Both the position numbers and the translations under genes were made by a program. The notes under the pieces were generated by a model. The model made no database searches and was not told the DNA's origin. It saw only the letters and a program-made list of their open reading frames with translations. Positions 1 to 37,061 of a stretch of 37,061 nucleotides of DNA are shown here, piece by piece. The stretch spans positions 1-37,061 of the IMG/VR virus record IMGVR_UViG_3300045988_121094, one strand, 5' to 3'. The DNA is from a virus. Position 1 is the stretch's first letter. The number at the start of each line of letters is the position of its first letter.

Positions 1-119
1 CTTTCACACCGCTCTTTTAACGGACCATAAAAAGTACCATCTAGCTCTATAATGTAATTGTTCTCATGTTCAAATAAGAAGTTCCATACAGAACCTAAAG
101 TAAATTTACTATTAAGTTC
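1..119. repeat. Terminal direct repeat copy 1 (identical to 36943-37061)
   Basis: Exact 119-nt identity read directly. It lies inside a coding region. Confidence 0.95.
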
Positions 120-167
120 TGTACACTCTTCCTTGAATCTAATAAAACTAAATCCAAGTTGCTCCAT
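1..167 (-). CDS. Small hypothetical protein (57 aa) spanning the circular junction; 5' part
   Basis: ATG at 165-167 overlaps the ssb stop (TGATG). Hand translation MEQLGFSFIRFKEECTELNSKF...KERCERL continues across position 1 to TAG at 36936-36938. Confidence 0.5.
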   Translation of the reverse strand, partial: MEQLGFSFIRFKEECTELNSKFTLGSVWNFLFEHENNYIIELDGTFYGPLKERCE

Positions 168-571
168 CAGAAAGGACAGTCTCCCGTATCATCTGGTGTT
201 ATTTCATCCTCAAAATTCATCCCACTAAATTTATTTTCACTTGTATTACCTTGATTATTGTTATTAACTTGTCCTATAAATTCAAATGAATCTACTACTA
301 TATCAGTTGTATATCTCTTAGTTCCATCTTTAGCATCATAACTTCCTGTTCTTATACTTCCTGTTACTGCTAGTTGTCTACCTTTAGTTAAATATTGTGC
401 TATTGTTTCACCAGTTTTCCCAAAAGCTATACAGTTTATAAAATCTGTTTCATCTTTCTTAAATGGTCTTGTTACTGCTAAAGAAAATCTTGTTACCGCA
501 GTTCCTGTTCCTGCTGCATAATTCAAATTTGGATCCTTTGTAATTCTTCCGATAAGTATTACTTTATTGAT
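167..571 (-). CDS. ssb: Single-stranded DNA-binding protein (OB fold, acidic C-terminal tail)
   Basis: Sequence ..NKVILIGRITKDPNLNYAAGTGTAVTRFSLAV.. ends DDTGDCPF then TGA. The track ORF starts at an internal TTG (526). The conserved N-terminus continues to 571, where only ATC follows a GGGGG RBS (see finding). Confidence 0.85.
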   Translation of the reverse strand: MNKVILIGRITKDPNLNYAAGTGTAVTRFSLAVTRPFKKDETDFINCIAFGKTGETIAQYLTKGRQLAVTGSIRTGSYDAKDGTKRYTTDIVVDSFEFIGQVNNNNQGNTSENKFSGMNFEDEITPDDTGDCPF

Positions 572-864
572 AAGTCATTCCCCCTTCTTATTCTCAATGA
601 AGCTTTTTGTTGTATTATCTTTACATTGTTAGTCCATTTTTTAAAGTCCTTATTTTTTCTAACTATAAATATTTCTCTTTTCAATTCTTGCTTACTTCTT
701 CCACAAGCTATTATGTGATTAGTTCCCCTTTGAACCATTACATACTTAAACCATGGAAAGCATAATCTAAGGTATGTTCTAAAATCACAATCTCTATAAT
801 TAACATCTTTTTCAGTTTTTCTTCTGATGTATGGCTTTAAATATGCACTTCTATACTTCCTCAT
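559..864 (-). CDS. Hypothetical early protein (101 aa, basic)
   Basis: Track ORF in a tightly packed co-directional early operon. No recognisable motif. Confidence 0.5.
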   Translation of the reverse strand: MRKYRSAYLKPYIRRKTEKDVNYRDCDFRTYLRLCFPWFKYVMVQRGTNHIIACGRSKQELKREIFIVRKNKDFKKWTNNVKIIQQKASLRIRRGNDLSIK

Positions 865-878
865 TGCTTAATTCCCCC

Positions 879-1184
879 TTAACTTTCATAATTTAATTCA
901 ATATATCTATTTAAATCCTCTAGTCTTTCTTGACTGTTTATCATGTCATTAGTTATAGCCTTAATATCTTGCTCTATTTGAGTTAATTTATCTAACACGA
1001 CACTTATATCGTCATTATCCCTAATCGCTTGTTGTGGTATGAATTTGAGCGTTCCAGATAGTGTCGTACAGTAAGCATAGGTTTTATATAAATCATTTTT
1101 ATCTTTATCCTTACCTATATACTTCTTAACTTTATATTGTCTTTCATCTGTTTCTATAAAATAATCTCCTAATTTAATCTTCAC
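879..1184 (-). CDS. Hypothetical early protein (101 aa)
   Basis: Track ORF. Overlaps the upstream gene end by 11 nt (operon coupling). Confidence 0.5.
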   Translation of the reverse strand: MKIKLGDYFIETDERQYKVKKYIGKDKDKNDLYKTYAYCTTLSGTLKFIPQQAIRDNDDISVVLDKLTQIEQDIKAITNDMINSQERLEDLNRYIELNYES

Positions 1185-1500
1185 TAGGTAATTCCCCCTT
1201 ATATAATTTCATCCATTCATCTAAAGTCATTGTTACGAGCCATTCGGACCTATCTTTTCTATGGAATACTACTCCTAGTTCATTCTCTTTCTTATCTGCC
1301 TTAGCTTGGCTTATGGCATCATATATATTAAGTCTTTCTACTCTCTTACATTCAATGTGAATACCAGGTAATCCAACTACATCTGCATCACCATTAGCAC
1401 CACAATATTGTTGTCCTCGCCTTGTAGAATATCCATACTCTTTTAGCTTAGAAGATAGTTCTCTTTCTCCTCTAGCTCCTTTTTGCTTACTGTTAGTCAC
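1174..1500 (-). CDS. PD-(D/E)xK Holliday-junction-resolvase-like nuclease
   Basis: KGARGERELSSKLKEYGY...DADVVGLPGIHIECK matches the small phage resolvase pattern (G-x-x-x-E ... D ... E-x-K). Confidence 0.65.
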   Translation of the reverse strand: MTNSKQKGARGERELSSKLKEYGYSTRRGQQYCGANGDADVVGLPGIHIECKRVERLNIYDAISQAKADKKENELGVVFHRKDRSEWLVTMTLDEWMKLYKGELPSED

Positions 1501-1534
1501 TTAATCACCTCTTTACTGAAATTGACTATTATAT

Positions 1535-1578
1535 GAGAATAGAAGCATATAACCGTAACTGAATTTACTTCTATTCTC
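1535..1578. repeat. Perfect 11-bp inverted repeat (stem-loop, 22-nt loop)
   Basis: gagaatagaag (1535-1545) pairs with cttctattctc (1568-1578). A T-rich tract follows only on the plus strand. Confidence 0.6.
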
Positions 1579-1593
1579 CTATATTATTTTTAG

Positions 1594-1908
1594 TTATATA
1601 TAATCTCTTAAAATATTAAATATCTTGTCAATGTCCTCATGCTCTATGAAGTTCCATTCTATTTTTTTGATAACTGCTATCTTTCTTTTATAATCTTCTT
1701 CTCTTTCATGTTCCTCTAAATCTAAAATTATATATGATGCAATGCCACAAGCATTTACTTCTCTTAAAGTATCTACATAATATTTAATTCCATAAGAAGT
1801 TGTTATATACTTTGAGCCTATAGTTTTTACAGTAGTTTCTATAATCCTACTACCAAATCTTCTATCAACCCAAATCCATATTTTTTGGCCCTTCTTAATA
1901 TTTTTCAT
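1594..1908 (-). CDS. Hypothetical early protein (104 aa)
   Basis: Track ORF, no recognisable motif. Confidence 0.5.
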   Translation of the reverse strand: MKNIKKGQKIWIWVDRRFGSRIIETTVKTIGSKYITTSYGIKYYVDTLREVNACGIASYIILDLEEHEREEDYKRKIAVIKKIEWNFIEHEDIDKIFNILRDYI

Positions 1909-1917
1909 AACTCTCCT

Positions 1918-2091
1918 TTACTTCCCTCTATAAGATTTACATCTTATCCTACTCATTCTTTTATTTTCTTTAAGCCTATTCTCTGCTAAAAAGCTATCTG
2001 CTTCTAATTTTCCTTTTTCTCTTAAGTATTTTCTTCTTTCTATATCTTCTAATGTCAGTAACATCCATTCGTGAGGAGTTCTTTTTCTCAT
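1918..2091 (-). CDS. Small hypothetical basic protein (57 aa)
   Basis: Hand-found: GGAGGATTAAT-ATG at 2089-2091. MRKRTPHEWMLLTLEDIERRKYLREKGKLEADSF... fills the gap between flanking genes. Confidence 0.45.
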   Translation of the reverse strand: MRKRTPHEWMLLTLEDIERRKYLREKGKLEADSFLAENRLKENKRMSRIRCKSYRGK

Positions 2092-2101
2092 ATTAATCCT
2101 C

Positions 2102-2446
2102 CTAACTATTCTTTAACTCTACTCTTAACCACGTCAATTTACTTCTAAGTATCTCTATATCTAGTCTTAAATTCTCTATAGCACTTATACAAGTATAGTA
2201 ATCACTTTCTGCTATGTCTCTTTTAAGTCTTAAATCTGCTATCTTTTCATTTCCCCTTACTAGATCATGTATTATAGTAGTTGGTACTTTCTCTAATCTA
2301 AGTTTTAATATTTCTTTTCTTACTTCAACTCTATAATTTCTTTCTGCTTCTGCTTTCTTTATAGATAGAGTTTTTAATTGTGTATTACCTCTAGTTAATG
2401 CTTTTTTGGATAATTCTATCTGCTCTATTATAATTTGTGGATTCAT
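2102..2446 (-). CDS. Hypothetical coiled-coil protein
   Basis: Track ORF trimmed to ATG (MNPQIIIEQ...), which forms an ATGA overlap with the upstream small ORF. Confidence 0.5.
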   Translation of the reverse strand: MNPQIIIEQIELSKKALTRGNTQLKTLSIKKAEAERNYRVEVRKEILKLRLEKVPTTIIHDLVRGNEKIADLRLKRDIAESDYYTCISAIENLRLDIEILRSKLTWLRVELKNS

Positions 2447-2622
2447 ATAAAATCTCTCCAACTCATACCTACATCATGCATGTAACACTCCATACACATT
2501 CCCCATTTTCTTAAATAGTCTTGACTATATACACATCCACATTCAGGACAACAATTTCTTTTCTTCCATCTTGCTACCCTTAAAGCTTTTCTATCTTTTT
2601 TCTTAGGCATATATCTTTTCAT
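2443..2622 (-). CDS. Small Cys-rich (zinc-ribbon-like) protein, 59 aa
   Basis: Hand-found: MKRYMPKKKDRKALRVARWKKRNCCPECGCVYSQDYLRKWGMCMECYMHD.. Start overlaps the upstream stop (TAATG); end overlaps the next start (ATGA). Confidence 0.5.
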   Translation of the reverse strand: MKRYMPKKKDRKALRVARWKKRNCCPECGCVYSQDYLRKWGMCMECYMHDVGMSWRDFI

Positions 2623-3011
2623 TATTCACCCTCCAGTATCAATCTACCACCCATGCATTGCCTTATTACATCCTCCCTAACATATTTACCCTTCTGTAAT
2701 GTTAAAGGCTTTAAAAGCTTATTTAATGGCTTATCTGCTATCTCTAAAACTTCTTTTATTTCTTCTCTAGTTAAATACGGTTTATTCCATAATATTTCTA
2801 ACCAGTTCTGAAACTCTAATTTTATTTCATTATCAAATTTCTTATTAAAATGTACTCCTACTTTATGATCTCTATGGTGCTTATTACATAGATAAACATG
2901 ATTTAATTTACAATTCTCTAGCGGCTTACATTCTGACCTATATACTCTATGATGTAATTCAACTCCATAGCTTGTACCACATACTTTACAAAAATGTATT
3001 TCTTTAATCAT
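2622..3011 (-). CDS. HNH-fold (beta-beta-alpha-Me) zinc-finger nuclease-like protein
   Basis: CKVCG...ELHHRV...N...LCNKHHRDH motif arrangement. Confidence 0.55.
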   Translation of the reverse strand: MIKEIHFCKVCGTSYGVELHHRVYRSECKPLENCKLNHVYLCNKHHRDHKVGVHFNKKFDNEIKLEFQNWLEILWNKPYLTREEIKEVLEIADKPLNKLLKPLTLQKGKYVREDVIRQCMGGRLILEGE

Positions 3012-3585
3012 TTATATACCACTTACCTCTTATTTCATCTATTGTTACAAATACACTTGATTCATTTGTTGAAGTGATATTCCCCGCTCTTTGAGTTATC
3101 GTAATCATCCCATCATTTGATTTTTTAAATTTATATTTAGTAACTATATTTTCTATTTCCTTACCTTCTTCATATGCTTTAAACGCTTCTTGGAAGGTGT
3201 ATTCTTCCCTTTTCAACTTATATAAATTATCTTTATTAAAATTCATTATTTGTGAGTTATTATCAATTTTACTTCTCACACTTATATTCCCATTAATTGA
3301 ACACTTTATAATTTTTATATCACTTTCCCAAATTTGTCCTTCTTTTATATTTGCTATAACCTCTTTAAATGTTAATTCTTTCATTTCTTTAACCTCCTCA
3401 AAATAGCCTCCAAGATTTATATTATGTTTAAAAAAATCTTCTGCTGAATCATATCTACAACTTTCACTTCCATCCTCCCATGTAGTTCTTCCATCTTCAA
3501 AAATATAAATCTTACCTTTGTATGCACTAGCTCCTGGTGCAATTAGTGAATTTTTAGTTTTTATGCATTTCAATTTAAAATCCAT
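3004..3585 (-). CDS. Hypothetical protein (193 aa)
   Basis: Track ORF, no recognisable motif. Confidence 0.5.
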   Translation of the reverse strand: MDFKLKCIKTKNSLIAPGASAYKGKIYIFEDGRTTWEDGSESCRYDSAEDFFKHNINLGGYFEEVKEMKELTFKEVIANIKEGQIWESDIKIIKCSINGNISVRSKIDNNSQIMNFNKDNLYKLKREEYTFQEAFKAYEEGKEIENIVTKYKFKKSNDGMITITQRAGNITSTNESSVFVTIDEIRGKWYIND

Positions 3586-3597
3586 TTTTATCTCTCC

Positions 3598-4368
3598 TTA
3601 TTCCTTCATAAATTTTTTCAATCTATAATTACAATCTTCCTTAAATGTAAGGCTAAATCTTTTCCCTGTAGTTTCTAATATCCTTCCTCCTAATGCTTCA
3701 TCAAGTTCTAAAAGCATATTAGGAGTACATTCACTTGATATTATTGTTGGAAGGTAATTTAAATATCTATAATTAAGTATTGGATATATATGCTTCATAT
3801 CTGTTTCACTTAACTCTGCTGCTATTCTTCCCTTTTTAACTTTATCTTTAAATAGATCATCTATTATTAAAACTTTTGCCTTTGTATATCTGCTTAATAA
3901 TTTCTCGTAATCTTCCTGGTACATAGCTAGTGCCTTTAGTTCTTTTATAACTTCCAAGTAAGGCATATAAACTACTGATATTTTCTTCTCTAATAATGCT
4001 TTTCCTATAGCAAGAACTATATGAGTTTTACCTGCTCCCGGTTGTCCTAATAATGCAAATCCATTTTCCCTAGTGTCTTTTATTTCATCAAAGCTAGTTA
4101 TATAATCCGCCGCTTTATCTTTAGCTTTCTTAGTTGAATCATTATAAGGCTCATATTCTCTAAGGAGTTTAATGTCTTTTAGCTTTACTCCGAAGTTTTC
4201 CCACAAGCTTTCTACATGAGCCAGTTCATAACATTCGCATCTTTTATAACCTTCTTCTCCAGCTATCCAAGTTGTATCTTTACATTTAAGACATTTATAC
4301 ACATTACTCGAACTGGTATTTATCCCACTTGCTTTGACTTGATTTAGTATCCTGTCTAGTGCTTCCAT
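3598..4368 (-). CDS. DnaC/IstB-like AAA+ helicase-loader with N-terminal Cys cluster
   Basis: Walker A LLGQPGAGKTH and Walker B VLIIDDL. N-terminal CLKCKD...CEC. Strong RBS GGAGGGGGAG before the ATG. Confidence 0.8.
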   Translation of the reverse strand: MEALDRILNQVKASGINTSSSNVYKCLKCKDTTWIAGEEGYKRCECYELAHVESLWENFGVKLKDIKLLREYEPYNDSTKKAKDKAADYITSFDEIKDTRENGFALLGQPGAGKTHIVLAIGKALLEKKISVVYMPYLEVIKELKALAMYQEDYEKLLSRYTKAKVLIIDDLFKDKVKKGRIAAELSETDMKHIYPILNYRYLNYLPTIISSECTPNMLLELDEALGGRILETTGKRFSLTFKEDCNYRLKKFMKE

Positions 4369-5041
4369 TCTCCCCCTCCTTGTAACCTTCTGTTTTCCAA
4401 TTCTCTAATATACCTTTAAGATAAGAATAAGTTCTCTTGCTTCTTTGATTTCCTATCTCTATAGCCTTAGTTACCCACTCTATAGAATAAATTTCTACAT
4501 CTGCTAGTAATTTATCTAATAGAGTTTTATTTAAAGTTCCATAACCATTATTAGTCCATGTAGACGACAACTGACGACATATTTCTGTATTCTCTTCTAT
4601 CTCTAGTCTATTCTCTTCTAATCTATTCTTATCTTCTCTAGTCTTATCTAGTCTAATCTGTGTCTCCGAATTGGATACATTTTGTATACAAGGTGTATCC
4701 ACATATTTATAAGATTTATTTTCCTTAAGCATTAGATGTGCTTTTTCATCTTTATATACTGTTTCTTTATACCTATCTTTTTGGATATAATTGTGTATTC
4801 TCCAATGTTTAATAACACATACACCACTTTCAAAAGGTATTACAAAATTCTTAGCAATAAGCATTTTTAATTCATCATCACCAGCACCTATCATTCTTTG
4901 TATCTTCCTAGGATTATTTATAAATCCATCATCATCAGCTCTCATGCTAAGATGAAAATATAGTGCTTGGGTAGATAATGACATATCTAAAAATGCATCA
5001 CTATCTATTATTGTTTTTGCAAACATTCTTTTCTCTGCCAT
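4304..5041 (-). CDS. Phage replisome organizer (N-terminal domain) fused to a DnaD-like C-terminal domain
   Basis: MAEKRMFAKTIIDSDAFLDMSLSTQALYFHLSMRADDDGF.. is typical of the replisome-organizer N domain. C-terminal ..YSYLKGILENWKTEG is DnaD-like. Confidence 0.75.
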   Translation of the reverse strand: MAEKRMFAKTIIDSDAFLDMSLSTQALYFHLSMRADDDGFINNPRKIQRMIGAGDDELKMLIAKNFVIPFESGVCVIKHWRIHNYIQKDRYKETVYKDEKAHLMLKENKSYKYVDTPCIQNVSNSETQIRLDKTREDKNRLEENRLEIEENTEICRQLSSTWTNNGYGTLNKTLLDKLLADVEIYSIEWVTKAIEIGNQRSKRTYSYLKGILENWKTEGYKEGENGSTRQDTKSSQSKWDKYQFE

Positions 5042-5050
5042 TACTACCTC

Positions 5051-5575
5051 CTAAGGTCTCATTAAAAATACTCTCTTCTTAGTATTGTTATTTTTAATAG
5101 ATAAACCAGTTATATTTTTATTTTCATCATAGGCTATTTTTTCAACTTCAAATTTATCATTGCATTTCCATATATCCTTGCCATTATTGCCCTTGATAGA
5201 ATACATATTGCAATCATCTTTCTTTACCCAAATAAATGGACTTGTATAAAGTTCTCTACCTATTCCCCAATTAAAACATGCTCTTTTAAAACTATCACTA
5301 GCTTGTCCTTTTTCTTTTTCTGTATTACTCTCTGTTCCTGTATCTTCTTTACTTACCCATTGATACTTTTCTTCATCCCATAAACTAACTATGCAATTAG
5401 CATTTTCTCTTGTATGCTCTCTTTTCCAGTTCATAGGTCCAACTGTTTCATCAAGGATGTTCATATCGCAACGAGCATCTTTGTATAGAAGCAATATACA
5501 GCCTTTTTCAGTAACGCTTTGTACTCTTACATCTATTTCAGTTTCCTTTAATGGTCTAAAAACTAACTTCTCCAT
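5051..5575 (-). CDS. Rad52/Sak-type single-strand annealing recombinase
   Basis: Signature KGQASDSFKRACFNWGIGRELY (G-x-x-SD-x-x-KR-x(5)-GIGR-x-LY). Confidence 0.75.
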   Translation of the reverse strand: MEKLVFRPLKETEIDVRVQSVTEKGCILLLYKDARCDMNILDETVGPMNWKREHTRENANCIVSLWDEEKYQWVSKEDTGTESNTEKEKGQASDSFKRACFNWGIGRELYTSPFIWVKKDDCNMYSIKGNNGKDIWKCNDKFEVEKIAYDENKNITGLSIKNNNTKKRVFLMRP

Positions 5576-5585
5576 ACTACACCTC

Positions 5586-5729
5586 CTAGAATGGTATTAT
5601 TAATCCTTTTTCTATCTCATATAGTAAACTTCTTAATTGCTTGTCTACTCCTTCATAATCCTCATTTTTAAGGTATTCTAGAGTTAATCCAAGCCTAACT
5701 ATTAATGCAAGTTTATTTTCTTCATCCAT
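5586..5729 (-). CDS. Small hypothetical protein (47 aa)
   Basis: Hand-found: GGAGTGGGAAAT-ATG. MDEENKLALIVRLGLTLEYLKNEDYEGVDKQLRSLLYEIEKGLIIPF. Confidence 0.4.
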   Translation of the reverse strand: MDEENKLALIVRLGLTLEYLKNEDYEGVDKQLRSLLYEIEKGLIIPF

Positions 5730-5740
5730 ATTTCCCACTC

Positions 5741-6223
5741 CTATCTAATTCTTAAACTTTCCTTCTGTTCAATTCTTGCTCCTGGTACTTCTATACCATT
5801 ATCAATACTTTCTTTAATCTTTTTCTTATCTTCCTTCTCTTCAATCTTTTTATATTCCATAGGAAGTATGTTAAAATCATCTATAATAATACTAGGAGGA
5901 TTTTTCTTTATTGCTAAAGTAAATATCTTACCTTTAATATCTTTCTTGTCTAAAGCTATCATAGAGCCTTCTAAATAATCCTTTAGTCCTTTTACCTTGT
6001 TTTCTAAAGTTTTTCTTCTAGTAGATAATCTAGTTTCTTCTTCCTTATATCCTTTTACATCTGCTTCTATAGACTTAATTAACTTAACAATATTCTCCGC
6101 CTTATCATCAAAGCTACCTTCTACTTCTTCTAAAGCTGCTTCTACAACTTCTTTAGGTACATCTGGATTCTCTAAAAGTTCCAGTAAGTTTAAATAATTT
6201 TGAGTTAATTCGTATAATTTCAT
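5741..6223 (-). CDS. Siphovirus Gp157-like protein
   Basis: MKLYELTQNYLNLLELLEN...GSFDDKAENIVKLIKSIEADV...FTLAIKKNP...GARIEQKESLRIR matches the Gp157 family layout. Sits next to the recombinase, as usual. Confidence 0.7.
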   Translation of the reverse strand: MKLYELTQNYLNLLELLENPDVPKEVVEAALEEVEGSFDDKAENIVKLIKSIEADVKGYKEEETRLSTRRKTLENKVKGLKDYLEGSMIALDKKDIKGKIFTLAIKKNPPSIIIDDFNILPMEYKKIEEKEDKKKIKESIDNGIEVPGARIEQKESLRIR

Positions 6224-6391
6224 TTACTTATCCTCCTCTGTATCAAAATACAATCTATCATCATCTTCGTTATATCTAATGTTGTTTATATACCAGTCTT
6301 GGTTATCCGCATCATATAGCTTAAATCCTTCTTCATTAAGTATGTTTATTATGCTTACTAGAATTTTTAATAACACTTTAAATGCTTTCAT
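6224..6391 (-). CDS. Small acidic hypothetical protein (55 aa)
   Basis: Hand-found: ATGA overlap with the upstream stop; its stop abuts the Gp157 start. MKAFKVLLKILVSIINILNEEGFKLYDADNQDWY... Confidence 0.45.
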   Translation of the reverse strand: MKAFKVLLKILVSIINILNEEGFKLYDADNQDWYINNIRYNEDDDRLYFDTEEDK

Positions 6392-6642
6392 ATTTCATCT
6401 ACCCCCATTAAAGTTTGTCCATTGTTCTCATATATTCCATAGTTGTCTAAATCAACTTTATCTGTTAGAATATCATTAATGTTATTTTTTAAGTGCTCTT
6501 TCCCTTGTTTGGTCGCTAGGGATTGAGCTATTTCTTTTTTAAGCTCCTCTGATAAAATATCTTTAAGCATTCCTCCTTCTTTTTCTAATCTATCAAGTGT
6601 TCTTGGAACAACTTTATTTACAATGTCTAATATTAATCCCAT
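6388..6642 (-). CDS. Hypothetical protein (84 aa)
   Basis: Track ORF; ends with TGA. Confidence 0.5.
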   Translation of the reverse strand: MGLILDIVNKVVPRTLDRLEKEGGMLKDILSEELKKEIAQSLATKQGKEHLKNNINDILTDKVDLDNYGIYENNGQTLMGVDEI

Positions 6643-6802
6643 ACATTTTCTCCTTTAGTTTTAATAACCTCTTAGTAAATACTGCTTTATCTTTAGTTGT
6701 TATTCTTATTAAAGCCATTACAGCTAGTAAGCTTATTAAACATATTCCTACTTCGTAAGTTATCTTAAGTAAAGTTAATAGGTATATTTTTAATACATAC
6801 AC
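6614..6802 (-). CDS. Possible small membrane protein (62 aa, GTG start)
   Basis: Hydrophobic IYLLTLL..ICLISLLAVMALI. 29-nt overlap with the next gene; weak start context. Confidence 0.35.
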   Translation of the reverse strand: MYVLKIYLLTLLKITYEVGICLISLLAVMALIRITTKDKAVFTKRLLKLKEKMYGINIRHCK

Positions 6803-6804
6803 TT

Positions 6805-7071
6805 CTATCTCAACTCCTCAACTTTCTTTCTAGCTTTATTAAATTCATTTATACAGTTATTACAAAGCTTAACTCCTAAGATAGTTGCCTTTACATTTAC
6901 ATCACCACAACAATGGCAACCTGGTATATGTTTCTTAAGAATTATCATTTCACCTTCTGTGTACAGTTCTAATGGTTGTCATTCTTTGATATTCATTAAC
7001 TTTCTTAATTCCATAGGTATAACTACCCTTCCTAATTGATCTACTTTTCTTACTATTCCTATACTTTTCAT
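6805..7071 (-). pseudogene. AbrB/SpoVT-family regulator with Cys-rich C-terminus, interrupted by an in-frame TGA (6979-6981)
   Basis: Hand translation: MKSIGIVRKVDQLGRVVIPMELRKLMNIKE-TGA-QPLELYTEGEMIILKKHIPGCHCCGDVNVKATILGVKLCNNCINEF...TAG. Both halves together form one SpoVT-AbrB domain. Confidence 0.7.
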
Positions 7072-7112
7072 TTTTACATTTCCCCCTTATATAATTTATA
7101 AATTTCTCATTG

Positions 7113-7415
7113 CTACTGCTCTTGAACTAGTACTTCTGGAGCAGTTCTTTCTATATCTTCACTAGCTATTATTTCTACATTGTTAAAATACCAATTTAAG
7201 CAATATCTCTTTAACTCTTCATGTTCTACAAATACTGGCATATTTTCTTCATCTATTTGTGTTACAAATTCTTTAGATTCACCACCTGTTAAATAGACAT
7301 CTATCCAAGGATATCTTTCATCTATTTCAAAGCTTAATGTTCCAATTTCAACTACTAAAATTATTGATTCCTCTATCTTTATATCTGTATCTGTTGTTTT
7401 TATCATCTTTGACAT
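7113..7415 (-). CDS. Hypothetical protein (100 aa)
   Basis: Track ORF trimmed to the ATG (MSKMIKTT..), which lies 8 nt after GAGGAA and just after the antirepressor stop. Confidence 0.5.
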   Translation of the reverse strand: MSKMIKTTDTDIKIEESIILVVEIGTLSFEIDERYPWIDVYLTGGESKEFVTQIDEENMPVFVEHEELKRYCLNWYFNNVEIIASEDIERTAPEVLVQEQ

Positions 7416-7416
7416 A

Positions 7417-8157
7417 TTAAAATTCCTCACTTTCTATCAATGGTAAAATATTATTTTTCTTTAATAATTCGTATATGAATAACCTTCCTTTTTGTGTCCA
7501 CTTAGTAATCATATTCACATCTTTCATGCCATTTTTTCGAGTTATTGGTATAGTTTCAGAGTGTGTATATCCTTTAGCATGATATTTAGAATATAAAAGC
7601 CATTGTTCACCTATTTTATATTGAATCTTTAGCTCATGAAGTTTATCATTTAATGCTTGTCCACTAAGTCCATAATCTTTAGCTATTTGTGTGATAGTTA
7701 CAAGGCCTTTATTTTTAAGAATAATATCTGTATAATCTGCTTTAGGTTTAAGTTCTCCTATTATTTGCTTCTGTTGAGTATTTTCTAATTGAAGATTCTC
7801 TACTCTCTTATTTGCAATCTCTAAAGCTCTCTTCATTATCATTTCTGGACTATTCCAAGCTTTTTCTACTTCTAAGAAGTATTTTCTAGCTTGTTTACCT
7901 TTTTCATTACGTTGTATCATTGCTATTTCTTTTGCCATGTCTAATTTGATTTCATGATCTACTATTTCTTGAACTCCTCCAAGGGTAGGACATTTTTGGG
8001 TTACCCTTTGATAATCTACATTTTCAGTAAAACCATACTCAATCATTCTTGAAAACCACTTCTTGTATTCAGTTTTAATTTCTAAAAATTCATGTAATTC
8101 TCTACCACTTAAAGTAATATCATTTTCATTAGTGTTAATTTTTATTAATTCTTTCAT
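7417..8157 (-). CDS. Phage antirepressor (AntA-like N domain + KilAC C domain)
   Basis: N-terminal ..LSGRELHEFLEIKTEYKKWFSRMIEYGFTENVDY.. and C-terminal ..TITQIAKDYGLSGQALNDKLHELKIQY.. are typical of Ant/KilAC proteins. Confidence 0.75.
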   Translation of the reverse strand: MKELIKINTNENDITLSGRELHEFLEIKTEYKKWFSRMIEYGFTENVDYQRVTQKCPTLGGVQEIVDHEIKLDMAKEIAMIQRNEKGKQARKYFLEVEKAWNSPEMIMKRALEIANKRVENLQLENTQQKQIIGELKPKADYTDIILKNKGLVTITQIAKDYGLSGQALNDKLHELKIQYKIGEQWLLYSKYHAKGYTHSETIPITRKNGMKDVNMITKWTQKGRLFIYELLKKNNILPLIESEEF

Positions 8158-8190
8158 AGCTTGTCCTCCTTAATTTTTATTCTGTAAACC

Positions 8191-8487
8191 TTATAGACTA
8201 ATTACCTTAGAACTTTCTGATAATATATTTGAAAGTATTCTTTTTATATTTTCATACTTCTCCTTAAGCTCTGCATTTTCTCTCTCTAATCTTCTTTTTT
8301 CTAAGGGTGAAAATCTTTCAAGTTCTACTCCTTCTAATTCAGAAATATATTTAGGATGAAACATAGTCCCTGGAACTCCACTACATGGAGTTATAACATT
8401 TTCTGATATATACCTTCTGATGGTACTTTCATCCTTCCCCCAACGCCTCGCCAAATCTTTAACTGATAATAACCTTATCTCTTCCAT
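8191..8487 (-). CDS. HTH DNA-binding protein (MerR/excisionase-like HTH plus coiled coil)
   Basis: MEEIRLLSVKDLARRWGKDESTIRRYISENV.. Start moved to the ATG after GGGGG; the track extension MKLGVA has no RBS. Confidence 0.55.
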   Translation of the reverse strand: MEEIRLLSVKDLARRWGKDESTIRRYISENVITPCSGVPGTMFHPKYISELEGVELERFSPLEKRRLERENAELKEKYENIKRILSNILSESSKVISL

Positions 8488-8496
8488 TGCAACCCC

Positions 8497-8515
8497 CAGT
8501 TTCATATTTGATACT
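8497..8515 (-). promoter_or_regulatory. Operator-like site OC (AGTATCA-AATA-TGAAACT on minus strand)
   Basis: Near-copy of the site at 8748-8765, placed directly 5' of the HTH gene RBS. Confidence 0.4.
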
Positions 8516-8516
8516 T

Positions 8517-8735
8517 TTAGATAATAAAATATTTATCTATACTTACTCCATATGTTTTATTTAATAATTTCAGTTCTGCTATACTAAAATCACCGCCTGT
8601 CCCATTAATATTTTGGTTTAAAGCAGAGTTTGATTTCTTTAGCAATTTTGCTACTTCACTCTGTTTAATATTATTTTCAACTAAAAATGATTTAAACTTT
8701 GCATATGGTGCTCTCTTTCTATTTATATCTTTCAT
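8517..8735 (-). CDS. Cro-like XRE-family HTH regulator
   Basis: ..NIKQSEVAKLLKKSNSALNQNINGTG.. HTH. First gene of the leftward early operon. Start at the ATG after GGAGGTGG. Confidence 0.65.
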   Translation of the reverse strand: MKDINRKRAPYAKFKSFLVENNIKQSEVAKLLKKSNSALNQNINGTGGDFSIAELKLLNKTYGVSIDKYFII

Positions 8736-8747
8736 TTTTCCACCTCC

Positions 8748-8765
8748 AAGTTTCATATTGATACT
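8748..8765 (-). promoter_or_regulatory. Operator-like site OB (AGTATCA-ATA-TGAAACT imperfect dyad)
   Basis: Half-sites AGTATCA and AGTTTCA are 6/7 symmetric. Lies just downstream of the leftward -10. Confidence 0.45.
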
Positions 8766-8768
8766 TTT

Positions 8769-8796
8769 ATTATAACAAAAGAAGTTTCGAAGTCAA
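8769..8796 (-). promoter_or_regulatory. Leftward early promoter (TTGACT-16 nt-TATAAT)
   Basis: Minus-strand TTGACT (8791-8796) and TATAAT (8769-8774) read directly. Confidence 0.6.
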
Positions 8797-8824
8797 TAAC
8801 TTTTTTTAAGTTTCTGTAAATATT

Positions 8825-8843
8825 TGTTGCAAATATGAAACTT
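8825..8843 (+). promoter_or_regulatory. Operator-like site OA (TGTTGCA-AATA-TGAAACT) overlapping the repressor promoter
   Basis: Shares the core ATATGAAACT with OB and OC. Covers the -35 and spacer of the rightward promoter. Confidence 0.4.
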
Positions 8844-8855
8844 TAGTATTATAAT
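8827..8855 (+). promoter_or_regulatory. Rightward lysogeny promoter (TTGCAA-17 nt-TATAAT)
   Basis: TTGCAA 8827-8832, TATAAT 8850-8855, about 30 nt upstream of the repressor start. Confidence 0.6.
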
Positions 8856-8885
8856 TTAGATATATCTAAATTAAAGGAGATTGTT

Positions 8886-9398
8886 ATGAAACTTATAGGT
8901 GATATTATTAAAGAGTTGAGAATTGAAAATGAACTTACTCAAGAAGAACTTGCCATTAAACTAAATAACTTATATAACACTAAGCTAAATAAAGGCATGA
9001 TATCAAAATGGGAAGCAAATAAATCAGAACCTAGATTTGAATATGTAAAATATTTATCTAAACTTTACAATGTAACATTAGACTATTTGTTAGGATTATC
9101 TGAATATAGAAATAAAGAAGAAGAATTTGCTAATCATAAAAACAAAGTAATAGATTTTACAAAACAACATAATAATTCTTATATAAATGATATTCTAAAA
9201 AATCTAGAAAAGTTAAATGATTTAGGTAAGAAAGAAGCCGTTAAAAGAATATCTGAATTAACTGAAATAAATAAATACATAGATGACAAATCTCATTTAG
9301 AACCTTTTGCAGCCCACCACAAAGAAGGAAACTTTACATCTGAGGATTATAAAAATGATATTGATATTATGAATAATGACGATTTATGGAATAGTTAA
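8886..9398 (+). CDS. Phage repressor, XRE-family HTH (ImmR/CI-like; no S24 peptidase domain seen)
   Basis: N-terminal ..LTQEELAIKLNNLYNTKLNKGMISKWEANKSEP.. Divergent from the cro-like gene and followed by an ImmA-like gene. RBS AAAGGAGA. Confidence 0.8.
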   Translation: MKLIGDIIKELRIENELTQEELAIKLNNLYNTKLNKGMISKWEANKSEPRFEYVKYLSKLYNVTLDYLLGLSEYRNKEEEFANHKNKVIDFTKQHNNSYINDILKNLEKLNDLGKKEAVKRISELTEINKYIDDKSHLEPFAAHHKEGNFTSEDYKNDIDIMNNDDLWNS

Positions 9399-9413
9399 TT
9401 AAAGGGTGATTAA

Positions 9414-9872
9414 ATGACATATGAGAGTTTATTAACTGAGGCTGACAGTTTAGGATTAATAGTTAAAGAAGTTGATTTCAAAACATATGATGGACTTTGC
9501 AAAGGTAATAGAATTGGTATTAATAAAAATTTAAAAACAGATAAAGAAAAAAAGTGTATTTTAGCGGAGGAAATATCTCATTACAAGTTGACAGTTGGTG
9601 ATATATCTGACCTTTCCAAGATAGAAAATATGAAGCAAGAAATTAAAGCTAGACGAGAAGGATATGATAAGCTTGTTGGTATTACTAGAATAATAAATGC
9701 ATTTGAACATGGAGTAAAATCACTATATGAAATGTCTGATTTCCTAGATGTTACTGAAGAGTTTCTAGAAGATGCTATAAAATATTATAAGATTAAATAT
9801 GGTACTTATTTTGAAATAGATAACTATCTTATTTGCTTTGAACCAAACTTGCAAATTATCAAAAAATTTTAA
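9414..9872 (+). CDS. ImmA/IrrE-like protein (variant metal motif AEEISHY)
   Basis: Position directly after the repressor. Motif ..KKCILAEEISHYKLTVGDI.. and ..QEIKARREGYDKLV.. resemble the short phage ImmA subfamily. Confidence 0.6.
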   Translation: MTYESLLTEADSLGLIVKEVDFKTYDGLCKGNRIGINKNLKTDKEKKCILAEEISHYKLTVGDISDLSKIENMKQEIKARREGYDKLVGITRIINAFEHGVKSLYEMSDFLDVTEEFLEDAIKYYKIKYGTYFEIDNYLICFEPNLQIIKKF

Positions 9873-9885
9873 GGAGTTGATATAA

Positions 9886-10986
9886 TTGGATTACAATATT
9901 ACATATAGAAAAAAGGATAACGGAATACAAGTAATAATATCGTATAAAGATAACTTAGGAAAATGGAGACAAAAATCAAAACAAGGTTTTCCAGATAATC
10001 GAGAAGGTAATAAAAAAGCTAAGATAGCTGCTGATTCAATGTTACAAGAATTAAAAAACACCATAGCTCTAAATATTGAAAATGACTATAATGATATAAC
10101 ATTTGGCGAATTTTCCAACCTGTATAAGGAACATATTAATTTTCATTTAGAAGCTAAAACTATAAAGTCTTATAATATTGCTCTTAAAAATTTTGAAAGA
10201 CTAAATAAATTACAATTGTCTAGAATAAAACCAATTCATATCCAAACTTGTGTTGATAACATGATCAAGAAAGGTGTAAGGACATCTTCTATTAAAACTT
10301 ATTTAGCTAAAATTAAGGTTATTTTTAAAGCAGCGATAGAACAATATAATTTATTATCAATCAATCCTGTTAAAAATATAAAACTAGAAAATGATAAAAG
10401 AAAAATAGAGAAAAAGGTATTATCGAATAAAGAACTAGAGTCTTTATTATCTGATATGCTTAATAAATTTAGAAACAAACACTATTATATTATAACTTTA
10501 CTAGCTTCTAAATGCGGCTTAAGAATAGGAGAAATATTAGGATTACGTTGGAGTGATATAGATTATGAAAATAGATTCTTAAATATAGAATATCAATGGA
10601 AGATTAATAAAAATGGCGAACATGGATTTGGAATTCCCAAAAGTGCTAATTCTATAAGAAAAGTCCCTCTCCCTACAATAGTGATAAATGAATTAATTAA
10701 ATACAATAAAGAAACTCCAAGAAATATTGATAATCGAATTCTACCATACAAAAACACCACAGCATTATCAGTAAATCTAGTGAAAAAATATCGTGAATTC
10801 GGATACGATATAACTCTTCATGAGCTTAGACATACATATGCAACTAATTTAATAGCTAATGGAATAGATTTTAAGACTGCTGCTAAGATCCTTGGTCATG
10901 ATATCGAAATGACAATGAAAATATATTCTCATGTTACAGATAATATGCTAAAAAAGGCTAGCCTAGTAATAGAGGATATATCATAA
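9886..10986 (+). CDS. int: Tyrosine site-specific integrase
   Basis: CGLRIGEILGLRWSDID (box I Arg), HELRHTYATNLI (H-x-x-R), LGHDIEMTMKIYSHV (catalytic Tyr). TTG start after AAGGAG. Confidence 0.9.
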   Translation: MDYNITYRKKDNGIQVIISYKDNLGKWRQKSKQGFPDNREGNKKAKIAADSMLQELKNTIALNIENDYNDITFGEFSNLYKEHINFHLEAKTIKSYNIALKNFERLNKLQLSRIKPIHIQTCVDNMIKKGVRTSSIKTYLAKIKVIFKAAIEQYNLLSINPVKNIKLENDKRKIEKKVLSNKELESLLSDMLNKFRNKHYYIITLLASKCGLRIGEILGLRWSDIDYENRFLNIEYQWKINKNGEHGFGIPKSANSIRKVPLPTIVINELIKYNKETPRNIDNRILPYKNTTALSVNLVKKYREFGYDITLHELRHTYATNLIANGIDFKTAAKILGHDIEMTMKIYSHVTDNMLKKASLVIEDIS

Positions 10987-11019
10987 GCAGAAGAATAAGG
11001 TTATTAAAATCTTCTGCTT
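10985..11019 (+). terminator. Stem-loop after int (10-bp stem aagcagaaga / tcttctgctt)
   Basis: Perfect 10-bp stem, 15-nt loop. The T-run comes only after a 10-nt gap. Confidence 0.45.
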
Positions 11020-11029
11020 ACAATTAAAA

Positions 11030-11049
11030 TTTTTGACGATTTTTTGACG
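11030..11049 (+). repeat. Tandem TTTTTGACG x2 (11-bp phasing): candidate integrase arm-type sites, left set
   Basis: TTTTTGACG at 11030-11038 and 11041-11049. Confidence 0.5.
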
Positions 11050-11069
11050 TTTAACAATAGACTCCTTTG

Positions 11070-11102
11070 TTTATAAGCTTCTACATATTTTATAAACTTC
11101 TA
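11070..11102 (+). repeat. Direct repeat TTTATAAGCTTCTA / TTTATAAACTTCTA in the candidate attP core region
   Basis: 11070-11083 and 11089-11102, 13/14 identical. Confidence 0.5.
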
Positions 11103-11225
11103 ACATAAAATATTATTGCTGTTATTTTAAAATATGTAAATCGCCTTAAAAGTATGCAATCTATTGATTTAGATAGATTTTCTCAATTGATTAAAATTAT
11201 AAAACTTAATAATATACGACAATAG

Positions 11226-11245
11226 TTTTTGACGAATTTTTGACG
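11226..11245 (+). repeat. Tandem TTTTTGACG x2 (11-bp phasing): candidate arm-type sites, right set
   Basis: TTTTTGACG at 11226-11234 and 11237-11245, same orientation as the left set. Confidence 0.5.
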
Positions 11246-11254
11246 AGAGAACTA

Positions 11255-11287
11255 TAAAAAAATAGAGTAGAAAATTAATTCTACTCT
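11255..11287 (-). terminator. Rho-independent terminator closing the accessory island
   Basis: 9-bp stem agagtagaa / ttctactct, 6-nt loop, followed on the minus strand by TTTTTTT. Confidence 0.65.
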
Positions 11288-11314
11288 GAATAATAAAATA
11301 AAATTAAGTTAATA

Positions 11315-11731
11315 CTATTTGTATAGCATTTTTAAAATCGTGCTTGTGTGATTTATAGTTAAGGTTGGTTGCTTTAACATACTATAAATCGCATGAGCAT
11401 TATTTTTATATTTTTTCTTATCTTTTAATTGCTCTCTTAAATAATTTTCTATTCCTATAATTTGCCCTCTAGATATTTCTTTATGTTGCAATTTATATTT
11501 GAATAGATCTCTTACTTTTTTATATTCTTCTTCTACTTCTGGCTCTCTTGTATAGTCTATAATTGTATCTTCTAGTTTCTTCTTATATAATGTAGGATTC
11601 ATATGCCCACATCTTATAACCTCTTCTGCTTCAAATGCTTTTCTAGGTGCAACTTTAATTTTATTTACAATATAAAAGGTCACTACCTTTATAGCTGCTA
11701 CCCCGACAATTATTAATAGTAGTATCTCCAT
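11315..11731 (-). CDS. Membrane-anchored hypothetical protein (138 aa), attP-proximal accessory gene
   Basis: N-terminal TM MEILLLIIVGVAAIKVVTFYIV, then a charged soluble domain. No recognisable motif. Confidence 0.55.
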   Translation of the reverse strand: MEILLLIIVGVAAIKVVTFYIVNKIKVAPRKAFEAEEVIRCGHMNPTLYKKKLEDTIIDYTREPEVEEEYKKVRDLFKYKLQHKEISRGQIIGIENYLREQLKDKKKYKNNAHAIYSMLKQPTLTINHTSTILKMLYK

Positions 11732-11768
11732 TTTCTTTCTTCCTTCCTATGTTTATTTAATACCCTAT

Positions 11769-11916
11769 TGTAGTCCTCCTTTCTACGTTTTGTATAAATC
11801 TTTTCTTGTGTTTTGTATAAATATCTTCTAATGTAATAGGGTATGTACTGTAGATTAACTTGTAGAATATAATGTAGAATCTACATCTTAATCCTCGTTT
11901 AAGTAATCTACGTTTT
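11769..11916. repeat. Repeat-dense non-coding locus (iteron / oriT / clt-like)
   Basis: TGTAGAWT x3 in 12-bp phase, GTTTTGTATAAAT x2, TCTACGTTTT x2, and the 15-nt palindrome ATGTAGAATCTACAT. No ORF. Confidence 0.7.
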
Positions 11917-11994
11917 ATGCCTTATAATTCTCATAATTAAAGGATTCTTTCTATCCAATAAAATAAGAAATGTGGAGCATAGCGAGTAAAGTAA

Positions 11995-12576
11995 TTATTG
12001 TAATAGAAGTTGCTCCAGTTTAGAGTATGACAAGTCAGTATAAATAACTTCAAAATTACTAGAATTATACCTAATACCTTTACTTGGTCTTGATATTACT
12101 ATCATTGGAAATGTTCCAAAAAAGTCTTTATAGTTTTCTCTTTCAGAATATAATTTTTCATAGAGTGTATTCATTTTTATATTAGAAGTATAATGTGTAT
12201 AATCTACTTCTAATAAAGTAATATATTTATAATCTTCATATCTAAATAATACATAAGCATCTGGTCTTATTAACCCACCTAGATATATTGGTTCTATTTT
12301 AACATCTATTAGTTTGCAACCTAATCTTTTTAGTTCTTTAAGATAATCATAAATATATAGTCTATGATCATTTACTTTTTTCTCCTGGTAATATACTTTC
12401 TCCTTCTTAGCTTTACTTATATAACTTTTTAATACTCCCATATCTTCTAATTGAACCATTCTCCTACTGGCTCCTTTGTAATTACCTTTAAAGAATAATT
12501 CTGTGGCTTGTCTTAATGTTATAGCTTTATATCCTTCTATCCATTTAAGTACTTCTTTATCTCTATCAGTAATCAA
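11995..12576 (-). CDS. Replic_Relax-family protein (winged-helix N domain + PD-(D/E)xK-like core)
   Basis: ITDRDKEVLKWIEGYKAITLRQATELFF...ASRRMVQLEDMGVLKS and ..IRPDAYVLF...ITLLEVDYTHYT follow the family pattern. 4-nt overlap with the FtsK-like gene. Confidence 0.65.
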   Translation of the reverse strand: MITDRDKEVLKWIEGYKAITLRQATELFFKGNYKGASRRMVQLEDMGVLKSYISKAKKEKVYYQEKKVNDHRLYIYDYLKELKRLGCKLIDVKIEPIYLGGLIRPDAYVLFRYEDYKYITLLEVDYTHYTSNIKMNTLYEKLYSERENYKDFFGTFPMIVISRPSKGIRYNSSNFEVIYTDLSYSKLEQLLLQ

Positions 12577-13877
12577 TCCTCAATCATTCCTTTCCTTATC
12601 TTCTTTTTAATAACTTTAGTTGTTGCTATTTCATTTTCATCTGCTTTATTTTCTGTTTTAGGAATATATAAAGGTAACTCTCTAGCCACTCCATTACTGC
12701 AATCTATAGGCTTTTTATTTAATAAGTTAACTTCTTTTTTAACTCCTGGAATAATTATTTCTGGTACATACTCATGTAAGACTTTAAAATCTTCATCTAT
12801 CCAAGATGTTTTAATAATCTCCATGGCTTTACTAGTTCCATAACATAAACATTCTCTATCTTCTAGCTGTGTTGCATCATCACACTCGATTATATTTCTA
12901 CTATCTATTGAGCTTATTTGTCTAAAGGTAATTCTACATAATTGGCTTTTTACATCACTAGGAAGATTTGTTGTGGTACTTCTTTGAGTAAGACTTAATA
13001 AATGTATTCCACTACTCCTACCAGCTTTTGCAATAGTTAAAATTGCACTCCAACATTTATTTTTAAGTTTTTTATCTTCTTCTGCATCTGAATCTTCTGG
13101 CATAAAAAAGGATATCTCCTCAGTAATGCAATATATTCTTTTCATTTTACTTTTATAATGCTTATTGTAGTGGTTTAAATTCTTTACACCTAATTCCGTA
13201 AATTTTCTAGATCTTTCATCTACTAATTTTGCTAACTTATCTAAATCAAAAGCTACTTCTTTAAGGTTCTTTCCTACAAACTTAACTGGCTTACATTTTT
13301 CAAATAGTCCCACTTCTCCTTTCATAATCTGCAATAAATGAATTTCTATAGAGTTACTAGAGTTATAAATTAAATTAGTTAATATGCTACTTAATAAAAA
13401 ACTTTTACCAGTTCCAGTCGCTCCACCAATAAGTATATGGCACGCTTTAGTAATATCTATAAAATAATCTTCTCCATCAAATGTCTTTCCAATGTATAGC
13501 TGGTTTGGATATGCTTTTACTGGTTTAAATATAAACTTTCCTATATCTTTGTTTATTACTTTCACTTTAACTAGGCTACTAAACCTAATCTTTTCTATAG
13601 TAACTATTCCTTTAAACTTATTTTCTATTGTTTCCTTATTAACCTCTATATCTTTTGGACTTAAACCAGTTGGCATATGAATATCTAATAGATATCCATT
13701 ATCTATAAATTTAACATTCATTACTTGTGGTATAAAATTAGATTTTTTACTGTGTAAATTTAATTCTCCCATAAGTTCTTCCCACTTTTTAATTACTTTC
13801 CTTTTCTTTCTATAGTTAATAGTAAATCTATAATATATACTTGTTACCGCTAGTCCTCCAACTATTGCAAGTTCCAT
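12573..13877 (-). CDS. Membrane-anchored FtsK/SpoIIIE (TcpA/TraB-like) DNA-translocase-family ATPase
   Basis: N-terminal TM (ELAIVGGLAVTSIYY), Walker A GGATGTGKS (nt 13401-13427), Walker-B-like RIYCITEE, and LSLTQRS. Confidence 0.8.
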   Translation of the reverse strand: MELAIVGGLAVTSIYYRFTINYRKKRKVIKKWEELMGELNLHSKKSNFIPQVMNVKFIDNGYLLDIHMPTGLSPKDIEVNKETIENKFKGIVTIEKIRFSSLVKVKVINKDIGKFIFKPVKAYPNQLYIGKTFDGEDYFIDITKACHILIGGATGTGKSFLLSSILTNLIYNSSNSIEIHLLQIMKGEVGLFEKCKPVKFVGKNLKEVAFDLDKLAKLVDERSRKFTELGVKNLNHYNKHYKSKMKRIYCITEEISFFMPEDSDAEEDKKLKNKCWSAILTIAKAGRSSGIHLLSLTQRSTTTNLPSDVKSQLCRITFRQISSIDSRNIIECDDATQLEDRECLCYGTSKAMEIIKTSWIDEDFKVLHEYVPEIIIPGVKKEVNLLNKKPIDCSNGVARELPLYIPKTENKADENEIATTKVIKKKIRKGMIED

Positions 13878-13921
13878 ATTAAACCCTCCATAAATATCTT
13901 TTGATATATATGTATGCTTGT

Positions 13922-13952
13922 ATTTATAGAAAGTTTCCTATATTTATAGAAT
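13922..13952. repeat. Direct repeat TATTTATAGAA x2 (20-bp phasing) in the FtsK-gene upstream region
   Basis: 13922-13932 and 13942-13952. On the minus strand each copy contains TATAAAT. Confidence 0.55.
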
Positions 13953-13961
13953 TTTTATATA

Positions 13962-13999
13962 TAAAAAAGAACATATGATATTTATATATACCATATGTC
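13962..13999 (-). terminator. Weak AT-rich hairpin plus T-run spanning the XRE stop (attenuator candidate)
   Basis: acatatg (13972-13978) pairs with catatgt (13993-13999). The minus strand then reads TCTTTTTTAT. Confidence 0.3.
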
Positions 14000-14176
14000 C
14001 TCAACTTTCTTATTTAATTTCTTAGCAACTTCTAAAGCTTTTTCTAATGATGGCCCTGTCGTTCCTCTTTCCCATGAATAATACGTTTTGTAGTTTATTT
14101 CTATATACTTAGAAAATTCTTGTGGCTCCATCATATATTCTTTCATTCTAATTTCTTTTAATCTGTTATTAACCAC
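13982..14176 (-). CDS. Small XRE-family HTH regulator (64 aa, GTG start)
   Basis: ..QEFSKYIEINYKTYYSWERGTTGPSLEKALEVAKKL.. HTH. RBS AGGGGGTGA. Confidence 0.7.
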   Translation of the reverse strand: MVNNRLKEIRMKEYMMEPQEFSKYIEINYKTYYSWERGTTGPSLEKALEVAKKLNKKVEDIWYI

Positions 14177-14197
14177 TCAAATCACCCCCTAAAATAT

Positions 14198-14227
14198 ATT
14201 ATACATTTATACGAATCAAATTTACAA
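14198..14227 (-). promoter_or_regulatory. Candidate promoter of the XRE gene (TTGTAA-18 nt-TATAAT), with small palindrome ACAATAATTGT (14224-14234)
   Basis: Hexamers read on the minus strand. The palindrome overlaps the -35. Confidence 0.45.
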
Positions 14228-14258
14228 TAATTGTTAATAATTTAATGAGGTGATTAAA

Positions 14259-14357
14259 TTGAAATGTAAAAGAGAGTTTATAAGAATAGATTTAAGTATA
14301 AGTTTAATGTTTATATGTGTACTTAGTTCCTTAATAATTGGATTAATACTAAAATAA
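14259..14357 (+). CDS. Small hydrophobic peptide (32 aa), divergent from the XRE gene
   Basis: GAGGTGA-5 nt-TTG. MKCKREFIRIDLSISLMFICVLSSLIIGLILK. Followed by a hairpin. Confidence 0.35.
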   Translation: MKCKREFIRIDLSISLMFICVLSSLIIGLILK

Positions 14358-14361
14358 AGCA

Positions 14362-14378
14362 CCTAGATTTAATCTAGG
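14362..14378. terminator. Short bidirectional hairpin (cctaga/tctagg) between convergent small genes
   Basis: 6-bp stem, 5-nt loop. T-rich tracts on both sides (better on the minus strand: CTTTATTTTAG). Confidence 0.35.
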
Positions 14379-14388
14379 CACTTTATTC

Positions 14389-14565
14389 CTATAGTTGCTT
14401 TCTTCTCTCTGCAATTAAATTCTCCAGTTCTATTAAATCCTCTTCTGTAGCTTGATTTTTTATAAAACCTCTAGCTGTAGATCTATTTCTTAAATATCTT
14501 GCTTTTTCTCTATTCTTTTCTTGCCATTTTTTATTAGCTTCCGTTTGATTATTTTTTTCTTCCAT
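14389..14565 (-). CDS. Small basic/acidic helical protein (58 aa)
   Basis: GGAGGTTATCTATTA-ATG. MEEKNNQTEANKKWQEKNREKARYLRNRSTARGFIKNQATEEDLIELENLIAERRKQL. Confidence 0.5.
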   Translation of the reverse strand: MEEKNNQTEANKKWQEKNREKARYLRNRSTARGFIKNQATEEDLIELENLIAERRKQL

Positions 14566-14579
14566 TAATAGATAACCTC

Positions 14580-14672
14580 CTAAATAAATGCTGTTATTAT
14601 TGTTATTACTAATGCCACTATACTTATTACTAAGGAGATTATTGCAATTTTAAATGACTTCTTTTCTTCCAT
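14580..14672 (-). CDS. Tiny single-TM peptide (30 aa)
   Basis: GGAGGTTTTAAAA-ATG. MEEKKSFKIAIISLVISIVALVITIITAFI. Its stop overlaps the next RBS. Confidence 0.45.
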   Translation of the reverse strand: MEEKKSFKIAIISLVISIVALVITIITAFI

Positions 14673-14757
14673 TTTTAAAACCTCCATGATATACTTATAA
14701 TAATAAAAGAAGAAGTAAAAAGTTATTTTGTGAAGGGAGTTTCCTCCCCTCTTAGTA

Positions 14758-14904
14758 TTATTGCTTTAACAGTTTTTCTATTAAACTTATCAAGGCGTTT
14801 ATTAGATTAATTAAAGCTGTTATTAATGTGATAATCAAGGTTGTTTGTGTGAGTGTTTTAACCTTATTAACTTTTTTCTTCTTCTTTTTTCTTTGCAACT
14901 TCAT
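14758..14904 (-). CDS. Small single-TM protein with poly-Lys N-terminus (48 aa)
   Basis: AAGGAGGTG-ATG. MKLQRKKKKKKVNKVKTLTQTTLIITLITALINLINALISLIEKLLKQ. Followed by an 8-bp stem with a GAAA loop. Confidence 0.5.
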   Translation of the reverse strand: MKLQRKKKKKKVNKVKTLTQTTLIITLITALINLINALISLIEKLLKQ

Positions 14905-14919
14905 CACCTCCTTACAATT

Positions 14920-14945
14920 ATATTATACTATCGATAGTATAATAT
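14920..14945. promoter_or_regulatory. Perfect 26-bp palindrome (operator candidate) inside the promoter spacer
   Basis: atattatactatc|gatagtataatat read directly. Confidence 0.75.
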
Positions 14946-14950
14946 TACAA
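14922..14950 (-). promoter_or_regulatory. Promoter of the small-protein operon (TTGTAA-17 nt-TATAAT)
   Basis: Minus-strand TTGTAA (14945-14950) and TATAAT (14922-14927), 17 nt upstream of the RBS/ATG at 14904. Confidence 0.55.
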
Positions 14951-14993
14951 TACTTTTTATGTATTTTTTTCTATTTTTATCTATTAATTTTAG

Positions 14994-15037
14994 ACAAAAA
15001 AAGGGCTAGTAAGTAAGATTTCTCCTACCTACTAGCC
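14994..15037 (-). terminator. Strong rho-independent terminator after the endolysin gene
   Basis: 12-bp stem ggctagtaagta / tacctactagcc. The single mismatch is G-U on minus-strand RNA. Followed by TTTTTTTT. Confidence 0.8.
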
Positions 15038-15044
15038 TTAATAA

Positions 15045-15959
15045 TTATCTATTTATTGTTGCATTTTTTCTTATATATGCTCTAGCACCATCTATGTCAA
15101 GTGCGTAATACCCGCTCATTTCAAATCTTGCAGTTATTAATTCTCCTGCATAGAAAGGTTTAATTTCCTTTGACCATACTCTGCATGGATATTCTGTTAC
15201 TTGTAGTCTAAACCTTCTATATCTTTCATCAGTAACTCCTAAAAGCTTAACATTTGCTTTTTCTACCCAGCAACGCTTACCATCTAATTCTATTGCATAA
15301 GCCCATTGATTTTCTGCATCTGCGGTTAATAAATCACCTTTGTTAAATATTTTTACTTCTCCATCATATGTCATAGCATCACTTTTCATTTTTAAAGGTA
15401 AAGGAAATTTACTAACTTCTATTTTATTACCGCTTATTGCTTCTGCTATAGCCTTGCCAACCACATCTGCTCCAAGTTTATTATATAAAGCCACATCTTC
15501 TGTAGCTTCTACAAAGCACACCTCTACAATAACACTAGCCATCTTAGTTGCTTTTAATTCATACAAGTCACTTCTTTCCTTGACTCCTCTATTTACGAAT
15601 CCTAAAGCACCTATAGCATTAACTATTCTTTGTGCAACTTCTTCATCTAGCTTAATAGCATCACTTTTGCTGTATACCCATGTTTCTGTTCCTATAGCAC
15701 CATTATAGCTATTGTAAGCTTTGTTAAAGTGTATAGAGATAAATATGTCTGCACCCCAAGAATTAGCCTTAGAAACGCCATACACAAGGTCATTATCTTT
15801 ATCCATATTTCCTGGAGTAACATCTAAAACCTCGTGTCCTAGTTGTTTTAAGTATTTAATCAATGCATCTTTTACTTTTCTATCTTCTACAACTTCATCT
15901 ATTAAAGCTTTTGCTCCTGTTGCTAAGAAGTTATGTCCTCCCCTTACTGCTATTTTCAT
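15045..15959 (-). CDS. Endolysin: N-acetylmuramoyl-L-alanine amidase (Amidase_3-type) with C-terminal wall-binding region
   Basis: MKIAVRGGHN...DIFISIHFN...VIVEVCFV pattern. The C-terminal ~120 aa look like two SH3-like repeats (inference). Position after the holin. Confidence 0.85.
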   Translation of the reverse strand: MKIAVRGGHNFLATGAKALIDEVVEDRKVKDALIKYLKQLGHEVLDVTPGNMDKDNDLVYGVSKANSWGADIFISIHFNKAYNSYNGAIGTETWVYSKSDAIKLDEEVAQRIVNAIGALGFVNRGVKERSDLYELKATKMASVIVEVCFVEATEDVALYNKLGADVVGKAIAEAISGNKIEVSKFPLPLKMKSDAMTYDGEVKIFNKGDLLTADAENQWAYAIELDGKRCWVEKANVKLLGVTDERYRRFRLQVTEYPCRVWSKEIKPFYAGELITARFEMSGYYALDIDGARAYIRKNATINR

Positions 15960-16008
15960 TTAACATCAATCCTTTCATAAATTAATTGTTGAAATAGAAA
16001 GAACAGGA

Positions 16009-16215
16009 TTAATCCTGCTCCTTAGTAGATTTTACTGTGCCTTTTACTGTAGATTGTCCAAAATAAAAAGATACAATCATTATTGCTACAGTTGTAAATT
16101 GCTCTGTACTTACTACTTCTCTAGCACTTAGAATACAAAATACTGTTATAACTAATAATGCTATAATCTTTTTAACTTCTATAAGACTTGTTATTTTAGT
16201 TACTAATTTACTCAT
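16009..16215 (-). CDS. Holin (68 aa, two TM segments, charged C-terminus)
   Basis: IIALLVITVFCILSA and FTTVAIMIVSFYFG, tail ..KGTVKSTKEQD. Immediately upstream of the endolysin. Confidence 0.7.
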   Translation of the reverse strand: MSKLVTKITSLIEVKKIIALLVITVFCILSAREVVSTEQFTTVAIMIVSFYFGQSTVKGTVKSTKEQD

Positions 16216-16220
16216 GCTAT

Positions 16221-16430
16221 CTATCTCCTTTCATGTTCAAATTTATTTTTAATTTCTTTAACATCTTCTTTAATATCTTCTACTACATTAAATTTTTCCG
16301 CTAATGTATCTAATAGATCCTGATATCTTTTCTCTCTTTCTCCTGTTGTTTTAAGAACATATAGTAATAGGAATACAAATAATGCATATCCCAATCCCTG
16401 TCCTATTGCTGCTTGCATCAATTCATCCAT
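16221..16430 (-). CDS. BhlA/UviB-family holin-like protein
   Basis: One TM (GLGYALFVFLLLYVLK) then ..REKRYQDLLDTLAEKFNVVEDIKEDVKEIKNKF, resembling UviB/BhlA. Confidence 0.6.
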   Translation of the reverse strand: MDELMQAAIGQGLGYALFVFLLLYVLKTTGEREKRYQDLLDTLAEKFNVVEDIKEDVKEIKNKFEHERR

Positions 16431-16500
16431 AATTCACCTTCTTTTGCAAAATAAAAAAGAGCCTACAACTGTAAACTCTTTAAAACTTTTATATTATGTT

Positions 16501-16947
16501 TTACTCATTTTCTTTAGCTGGTGCTTTTATTTCTGGTACTTCAATCGGATTCTTTTTCATTTCTTCTTGCCTTCTTTGCTCAATTGCCTCTGGACTTGTA
16601 GCTTTATTTATTGCTTGTTGTGCATTAGAGTTAGCTTGATTAATAGCTGCTTGTAACTCATTTGCCTGTTGTAGTTTTGCATCTGCAATAGCTGAATCAT
16701 ATTCTGCTTTTAGATTTTTCATTTGCAAATCTGTATCTTCCTTAATCTTTTTTATTTCTTCTTGTAATCTTATATCAAACTCTTCTTGTGCTTCAATTTT
16801 AGCTTCTTCTTTCATTTGATAGTAAAGTTCAGAATTATTTCTTTCTGTTGCTACTGTTCCCATTGGTTTAAATACTAATGCACTAATTCCAACACCAGCC
16901 ACTAAAGTAATAATAATACTTATAATGATATTTTTACTAACTCTCAT
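16501..16947 (-). CDS. Membrane-anchored coiled-coil protein (148 aa)
   Basis: N-terminal TM IIISIIITLVAGVGISALVF, then an E/K/Q/A-rich helix. Confidence 0.5.
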   Translation of the reverse strand: MRVSKNIIISIIITLVAGVGISALVFKPMGTVATERNNSELYYQMKEEAKIEAQEEFDIRLQEEIKKIKEDTDLQMKNLKAEYDSAIADAKLQQANELQAAINQANSNAQQAINKATSPEAIEQRRQEEMKKNPIEVPEIKAPAKENE

Positions 16948-16959
16948 AATTACCCTCCT

Positions 16960-16995
16960 AAAATATGTATATATATTATATTATATACATATTTT
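16960..16995. repeat. AT-only inverted repeat, 14-bp arms
   Basis: aaaatatgtatata (16960-16973) pairs with tatatacatatttt (16982-16995). Confidence 0.7.
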
Positions 16996-17012
16996 AATGA
17001 GAAGTTAAGTCC

Positions 17013-17201
17013 TTATAATCTTTCTGTTATTTTATTTTCTAATTGCTTGATTAAATTCTTAGTATCATCATCTAAAACTATAAAGCTTTCCTTTTTATTA
17101 CTAGATGTAATAGTTCCTTGCTCGTCTACTTCACTATAAGTATGTGTTATTCTATATCCTACACTATCCTTAATGACAGCAAATCCTGTTAATATCCTCA
17201 T
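17013..17201 (-). CDS. Hypothetical protein (62 aa)
   Basis: Track ORF abutting the tail protein stop. Confidence 0.45.
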   Translation of the reverse strand: MRILTGFAVIKDSVGYRITHTYSEVDEQGTITSSNKKESFIVLDDDTKNLIKQLENKITERL

Positions 17202-20200
17202 TTATATCACCTCCATTAAAACTTCTTCTAATTTAAAATCTAATTCTTGAAGCAATATGTCTTCACTTGTTTTTACTAATAAATCCTCTTCTGTGAAGAC
17301 TGGTGTGCTATCTAAATATCCATCTATATCTGGTTGATCTAGCCTTACATTTTCATACGCTACTCTTTTAGCCTTTAACTCCCAACTAAATTTAGAATTA
17401 TTTTCTCCGTACACAATAAAATAATTATTATATCTTTCTATCTTATTTATTTTACCTTCGTAAACTTGAGTAAACACATGATATTCAACATTAGTGTTTA
17501 TACATTCTTGTAGTATATCATCTATCCATACAATACATTCTCCATCTTTTATTGTTCCACTTCCAATATCTCCAAAGAAATACTCTGCTGTTTCATAGGC
17601 ATTAATCAAACGCTCTCCGTAATGTTCTGTAGATTGTAGAGAGTTTTTAGAACCACTAGCTGCAAAATTTCCATTAATATAAGTGTTCGTACCTAAATTT
17701 ATAGGATAGTTATTACCAGCCAATATATACATCAAAACACCTCCGGTATTGCTTTGTATCATAAATCCATCGTCAATACCATTAACAGAAACTTGCATTG
17801 CGAGTACATTTTTAGAACTATTTTTACCTTTGAATATTCTTGGTGTTGTTGCGTTATAAGCTGCTTCAAAGTATAGTGTATCCGGCACATAAACTCTATT
17901 TTGCAAATTAACAGCCGAATTAAATACTGCACTCTCAAGTACTCTTATAGGTGCTGGATAAGCAGGATTTTTAGCATACTTATCAAATACAATATAAGAA
18001 TCATAGCCAGTACTAGTTTTATATCCTATTGTCATATATCCCTCAGTATGGTGTGCAAAAGAGAACCCTCTTACATTGGGATAATTGGATAAATAAGAAC
18101 TATATATTATTCCAAGCTCTCTTCCATTACGTTCCCAATCGTAAAAATAAATATTAGTATCTTGGATTTTTATTGCATCTACGTTGTTCCAATTCTTATT
18201 TACAAATGTACCTGTAATAGTTAAGTTCCCATTTGTATCACTTGACATAACATTAGTTCCAGCTTTATTTTGTATCTTTATAGCACCATTTTTAACTGTA
18301 AACCCTGTCTTATCCATAACAAATTGTGTAGTAGTTATACTACTTGTACCAGAATTTATTGCACTACTTATTGTTGTTGTAAGAGATGTTGCTGTTAACT
18401 TACTTTCTGCTGTACTTACTCTACTTGTTAAATTTGTTACATTACCATTTATAGTACTTACTGTACTCTCTGTAGAACTTACTCTTTGGGTTATAGAACT
18501 TAAATTAGCTTCTATACTTGCTACTTTATTATTTGTTGTAGTTAGTTTAGTATCTACTGTAGAGATAGCTTGGTCAACATCTTCGGGTGCAGGTGTCCAA
18601 TCAGTAGCCTTAGTTCCATTTTCAACCTTAAACATTTTCCATTGAACAGAACCACTTTGAATATAATCATGTCTTATACTAACACTCCAATATGAGTTTT
18701 TTAAATGATTTTCATGTATTTTGAAACTATACAAAAACTCATGTTCACCACTTCCAGATAGTGTTTTCTGAGGTGAACCATCAAATCTACCTGAGTTCCA
18801 ATCAGTTACATCACCACTACCTTGAATCACACATTTTGCTGTTTGTCCAGTAGTAGAAACAATATTTGTATATTTATATAGCAACCTAACAGTTAAGGTA
18901 TCCCCCACCTTTAGCCCCCTTGTAAGAACTCCTGCCAATACAACAATTTTATTGGTTCCCCCATCAAAGGAAGTGAATGGGGGTGAATATTCATTTGAAG
19001 TTTTTTGTGCTAAGTTTCTACCACCTATCTGTATATTATTAACTGCATTATTAACTATAGTATTTACTTCTGTAGATTCTACTTTTAAATCTATTTTATT
19101 ATTAAGTTGAGTAATTGAACCTTGTATTGTAGATACATTATTATTTAAAGTCCCTATAGAACTTGTGTGACTTGCTACTGTTGTATTAATTCCATCTACT
19201 GTAGCTTTAATACTTGTATAGTTATCTTTTAAGGTAGTTACATCACTTTTAGTTATAGCACTTTCTTTTATTATTCCTTCTATATTCCCCTGTGCTATTG
19301 ATATTGAAGTTGTATTAGCTTCTATTCTCTCATCAAATCCATTTACGCTTGATTTAAGAGAATTAAAGGCAACATCTAAGCTTTGTCCAGTAAGGTCTAT
19401 TGCTACTTTGGATGCTTGTATTAAGCTTGTATTAGTATCTTTATTAAGTCCAGTTACTAAAGAAGTATAATTAATCTGTTGCTCTCCTATCGCATTATCT
19501 GCTACCATATTAGACTTGATTAATTTATCTGCAATAGCGTTTTCTTTTATTCCATATCCATCTATTAATGTAGTAGTTCCATCTGCTGCTATTAATATAA
19601 AATTAAAATCTCCTGCAGTATCTTGTCCTAGTTGTAACCTTACCTTATTAGCTTTATCTTTAAATTGCATTGTAGGACCTACTATAGAAAGTCCTCCATC
19701 TGCAGAAGCTAAATTAATTGTATTAGTATCTATAGTTCCTGCTTTTAATTTATTTAAGCTTAAGCTATCTATCATAGCATCTTTAATTACTGCATTAGCT
19801 ATTACTACATTATCTGTTGTAAGATTTAAAAATTGTCCATTTTCTCCTGTTACAAACTTAGCTAGTAAGGTTTGTAGGTCCATTATAGTACCACTTGCTG
19901 TATCAAATTTTATGTTGCCTGCTGTTAAATCTCCTATATAAGCTACATCTATTAAAGCTTTATTTATAAGAGCCAGTTCCATTACAACTCTTTCTATTTT
20001 CTTAGCTGTACTTCCGCTACTAGAAAAGCTATTTTTATTTTTAGTTTCTCCCTTTGCTCCTATCTCACTTGTAAGTCCACCTGTATAAGTGAACTTTTGA
20101 GATAATATAGGATGTTTTCTTACTACTCCTTTTTTATCAGTTATGGTTACTATATCTCCTACATCTAAAGATAAATCTCCTTGCCATTTCAAAGAATATC

Positions 20201-21008
20201 CTAAGTATTCAAAACCATTTAACTTAGTGTAAATATCATTCAATATTGCTGCCGTTACCCAAGGATTTTCAAATTCTAACTCCATAGAATCTACTCCTAA
20301 GCTACCTTTACTTAAGACTTCTTCTCCTGCTTGGCAAGATATTTTCCCTATTTTATATTTAGTTTCTTCTCTTTTATAATCTCCTATAAAATAATTAGAT
20401 GTTCCTATAGGGTAATTAATATCTTTAGGAGTTACTATAGTAAATTTACCATCACGAGTTATAATTGCATTCCCTCCACATATACTTGCCACATATGAAA
20501 GAATTTCTCTACAAGAAAACCCCTCCAATTTCTTAACATTATAAGACGGAAGGGTTCCTGTAAATTCTACTCCTGTTATTCTATTTAATTCACTTACTAC
20601 TTGTTGCAATGTCAATGTATCGCCTAAAGTAGTTGAAAAGTTTCTTTCAAACTTCATCATATTATCAAAAGCAGTTATTTTAATTGTATAGTCAGTTTTT
20701 TCTATATCATCAATGTTATATATACCAATAGGAATATACTCTACTGTAGAGCCTATTTTTAACCCTATTTCTACTTTTATAGTACTGGTACCATATACAA
20801 TATCTCCTTTATTAAGTAGTGTTAAATCAAGAGTTTGGCTAGTTGTAGCGCCTATCATAAATCCGTCAGAAGGTTGTATATTACCATCTATTATAATATC
20901 TACAATATCCTCATTTTTATAGACTTTATCTAGTATTGTAACCTTACATTCAAAACTTCTTGCTGATTCCTTTATTGCTGTTTTATAAGCTGTACTTGTT
21001 GTATAAAT
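17202..21008 (-). CDS. Tail-associated / receptor-binding protein (about 1,270 aa), probable ATT start
   Basis: The N-terminus resembles the prophage-tail/minor-structural-protein family. Has S/T/N-rich coiled-coil repeats and a mid domain IGGRNL...NGTKATDWTPAPEDV. The conserved N-terminal sequence extends upstream of the track ATG (20858) to ATT ATT after AAAGGAGGGAGA. Confidence 0.8.
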   Translation of the reverse strand: MYTTSTAYKTAIKESARSFECKVTILDKVYKNEDIVDIIIDGNIQPSDGFMIGATTSQTLDLTLLNKGDIVYGTSTIKVEIGLKIGSTVEYIPIGIYNIDDIEKTDYTIKITAFDNMMKFERNFSTTLGDTLTLQQVVSELNRITGVEFTGTLPSYNVKKLEGFSCREILSYVASICGGNAIITRDGKFTIVTPKDINYPIGTSNYFIGDYKREETKYKIGKISCQAGEEVLSKGSLGVDSMELEFENPWVTAAILNDIYTKLNGFEYLGYSLKWQGDLSLDVGDIVTITDKKGVVRKHPILSQKFTYTGGLTSEIGAKGETKNKNSFSSSGSTAKKIERVVMELALINKALIDVAYIGDLTAGNIKFDTASGTIMDLQTLLAKFVTGENGQFLNLTTDNVVIANAVIKDAMIDSLSLNKLKAGTIDTNTINLASADGGLSIVGPTMQFKDKANKVRLQLGQDTAGDFNFILIAADGTTTLIDGYGIKENAIADKLIKSNMVADNAIGEQQINYTSLVTGLNKDTNTSLIQASKVAIDLTGQSLDVAFNSLKSSVNGFDERIEANTTSISIAQGNIEGIIKESAITKSDVTTLKDNYTSIKATVDGINTTVASHTSSIGTLNNNVSTIQGSITQLNNKIDLKVESTEVNTIVNNAVNNIQIGGRNLAQKTSNEYSPPFTSFDGGTNKIVVLAGVLTRGLKVGDTLTVRLLYKYTNIVSTTGQTAKCVIQGSGDVTDWNSGRFDGSPQKTLSGSGEHEFLYSFKIHENHLKNSYWSVSIRHDYIQSGSVQWKMFKVENGTKATDWTPAPEDVDQAISTVDTKLTTTNNKVASIEANLSSITQRVSSTESTVSTINGNVTNLTSRVSTAESKLTATSLTTTISSAINSGTSSITTTQFVMDKTGFTVKNGAIKIQNKAGTNVMSSDTNGNLTITGTFVNKNWNNVDAIKIQDTNIYFYDWERNGRELGIIYSSYLSNYPNVRGFSFAHHTEGYMTIGYKTSTGYDSYIVFDKYAKNPAYPAPIRVLESAVFNSAVNLQNRVYVPDTLYFEAAYNATTPRIFKGKNSSKNVLAMQVSVNGIDDGFMIQSNTGGVLMYILAGNNYPINLGTNTYINGNFAASGSKNSLQSTEHYGERLINAYETAEYFFGDIGSGTIKDGECIVWIDDILQECINTNVEYHVFTQVYEGKINKIERYNNYFIVYGENNSKFSWELKAKRVAYENVRLDQPDIDGYLDSTPVFTEEDLLVKTSEDILLQELDFKLEEVLMEVI

Positions 21009-21041
21009 AATTCTCCCTCCTTTCTTAGATTTTAGAAGGAC

Positions 21042-21416
21042 CTACTTAAACATATAATCTATAACCATTAATTCTCCTGGAGTAATATTTATATCTACAT
21101 TAACTTTCTCTAAATCTATAACATGAATATCTACTTCTGTTTCTATTTCTAAAATTTCTTTTAGATCCTTATTAAAACTATCAATATCTAATATATTAAT
21201 AGTTCCATCTTCCTTAGTTTTTAATTTCCCTTCTTCATCTTTCTCTCCATACTTCTCTATTAGCTTTTGTCTTTCCTTGTTATATACAGTTAATTCTCTA
21301 TCTATTTTTGTTATATTTTTAGATAATGCATAACTAAGTTTGATAGGTAACTCCATTTGTGTTAATTTACTTAAAACACCTATACTATTTACTAAATTTT
21401 CATTACTTAATTTCAT
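21042..21416 (-). CDS. Hypothetical tail-module protein (124 aa)
   Basis: Track ORF between the distal-tail-position gene and the tail fibre gene. Confidence 0.5.
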   Translation of the reverse strand: MKLSNENLVNSIGVLSKLTQMELPIKLSYALSKNITKIDRELTVYNKERQKLIEKYGEKDEEGKLKTKEDGTINILDIDSFNKDLKEILEIETEVDIHVIDLEKVNVDINITPGELMVIDYMFK

Positions 21417-21428
21417 TTAATATTCCTC

Positions 21429-21782
21429 CTACTTCTCTATAAAATTCATTTTTAACCCTTGCCATTTAACTTCTCCATCAATAAAAGAATATGCAGGAGC
21501 TGTTCTATCTCCTACATACATTGTTTTAGTTACCATACCACTCATTGGATCTGGAAAAGTAACAGTAAAAAAAACACTACTTACAGCACTAAGTAATGTT
21601 TGTATTTCTGCTTGGGTTAATGGTCCCCACTCTAAATTTAATTTTCTTTTTACTGCTATTCTATCTCTTATCATTTCTCCATTTGCATTACGATTTGTTT
21701 CCCCATCTAAATCAGTTACAGTTGCTTCATATGTTTTAGGAGTAGCAATATCTACTCCATTAATCTTTATCAATATCACCAC
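21429..21782 (-). CDS. Small tail component in the distal-tail position (117 aa; start uncertain, GTG/TTG)
   Basis: Directly follows the tape measure. The RBS GAGGAG abuts the first GTG, so TTG at 21773 is an alternative start. Confidence 0.5.
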   Translation of the reverse strand: MVILIKINGVDIATPKTYEATVTDLDGETNRNANGEMIRDRIAVKRKLNLEWGPLTQAEIQTLLSAVSSVFFTVTFPDPMSGMVTKTMYVGDRTAPAYSFIDGEVKWQGLKMNFIEK

Positions 21783-21786
21783 TCCT

Positions 21787-24126
21787 CTATACTGGTATTA
21801 ATGTAATATTCCCTTGTCTTTGCATTTTTCTTAATTGCTTTAATGCTACTTTACCTATTACACTACTGTCTATTTGAAAGATTATATCTCCACTTGAACT
21901 CTCCCCACTCCCTTGTGGCATTCTAGTTGCTACTTTTTCTGCTAAATCTGTTATCCATCCAGTATTATTTTCTAATGGCATGACAGCTTCACGCCCTTGC
22001 TCGCCTATTAAAGAAAGTGTTGGACTATCTATAATTCCTCCCTTTGCTAATTTAGGAATTTTAGGTACTGTTGATATATTAACTCCAGGTACTTTATTTA
22101 TAGTTCTTATCATTGAATTAATACCAGATATAGCACTATTTATCATGTCTATGATTATATTTAATGGCCATCTAACTATTCCTATTAATCCATCAAATAT
22201 TCCACCAAATATATCTACTATACCCTGCCAAGCCCTAGACCAATTTCCAGAAAACACTCCAGATATAAAATCTATTAATCCATTGAATACTCTTAATAGT
22301 CCTTTTATAATATCTGCTATTACCCCAACTGCAGTTCCAATGGAATCTACTATAAAATTAAATGTAGCTATAAATATAGGAGATAATACATCAACTAAAA
22401 ATCTTACTATTGGACTTATAAAGTTATTCCATAGTTCAAGAGCAAAATTAATAGCTTTCATTACGAACTCTCCCAATTCCTCTACTAATCCCTTTAGATG
22501 TTTTTCCCATAACCATGTAAGCATTTCTAAAGCATTAGTTATAATTGGTTTTATTACACCTTCCCAAACATTAATTATTATCTTTTGTATGCTTAACATA
22601 AAACCTTTTAGATTATCTATTAATGTTTGTCCATATTGTTGCCATAGGCTAGTTAATATAGTTCCTATATCCGTTATAACTGTATTAATAAATTCTTTCA
22701 AGTCATTCCATACCTCTACAACCGAATCTCTAAAACCTTCGTTAGTTTGCCATAAATATACTATGTTACCTACTAAAAGTCCTATTAATGCTGAAATAGC
22801 TACTATTGGCAAGCTTATTCCGCCTATTGCATATCCCAAAGCATAAAACGCAAGCTGTATTCCTTCTATAATTTTGCTCCAATTAGATATTAATAAAAAA
22901 CTTCCAAATGCTGATGCAATTCCTGCAATTGAAGATATTATTATTTCTTTGTTGCCTACTATAAAATCTTTCATACTTTTAAACGTAGATTTTATTTTAT
23001 CTGCTAATTTTTGAATCTTCTCACTAACCTCTATAACGCTAGAAAGGAAACCTCCATTTCCCATGTCTAACCCATCTAAAGAGTTATCTATGCCACCAGC
23101 TCCTCCACCAGAGCCACCACTTGTATCAGTTCCTTGGTTTAATGTATTTATTTCATCAATTCCAGCTAATGACTTAAGAGCTTTCTTTGCTTTATTTGCA
23201 CTTCCTGTTGTATCGTCCAAACTGTCCCCTAATCCACCTACAGCAGAAGTTTGATTATTTATAGATTGTGCTTGTTGTTCTGCTACTTTAGGTTTACCAA
23301 ATAAGGCTGTTGTAAATTGTGCTATTACAGATATAGCTTTACTTAATACATTAATAAAAATTGTTAATGGAGGTAGTATAGCGTTGTATATAGGTAAAAA
23401 GGCTTGTCCTAATGTAAGCTGAACGTTCTTTAAACTTGCTATAAATTGATTATGTCTAATCTGAGTTGTATCTGCTAGAGTTGTTCCATATCTTGCATAT
23501 GTTTGTTCTAATATAGCTGCTAATCTTATTTGTTGTTGTGTTTGGAAGTTTAATTGTTGCCATGTCTTTCCATCCGCTAGCTGTTTAAATGCTTCTGTAC
23601 TCTCTAACATAGAAACTTGAGTATAAACTCCTAAATCTTCGATAGCTTCTGTAGAACCCAGCATACCAGATCTAATTCTTTCTGCTGTATCTTCAAAAGT
23701 TCTTCCAGTTTTACTTGCTATAATAGATGTAGCTTTCATTAATTCCTGTGTACTATTAGCTATTTCTTTAGTATTACTTTGAAAACTTGATATTAAGTTA
23801 CTATAAGTCGAACCATACTTATATCCCTCTTGAATACTCATTCCATATGCTTGTGATTGACTTTTAACCCAGTCCCCAAAAGCTTTTGCACTACCTTGCA
23901 TTGTTCTATTTATATTTTCTATTGAAGTTTCAACACTCATTGCTGCTTGTGTACTTTCTTTTATTAATGCTCCAACTCCAATGGCTCCTAGAGTAAATTT
24001 TATTTTACTCATTATTCCATTAACATTCTTTTGAAAGTTATTAATATTTTTTTGAGCTTTATTAAGTTCATTTTTTACACCACTAAAATCTGCTCCACCC
24101 CTAATTAAGAGATTTTTAACTGCCAA
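21787..24126 (-). CDS. Tape measure protein
   Basis: 779 aa. Position after the chaperone pair. Gly-rich GGSGGGAGG segment and multiple hydrophobic helices. Confidence 0.85.
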   Translation of the reverse strand: MAVKNLLIRGGADFSGVKNELNKAQKNINNFQKNVNGIMSKIKFTLGAIGVGALIKESTQAAMSVETSIENINRTMQGSAKAFGDWVKSQSQAYGMSIQEGYKYGSTYSNLISSFQSNTKEIANSTQELMKATSIIASKTGRTFEDTAERIRSGMLGSTEAIEDLGVYTQVSMLESTEAFKQLADGKTWQQLNFQTQQQIRLAAILEQTYARYGTTLADTTQIRHNQFIASLKNVQLTLGQAFLPIYNAILPPLTIFINVLSKAISVIAQFTTALFGKPKVAEQQAQSINNQTSAVGGLGDSLDDTTGSANKAKKALKSLAGIDEINTLNQGTDTSGGSGGGAGGIDNSLDGLDMGNGGFLSSVIEVSEKIQKLADKIKSTFKSMKDFIVGNKEIIISSIAGIASAFGSFLLISNWSKIIEGIQLAFYALGYAIGGISLPIVAISALIGLLVGNIVYLWQTNEGFRDSVVEVWNDLKEFINTVITDIGTILTSLWQQYGQTLIDNLKGFMLSIQKIIINVWEGVIKPIITNALEMLTWLWEKHLKGLVEELGEFVMKAINFALELWNNFISPIVRFLVDVLSPIFIATFNFIVDSIGTAVGVIADIIKGLLRVFNGLIDFISGVFSGNWSRAWQGIVDIFGGIFDGLIGIVRWPLNIIIDMINSAISGINSMIRTINKVPGVNISTVPKIPKLAKGGIIDSPTLSLIGEQGREAVMPLENNTGWITDLAEKVATRMPQGSGESSSGDIIFQIDSSVIGKVALKQLRKMQRQGNITLIPV

Positions 24127-24735
24127 CTACCTCACCTCCCATCAAATTATTTAATAGCTTTACTTGATTCAACATTTCTTTATCTGACATTTCCTTTTTC
24201 TTTTTGTTTAATACCTTATCTAATTTAGGCTTATTCTTTCCTAAGAATTGAACTGTCCATGCTGCATTAAAATAAGCTAATGTAATCTTTTCTTCTGCTT
24301 CCTCTTCTCTTCTTTGTGCATAACTATTTATCATTAAAGAAAATTCATAAGGTGTTAGATTCCAAAAATCTAAAGGAGATATATTACAAAGGGTAGCGAG
24401 TTTTAAACTTTCTATAATAGAAAATTCTCCCTCGCTACCCTCTACTTGTTTTTTACCTCGCCACCATTAAAAGATTCTCCAAAAGCTTTAGCCATTACTT
24501 CTAAAACCTCTTGCAGATTTCCCTTTTCATCTATCAGATCCATAACTCTTGCTGGAGTTAATTTTGCATCTTCGTGTACTAATCCAGCACAAACAATAAT
24601 TGCAGTTTGCTCCATAGTTAATTCTTCTAAATTTACCTTTCCTATAGGCTTTTTAAATTTCTTCTCTATATAATCTATTGCTTTCATTCCATATCTAAAA
24701 TTTCTTGATTTATCTAATTCTATTGGTGTAAACAT
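24116..24735 (-). CDS. Tail assembly chaperone, long (G-T-like) form made by a -1 frameshift at 24448-24454
   Basis: The -1 frame is open from the slippery site into track ORF 24116-24334 (..KKQVEGSEGEFSIIESLKLATLCNISPLDFWNLTPYEFSLMINSYAQRREEE..). Confidence 0.7.
24390..24454 (-). promoter_or_regulatory. Programmed -1 ribosomal frameshift signal: A_AAA_AAC plus downstream stem-loop
   Basis: Heptamer at 24448-24454. 11-13-bp stem AGGGTAGCGAG / CTCGCTACCCT (24431-24441 with 24390-24400), 30-nt loop, 6-nt spacer. Confidence 0.7.
24442..24735 (-). CDS. Tail assembly chaperone, short (G-like) form
   Basis: 97-aa ORF between the major tail and tape measure genes. Ends 2 codons after the slippery heptamer. 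Confidence 0.7.
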   Translation of the reverse strand: MFTPIELDKSRNFRYGMKAIDYIEKKFKKPIGKVNLEELTMEQTAIIVCAGLVHEDAKLTPARVMDLIDEKGNLQEVLEVMAKAFGESFNGGEVKNK

Positions 24736-24745
24736 ATTTTTCCTC

Positions 24746-25174
24746 CTATACTCCTGCTGTTGTTAAAGTTAATGTAGGTTTTCCAGAAACCTTTATAGTT
24801 GCTTCAAAGCTAATTAAATCTTCTAGACTTGCACTAGTTGAAAACCCTGTTACAACTCCATTAAATCCCCATTTTGCTTTTACAGATGCAGGGAATTCTA
24901 TAGCAAACTCTTCAACAGTTCCTGATTCAAAAGCATCATACATTTTCTTTTGTCCATTAGCTTCTTCTATATCTAAATAACCACTTAAACTTACCTCTCC
25001 TGCATCCTTAAAACCACCAATAAACTCTCTATATCCACCTTCGCTATCTAAAGTGGTAGTATCTAAAGTATCAGCGCTTAATTCAATTCCACCAATTTCA
25101 GTTAATCCTCCTACTTTTACAGCAGAAGCACTTTTACCAATCTTTAAAACTGTTCCTAAGCTTCTATTTGCCAT
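24746..25174 (-). CDS. Major tail protein (phi13-like family)
   Basis: ..LGTVLKIGKSASAVKVGGLTEIGGIELSADTLDTTTLDSEGGYREFIGGFKDAGEVSLSG.. pattern and position. Confidence 0.75.
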   Translation of the reverse strand: MANRSLGTVLKIGKSASAVKVGGLTEIGGIELSADTLDTTTLDSEGGYREFIGGFKDAGEVSLSGYLDIEEANGQKKMYDAFESGTVEEFAIEFPASVKAKWGFNGVVTGFSTSASLEDLISFEATIKVSGKPTLTLTTAGV

Positions 25175-25177
25175 TTA

Positions 25178-25546
25178 CTATTCCTCCTTAAAATAAATTG
25201 TTGCAGGGATTATTCCCCTATAAACTTTTAATTGATTTTCATATATTACTTCTGTTTCTTCTAAAGAAATCTCTTGTATAAAAAAAACACCTAACATTGT
25301 ATCAGTTAAGTGTTTTAGCATAATTTCTAATATTTCTTTTTTACTATTTGCTTCACTAAATGTTTTTGTAAATACATTCAAAACAATATTAGCTGTATAT
25401 AACCCATCATATCCATCTAATGTTTTATTCTCTATCTCTCTATAAAAATATACTAAATAAGGGGTTTGCTCTCCTTCTGGAGCATTTGTAGGATATACTT
25501 TATTATTAAAAATTTTATCTAATTCTTTTACTAACTCAGTTATCAT
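25178..25546 (-). CDS. Tail completion/terminator-like protein (by position)
   Basis: 122 aa, 4-nt overlap with the upstream gene. ..VYPTNAPEGEQTPYLVY.. resembles DUF3168-type proteins. Confidence 0.5.
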   Translation of the reverse strand: MITELVKELDKIFNNKVYPTNAPEGEQTPYLVYFYREIENKTLDGYDGLYTANIVLNVFTKTFSEANSKKEILEIMLKHLTDTMLGVFFIQEISLEETEVIYENQLKVYRGIIPATIYFKEE

Positions 25547-25986
25547 TTATTAAGCTCCTTCTCTATCTTATTTTGCATATTTTCTATAATAGTCTTTTGT
25601 ACCTTGCCAGCGTTTTCTTCTAAAGCTTTTTTAAGAAAATGATAACCAGGTATATATCTCCCATTCCTTGCAAAGAATCCATATTCCATACTAGCTGGAT
25701 AATATCCAGTTACTTTTCCTTCTTTATTTCTTTTTTGGAACACATTATTTTTTGCTCTATCAAAAACTACTTGATAAACTTTTTTCCCTTTGATTTTAGA
25801 TTTCTCACCAACCATTTTTATACCACTTTTAAGTTCCCCTGTTTCTACTGGCGATTTATTCTTTGCATCTTTAAAAGCAACATTCATTCCTTTTCTAACA
25901 GAAGATGTTACATGCTTTTGTGGTACTTCACCAAGTCTTTTAAGTGTTCTATCCAATTCTTTCATTCCTTCAATTTTAACTTTCAT
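25543..25986 (-). CDS. HK97 gp10-like head-tail/neck protein
   Basis: MKVKIEGMKELDRTLKRLGEVPQKHV...PVETGELKSGI.. pattern. Confidence 0.6.
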   Translation of the reverse strand: MKVKIEGMKELDRTLKRLGEVPQKHVTSSVRKGMNVAFKDAKNKSPVETGELKSGIKMVGEKSKIKGKKVYQVVFDRAKNNVFQKRNKEGKVTGYYPASMEYGFFARNGRYIPGYHFLKKALEENAGKVQKTIIENMQNKIEKELNK

Positions 25987-26320
25987 AACATCTCTCCTTA
26001 CACATTATTTGTAATAAGATATTCCTTTCTTGAAAGTTTATTGGTGGAGCTGTTATTTCAAAATATCTATTTCCAAACTTTACTCTCATAGCTGATGTAA
26101 TTCCTTCAATATATCTAATATTAATTTTGTGAGTTACTTCACTATTAGTTGTTTCAGCTGCAAAAAAATCTTTACCACTTAAAGGATATATAGCTGCTCT
26201 AATTTCTAAAAAATCTATCCAAGATTCAATTAATTCTCCATATTTATTTCTGATTTTATCTATCTTTTGAATTGTAATATGATGTCTAAATTCTCCCGAA
26301 TTAATTCTATATCTACTCAT
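25976..26320 (-). CDS. Head closure / head-tail joining protein
   Basis: ..FRHHITIQK...WIDFLEIRAAIYPLSGKDFFAAETTNSEVTHKINIRY... is typical of the family. Confidence 0.6.
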   Translation of the reverse strand: MSRYRINSGEFRHHITIQKIDKIRNKYGELIESWIDFLEIRAAIYPLSGKDFFAAETTNSEVTHKINIRYIEGITSAMRVKFGNRYFEITAPPINFQERNILLQIMCKERCYES

Positions 26321-26328
26321 AAAATCAC

Positions 26329-26613
26329 CTACAATAAATTAATACAATGCATATCTAAAATAGAATTAACTACCTTATTAGCTTTATCATTATCTACTGT
26401 ATAGGCTCTATTATCATACATTTCATTACAAAGTATCATTAAAGCTATTGTTAAATCTTCTTTTTTATCTAAAGCTATATCATCTAATCCTGTATAACTT
26501 TTTATATATGATTTACAAGCAGCTAAAATGTTACTAAAAAGTTTATCATCTAAATCATAGTTAACTACTGCATACTCTTTTAAATCTTCAATAGTAACTT
26601 CGCTAATCTTCAT
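26329..26613 (-). CDS. gp6-like head-tail connector protein
   Basis: MKISEVTIEDLKEYAVVNYDLDDKLFSNILAACKSYIKSYTGLD pattern. Start moved to the ATG after GAGGGTGAAGCTA. Confidence 0.6.
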   Translation of the reverse strand: MKISEVTIEDLKEYAVVNYDLDDKLFSNILAACKSYIKSYTGLDDIALDKKEDLTIALMILCNEMYDNRAYTVDNDKANKVVNSILDMHCINLL

Positions 26614-26767
26614 TAGCTTCACCCTCTTTTTTCTTATTTACCTTTACTTCTTCAATATATCCAGCTTTAAGAAGATCTTTGAGTGTAGCCTTATCGCTAC
26701 ACTCTTTAATTTCACCAGATACCATAGAAAAAGCTCCTGCAAAACTTACTTTAGCTTTTACTTTCAT
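26603..26767 (-). CDS. Small hypothetical head-module protein (54 aa)
   Basis: Hand-found: AGGAGGTTAAGC-ATG. MKVKAKVSFAGAFSMVSGEIKECSDKATLKDLLKAGYIEEV.. fills the capsid-connector gap. Confidence 0.45.
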   Translation of the reverse strand: MKVKAKVSFAGAFSMVSGEIKECSDKATLKDLLKAGYIEEVKVNKKKEGEANED

Positions 26768-26777
26768 GCTTAACCTC

Positions 26778-27950
26778 CTAAGCTGATTTTTGCACTAATG
26801 CCGCAATCTTCTTTTTGTCAGTTATTTTACCATCATATTCTCCATATCCAACTACACCAATCATGTATTTAGTAGCATACTTTTCTATAAGCACTTGCAC
26901 CTCTACTGATTTAGTAGCTTTAATTGTATATCCAGTTAAATCAGCAAATACTATTGATTTCGTACCGGCTGCTATTTCAGGCATTGAATCAGATTCGATA
27001 ACTTTATTACCTAAAATCATATATTCATCTTCCTTGAAGTACGGTTGTCCATTTCCATCTTTTAATTTACAAATAGCTGTATATGTTGTAGGATTCATTA
27101 TCCATACTCCTTTAGATCTAAATCTTTGTTTTAATGAATGCTTTAAGCTTACAAGTTCATCATAAGTTATTGCTGTAGCAGCTGCAGTTTCTATTGTTTT
27201 TGTAGTTGAAGTTATTCCAGTAATCTTACTAGAAGTACCTATTATAAATTCTTTTTCTAATTTTTCTGCTAAAGCTTCTGCTATTTTTCTAACTACAAAT
27301 GATACAATATCAAAATCTGTATTATTAACAAGTTTCTTTGAAACTAGAGATAAAGCTCCAATAACATATCCTGTTAAGTCTACAGATGTAAATTTACCTA
27401 TATTATCTGTTAAATCTTCTCCTTCATCTACATAATCTGCATTTATATAGTTAGTTGAATCTTCTCCATATACTGGTACACTTACCTTACCATTAGTAGG
27501 TATTACATCTGCTAATTGTAAGAAAGGAACAATATCCCTTACTTCTTCAATAATTCTTTTAGCAATAGATGTTGGTACAATTACACCATTATTCCCTTGT
27601 GTTAACTGTATTTCTCCTACTCTTAACTCCTCTTGTTTATCTCTTAAGAAATTTTCAAATGCTCTTTCTTCTAATTCTTCTTGAGATGCTTCTTCTTCCT
27701 TATTTTTATTTATTTTTTTAGGTTGCATTCTTTGTTCTTCTTCTATAGCTGCTAAAGTTGTGTCTATTTTCTTAATTTCCTTTTTTATTTCCTCAAACCT
27801 TGTTTCTTCTTGATCTGTTAATGTTCTAGTTTCAGCCTTAGCGCCTTGAACTATTTGATTCATTTCAAGCATTAAATCTGTTCTTTTTTCATCTAATCCC
27901 TTCTCATTAGTAGGTAATGTTCTATATTCTGCAATTCTCTTTTTTATCAT
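26778..27950 (-). CDS. Major capsid protein, HK97 family (with N-terminal coiled-coil delta-like region)
   Basis: 390 aa after the prohead protease. E/K-rich N-terminal ~100 aa, then a capsid-fold-length body. Confidence 0.85.
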   Translation of the reverse strand: MIKKRIAEYRTLPTNEKGLDEKRTDLMLEMNQIVQGAKAETRTLTDQEETRFEEIKKEIKKIDTTLAAIEEEQRMQPKKINKNKEEEASQEELEERAFENFLRDKQEELRVGEIQLTQGNNGVIVPTSIAKRIIEEVRDIVPFLQLADVIPTNGKVSVPVYGEDSTNYINADYVDEGEDLTDNIGKFTSVDLTGYVIGALSLVSKKLVNNTDFDIVSFVVRKIAEALAEKLEKEFIIGTSSKITGITSTTKTIETAAATAITYDELVSLKHSLKQRFRSKGVWIMNPTTYTAICKLKDGNGQPYFKEDEYMILGNKVIESDSMPEIAAGTKSIVFADLTGYTIKATKSVEVQVLIEKYATKYMIGVVGYGEYDGKITDKKKIAALVQKSA

Positions 27951-27997
27951 AATTTTTATTCCTCCTTAAATTTAAACAAAATAAAAAAGCCCTATAT

Positions 27998-28600
27998 CTA
28001 AGACTTTTTAAGATTTTCTATTTCATTTTCATATTTGCTATAATCGATATCTGTTCTTTCTTCTTTTTTCTTAGATTCATCTACTGTTATAGCTTTAAAT
28101 TCAGTTAATCTATTTTCATTTAAGACTTCTTTATCATCCCTCATTTCAATAGATGTCGCTATATAAGCTGGTGCTCTTGTATTATCTACTATAGTAACTT
28201 CAAATAAATCTAGTTGTTCTACAGTTCTTTTTTCATATCCGTTTTCTTGTTGTTCCCAATGATCCTTTTCTGCATAAAATCCAAAACTCCAACCTCTAAG
28301 TTCTTTATTTTTAGCTTTTTCTATGACCTCTGTATCAGTTACAGTACATATTGCTCTTAATCCTATACTATCTTCAAACAATTCAAGATTTCCTTCTGAT
28401 GTAGAACCTAGCTTTCTATTTTTATCGTGATTTAAAAGTAAATCTACATTATCTCTTCTTTCTAAACTTCTTTGAAATGCTCCCGGTTGTATTTTTTCTA
28501 CGAATTTACCTCTCACAGAAGGAATAGGCTTACTTTCTCTATCTACTGCATTAACATACCCATCAAGTAATACGCTGTCATTCCTTATCTCTATTCTCAT
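27998..28600 (-). CDS. Prohead protease, HK97 (S78) family
   Basis: ..LDGYVNAVDRESKPI...LLLNHDKNRKLGS...RGWSFGF.. Position between portal and capsid. Confidence 0.8.
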   Translation of the reverse strand: MRIEIRNDSVLLDGYVNAVDRESKPIPSVRGKFVEKIQPGAFQRSLERRDNVDLLLNHDKNRKLGSTSEGNLELFEDSIGLRAICTVTDTEVIEKAKNKELRGWSFGFYAEKDHWEQQENGYEKRTVEQLDLFEVTIVDNTRAPAYIATSIEMRDDKEVLNENRLTEFKAITVDESKKKEERTDIDYSKYENEIENLKKS

Positions 28601-29825
28601 CTATCTCACCTCCTTTCATATCTGATGTTTTATTAGTATTTGGTGTATAAACTGTTCCTTTTTTCGAGTTGTATAAAACATCATTTAATCCTAATAATAT
28701 AGTGTCTTCAAACAATGGATTAGGCTCTAAATCTTCCTTATATCTGACTTCATTAACTCCCATTATTTTATTTTTTATTGCTATTTCATATGCTTTAAAT
28801 CTTTTTTCAATGTCCCCTTTTAGTAGTTCATTAGTATCAAATCCAAAATAAAAAGACTCCTTCTCTTTTTCTAGAAGTAAGTCTCTATTTATACTAGCTA
28901 CTAAATCATTTAGTATAGGTAATATAGCCATTTTAAACATTTTGTCAAAGTCACCTTCATTAGCTTTACCATCACCACTTATAATGCTAGGAGGTATATT
29001 AAAAATCTTGCATATTTCATCACCATTAGCGACTTTATTTTGATTCATTTGCATTTCCATAGGAGTTGCTTGTGCATCCTTAAAAGTTAAACCTTTATTT
29101 AGGACCACACAATTTTCAGAATTACCAGAGTACATATTTTTCCATTGCTCTTTTAAATTAGCAATAGCTTCTTTATCTAGTTTACTTTCTGCTTCAATAA
29201 AACCTTTTTTATTTCCTCCAGTTTTACTTAATATATTCTCATATTTAAGAGAATTATAAGCAACACTTAATAATATTGGATTTTCTTCTATGATCCCGTA
29301 TCCATCTGAACCATTATCAGTATGCCTTAATAACTTTATAAAATTATAGGGCTTATAAAAACTTCCTTGTACTATAACATCATAATTTTTAAAGATAGGA
29401 TTTATTGAAGTACTTATATATACTTCATCTTCTTTTACATAATGTAAGCTTACAATCTTCCCTTTATCTTTATTAATATAAATGTATCCATTTCCCATTA
29501 GTAGATAATCAATAATCAAAGCTTTTTTCATTTGATATGCTGTTAACATATCTCCTGTTTCTTCATTTAATAATTTTAGCCTATTATCAACTTTTACTTC
29601 TTCTACCTTACCATTTTCCTCTTTATATAACTTTATAGGAATACTGGCAACTAAAGATGATATTAACTCTACACATCCAGCTAATGTTGGTATATTCAAA
29701 GCTTGTACCCTTGTTATGTTATCAGTTATTAAGCCTGCAGCTAAAAGTAAATCTCTTAATCCAGTTCCATCAGATTCTAAGCTTTCTCTTTCTTCCTTTT
29801 TCCTTCTCCAAAATCTCAAATCCAT
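28578..29825 (-). CDS. Portal protein, HK97 family
   Basis: 415 aa after TerL. Start at the ATG 6 nt after GGAGGTG (MDLRFWRRKK..). Confidence 0.85.
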   Translation of the reverse strand: MDLRFWRRKKEERESLESDGTGLRDLLLAAGLITDNITRVQALNIPTLAGCVELISSLVASIPIKLYKEENGKVEEVKVDNRLKLLNEETGDMLTAYQMKKALIIDYLLMGNGYIYINKDKGKIVSLHYVKEDEVYISTSINPIFKNYDVIVQGSFYKPYNFIKLLRHTDNGSDGYGIIEENPILLSVAYNSLKYENILSKTGGNKKGFIEAESKLDKEAIANLKEQWKNMYSGNSENCVVLNKGLTFKDAQATPMEMQMNQNKVANGDEICKIFNIPPSIISGDGKANEGDFDKMFKMAILPILNDLVASINRDLLLEKEKESFYFGFDTNELLKGDIEKRFKAYEIAIKNKIMGVNEVRYKEDLEPNPLFEDTILLGLNDVLYNSKKGTVYTPNTNKTSDMKGGEIDENRDKE

Positions 29826-29865
29826 CAATTCACCTCCTCTCAAGGAACTATATTTATACTCTCCT

Positions 29866-31560
29866 TTAAATAACTTGGATAGTACAATCTACTGTATTTA
29901 ATTGTTCTTGTTGCAATAAGTAAATAGCATTAATTAAAGCTACTACCATATCAACTTTACCTTCTGACTTCTTTTTATTTACATACTTATTTTTATTAGT
30001 ATCTTCTGTAACTCTAGCGTTTTGAAAGTTTATTTCTAAAAGCCTATTTTCTTCATACTTAAATTTCTTACTTAGTACTTTTTCTTCTAGAAGTTTTGTT
30101 GGCATATGTAAGACTGAACTATGTTGCTTGATTTCTACCATTTCATATCCTGCTGCTTCTAACTTTTGAGCTGTGCTTAGTGCATTCCATCTATCATAGC
30201 CTATTTGAAGTATTTCAACTCCATAATCCTCTTCTAATCCTAATATAAAGTCCTCCACTTCCTTATAGCTTATTACTTCATCTCCACAAGCAAAGCACAC
30301 ACTAGCTTTAATTAACTTTTTATAATCAACATTCTCTTTTTTAGATTTCAACTCTATTTTATCGTTTGGTATGAATCCCCATACCCTAGTATAAATATCA
30401 CCTTCATGCTCTGTTACCATAGCTACAGCAGTATTATCTCCACTTTGTGATAAGTCAAATGCTAAATACACTTTTTTACCTCTCCAAAAATCTTTATTTT
30501 TCACAATTTTACACTCCCTCACCTTCGTAATTTCAATATATCCTTCTACTCCTAAGCCCTTATATTTTATGTTATTATGCTTGCACAAATAATTTTCTCT
30601 TTTATTTTCATACAAAACAGCCATTGTTCTTTTTTTCTTTATTGCATTAAAAATATGCTCCCACTTTAAAGTAACTGGATTAGCTTGATAAATTATCAAA
30701 TCTTCACTTTGCCACTTATCCTCAACTAAAAAATCATCATCTGGTTCATATAAAAGACTAAATCTTCTTTCATCATCCATTAAGCCATCTAAAACTTTTT
30801 TAGAAATATCAATTTCAGTTAACATTGCATTATTATCATTAGGATATTGAGTTGAAATAATTATCCCTAGCTTATTAAACAAAGTAACTTGTGATGATCT
30901 CATTGCTTCAATAGGGTAATCATCCATGGCTCCTGCTTCATCTGCTAAAAATGCATTTGCTAGCTTTCCATCCATTTTATCTTCTGAATAAGCCAAAGGG
31001 ATATATTCACTATCTGTAAGTAAACATCTAACTTCACTTCTTAAAACCTTAAAAATCTCATCATCTGCTAAAAGTGGACTTGATTTAATAATTTTTCTTA
31101 TAGCAACCTTTAATTCGCTTGATAGTTTTAAATCTGGTGCTACTGAATAAAATCTTGAAAATTGCTTGTCAGTAATAAGTAATATAATAAAAATAACAGC
31201 CGAATTGAAAGTTTTAAAATTCTTTCTAGCTATCTCTAGCAAGGCTGTTTCATAATATCTTATATCTAAATTTTTATCATTTTTAAGTTTCGTGCATAAT
31301 GTAGCTATAATTAAAAACCATGCATAATCTTCTAATCCTTCATCCATTGGACACATTAAATCTGGATGAATCATTAGCTTAAGGATATTTATTATCTTTT
31401 TAATTTCTTTTTCATCAACATAAGCTTCTTCGTTATCCCCTTCAACTATCTCTAACCATTGTATAGCTTGTTTCTTTACATACTTAGGTACTCTTCTATC
31501 TGTATTATTAGCGCAGAAAATAGCATATTCATAAGCTTTTGTACTCTTAACCATTTCCAT
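29866..31560 (-). CDS. terL: Terminase large subunit
   Basis: 564 aa. Walker-B-like AFLADEAGAMDD. Position between TerS and portal. Confidence 0.85.
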   Translation of the reverse strand: MEMVKSTKAYEYAIFCANNTDRRVPKYVKKQAIQWLEIVEGDNEEAYVDEKEIKKIINILKLMIHPDLMCPMDEGLEDYAWFLIIATLCTKLKNDKNLDIRYYETALLEIARKNFKTFNSAVIFIILLITDKQFSRFYSVAPDLKLSSELKVAIRKIIKSSPLLADDEIFKVLRSEVRCLLTDSEYIPLAYSEDKMDGKLANAFLADEAGAMDDYPIEAMRSSQVTLFNKLGIIISTQYPNDNNAMLTEIDISKKVLDGLMDDERRFSLLYEPDDDFLVEDKWQSEDLIIYQANPVTLKWEHIFNAIKKKRTMAVLYENKRENYLCKHNNIKYKGLGVEGYIEITKVRECKIVKNKDFWRGKKVYLAFDLSQSGDNTAVAMVTEHEGDIYTRVWGFIPNDKIELKSKKENVDYKKLIKASVCFACGDEVISYKEVEDFILGLEEDYGVEILQIGYDRWNALSTAQKLEAAGYEMVEIKQHSSVLHMPTKLLEEKVLSKKFKYEENRLLEINFQNARVTEDTNKNKYVNKKKSEGKVDMVVALINAIYLLQQEQLNTVDCTIQVI

Positions 31561-32122
31561 TCAATACTTTCAATATAGTTTCTTTAGCACTATCACTTTC
31601 TGGCTTTTTAGGGATAACTCTTAATGCACTAGCTATAGTCATTATGTTTTCTTTTTCTATATCTAAAAGCATTTTTCTTTTCGGCTGTAATTGTTTATCT
31701 AATTCTACTATAGATCCTATGATTTCAGAAATTGACCTTGCAAATTTTCTAGTTTCCTTAGCCATTTCTTCATCTTCAATATATTCTTTAGATAATTCAA
31801 ATTGCTCTTCTAATTTATCAATAAGTTCATAAAGTTTAACTTTTTTATCTTCAAATTCTATGCATTCAGCATAAATTAAACAATATCTATTTATTACAGC
31901 TTCATATATTGCATCATTTTTTTCTATTTTCTTAAGGAGCTCATTGATACGCTTAAACTCTTTATTAGCTATTTTATTTTTCTTTACTTCACTTCTAACT
32001 TTCAATGCAGTTCCGGTACTTAGAGCCTTTTCTCCTTGCTCTCTAACTTTTAATTCTTTCTTAGTTCTATGAGATTTTCCTTCACTTTTTAAAACTGAAA
32101 ATGGCTTTGGTGGTGTAGGCAT
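31547..32122 (-). CDS. terS: Terminase small subunit (P27-like family)
   Basis: MPTPPKPFSVLKSEGKSHRTKKELKVREQGEKAL.. is a typical P27-family N-terminus. Confidence 0.7.
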   Translation of the reverse strand: MPTPPKPFSVLKSEGKSHRTKKELKVREQGEKALSTGTALKVRSEVKKNKIANKEFKRINELLKKIEKNDAIYEAVINRYCLIYAECIEFEDKKVKLYELIDKLEEQFELSKEYIEDEEMAKETRKFARSISEIIGSIVELDKQLQPKRKMLLDIEKENIMTIASALRVIPKKPESDSAKETILKVLNGNG

Positions 32123-32247
32123 ATTATCAACTCCTTTCTAAAAATTAATTTTAAAAGCTGATGTGGGAATATTTTATCTACAAAGGTGGATACGTGGTGT
32201 CGCTAAGCACCTCTCTAAAAGTCATACCCCTAGGGGGGATATGTATT
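32123..32247. other. Candidate cos/packaging-initiation region
   Basis: 125-bp non-coding gap between the HNH and terS genes, locally GC-richer. Contains the palindrome CCCCTAGGGG (32227-32236). Confidence 0.4.
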
Positions 32248-32619
32248 CTATTCCTCTATCATACTTCTTAATAATTCTCTAGGTATTTCTCCCTTCTCTG
32301 CTAACTCATGATGATACTTACATAAACTTATCAAGTTATCGTCCTCTAGTCTTAACTCATAGTTCTCTCTCAATGGTGTTATATGATGTACTTCTATATC
32401 TGTATAGTTATATTGTTTTAATGTATTGTATAGTTTCCTTATACATACTTGGCATAGTCCTTTATCCCTATCCTTTATATTATTTCTTTTCCTTTGCCAT
32501 GCTTGTGTATTTCTAAAGCTATCCTCTTCTGTTTTCTTATACCTCTTCTTTGTTGGTTTATTAGGACATGTGTATTTACTATCATGTATTCTTCCACAAT
32601 ACTTACAGCTCTTTAACAT
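32248..32619 (-). CDS. HNH endonuclease (terminase-associated)
   Basis: CKYCGRIH..CPN...CQVC...EVHHITPL...LCKYHHELAEKG. Alternative upstream start at 32667. Confidence 0.8.
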   Translation of the reverse strand: MLKSCKYCGRIHDSKYTCPNKPTKKRYKKTEEDSFRNTQAWQRKRNNIKDRDKGLCQVCIRKLYNTLKQYNYTDIEVHHITPLRENYELRLEDDNLISLCKYHHELAEKGEIPRELLRSMIEE

Positions 32620-32800
32620 ATTTAAGTATTCCCTCAATCTCTTTATTAATTTCTTCTTGCATATCAATTAATTTATAATTAGTTTCTATTATATTTTTAT
32701 TAGTTCTAATCTTATAAATATCAACTATAATGTAACTTATCAAAGTAAGTATCAATACTATACTTAGTATATCATTTAGCTTTATTTTTATATTCTTCAT
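32603..32800 (-). CDS. Small membrane protein (65 aa)
   Basis: MKNIKIKLNDILSIVLILTLISYIIVDIY.. TM segment. Start choice uncertain (GTG at 32830 is possible). Confidence 0.45.
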   Translation of the reverse strand: MKNIKIKLNDILSIVLILTLISYIIVDIYKIRTNKNIIETNYKLIDMQEEINKEIEGILKYVKEL

Positions 32801-32880
32801 CACTTCACTTACCCTCCTAATATTAAACACATTTAATGATTTCTACATCGCTTATTCATAACTTTCTTTATATATTAAAA

Positions 32881-32967
32881 GCTAGTAAGAAACAGTTGAT
32901 AGATAATTAAGGAAGTGTTACCTCCTTTTATTTTTAATATTTTTTATTTTTAAAGTTCCTTACTAGC
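32881..32967 (-). promoter_or_regulatory. Nested RNA stem-loop in the late-operon leader (13-bp outer stem, 8-bp inner stem)
   Basis: Outer 32881-32893 with 32955-32967; inner 32909-32916 with 32920-32927. Both single mismatches are G-U on minus-strand RNA but A-C on plus-strand RNA. Confidence 0.5.
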
Positions 32968-32976
32968 TCCTGCAGG

Positions 32977-33186
32977 CTATTTTTGTCTTAATGCTCCATT
33001 TACCCTTTGGTATCTTCTTTCCCTCATACAAGTTTCTAAATCTTCATAAGGTGATAGAGTAAGTTCTATCTCTTCACATTTATTATGATTCTTGCATAAA
33101 GGATTATGGAATAAACAAGCACACTTTAGATCTTGTCCTATCCAATTACTTAGAAATACATATTGTCTTTTCTTTACCTTACCCAT
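32977..33186 (-). CDS. Cys-rich hypothetical protein (69 aa)
   Basis: Track ORF. CACLFHNPLCKNHNKCEE...C. Confidence 0.45.
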   Translation of the reverse strand: MGKVKKRQYVFLSNWIGQDLKCACLFHNPLCKNHNKCEEIELTLSPYEDLETCMRERRYQRVNGALRQK

Positions 33187-33204
33187 ATTATCACCTCACT
33201 TTAT

Positions 33205-33236
33205 ATAAAATAAAAAGAACCCTATTTCTAGAGTTC
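33205..33236 (-). terminator. Rho-independent terminator
   Basis: Stem gaacccta / tagagttc (7/8), 4-nt loop. The minus strand then reads TTTTTATTTTAT. Confidence 0.6.
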
Positions 33237-33243
33237 CTTATTG

Positions 33244-33519
33244 TTATTCTTGTAAAAATTTTTCTTGTTGTTTTATTAATAAAGTCTTTTTCTCTACAAA
33301 GAATTTCATATCTCTTTCAATTTCTTGTTTTGTTCTAACTTTACTTTCAATCTTAATACCTAAAGGCATGTTGTTTTCCTCTTTAAATTCTTTAGCTATT
33401 ACTTCCATTTGTTCATTTATTAATGCTTGTTTATATTCTTCAATATAATTTTCAACGATTTCTTCTAAACCTGATACAAGTTCTTCATATGCAATCTTTT
33501 TGAATTTATTCTCATCCAT
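33244..33519 (-). CDS. Hypothetical coiled-coil protein (91 aa)
   Basis: Track ORF trimmed to the ATG after GGGGGTGAGAAAT. Confidence 0.5.
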   Translation of the reverse strand: MDENKFKKIAYEELVSGLEEIVENYIEEYKQALINEQMEVIAKEFKEENNMPLGIKIESKVRTKQEIERDMKFFVEKKTLLIKQQEKFLQE

Positions 33520-33565
33520 ATTTCTCACCCCCAATTACAATTTTATACTCTACTGTAAAATAAGT

Positions 33566-33598
33566 AAAGCACTTAACTATTATTATGCTAAGTGCTTT
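33566..33598 (-). terminator. Stem-loop terminator after the ArpU-like gene
   Basis: Perfect 10-bp stem aaagcactta / taagtgcttt, 13-nt loop, T-rich tail on the minus strand. Confidence 0.55.
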
Positions 33599-33696
33599 AT
33601 AGGGGTTAAAAACTATGGAGGACTTTTACCATGTCCATACTATTATTATAAGCTATATAACATATAATATTTTCTCAACTTTTTATCACTTTTTTA

Positions 33697-34215
33697 TCAC
33701 CTTAGGAATGTATTCTCATACTCTGCTATTACTTCTACTAATTCTTCTCTCTTTCTATATGCTGTTGCTTGTGCCATGTTTAACTTCATTGATATTTGTA
33801 ATATATTCTTTTTATCTCCATACTTTAATTCTAAGAATCTCTTATCTTCTTCATTTAATAGATCTATATTTTTATTCATATATTCTATATATCTTTCCAT
33901 ATCTCTTATCTTAGATTTATACTTTAGTATTTTCTTAGTTGTTTCTAAGTGCTCTCTTTCTAATCTATCTATTAACTTACACATTTCAGATTCTGCATAG
34001 CTTGTACCACTTGAAGATGATTGAACTCTTTCTTGTATTCCTATTCCATTTTGATAGTAATCTATAGTTACATTAGAATGCCTAATATCATACTCAATAG
34101 TTTTTATTTCTCTTTCCAGCCATGATATATCTTCCTTGATACTATATATTTTTTTCTTACTTTCATAATATCTATATAACTTTCCTTCTGTCTTTCTAAA
34201 TAGCTCTTTATCCAT
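33697..34215 (-). CDS. ArpU/RinA-type late transcription activator (sigma-70 region-4-like HTH)
   Basis: C-terminal ..LLNEEDKRFLELKYGDKKNILQISMKLNMAQATAYRKREELVEVI.. Position upstream of the packaging genes. Confidence 0.6.
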   Translation of the reverse strand: MDKELFRKTEGKLYRYYESKKKIYSIKEDISWLEREIKTIEYDIRHSNVTIDYYQNGIGIQERVQSSSSGTSYAESEMCKLIDRLEREHLETTKKILKYKSKIRDMERYIEYMNKNIDLLNEEDKRFLELKYGDKKNILQISMKLNMAQATAYRKREELVEVIAEYENTFLR

Positions 34216-34621
34216 TCAACCCCTCCTTAGCTATCATACAAGCTACTTTCCAATATGCTTGAAGTAAATTAGTTTCCTCTGTATCACATTGTTGATCATC
34301 TCCTCCACATCCCGTATTTCTAATTGCTATAGTGTAATAATCCCATGCATAATAACTTTCTACTTTACCATTAGTTTTATCCTCTATAAACTTTCTTAGT
34401 TGTCCTTCTGTAAATAGTGGAATTCTGTATTTACCTTTACCATCTTCAATAATTTTTGTTTGTCTTTTACTACCTATAACTCCAATAATAGAATCATCAT
34501 TATTAAATACTACAGTTTCAAATTGAAATATATCCCCAATGCTTGGCTTCCACCAATCCAAAAACACCTCTTGTACTCCTACAGGCTGTTCTTTAAATTG
34601 TTCTACTGTTATAAATTCCAT
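34208..34621 (-). CDS. Hypothetical protein (137 aa)
   Basis: Track ORF. Confidence 0.5.
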   Translation of the reverse strand: MEFITVEQFKEQPVGVQEVFLDWWKPSIGDIFQFETVVFNNDDSIIGVIGSKRQTKIIEDGKGKYRIPLFTEGQLRKFIEDKTNGKVESYYAWDYYTIAIRNTGCGGDDQQCDTEETNLLQAYWKVACMIAKEGLNG

Positions 34622-34631
34622 GCTATACCTC

Positions 34632-34820
34632 CTATTTATCCCAAAGAGAATCTAAAAATTCAATATACCCATTTAACTCTTTGTCGCTCATTCCATCTAT
34701 ATTAGCATTTCCTATTACAAAAGCTTTTTCGCTTTCTCTTATAAATTCTCTGTATGTTTGGGTATTTTTACAATCTTCACAATCGCATATTCTTTTATCT
34801 AAATTTGATTTATTTAACAT
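34632..34820 (-). CDS. Small Cys-containing hypothetical protein (62 aa)
   Basis: Start at the ATG after GGAGGAATTGGA (MLNKSNLDKRICDCEDCKN..). Confidence 0.5.
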   Translation of the reverse strand: MLNKSNLDKRICDCEDCKNTQTYREFIRESEKAFVIGNANIDGMSDKELNGYIEFLDSLWDK

Positions 34821-34930
34821 TCCAATTCCTCCAAATCCCAATCCTTACAACAATCAGCACAAGCATTTTCTTTATTTAAAGTACACGACTCACAATTTAA
34901 CTCTTCATCTTCTCTCAAATTTTCAAACAT
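34814..34930 (-). CDS. Tiny Cys-rich acidic protein (38 aa)
   Basis: Hand-found: AGGAGGGGTAGA-ATG. MFENLREDEELNCESCTLNKENACADCCKDWDLEELEC. Confidence 0.4.
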   Translation of the reverse strand: MFENLREDEELNCESCTLNKENACADCCKDWDLEELEC

Positions 34931-35009
34931 TCTACCCCTCCTATAGAGTGGACCATATAAGATCCACTCGTAATATTTCTGTAATTACGTATTATTTCTG
35001 AATGACGTA

Positions 35010-35237
35010 TCACTTTATATTGAAAAAATTTTTTACTATATCTTTTATACTTCTACTTGATGTGCAACATTTAAAATTTTCACAAGTTTTATTATCCAAC
35101 ACATCATATATAAAAAGCATTTTTTCACCAGTAATAGTACAATCTGCAATACTCTCATCTAATCCAAATCTTAAATGCTTACACCAATTACAATTCTTTT
35201 TATATATAGGTTTAAATAATCTTTTTAATTTCATCAA
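35010..35237 (-). CDS. Cys-rich hypothetical protein (75 aa)
   Basis: Track ORF. CNWCKH...C...CENFKCC. Confidence 0.45.
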   Translation of the reverse strand: MMKLKRLFKPIYKKNCNWCKHLRFGLDESIADCTITGEKMLFIYDVLDNKTCENFKCCTSSRSIKDIVKNFFNIK

Positions 35238-35291
35238 TCCACTCCTTGATTCATAATAGTATTAATTTTTATTTTATTTATGATTTGCCAA

Positions 35292-35507
35292 TTAATTTAG
35301 TTTAGTTTTTAATAGCCTTGCTTGTTTTAAAGCGATTGAAATAAATCCACTAAAATCTATCAATTCCTTTGGCAATCTCTTTACGCCATTATTAAGTTCC
35401 ACTGTATAAAGTGATTCAAGGCACTCAATTATATCTTCGACGCACTCAATTGGTGTGCTTTCTTCTTCAATCTGTTTCATTCTTTCATTAACGTTAGACA
35501 TACTCAT
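35292..35507 (-). CDS. Hypothetical protein (71 aa)
   Basis: Track ORF. RBS AAAGGTGGA. Confidence 0.5.
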   Translation of the reverse strand: MSMSNVNERMKQIEEESTPIECVEDIIECLESLYTVELNNGVKRLPKELIDFSGFISIALKQARLLKTKLN

Positions 35508-35539
35508 TCCACCTTTCTTTACTTCGTAATATTTACAAA

Positions 35540-35626
35540 TTACTCTTCTCTATCATTTCTAGTAGCTCCATATATCAATGTCCAATAAAATAGTACTGCT
35601 ATTAACCATATAACCACTATTTTCAT
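35540..35626 (-). CDS. Tiny single-TM peptide (28 aa)
   Basis: Hand-found: GAGAGGGTAGCAT-ATG. MKIVVIWLIAVLFYWTLIYGATRNDREE. Confidence 0.35.
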   Translation of the reverse strand: MKIVVIWLIAVLFYWTLIYGATRNDREE

Positions 35627-35629
35627 ATG

Positions 35630-35887
35630 CTACCCTCTCAATCTTTTATCCAATCTATCTATTTTCTTATCTATCCATTCTTCAATTTTTGTCTTATCAT
35701 ACATAAGTTCCAATTGCATTAACATTATAAATACATCTGCAATTTCTTCTTCAACGTTATGATCCTTCCCCCTCAAATCTTTAGACAAAGCTTGTTGTAG
35801 TTCTGCAAGTTCTTCCATAGCAACTATCTTCTGCATGCCTTCTCCAAATGTGTCTATTGCTTTTTCCATTACTTTTAATTTATCCAT
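35630..35887 (-). CDS. MazG-like nucleotide pyrophosphohydrolase-fold protein (small)
   Basis: ..AMEELAELQQALSK...VEEEIADVFIMLMQLELMY.. pattern. Start at the ATG after GGAGGG. Confidence 0.55.
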   Translation of the reverse strand: MDKLKVMEKAIDTFGEGMQKIVAMEELAELQQALSKDLRGKDHNVEEEIADVFIMLMQLELMYDKTKIEEWIDKKIDRLDKRLRG

Positions 35888-36173
35888 TAATGGCCCTCCA
35901 TAATTTGCTATCATCTATATAGAAAAACTCTCTCTTTCTACCTTTGTATTTAACTTTACTTCTCTCTTCTATTGCTTTAGCTTTTATCTCTTCTCTGATT
36001 TCTCTATCTCTTTCACTTTTAATATCTCTATAAAGCCTTTCTATAGATGGCACTTTAAGAGTTGTTGTTTCTCTTAAATACGTTACTATTTCATCTATGT
36101 TCTTTTTCCCTATATTTTCTTTTATATATTCTCTAGCAACTGATGAAGAGTATCTATTTCCAACCTTATTCAT
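35880..36173 (-). CDS. Hypothetical basic protein (97 aa)
   Basis: Track ORF trimmed to the ATG just after the upstream stop. Confidence 0.45.
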   Translation of the reverse strand: MNKVGNRYSSSVAREYIKENIGKKNIDEIVTYLRETTTLKVPSIERLYRDIKSERDREIREEIKAKAIEERSKVKYKGRKREFFYIDDSKLWRAING

Positions 36174-36177
36174 AGCC

Positions 36178-36927
36178 TTATATCCTTTCAAATACCTTTT
36201 TAAATTCATTACAGAAGCTTTCTAGCTCTTCTATATTGCTGAAAGCTAGTTTATATCCTTCACTTTCAAGTGCTACTCCTAGTCCTGTTTTTGCTTCATA
36301 CACACCGTTCTTTCCTTTTAACTTAACTTCTTTTATGACAACTTCCTCTAATACTTCTAAATCATCTGATTCTTTCTCTATTTGTCTTGCTACTTCTGTT
36401 GCTATCTTCTTAGCATCTTCTTTTTCTATAGCTTTTTTAATATTCTTGTTATCTTCTAAAATATAAGCCGCTGCATCATCTAACACTTTTTCATCATCTA
36501 TCTCACCAAATGTTCTATTAATCATATTCTTAGTAGCTTTAGGAAATTTAAATACAGTTTCTTCTATAACTTCCTTTCTGCTCTTTCCTTGTGCTATTAA
36601 TCCCTTCATAAATTCTCTAACTTCTATTTGTAACTTAGTCATATCAACATTCTCCTTTTCTAATATTTTTCTTTTATCTTTTTCATCTAACATAAATTCT
36701 TCCATCAAACTCTGTACTTCTCTTATTTCTTTAAATGTAGAACCTTTAGTCACTAAGACAGATATAAAACTTCCATATATCAAATTTGTAACTTGCTCTG
36801 CCTTATCTTTTGTTATCTTATCTATAATTTCATTCATTCTCTTAGTTTCATTTGCTGATAACTTCTTAACAAAATCTTTATCCTTTTCTATTTCTCTATC
36901 TCTTTTTCTTCTTTCTTGCCTATTCAT
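36178..36927 (-). CDS. Hypothetical E/K-rich protein (249 aa)
   Basis: Track ORF. RBS AGGAGGGAGC. Confidence 0.55.
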   Translation of the reverse strand: MNRQERRKRDREIEKDKDFVKKLSANETKRMNEIIDKITKDKAEQVTNLIYGSFISVLVTKGSTFKEIREVQSLMEEFMLDEKDKRKILEKENVDMTKLQIEVREFMKGLIAQGKSRKEVIEETVFKFPKATKNMINRTFGEIDDEKVLDDAAAYILEDNKNIKKAIEKEDAKKIATEVARQIEKESDDLEVLEEVVIKEVKLKGKNGVYEAKTGLGVALESEGYKLAFSNIEELESFCNEFKKVFERI

Positions 36928-36935
36928 GCTCCCTC

Positions 36936-37061
36936 CTATAGTCTTTCACACCGCTCTTTTAACGGACCATAAAAAGTACCATCTAGCTCTATAATGTAAT
37001 TGTTCTCATGTTCAAATAAGAAGTTCCATACAGAACCTAAAGTAAATTTACTATTAAGTTC
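36936..37061 (-). CDS. 3' part of the junction-spanning small gene (same gene as 1-167)
   Basis: TAG at 36936-36938. 36943-37061 duplicates 1-119. Confidence 0.5.
   Translation of the reverse strand, partial: ELNSKFTLGSVWNFLFEHENNYIIELDGTFYGPLKERCERL
36943..37061. repeat. Terminal direct repeat copy 2 (identical to 1-119)
   Basis: Exact identity read directly. Confidence 0.95.

Follow-up and report, generated by a model that had tools for sequence, protein, structure and literature searches.

A portable cassette encoding an FtsK-like ATPase and a Replic_Relax protein, with a putative role in DNA processing, in a Clostridium temperate phage

The window analysed here, the whole stretch of 37,061 nt, derives from a Clostridium temperate phage in which a cassette is placed between the lysis genes and the attachment site. 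All cassette ORFs lie on the minus strand and encode an XRE regulator, an FtsK/SpoIIIE ATPase, a 193-aa Replic_Relax/PF13814 protein (termed RR) and a 138-aa membrane protein (termed P138), with terminators on both sides. An ORF check bore out the coordinates and strand given in an earlier sequence-only reading of this DNA, and the two bracketing terminators that it described were found as hairpins at 15037-15004 and 11287-11264 (4 terminator-like hairpins found versus 0.7 expected). DNA homology to non-phage copies ends at the hairpin closing the cassette (11264..11287, minus strand), with blastn boundaries at 11258-11286. The same reading had credited the cassette with its own promoters, and promoter-like sites were indeed located at 14950-14922 and 14227-14198, both with 10/12 positions matched, in AT-rich DNA where such matches are frequent (42 found, 27.5 expected). 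The description of the block as a self-contained accessory unit stands, in that the phage has its own lysogeny module and DnaD/DnaC-type replication genes; it also integrates, and its packaging genes are standard. The block is no oddity, being a common fixture that occupies the same position in many Clostridium and Bacillus temperate phages.

The XRE/Cro-type HTH regulator (13982..14176, minus strand; HTH_3, E 1.3e-8) was recognized as predicted. It is the usual first gene of the cassette, and is positioned ahead of the ATPase gene in most loci. A promoter-like site (TTGTAA-18-TATAAT; 14198..14227, minus strand, 10/12 positions) lies upstream. A hairpin with a T-run (13967..14002, minus strand), identified by hairpin search, overlaps the XRE stop codon and may terminate or attenuate transcription before it reaches the ATPase gene. 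Between the two genes, a direct repeat, TTCTATAAATA, occurs twice, 20 bp apart (13921..13951, minus strand), 44-74 nt upstream of the ATPase ATG, a location that would suit an operator or promoter of the ATPase-RR operon.

Profile searches upheld the assignment of the 434-aa ATPase (12573..13877, minus strand) to the FtsK/SpoIIIE family (PF01580, E 2e-15; phrog_1358, E 2e-51). Its Walker A motif is encoded at nt 13401-13427, and G157-K158 of Walker A, E254 of Walker B, R287 and Q298 of the TQR motif are invariant among 14 homologues, one of which is from Bacillus. The best solved-structure matches were TcpA of pCW3 (6o1x, E 4.7e-14) and FtsK (2iuu, E 4.9e-13). The protein has no gamma/wHTH DNA-recognition domain, and ends in a conserved C-terminal tail, (R/K)KG(M/V)I. 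The N-terminal transmembrane helix previously attributed to it is doubtful: hydrophobicity is only moderate (KD17 = 1.29, where 1.6 is the usual level for a transmembrane segment) and the segment is missing in the Bacillus homologue. Judged from hydropathy, the membrane anchor of the ATPase is probably weak at best, and the strong anchor of the cassette appears to be that of P138.

The RR gene (11995..12576, minus strand) begins with a TTG codon and overlaps the ATPase stop by 4 nt, as had been noted. RR is a member of the MOBC superfamily that combines a wHTH with a PD-(D/E)xK nuclease domain. On its own it scores 25.3 bits against PF13814, exactly at the cutoff and over the N-terminus only; 21 of 24 members of its family match PF13814 independently (best E 2.7e-11). 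Together with an AlphaFold model (pLDDT 92.8) consisting of a winged helix (residues 1-65) and a restriction-endonuclease-like fold, these matches confirm the Replic_Relax and PD-(D/E)xK assignments of the sequence-only reading. Foldseek matched the model to the nucleases Bax1, FokI, McrC and Can2, and also to MarR-type wHTH proteins. Residues H71, P105-D106, E123-x-D125, H128, K134 and Y139-E140 are invariant in the family alignment, and H71, D106 and E123 align with the metal site 'aD...E-I-E' (D...E-x-E) of the TraX-type protein of pTEF1, a remote likeness (hhalign E 0.39).

P138 (11315..11731, minus strand) was expected to be membrane-anchored, and hydropathy shows a strong N-terminal transmembrane segment (KD17 = 2.8), followed in the AlphaFold model by a predicted cytoplasmic four-helix bundle (pLDDT 79.8 overall and >90 across residues 64-137). 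Homologues of the protein occur in the phage, prophage, plasmid and island copies, and its KN-AHAIY motif is invariant. Neither family profile searches nor PADLOC returned a match, and Foldseek gave none below E = 1; from its model, P138 would be an orphan fold, encoded by the third conserved gene of the module.

The 263-bp gap between RR and P138 (11732-11994) contains a conserved core, TATTTTATT (11957..11965, minus strand), 30 nt past the RR stop codon, and a series of phased GTAGA/TCTAC words. Of 18 sequence-distinct lineages, 10 have the core 7-65 nt past the RR stop, where 1.6% would be expected (binomial p ~3e-14), and it is a candidate cleavage (nic) region. The phased array (11848..11913, minus strand) was defined by cluster statistics and cross-locus layout, and is a candidate binding site for RR. 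On the minus strand it comprises GTAGA at 11911-11907, a degenerate copy near 11896 and GTAGA at 11884-11880, continuing with TCTAC at 11878-11874, 11866-11862 and 11854-11850 at 12-bp spacing. The earlier impression of a non-random repeat locus was borne out, as nowhere else in the window are GTAGA/TCTAC copies packed as densely as the five in these 75 bp, and 0 of 300 Markov simulations reached this density; the DNA fold z-score of the array region is -2.7. The layout is identical at +84/85 past RR in three other loci (L026, L027 and L011).

The array is linked to RR, and its words co-vary with the protein. Between the window and locus L004a, the ATPase is 95% and P138 91% identical, whereas RR is only 63% identical (wHTH 50%), and GTAGAT gives way to GTTGTA as the repeat word; in L003, where RR is 90% identical, the word is unchanged. 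Each RR clade has its own repeat word. In a permuted clade, in which P138 is upstream of the ATPase, the array still follows RR, at the same positions in 4 of 4 loci examined (with p 0.03 in L044 and p 0.00 in L047, and short of significance in L045 and L048), and a search of the gaps on either side of P138 found none. These comparisons support the repeat locus as a genuine cis element. Nearer to P138 lies a 23-bp tandem direct repeat, ATTTATACAAAAC... (11787..11832, minus strand), overlapped by a promoter-like site at 11796-11767. This repeat is kept regardless of RR type (ACAAAAC at +175 and +198 in L026 and L028).

Synteny comparison showed that the three-gene block travels as a unit, each of the 31 related loci having FtsK, RR and P138 together. 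Copies of the cassette (about 11258-14357 of the window) that are 83-89% identical in DNA sequence occur in non-phage C. tertium islands with unrelated integrases, homology reaching to about 14226-14357 in L004, L027 and L012. Diverged copies are found in true C. perfringens plasmids and at many Clostridium prophage ends, and the FtsK+RR pair occupies the same lysis-integrase junction in phages of the Bacillus cereus group. This distribution supports a portable module common to plasmids and integrative islands. Nor is the module a rarity: the pair recurs in Firmicute phages and has been mentioned, without characterization, in Bacillus phage genome papers (PMC4113786, PMC9658697, PMC11526630).

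We propose, with middling confidence, that the block is a putative portable relaxosome-like module for DNA processing and translocation, made up of a MOBC-type nickase with its cognate site, plus a TcpA/FtsK-like motor. The winged helix of RR would bind the phased array just downstream of its own gene, and the PD-(D/E)xK site (D106, E123, D125) would introduce a nick close by, the most plausible position being the TATTTTATT core or its immediate surroundings. The processed DNA would then be received and pumped by the translationally coupled, hexameric ATPase which, lacking a DNA-recognition domain itself, would owe its specificity to RR. P138 may tether or dock the complex at the membrane through its strong anchor, and the XRE protein would govern expression. 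As the likeliest outcome, an excised circular carrier (phage genome, plasmid or island) would hitch-hike on a resident Firmicute conjugation pore, on the model of integrative mobilizable elements (IMEs), which use a helper pore. The same nick could also serve rolling-circle maintenance of the excised form.

In actinomycete elements, Replic_Relax genes accompany TraB. Membership of RR in PF13814, whose proteins the literature treats as MOBC relaxases (PMC5357655, PMC12857230), counts for the relaxosome-like reading. A wHTH is also reported at the N-terminus of TraX, which reportedly binds a set of five direct repeats lying 70-120 bp from nic (PMC12857230); in the cassette, the conserved core lies about 50-115 bp from the phased array. 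The ATPase gene is directly upstream of, and overlaps, the RR gene, an arrangement that tcpA and relaxase genes also show in IMEs and ICEs (PMC5357655). DNA mobilization or translocation, as first suggested from sequence, still fits best, given that the repeats change together with the Replic_Relax protein in the way expected of a relaxase binding site. The suggestion sits less well with some C. perfringens cassette plasmids, which already carry a MobV (Mob_Pre) relaxase and a VirD4 coupling protein, making a second mobilization module redundant there. Several further observations count against transfer. The reported partners of MOBC relaxases are VirD4-type coupling proteins, and those of TcpA-type proteins are RCR-type or TcpM relaxases (PMC5357655), so the pairing in the cassette is unprecedented; N-terminal transmembrane domains are reported for TcpA (PMC12857230), unlike the weak anchor of the cassette ATPase. 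The likeness of RR to TraX is remote and its Pfam score is exactly at the cutoff, MOB-suite typed the carrier plasmids as non-mobilizable, arrays fell below statistical detection in about half of the lineages tested, and the phage has a transfer route of its own.

It is conceivable, although rather unlikely, that RR instead serves as a site-specific initiator or resolvase whose target is the array and core of an excised or episomal element, starting rolling-circle replication or resolving multimers. Segregation of the DNA at the division or sporulation septum, for instance by pumping it into the forespore, would then fall to the FtsK-like motor. The relatives listed for the module belong to Bacillus, Geobacillus, Cytobacillus and Clostridium, all spore formers, but the present data hold no tie between the module and sporulation. 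The family name and annotations such as 'replication-relaxation' and 'replication initiation protein' favour such a role, as do the grouping of the pair with plasmid segregation genes in Bacillus phage papers (PMC9658697, PMC11526630), an actin-like ALP_N ATPase between the XRE and FtsK genes of C. botulinum prophage copies, resolvase genes adjoining the module in C. perfringens plasmids, and the reported catalysis of oriT-oriT recombination by TraX (PMC5714925). However, the C. perfringens carrier plasmids already hold two Rep genes, ParM and a toxin-antitoxin pair, and do not need the cassette for replication or partition. The window phage has replication genes of its own and integrates, a segregation system is superfluous for an integrated prophage, and a centromere adaptor would not require an invariant nuclease site.

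The lysis-attachment junction is also a classic position for moron and defence genes, and the cassette has its own promoters and terminators. A prophage-expressed, membrane-associated ATPase and PD-(D/E)xK nuclease that degrade or expel incoming foreign DNA had been offered as an alternative, which we consider improbable. Neighbouring genes in the C. tertium islands look defence-like (helicases, an RdRP-like protein), and PADLOC detected weak resemblance of the ATPase domain to the SspH, HerA, MADS and AbiO ATPases; this is generic P-loop similarity, however, and RR and P138 matched no PADLOC model, leaving the alternative without support. On plasmids, the module adjoins transfer and maintenance genes. 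An array carried on the element itself, co-varying with the nuclease and kept beside its gene, argues for processing of self DNA and not for attack on non-self, and a self-encoded cognate site is unexpected for a defence nuclease. We are similarly doubtful that the pair acts in the lytic cycle, an RR nick leading to concatemer-producing replication and the ATPase handling the DNA, with the copies in islands and plasmids being secondary. In phage Fah, the FtsK-like gene reportedly belongs to the delayed genes of the lytic cycle (PMC4113786), which could indicate a developmental role; Bacillus pumilus phages without demonstrated lysogeny likewise carry the pair (PMC9658697), and the genome position is kept in many temperate phages. 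Yet the terminator-bracketed cassette lies outside the early and late operons of a phage already equipped with standard replication and packaging genes, is exchanged as a discrete unit with non-phage elements at the high identities given above, and is absent from phages of similar architecture, no near-DNA relative of the window phage in the phage collection having one.

Small ORFs occupy the region between the XRE gene and the endolysin terminator. The first, orf58 (14389..14565, minus strand), encodes a small basic phage protein of unassigned function (phrog_2277, E 4e-25), homologues of which come after the endolysin in L044-L048. A 30-aa hydrophobic ORF, MEEKKSFKIAIISLVISIVALVITIITAFI (14580..14672, minus strand), with a GGAGG ribosome-binding site, was noticed on reading the sequence and is absent from the earlier account; a Pfam search with it gave no match. 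The small protein encoded by orf49 (14758..14907, minus strand) has a poly-Lys N-terminus and a hydrophobic C-terminal half (KD17 = 2.42), matched nothing in family profile searches and is peripheral to the core cassette. Positions 14240-14808 of the window match, at 96.7%, the sequence that flanks the C. tertium L004 element on its left. The small-ORF unit is headed, past the endolysin terminator, by the promoter-like site TTGTAA-17-TATAAT (14922..14950, minus strand, 10/12 positions), which is preceded by a 10-bp phased repeat, TTTTTATCTA, present in 3.2 copies at 14954-14985.

The window corresponds to the complete, circularly permuted genome (~37 kb, ~29% GC) of a temperate siphophage, which has also been assembled as contigs of 36,997 and 37,084 bp in which the gene for the 138-aa membrane protein P138, attP and int are contiguous. 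The phage encodes a lysogeny module (CI-like repressor, ImmA-like protease, tyrosine integrase, Cro-like protein, excisionase and Ant) and its own replication and recombination genes, specifying Gam, Erf, DnaD-like, DnaC-like and RusA proteins; no T4SS genes were found in the window. The island lies on the minus strand between the Amidase_3 endolysin gene (15045-15959) and the integrase gene (9886-10986). Terminator-like hairpins at 15037-15004 and 11287-11264 bracket the island, in line with the sequence-only reading; the coordinates and motifs of that reading were also correct, with the exception of the 'TM helix' of the ATPase.

From 5' to 3', the island consists of a promoter-like site, orf49, a 30-aa ORF, orf58 (phrog_2277), a second promoter-like site, the XRE gene (13982-14176), the FtsK-like ATPase gene (12573-13877), the gene for the 193-aa Replic_Relax protein (RR; 11995-12576), which overlaps the ATPase gene by 4 nt, a gap of 263 bp and the P138 gene (11315-11731), all four named genes being on the minus strand. 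Toward the integrase, the order is FtsK-RR-P138-attP-int.

The promoter-like site at 14950-14922 is directly preceded by 3.2 copies of TTTTTATCTA, a phased repeat of 10 bp (14954-14985) that looks like an A-tract or UP-element-like bend. Just past the endolysin terminator stand two tiny hydrophobic ORFs on the minus strand, one of 30 aa (14580-14672) that has a GGAGG ribosome-binding site and is absent from the ORF list, and one of 49 aa with a poly-lysine N-terminus (14758-14907); both may code for small membrane peptides or toxin-like products. The stop codon of the XRE gene is enclosed by a terminator-like hairpin with a T-run (13967-14002, minus strand), after which two copies of TTCTATAAATA, 20 bp apart, are found just upstream of the ATPase start (13921-13951, minus strand). 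The hairpin and the repeat pair may form an attenuator/operator arrangement governing the ATPase-RR operon.

The assignment of the 434-aa ATPase to the FtsK/SpoIIIE family was confirmed by profile searches (PF01580 at 57.2 bits, above the gathering score of 24, with E = 2.1e-15; phrog_1358, E = 1.9e-51). G157 and K158 of Walker A, E254 of Walker B, R287 and Q298 of the TQR motif were invariant in 14 sequences, including homologues from Bacillus and from a clade with permuted gene order, and the catalytic motifs were kept down to a Bacillus phage ATPase of 23% identity. The best match among solved structures was TcpA of pCW3 (6o1x; 55.6 bits, E = 4.7e-14), nearly equalled by FtsK (2iuu; 52.2 bits). 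A Pfam search of the ATPase found no T4SS-DNA_transf or TraG-D_C domain, and the NCBIfam plasmid_TraB profile reached 20.5 bits (E = 1.5e-4) against a cutoff of 800. The N-terminal TM helix proposed earlier proved to be only moderately hydrophobic, with a hydrophobicity score (KD17) of 1.29; the strong anchor is that of P138, with a score of 2.8. The single stretch scored 1.29-1.56 among Clostridium ATPase homologues, below the usual threshold of 1.6, and was absent from the homologue in Bacillus phage BtCS33.

Chromosomal FtsK and SpoIIIE carry a gamma winged-helix domain, analogous to the clt-binding domain of TraB. No domain match to such a C-terminal DNA-recognition domain was obtained in residues 364-434 of the ATPase, which comprise a variable, low-complexity linker and a conserved RKGMI tail. 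The FtsK-like proteins share a tail of the form (R/K)KG(M/V)I at their very C-terminal end (window 12573-12590; alignment A5), which may act as a docking peptide for either RR or P138.

The Replic_Relax assignment was likewise borne out, with 21 of 24 RR family members matching PF13814 (best E = 2.7e-11). The window RR scores at the cutoff (25.3 bits) over its N-terminus only, the BtCS33 homologue matches over its C-terminal part (E = 6e-11) and the TraX-type protein of pTEF1 matches at 28.5 bits. In the AlphaFold model of RR (pLDDT 92.8), a winged helix is followed by an alpha/beta nuclease domain. Residues 4-63 adopt an H-S-H-H-S-S topology at pLDDT >94, and a winged helix-turn-helix (wHTH) is supported by MarR-type Foldseek matches and by a match to the wHTH of LrpA. 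Foldseek also aligned the model with the nuclease domains of Bax1, FokI, McrC and Can2, and these matches, the structure prediction and the invariant metal-site residues together uphold the suggested PD-(D/E)xK fold. Residues H71, P105-D106, E123-x-D125, H128, K134 and Y139-E140 were invariant in the RR family, D106, E123 and D125 across 24 sequences.

In the literature (PMC5357655, PMC12857230 and PMC6736028), PF13814 is treated as the MOBC relaxase superfamily, restriction-endonuclease-like with a D-E-E metal site, and the prototype, TraX of pAD1, is described as having an N-terminal wHTH and binding five direct repeats 70-120 bp from nic. TraX also possesses an essential tyrosine, Y181, downstream of the metal site. 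RR resembles MOBC relaxases such as TraX and MobC of CloDF13 in its Pfam family, in the combination of an N-terminal winged helix with a PD-(D/E)xK nuclease domain, and in an alignable acidic D...E-x-(E/D) metal site. A bridged alignment showed RR H71, D106 and E123 to be shared with the pTEF1 TraX-type protein ('aD' and 'E-I-E'), the third acidic residue being D, not E. Comparison of the RR profile with this protein by hhalign was not significant (E = 0.39, probability <1%), and the alignment does not establish that the invariant Y139 of RR is equivalent to Y181 of TraX. RR is also shorter than the MOBC relaxases (193 against 261 aa) and only remotely related to them; it is carried by phages in the company of P138, and its partner is an FtsK/TcpA-like ATPase, not a VirD4-type coupling protein.

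The gap behind the RR gene contains a conserved core, TATTTTATT (11965-11957, minus strand), at +30 after the RR stop, and a repeat array (11913-11848, minus strand) at +82 to +147, in which two to three GTAGA words are followed by three inverted TCTAC words in 12-bp phase. Nowhere else in the window are GTAGA/TCTAC words packed as densely; the density of this cluster was reached in 0 of 300 simulations, and the array is able to form a modest cruciform arm (z = -2.7). Ten of 18 sequence-distinct lineages had the core 7-65 nt past the RR stop, where 1.6% would be expected (p ~3e-14), and it was retained even in lineages with unalignable flanking DNA. With the array as a candidate binding site, the locus would share the layout of a MOBC oriT, in which short, phased, gene-adjacent repeats lie apart from a separate conserved region.

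Comparison of cassette copies connected the array with RR. In L004a, a copy with a different RR type, the ATPase and P138 are 95% and 91% identical to those of the window, whereas identity falls to 63% for RR (50% for its wHTH), and the array has the layout of the window with GTTGTA/TACAAC as its word; at locus L003, where RR is 90% identical, the word is the same as in the window. Clades of RR with (A/T)SRR helices have the word GTAGA, those with ARRRL helices GTTGT, those with CRRRL helices TAGGG or GGATAG hairpins, and those with ARKRL helices ACCTAT. In the permuted clade, P138 is encoded 5' of the ATPase, yet an array of TACCTAT x3 / ATAGGTA x3 with 13-bp phase is still located 3' of RR. 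Its positions agree among the four loci examined, it reaches significance in two of them, and no arrays were found in the gaps flanking P138. The natural swap, the clade-specific words and the retention of the array by RR when P138 moves together indicate that the array is tied to RR. The possibility that the repeats are merely a P138 promoter or operator was rejected on the grounds of the permuted arrangement. It should be noted that arrays were statistically undetectable in approximately half of the lineages tested by a crude scan: neither an exact 5-mer count nor a mismatch-tolerant 7-mer scan detected any in a group of lineages that includes those of C. botulinum type, although hairpins are visible by eye in this group. 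These comparisons make the array a candidate binding site that may set the specificity of RR, separate from the core, and TATTTTATT a candidate nick region.

P138 has a TM helix (KD17 = 2.8) and a confident four-helix bundle in its model. No family was found for it in Pfam, NCBIfam or PADLOC, searches for fold relatives found none, and the PHROGs gave only a sub-threshold match (phrog_20704, E = 0.0048). An NCBIfam TcpD_dom match over 23 residues (E = 0.013) was dismissed as noise, and a 106-aa protein encoded upstream in BtCS33 was rejected as a homologue, having no detectable homology. A 23-bp tandem direct repeat lies 5' of P138 (window 11787-11832). Because copies of both RR types keep it (window, L026 and L028), its reader is probably a factor besides RR, or the repeat belongs to the P138 promoter.

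RR homologues in a large protein collection were almost all from Clostridium, with identities of 90% in C. tertium, ~60% in C. botulinum and ~50% in C. perfringens. The ATPase, RR and a P138 homologue occurred together in all 31 loci compared (24 viral contigs and seven species-representative genomes), and the ATPase and RR genes were adjacent, in that order, in every one. At least 20 of these loci have holin or endolysin genes no more than a few kb upstream, and the cassette usually lies at most 1-3 kb from the prophage end. It is also found in true C. perfringens plasmids of 34-40 kb with their own Rep, ParM and toxin-antitoxin genes, some of which additionally encode Mob_Pre and a VirD4-type protein. 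Finally, the cassette occurs in integrative islands of C. tertium that are free of phage genes, in one case as a tandem pair of elements, and three C. tertium loci (L004, L005 and L027) share the order int, HTH, small ORFs, FtsK, RR, P138. A near-identity DNA search of the phage collection with the island gave no match, a search for relatives lacking the island, based on the endolysin, returned only three poor loci, and look-ups by exact protein sequence recovered no phage but this one.

The phage and C. tertium islands share DNA homology of 83-89%, which starts exactly at the P138 terminator (11258-11286) and ends either at the ATPase start (13878) or just past the XRE promoter (14226-14357). 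Between these boundaries, 2.6-3.1 kb of DNA stand out as a discrete mobile cassette. The integrases of the phage and of the islands are unrelated; for this reason, and because homology ends at the P138 terminator, we rejected the idea that the FtsK-RR-P138-attP-int block derives wholly from an integrative mobilizable element (IME).

In C. botulinum-type prophage ends (L006-L008, L013 and L030), an actin-like ALP_N segregation ATPase is encoded between XRE and FtsK, and a YdjM metal-dependent hydrolase 3' of P138, the latter also in C. perfringens plasmids. The C. perfringens plasmid contigs L019-L022 combine the cassette with a Mob_Pre relaxase, a VirD4-type coupling protein, Erm(Q)-type resistance and an NlpC/P60-SLT-amidase hydrolase of ~1630 aa. 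PLSDB types L009 and L010, which are complete plasmids related to these contigs, as non-mobilizable.

An ATPase-RR pair without detectable P138 is present at the endolysin-integrase junction of Bacillus cereus-group phages such as BtCS33, and in total in 26 phage records from Bacillus, Geobacillus and Cytobacillus. The pair of BtCS33, phiCM3, gamma-like phages and the Andromeda-like phages of B. pumilus resembles the cassette in its ATPase (23-25% identity, motifs invariant), its RR (21% identity, with the PF13814 match), its overlapping genes and its place between the endolysin and the integrase/lysogeny genes; its ATPase lacks the N-terminal hydrophobic segment. A convergent gene directly follows the Bacillus RR, so any cis site must be elsewhere. 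The Bacillus pair is known at annotation level only, being mentioned but never tested in genome papers (PMC4113786, PMC9658697 and PMC11526630). The sequence-only reading had known of no characterised phage-borne example; the module is not unique to this phage, and the gene pair is known from the literature. What is new is the RR-array specificity swap, the portability and the architecture of three components plus a site.

A wHTH nuclease, an array and core, a coupled motor and a membrane protein move together between phages, plasmids and islands, carriers that can already replicate, partition and integrate by other means, and this is most economically read as a relaxosome-like module. We consider it roughly an even call, judging from these comparisons, that the cassette is a relaxosome-like DNA processing/translocation module, its likeliest use being conjugative hitch-hiking of the carrier. 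In this mechanism, RR would act as a site-specific nuclease on its own array and core, by means of its wHTH and its invariant active site; the translationally coupled FtsK/TcpA-like motor, without a DNA-recognition domain of its own, would be the partner of RR; and P138 would be the dedicated membrane protein of the module. The earlier proposal of DNA mobilisation or translocation is thus supported in part, by the family assignments, the portability and the RR-tied array. The main counter-evidence is that RR is remote from TraX, a pairing of MOBC with FtsK is unprecedented, some carrier plasmids already possess a canonical MobV/VirD4 pair, and the membrane anchor of the ATPase is weak.

Like an IME mobilisation module, the cassette is a compact unit of a coupling protein and a relaxase-like protein near an integrase, with no mating-pore genes. 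The ATPase resembles TcpA-type coupling proteins (pCW3 TcpA, Tn916 Orf21) in having a single FtsK_SpoIIIE domain in ~430-530 aa and a gene immediately 5' of a DNA-nicking gene, nicking by RR being predicted, and the C. tertium loci resemble the TcpA-type modules of streptococcal IMEs, in which a compact coupling protein-relaxase unit lies beside the integrase in a small island. In contrast to TcpA, the ATPase has a weak, single N-terminal hydrophobic segment, and its match to TcpA is no better than that to FtsK itself. The tcpA gene is found immediately upstream of a relaxase gene, and the relaxases known to partner TcpA are of the RCR type (MobT and similar) or TcpM, with no PF13814 protein among them (PMC5357655).

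Three other functions were weighed against the relaxosome-like reading. A module for maintenance, segregation or forespore delivery seems to us unlikely, though the best placed of the three. Defence or exclusion, offered by the sequence-only reading as an alternative, fared worse: the ATPase gave only partial matches in PADLOC-DB v2 (SspH, mad8, HerA and AbiO), reflecting generic ATPase similarity, RR and P138 gave none, and the components do not match one system of that database, leaving a defensive role improbable. A function in the lytic cycle is, in our estimate, similarly hard to credit.

It is also conceivable, at long odds, that the cassette serves spore-forming Firmicutes as a self-sufficient device that exports or delivers DNA independently of any pore. 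TraB/clt of Streptomyces plasmids and AICEs and TdtA with its nucleases of Thermus ICETh1 likewise place an FtsK-family motor on a mobile element and, like the cassette, are small modules without pore genes; TraB/clt has a specific cis site of 8-bp repeats. To our knowledge, no pore-free FtsK/HerA-type transfer exists in Firmicutes, and the sequence similarity of the ATPase to TraB is marginal. TraB reads clt by its own C-terminal wHTH, whereas in the cassette recognition would sit in a separate nuclease; for TdtA, nucleases are needed for donation (PMC5365140). By this analogy, the cassette would be, with little probability, a functional analogue of TraB/clt or TdtA with recognition residing in a separate restriction-endonuclease-like protein. 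Just as speculatively, phages, plasmids and islands might spread from one cell to its neighbours, or from mother cell to forespore, without virions or a type IV secretion system.

Should the cassette indeed mobilise the element that carries it, many temperate Clostridium and Bacillus phages, including relatives in C. botulinum and C. perfringens, would gain a second, non-lytic route of spread that is independent of phage receptors, and the line between prophage and IME would be blurred. Such a module would represent a new relaxase/coupling-protein pairing, of a MOBC-like nuclease with an FtsK/TcpA-like motor, which current typing tools miss, calling carrier plasmids non-mobilizable. With three genes, a ~260-bp site and existing natural specificity-swap variants, the cassette offers a compact, genetically tractable test system.

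A CI-like repressor gene followed by an ImmA/IrrE-type metalloprotease gene (window 8886-9872, plus strand) adjoins the integrase gene, and we take the two to be an ICEBs1-style anti-repression pair. No tRNA gene was found anywhere in the window, and Rfam and tRNA scans of the region gave no match. In the C. tertium metagenome scaffold L004, two tandem cassette elements with differing RR and array types (1-11300) suggest accretion; the cargo downstream, a 1034-aa PF05183 RdRP-like protein and several helicases, has a defence-like look. In the window, the stretch that separates the cassette terminator from the integrase gene holds two copies of the motif TTTTTGACGAWTTTTTGACG, 196 bp apart (11019-11049 and 11215-11245), which are candidate integrase arm-type sites in attP.
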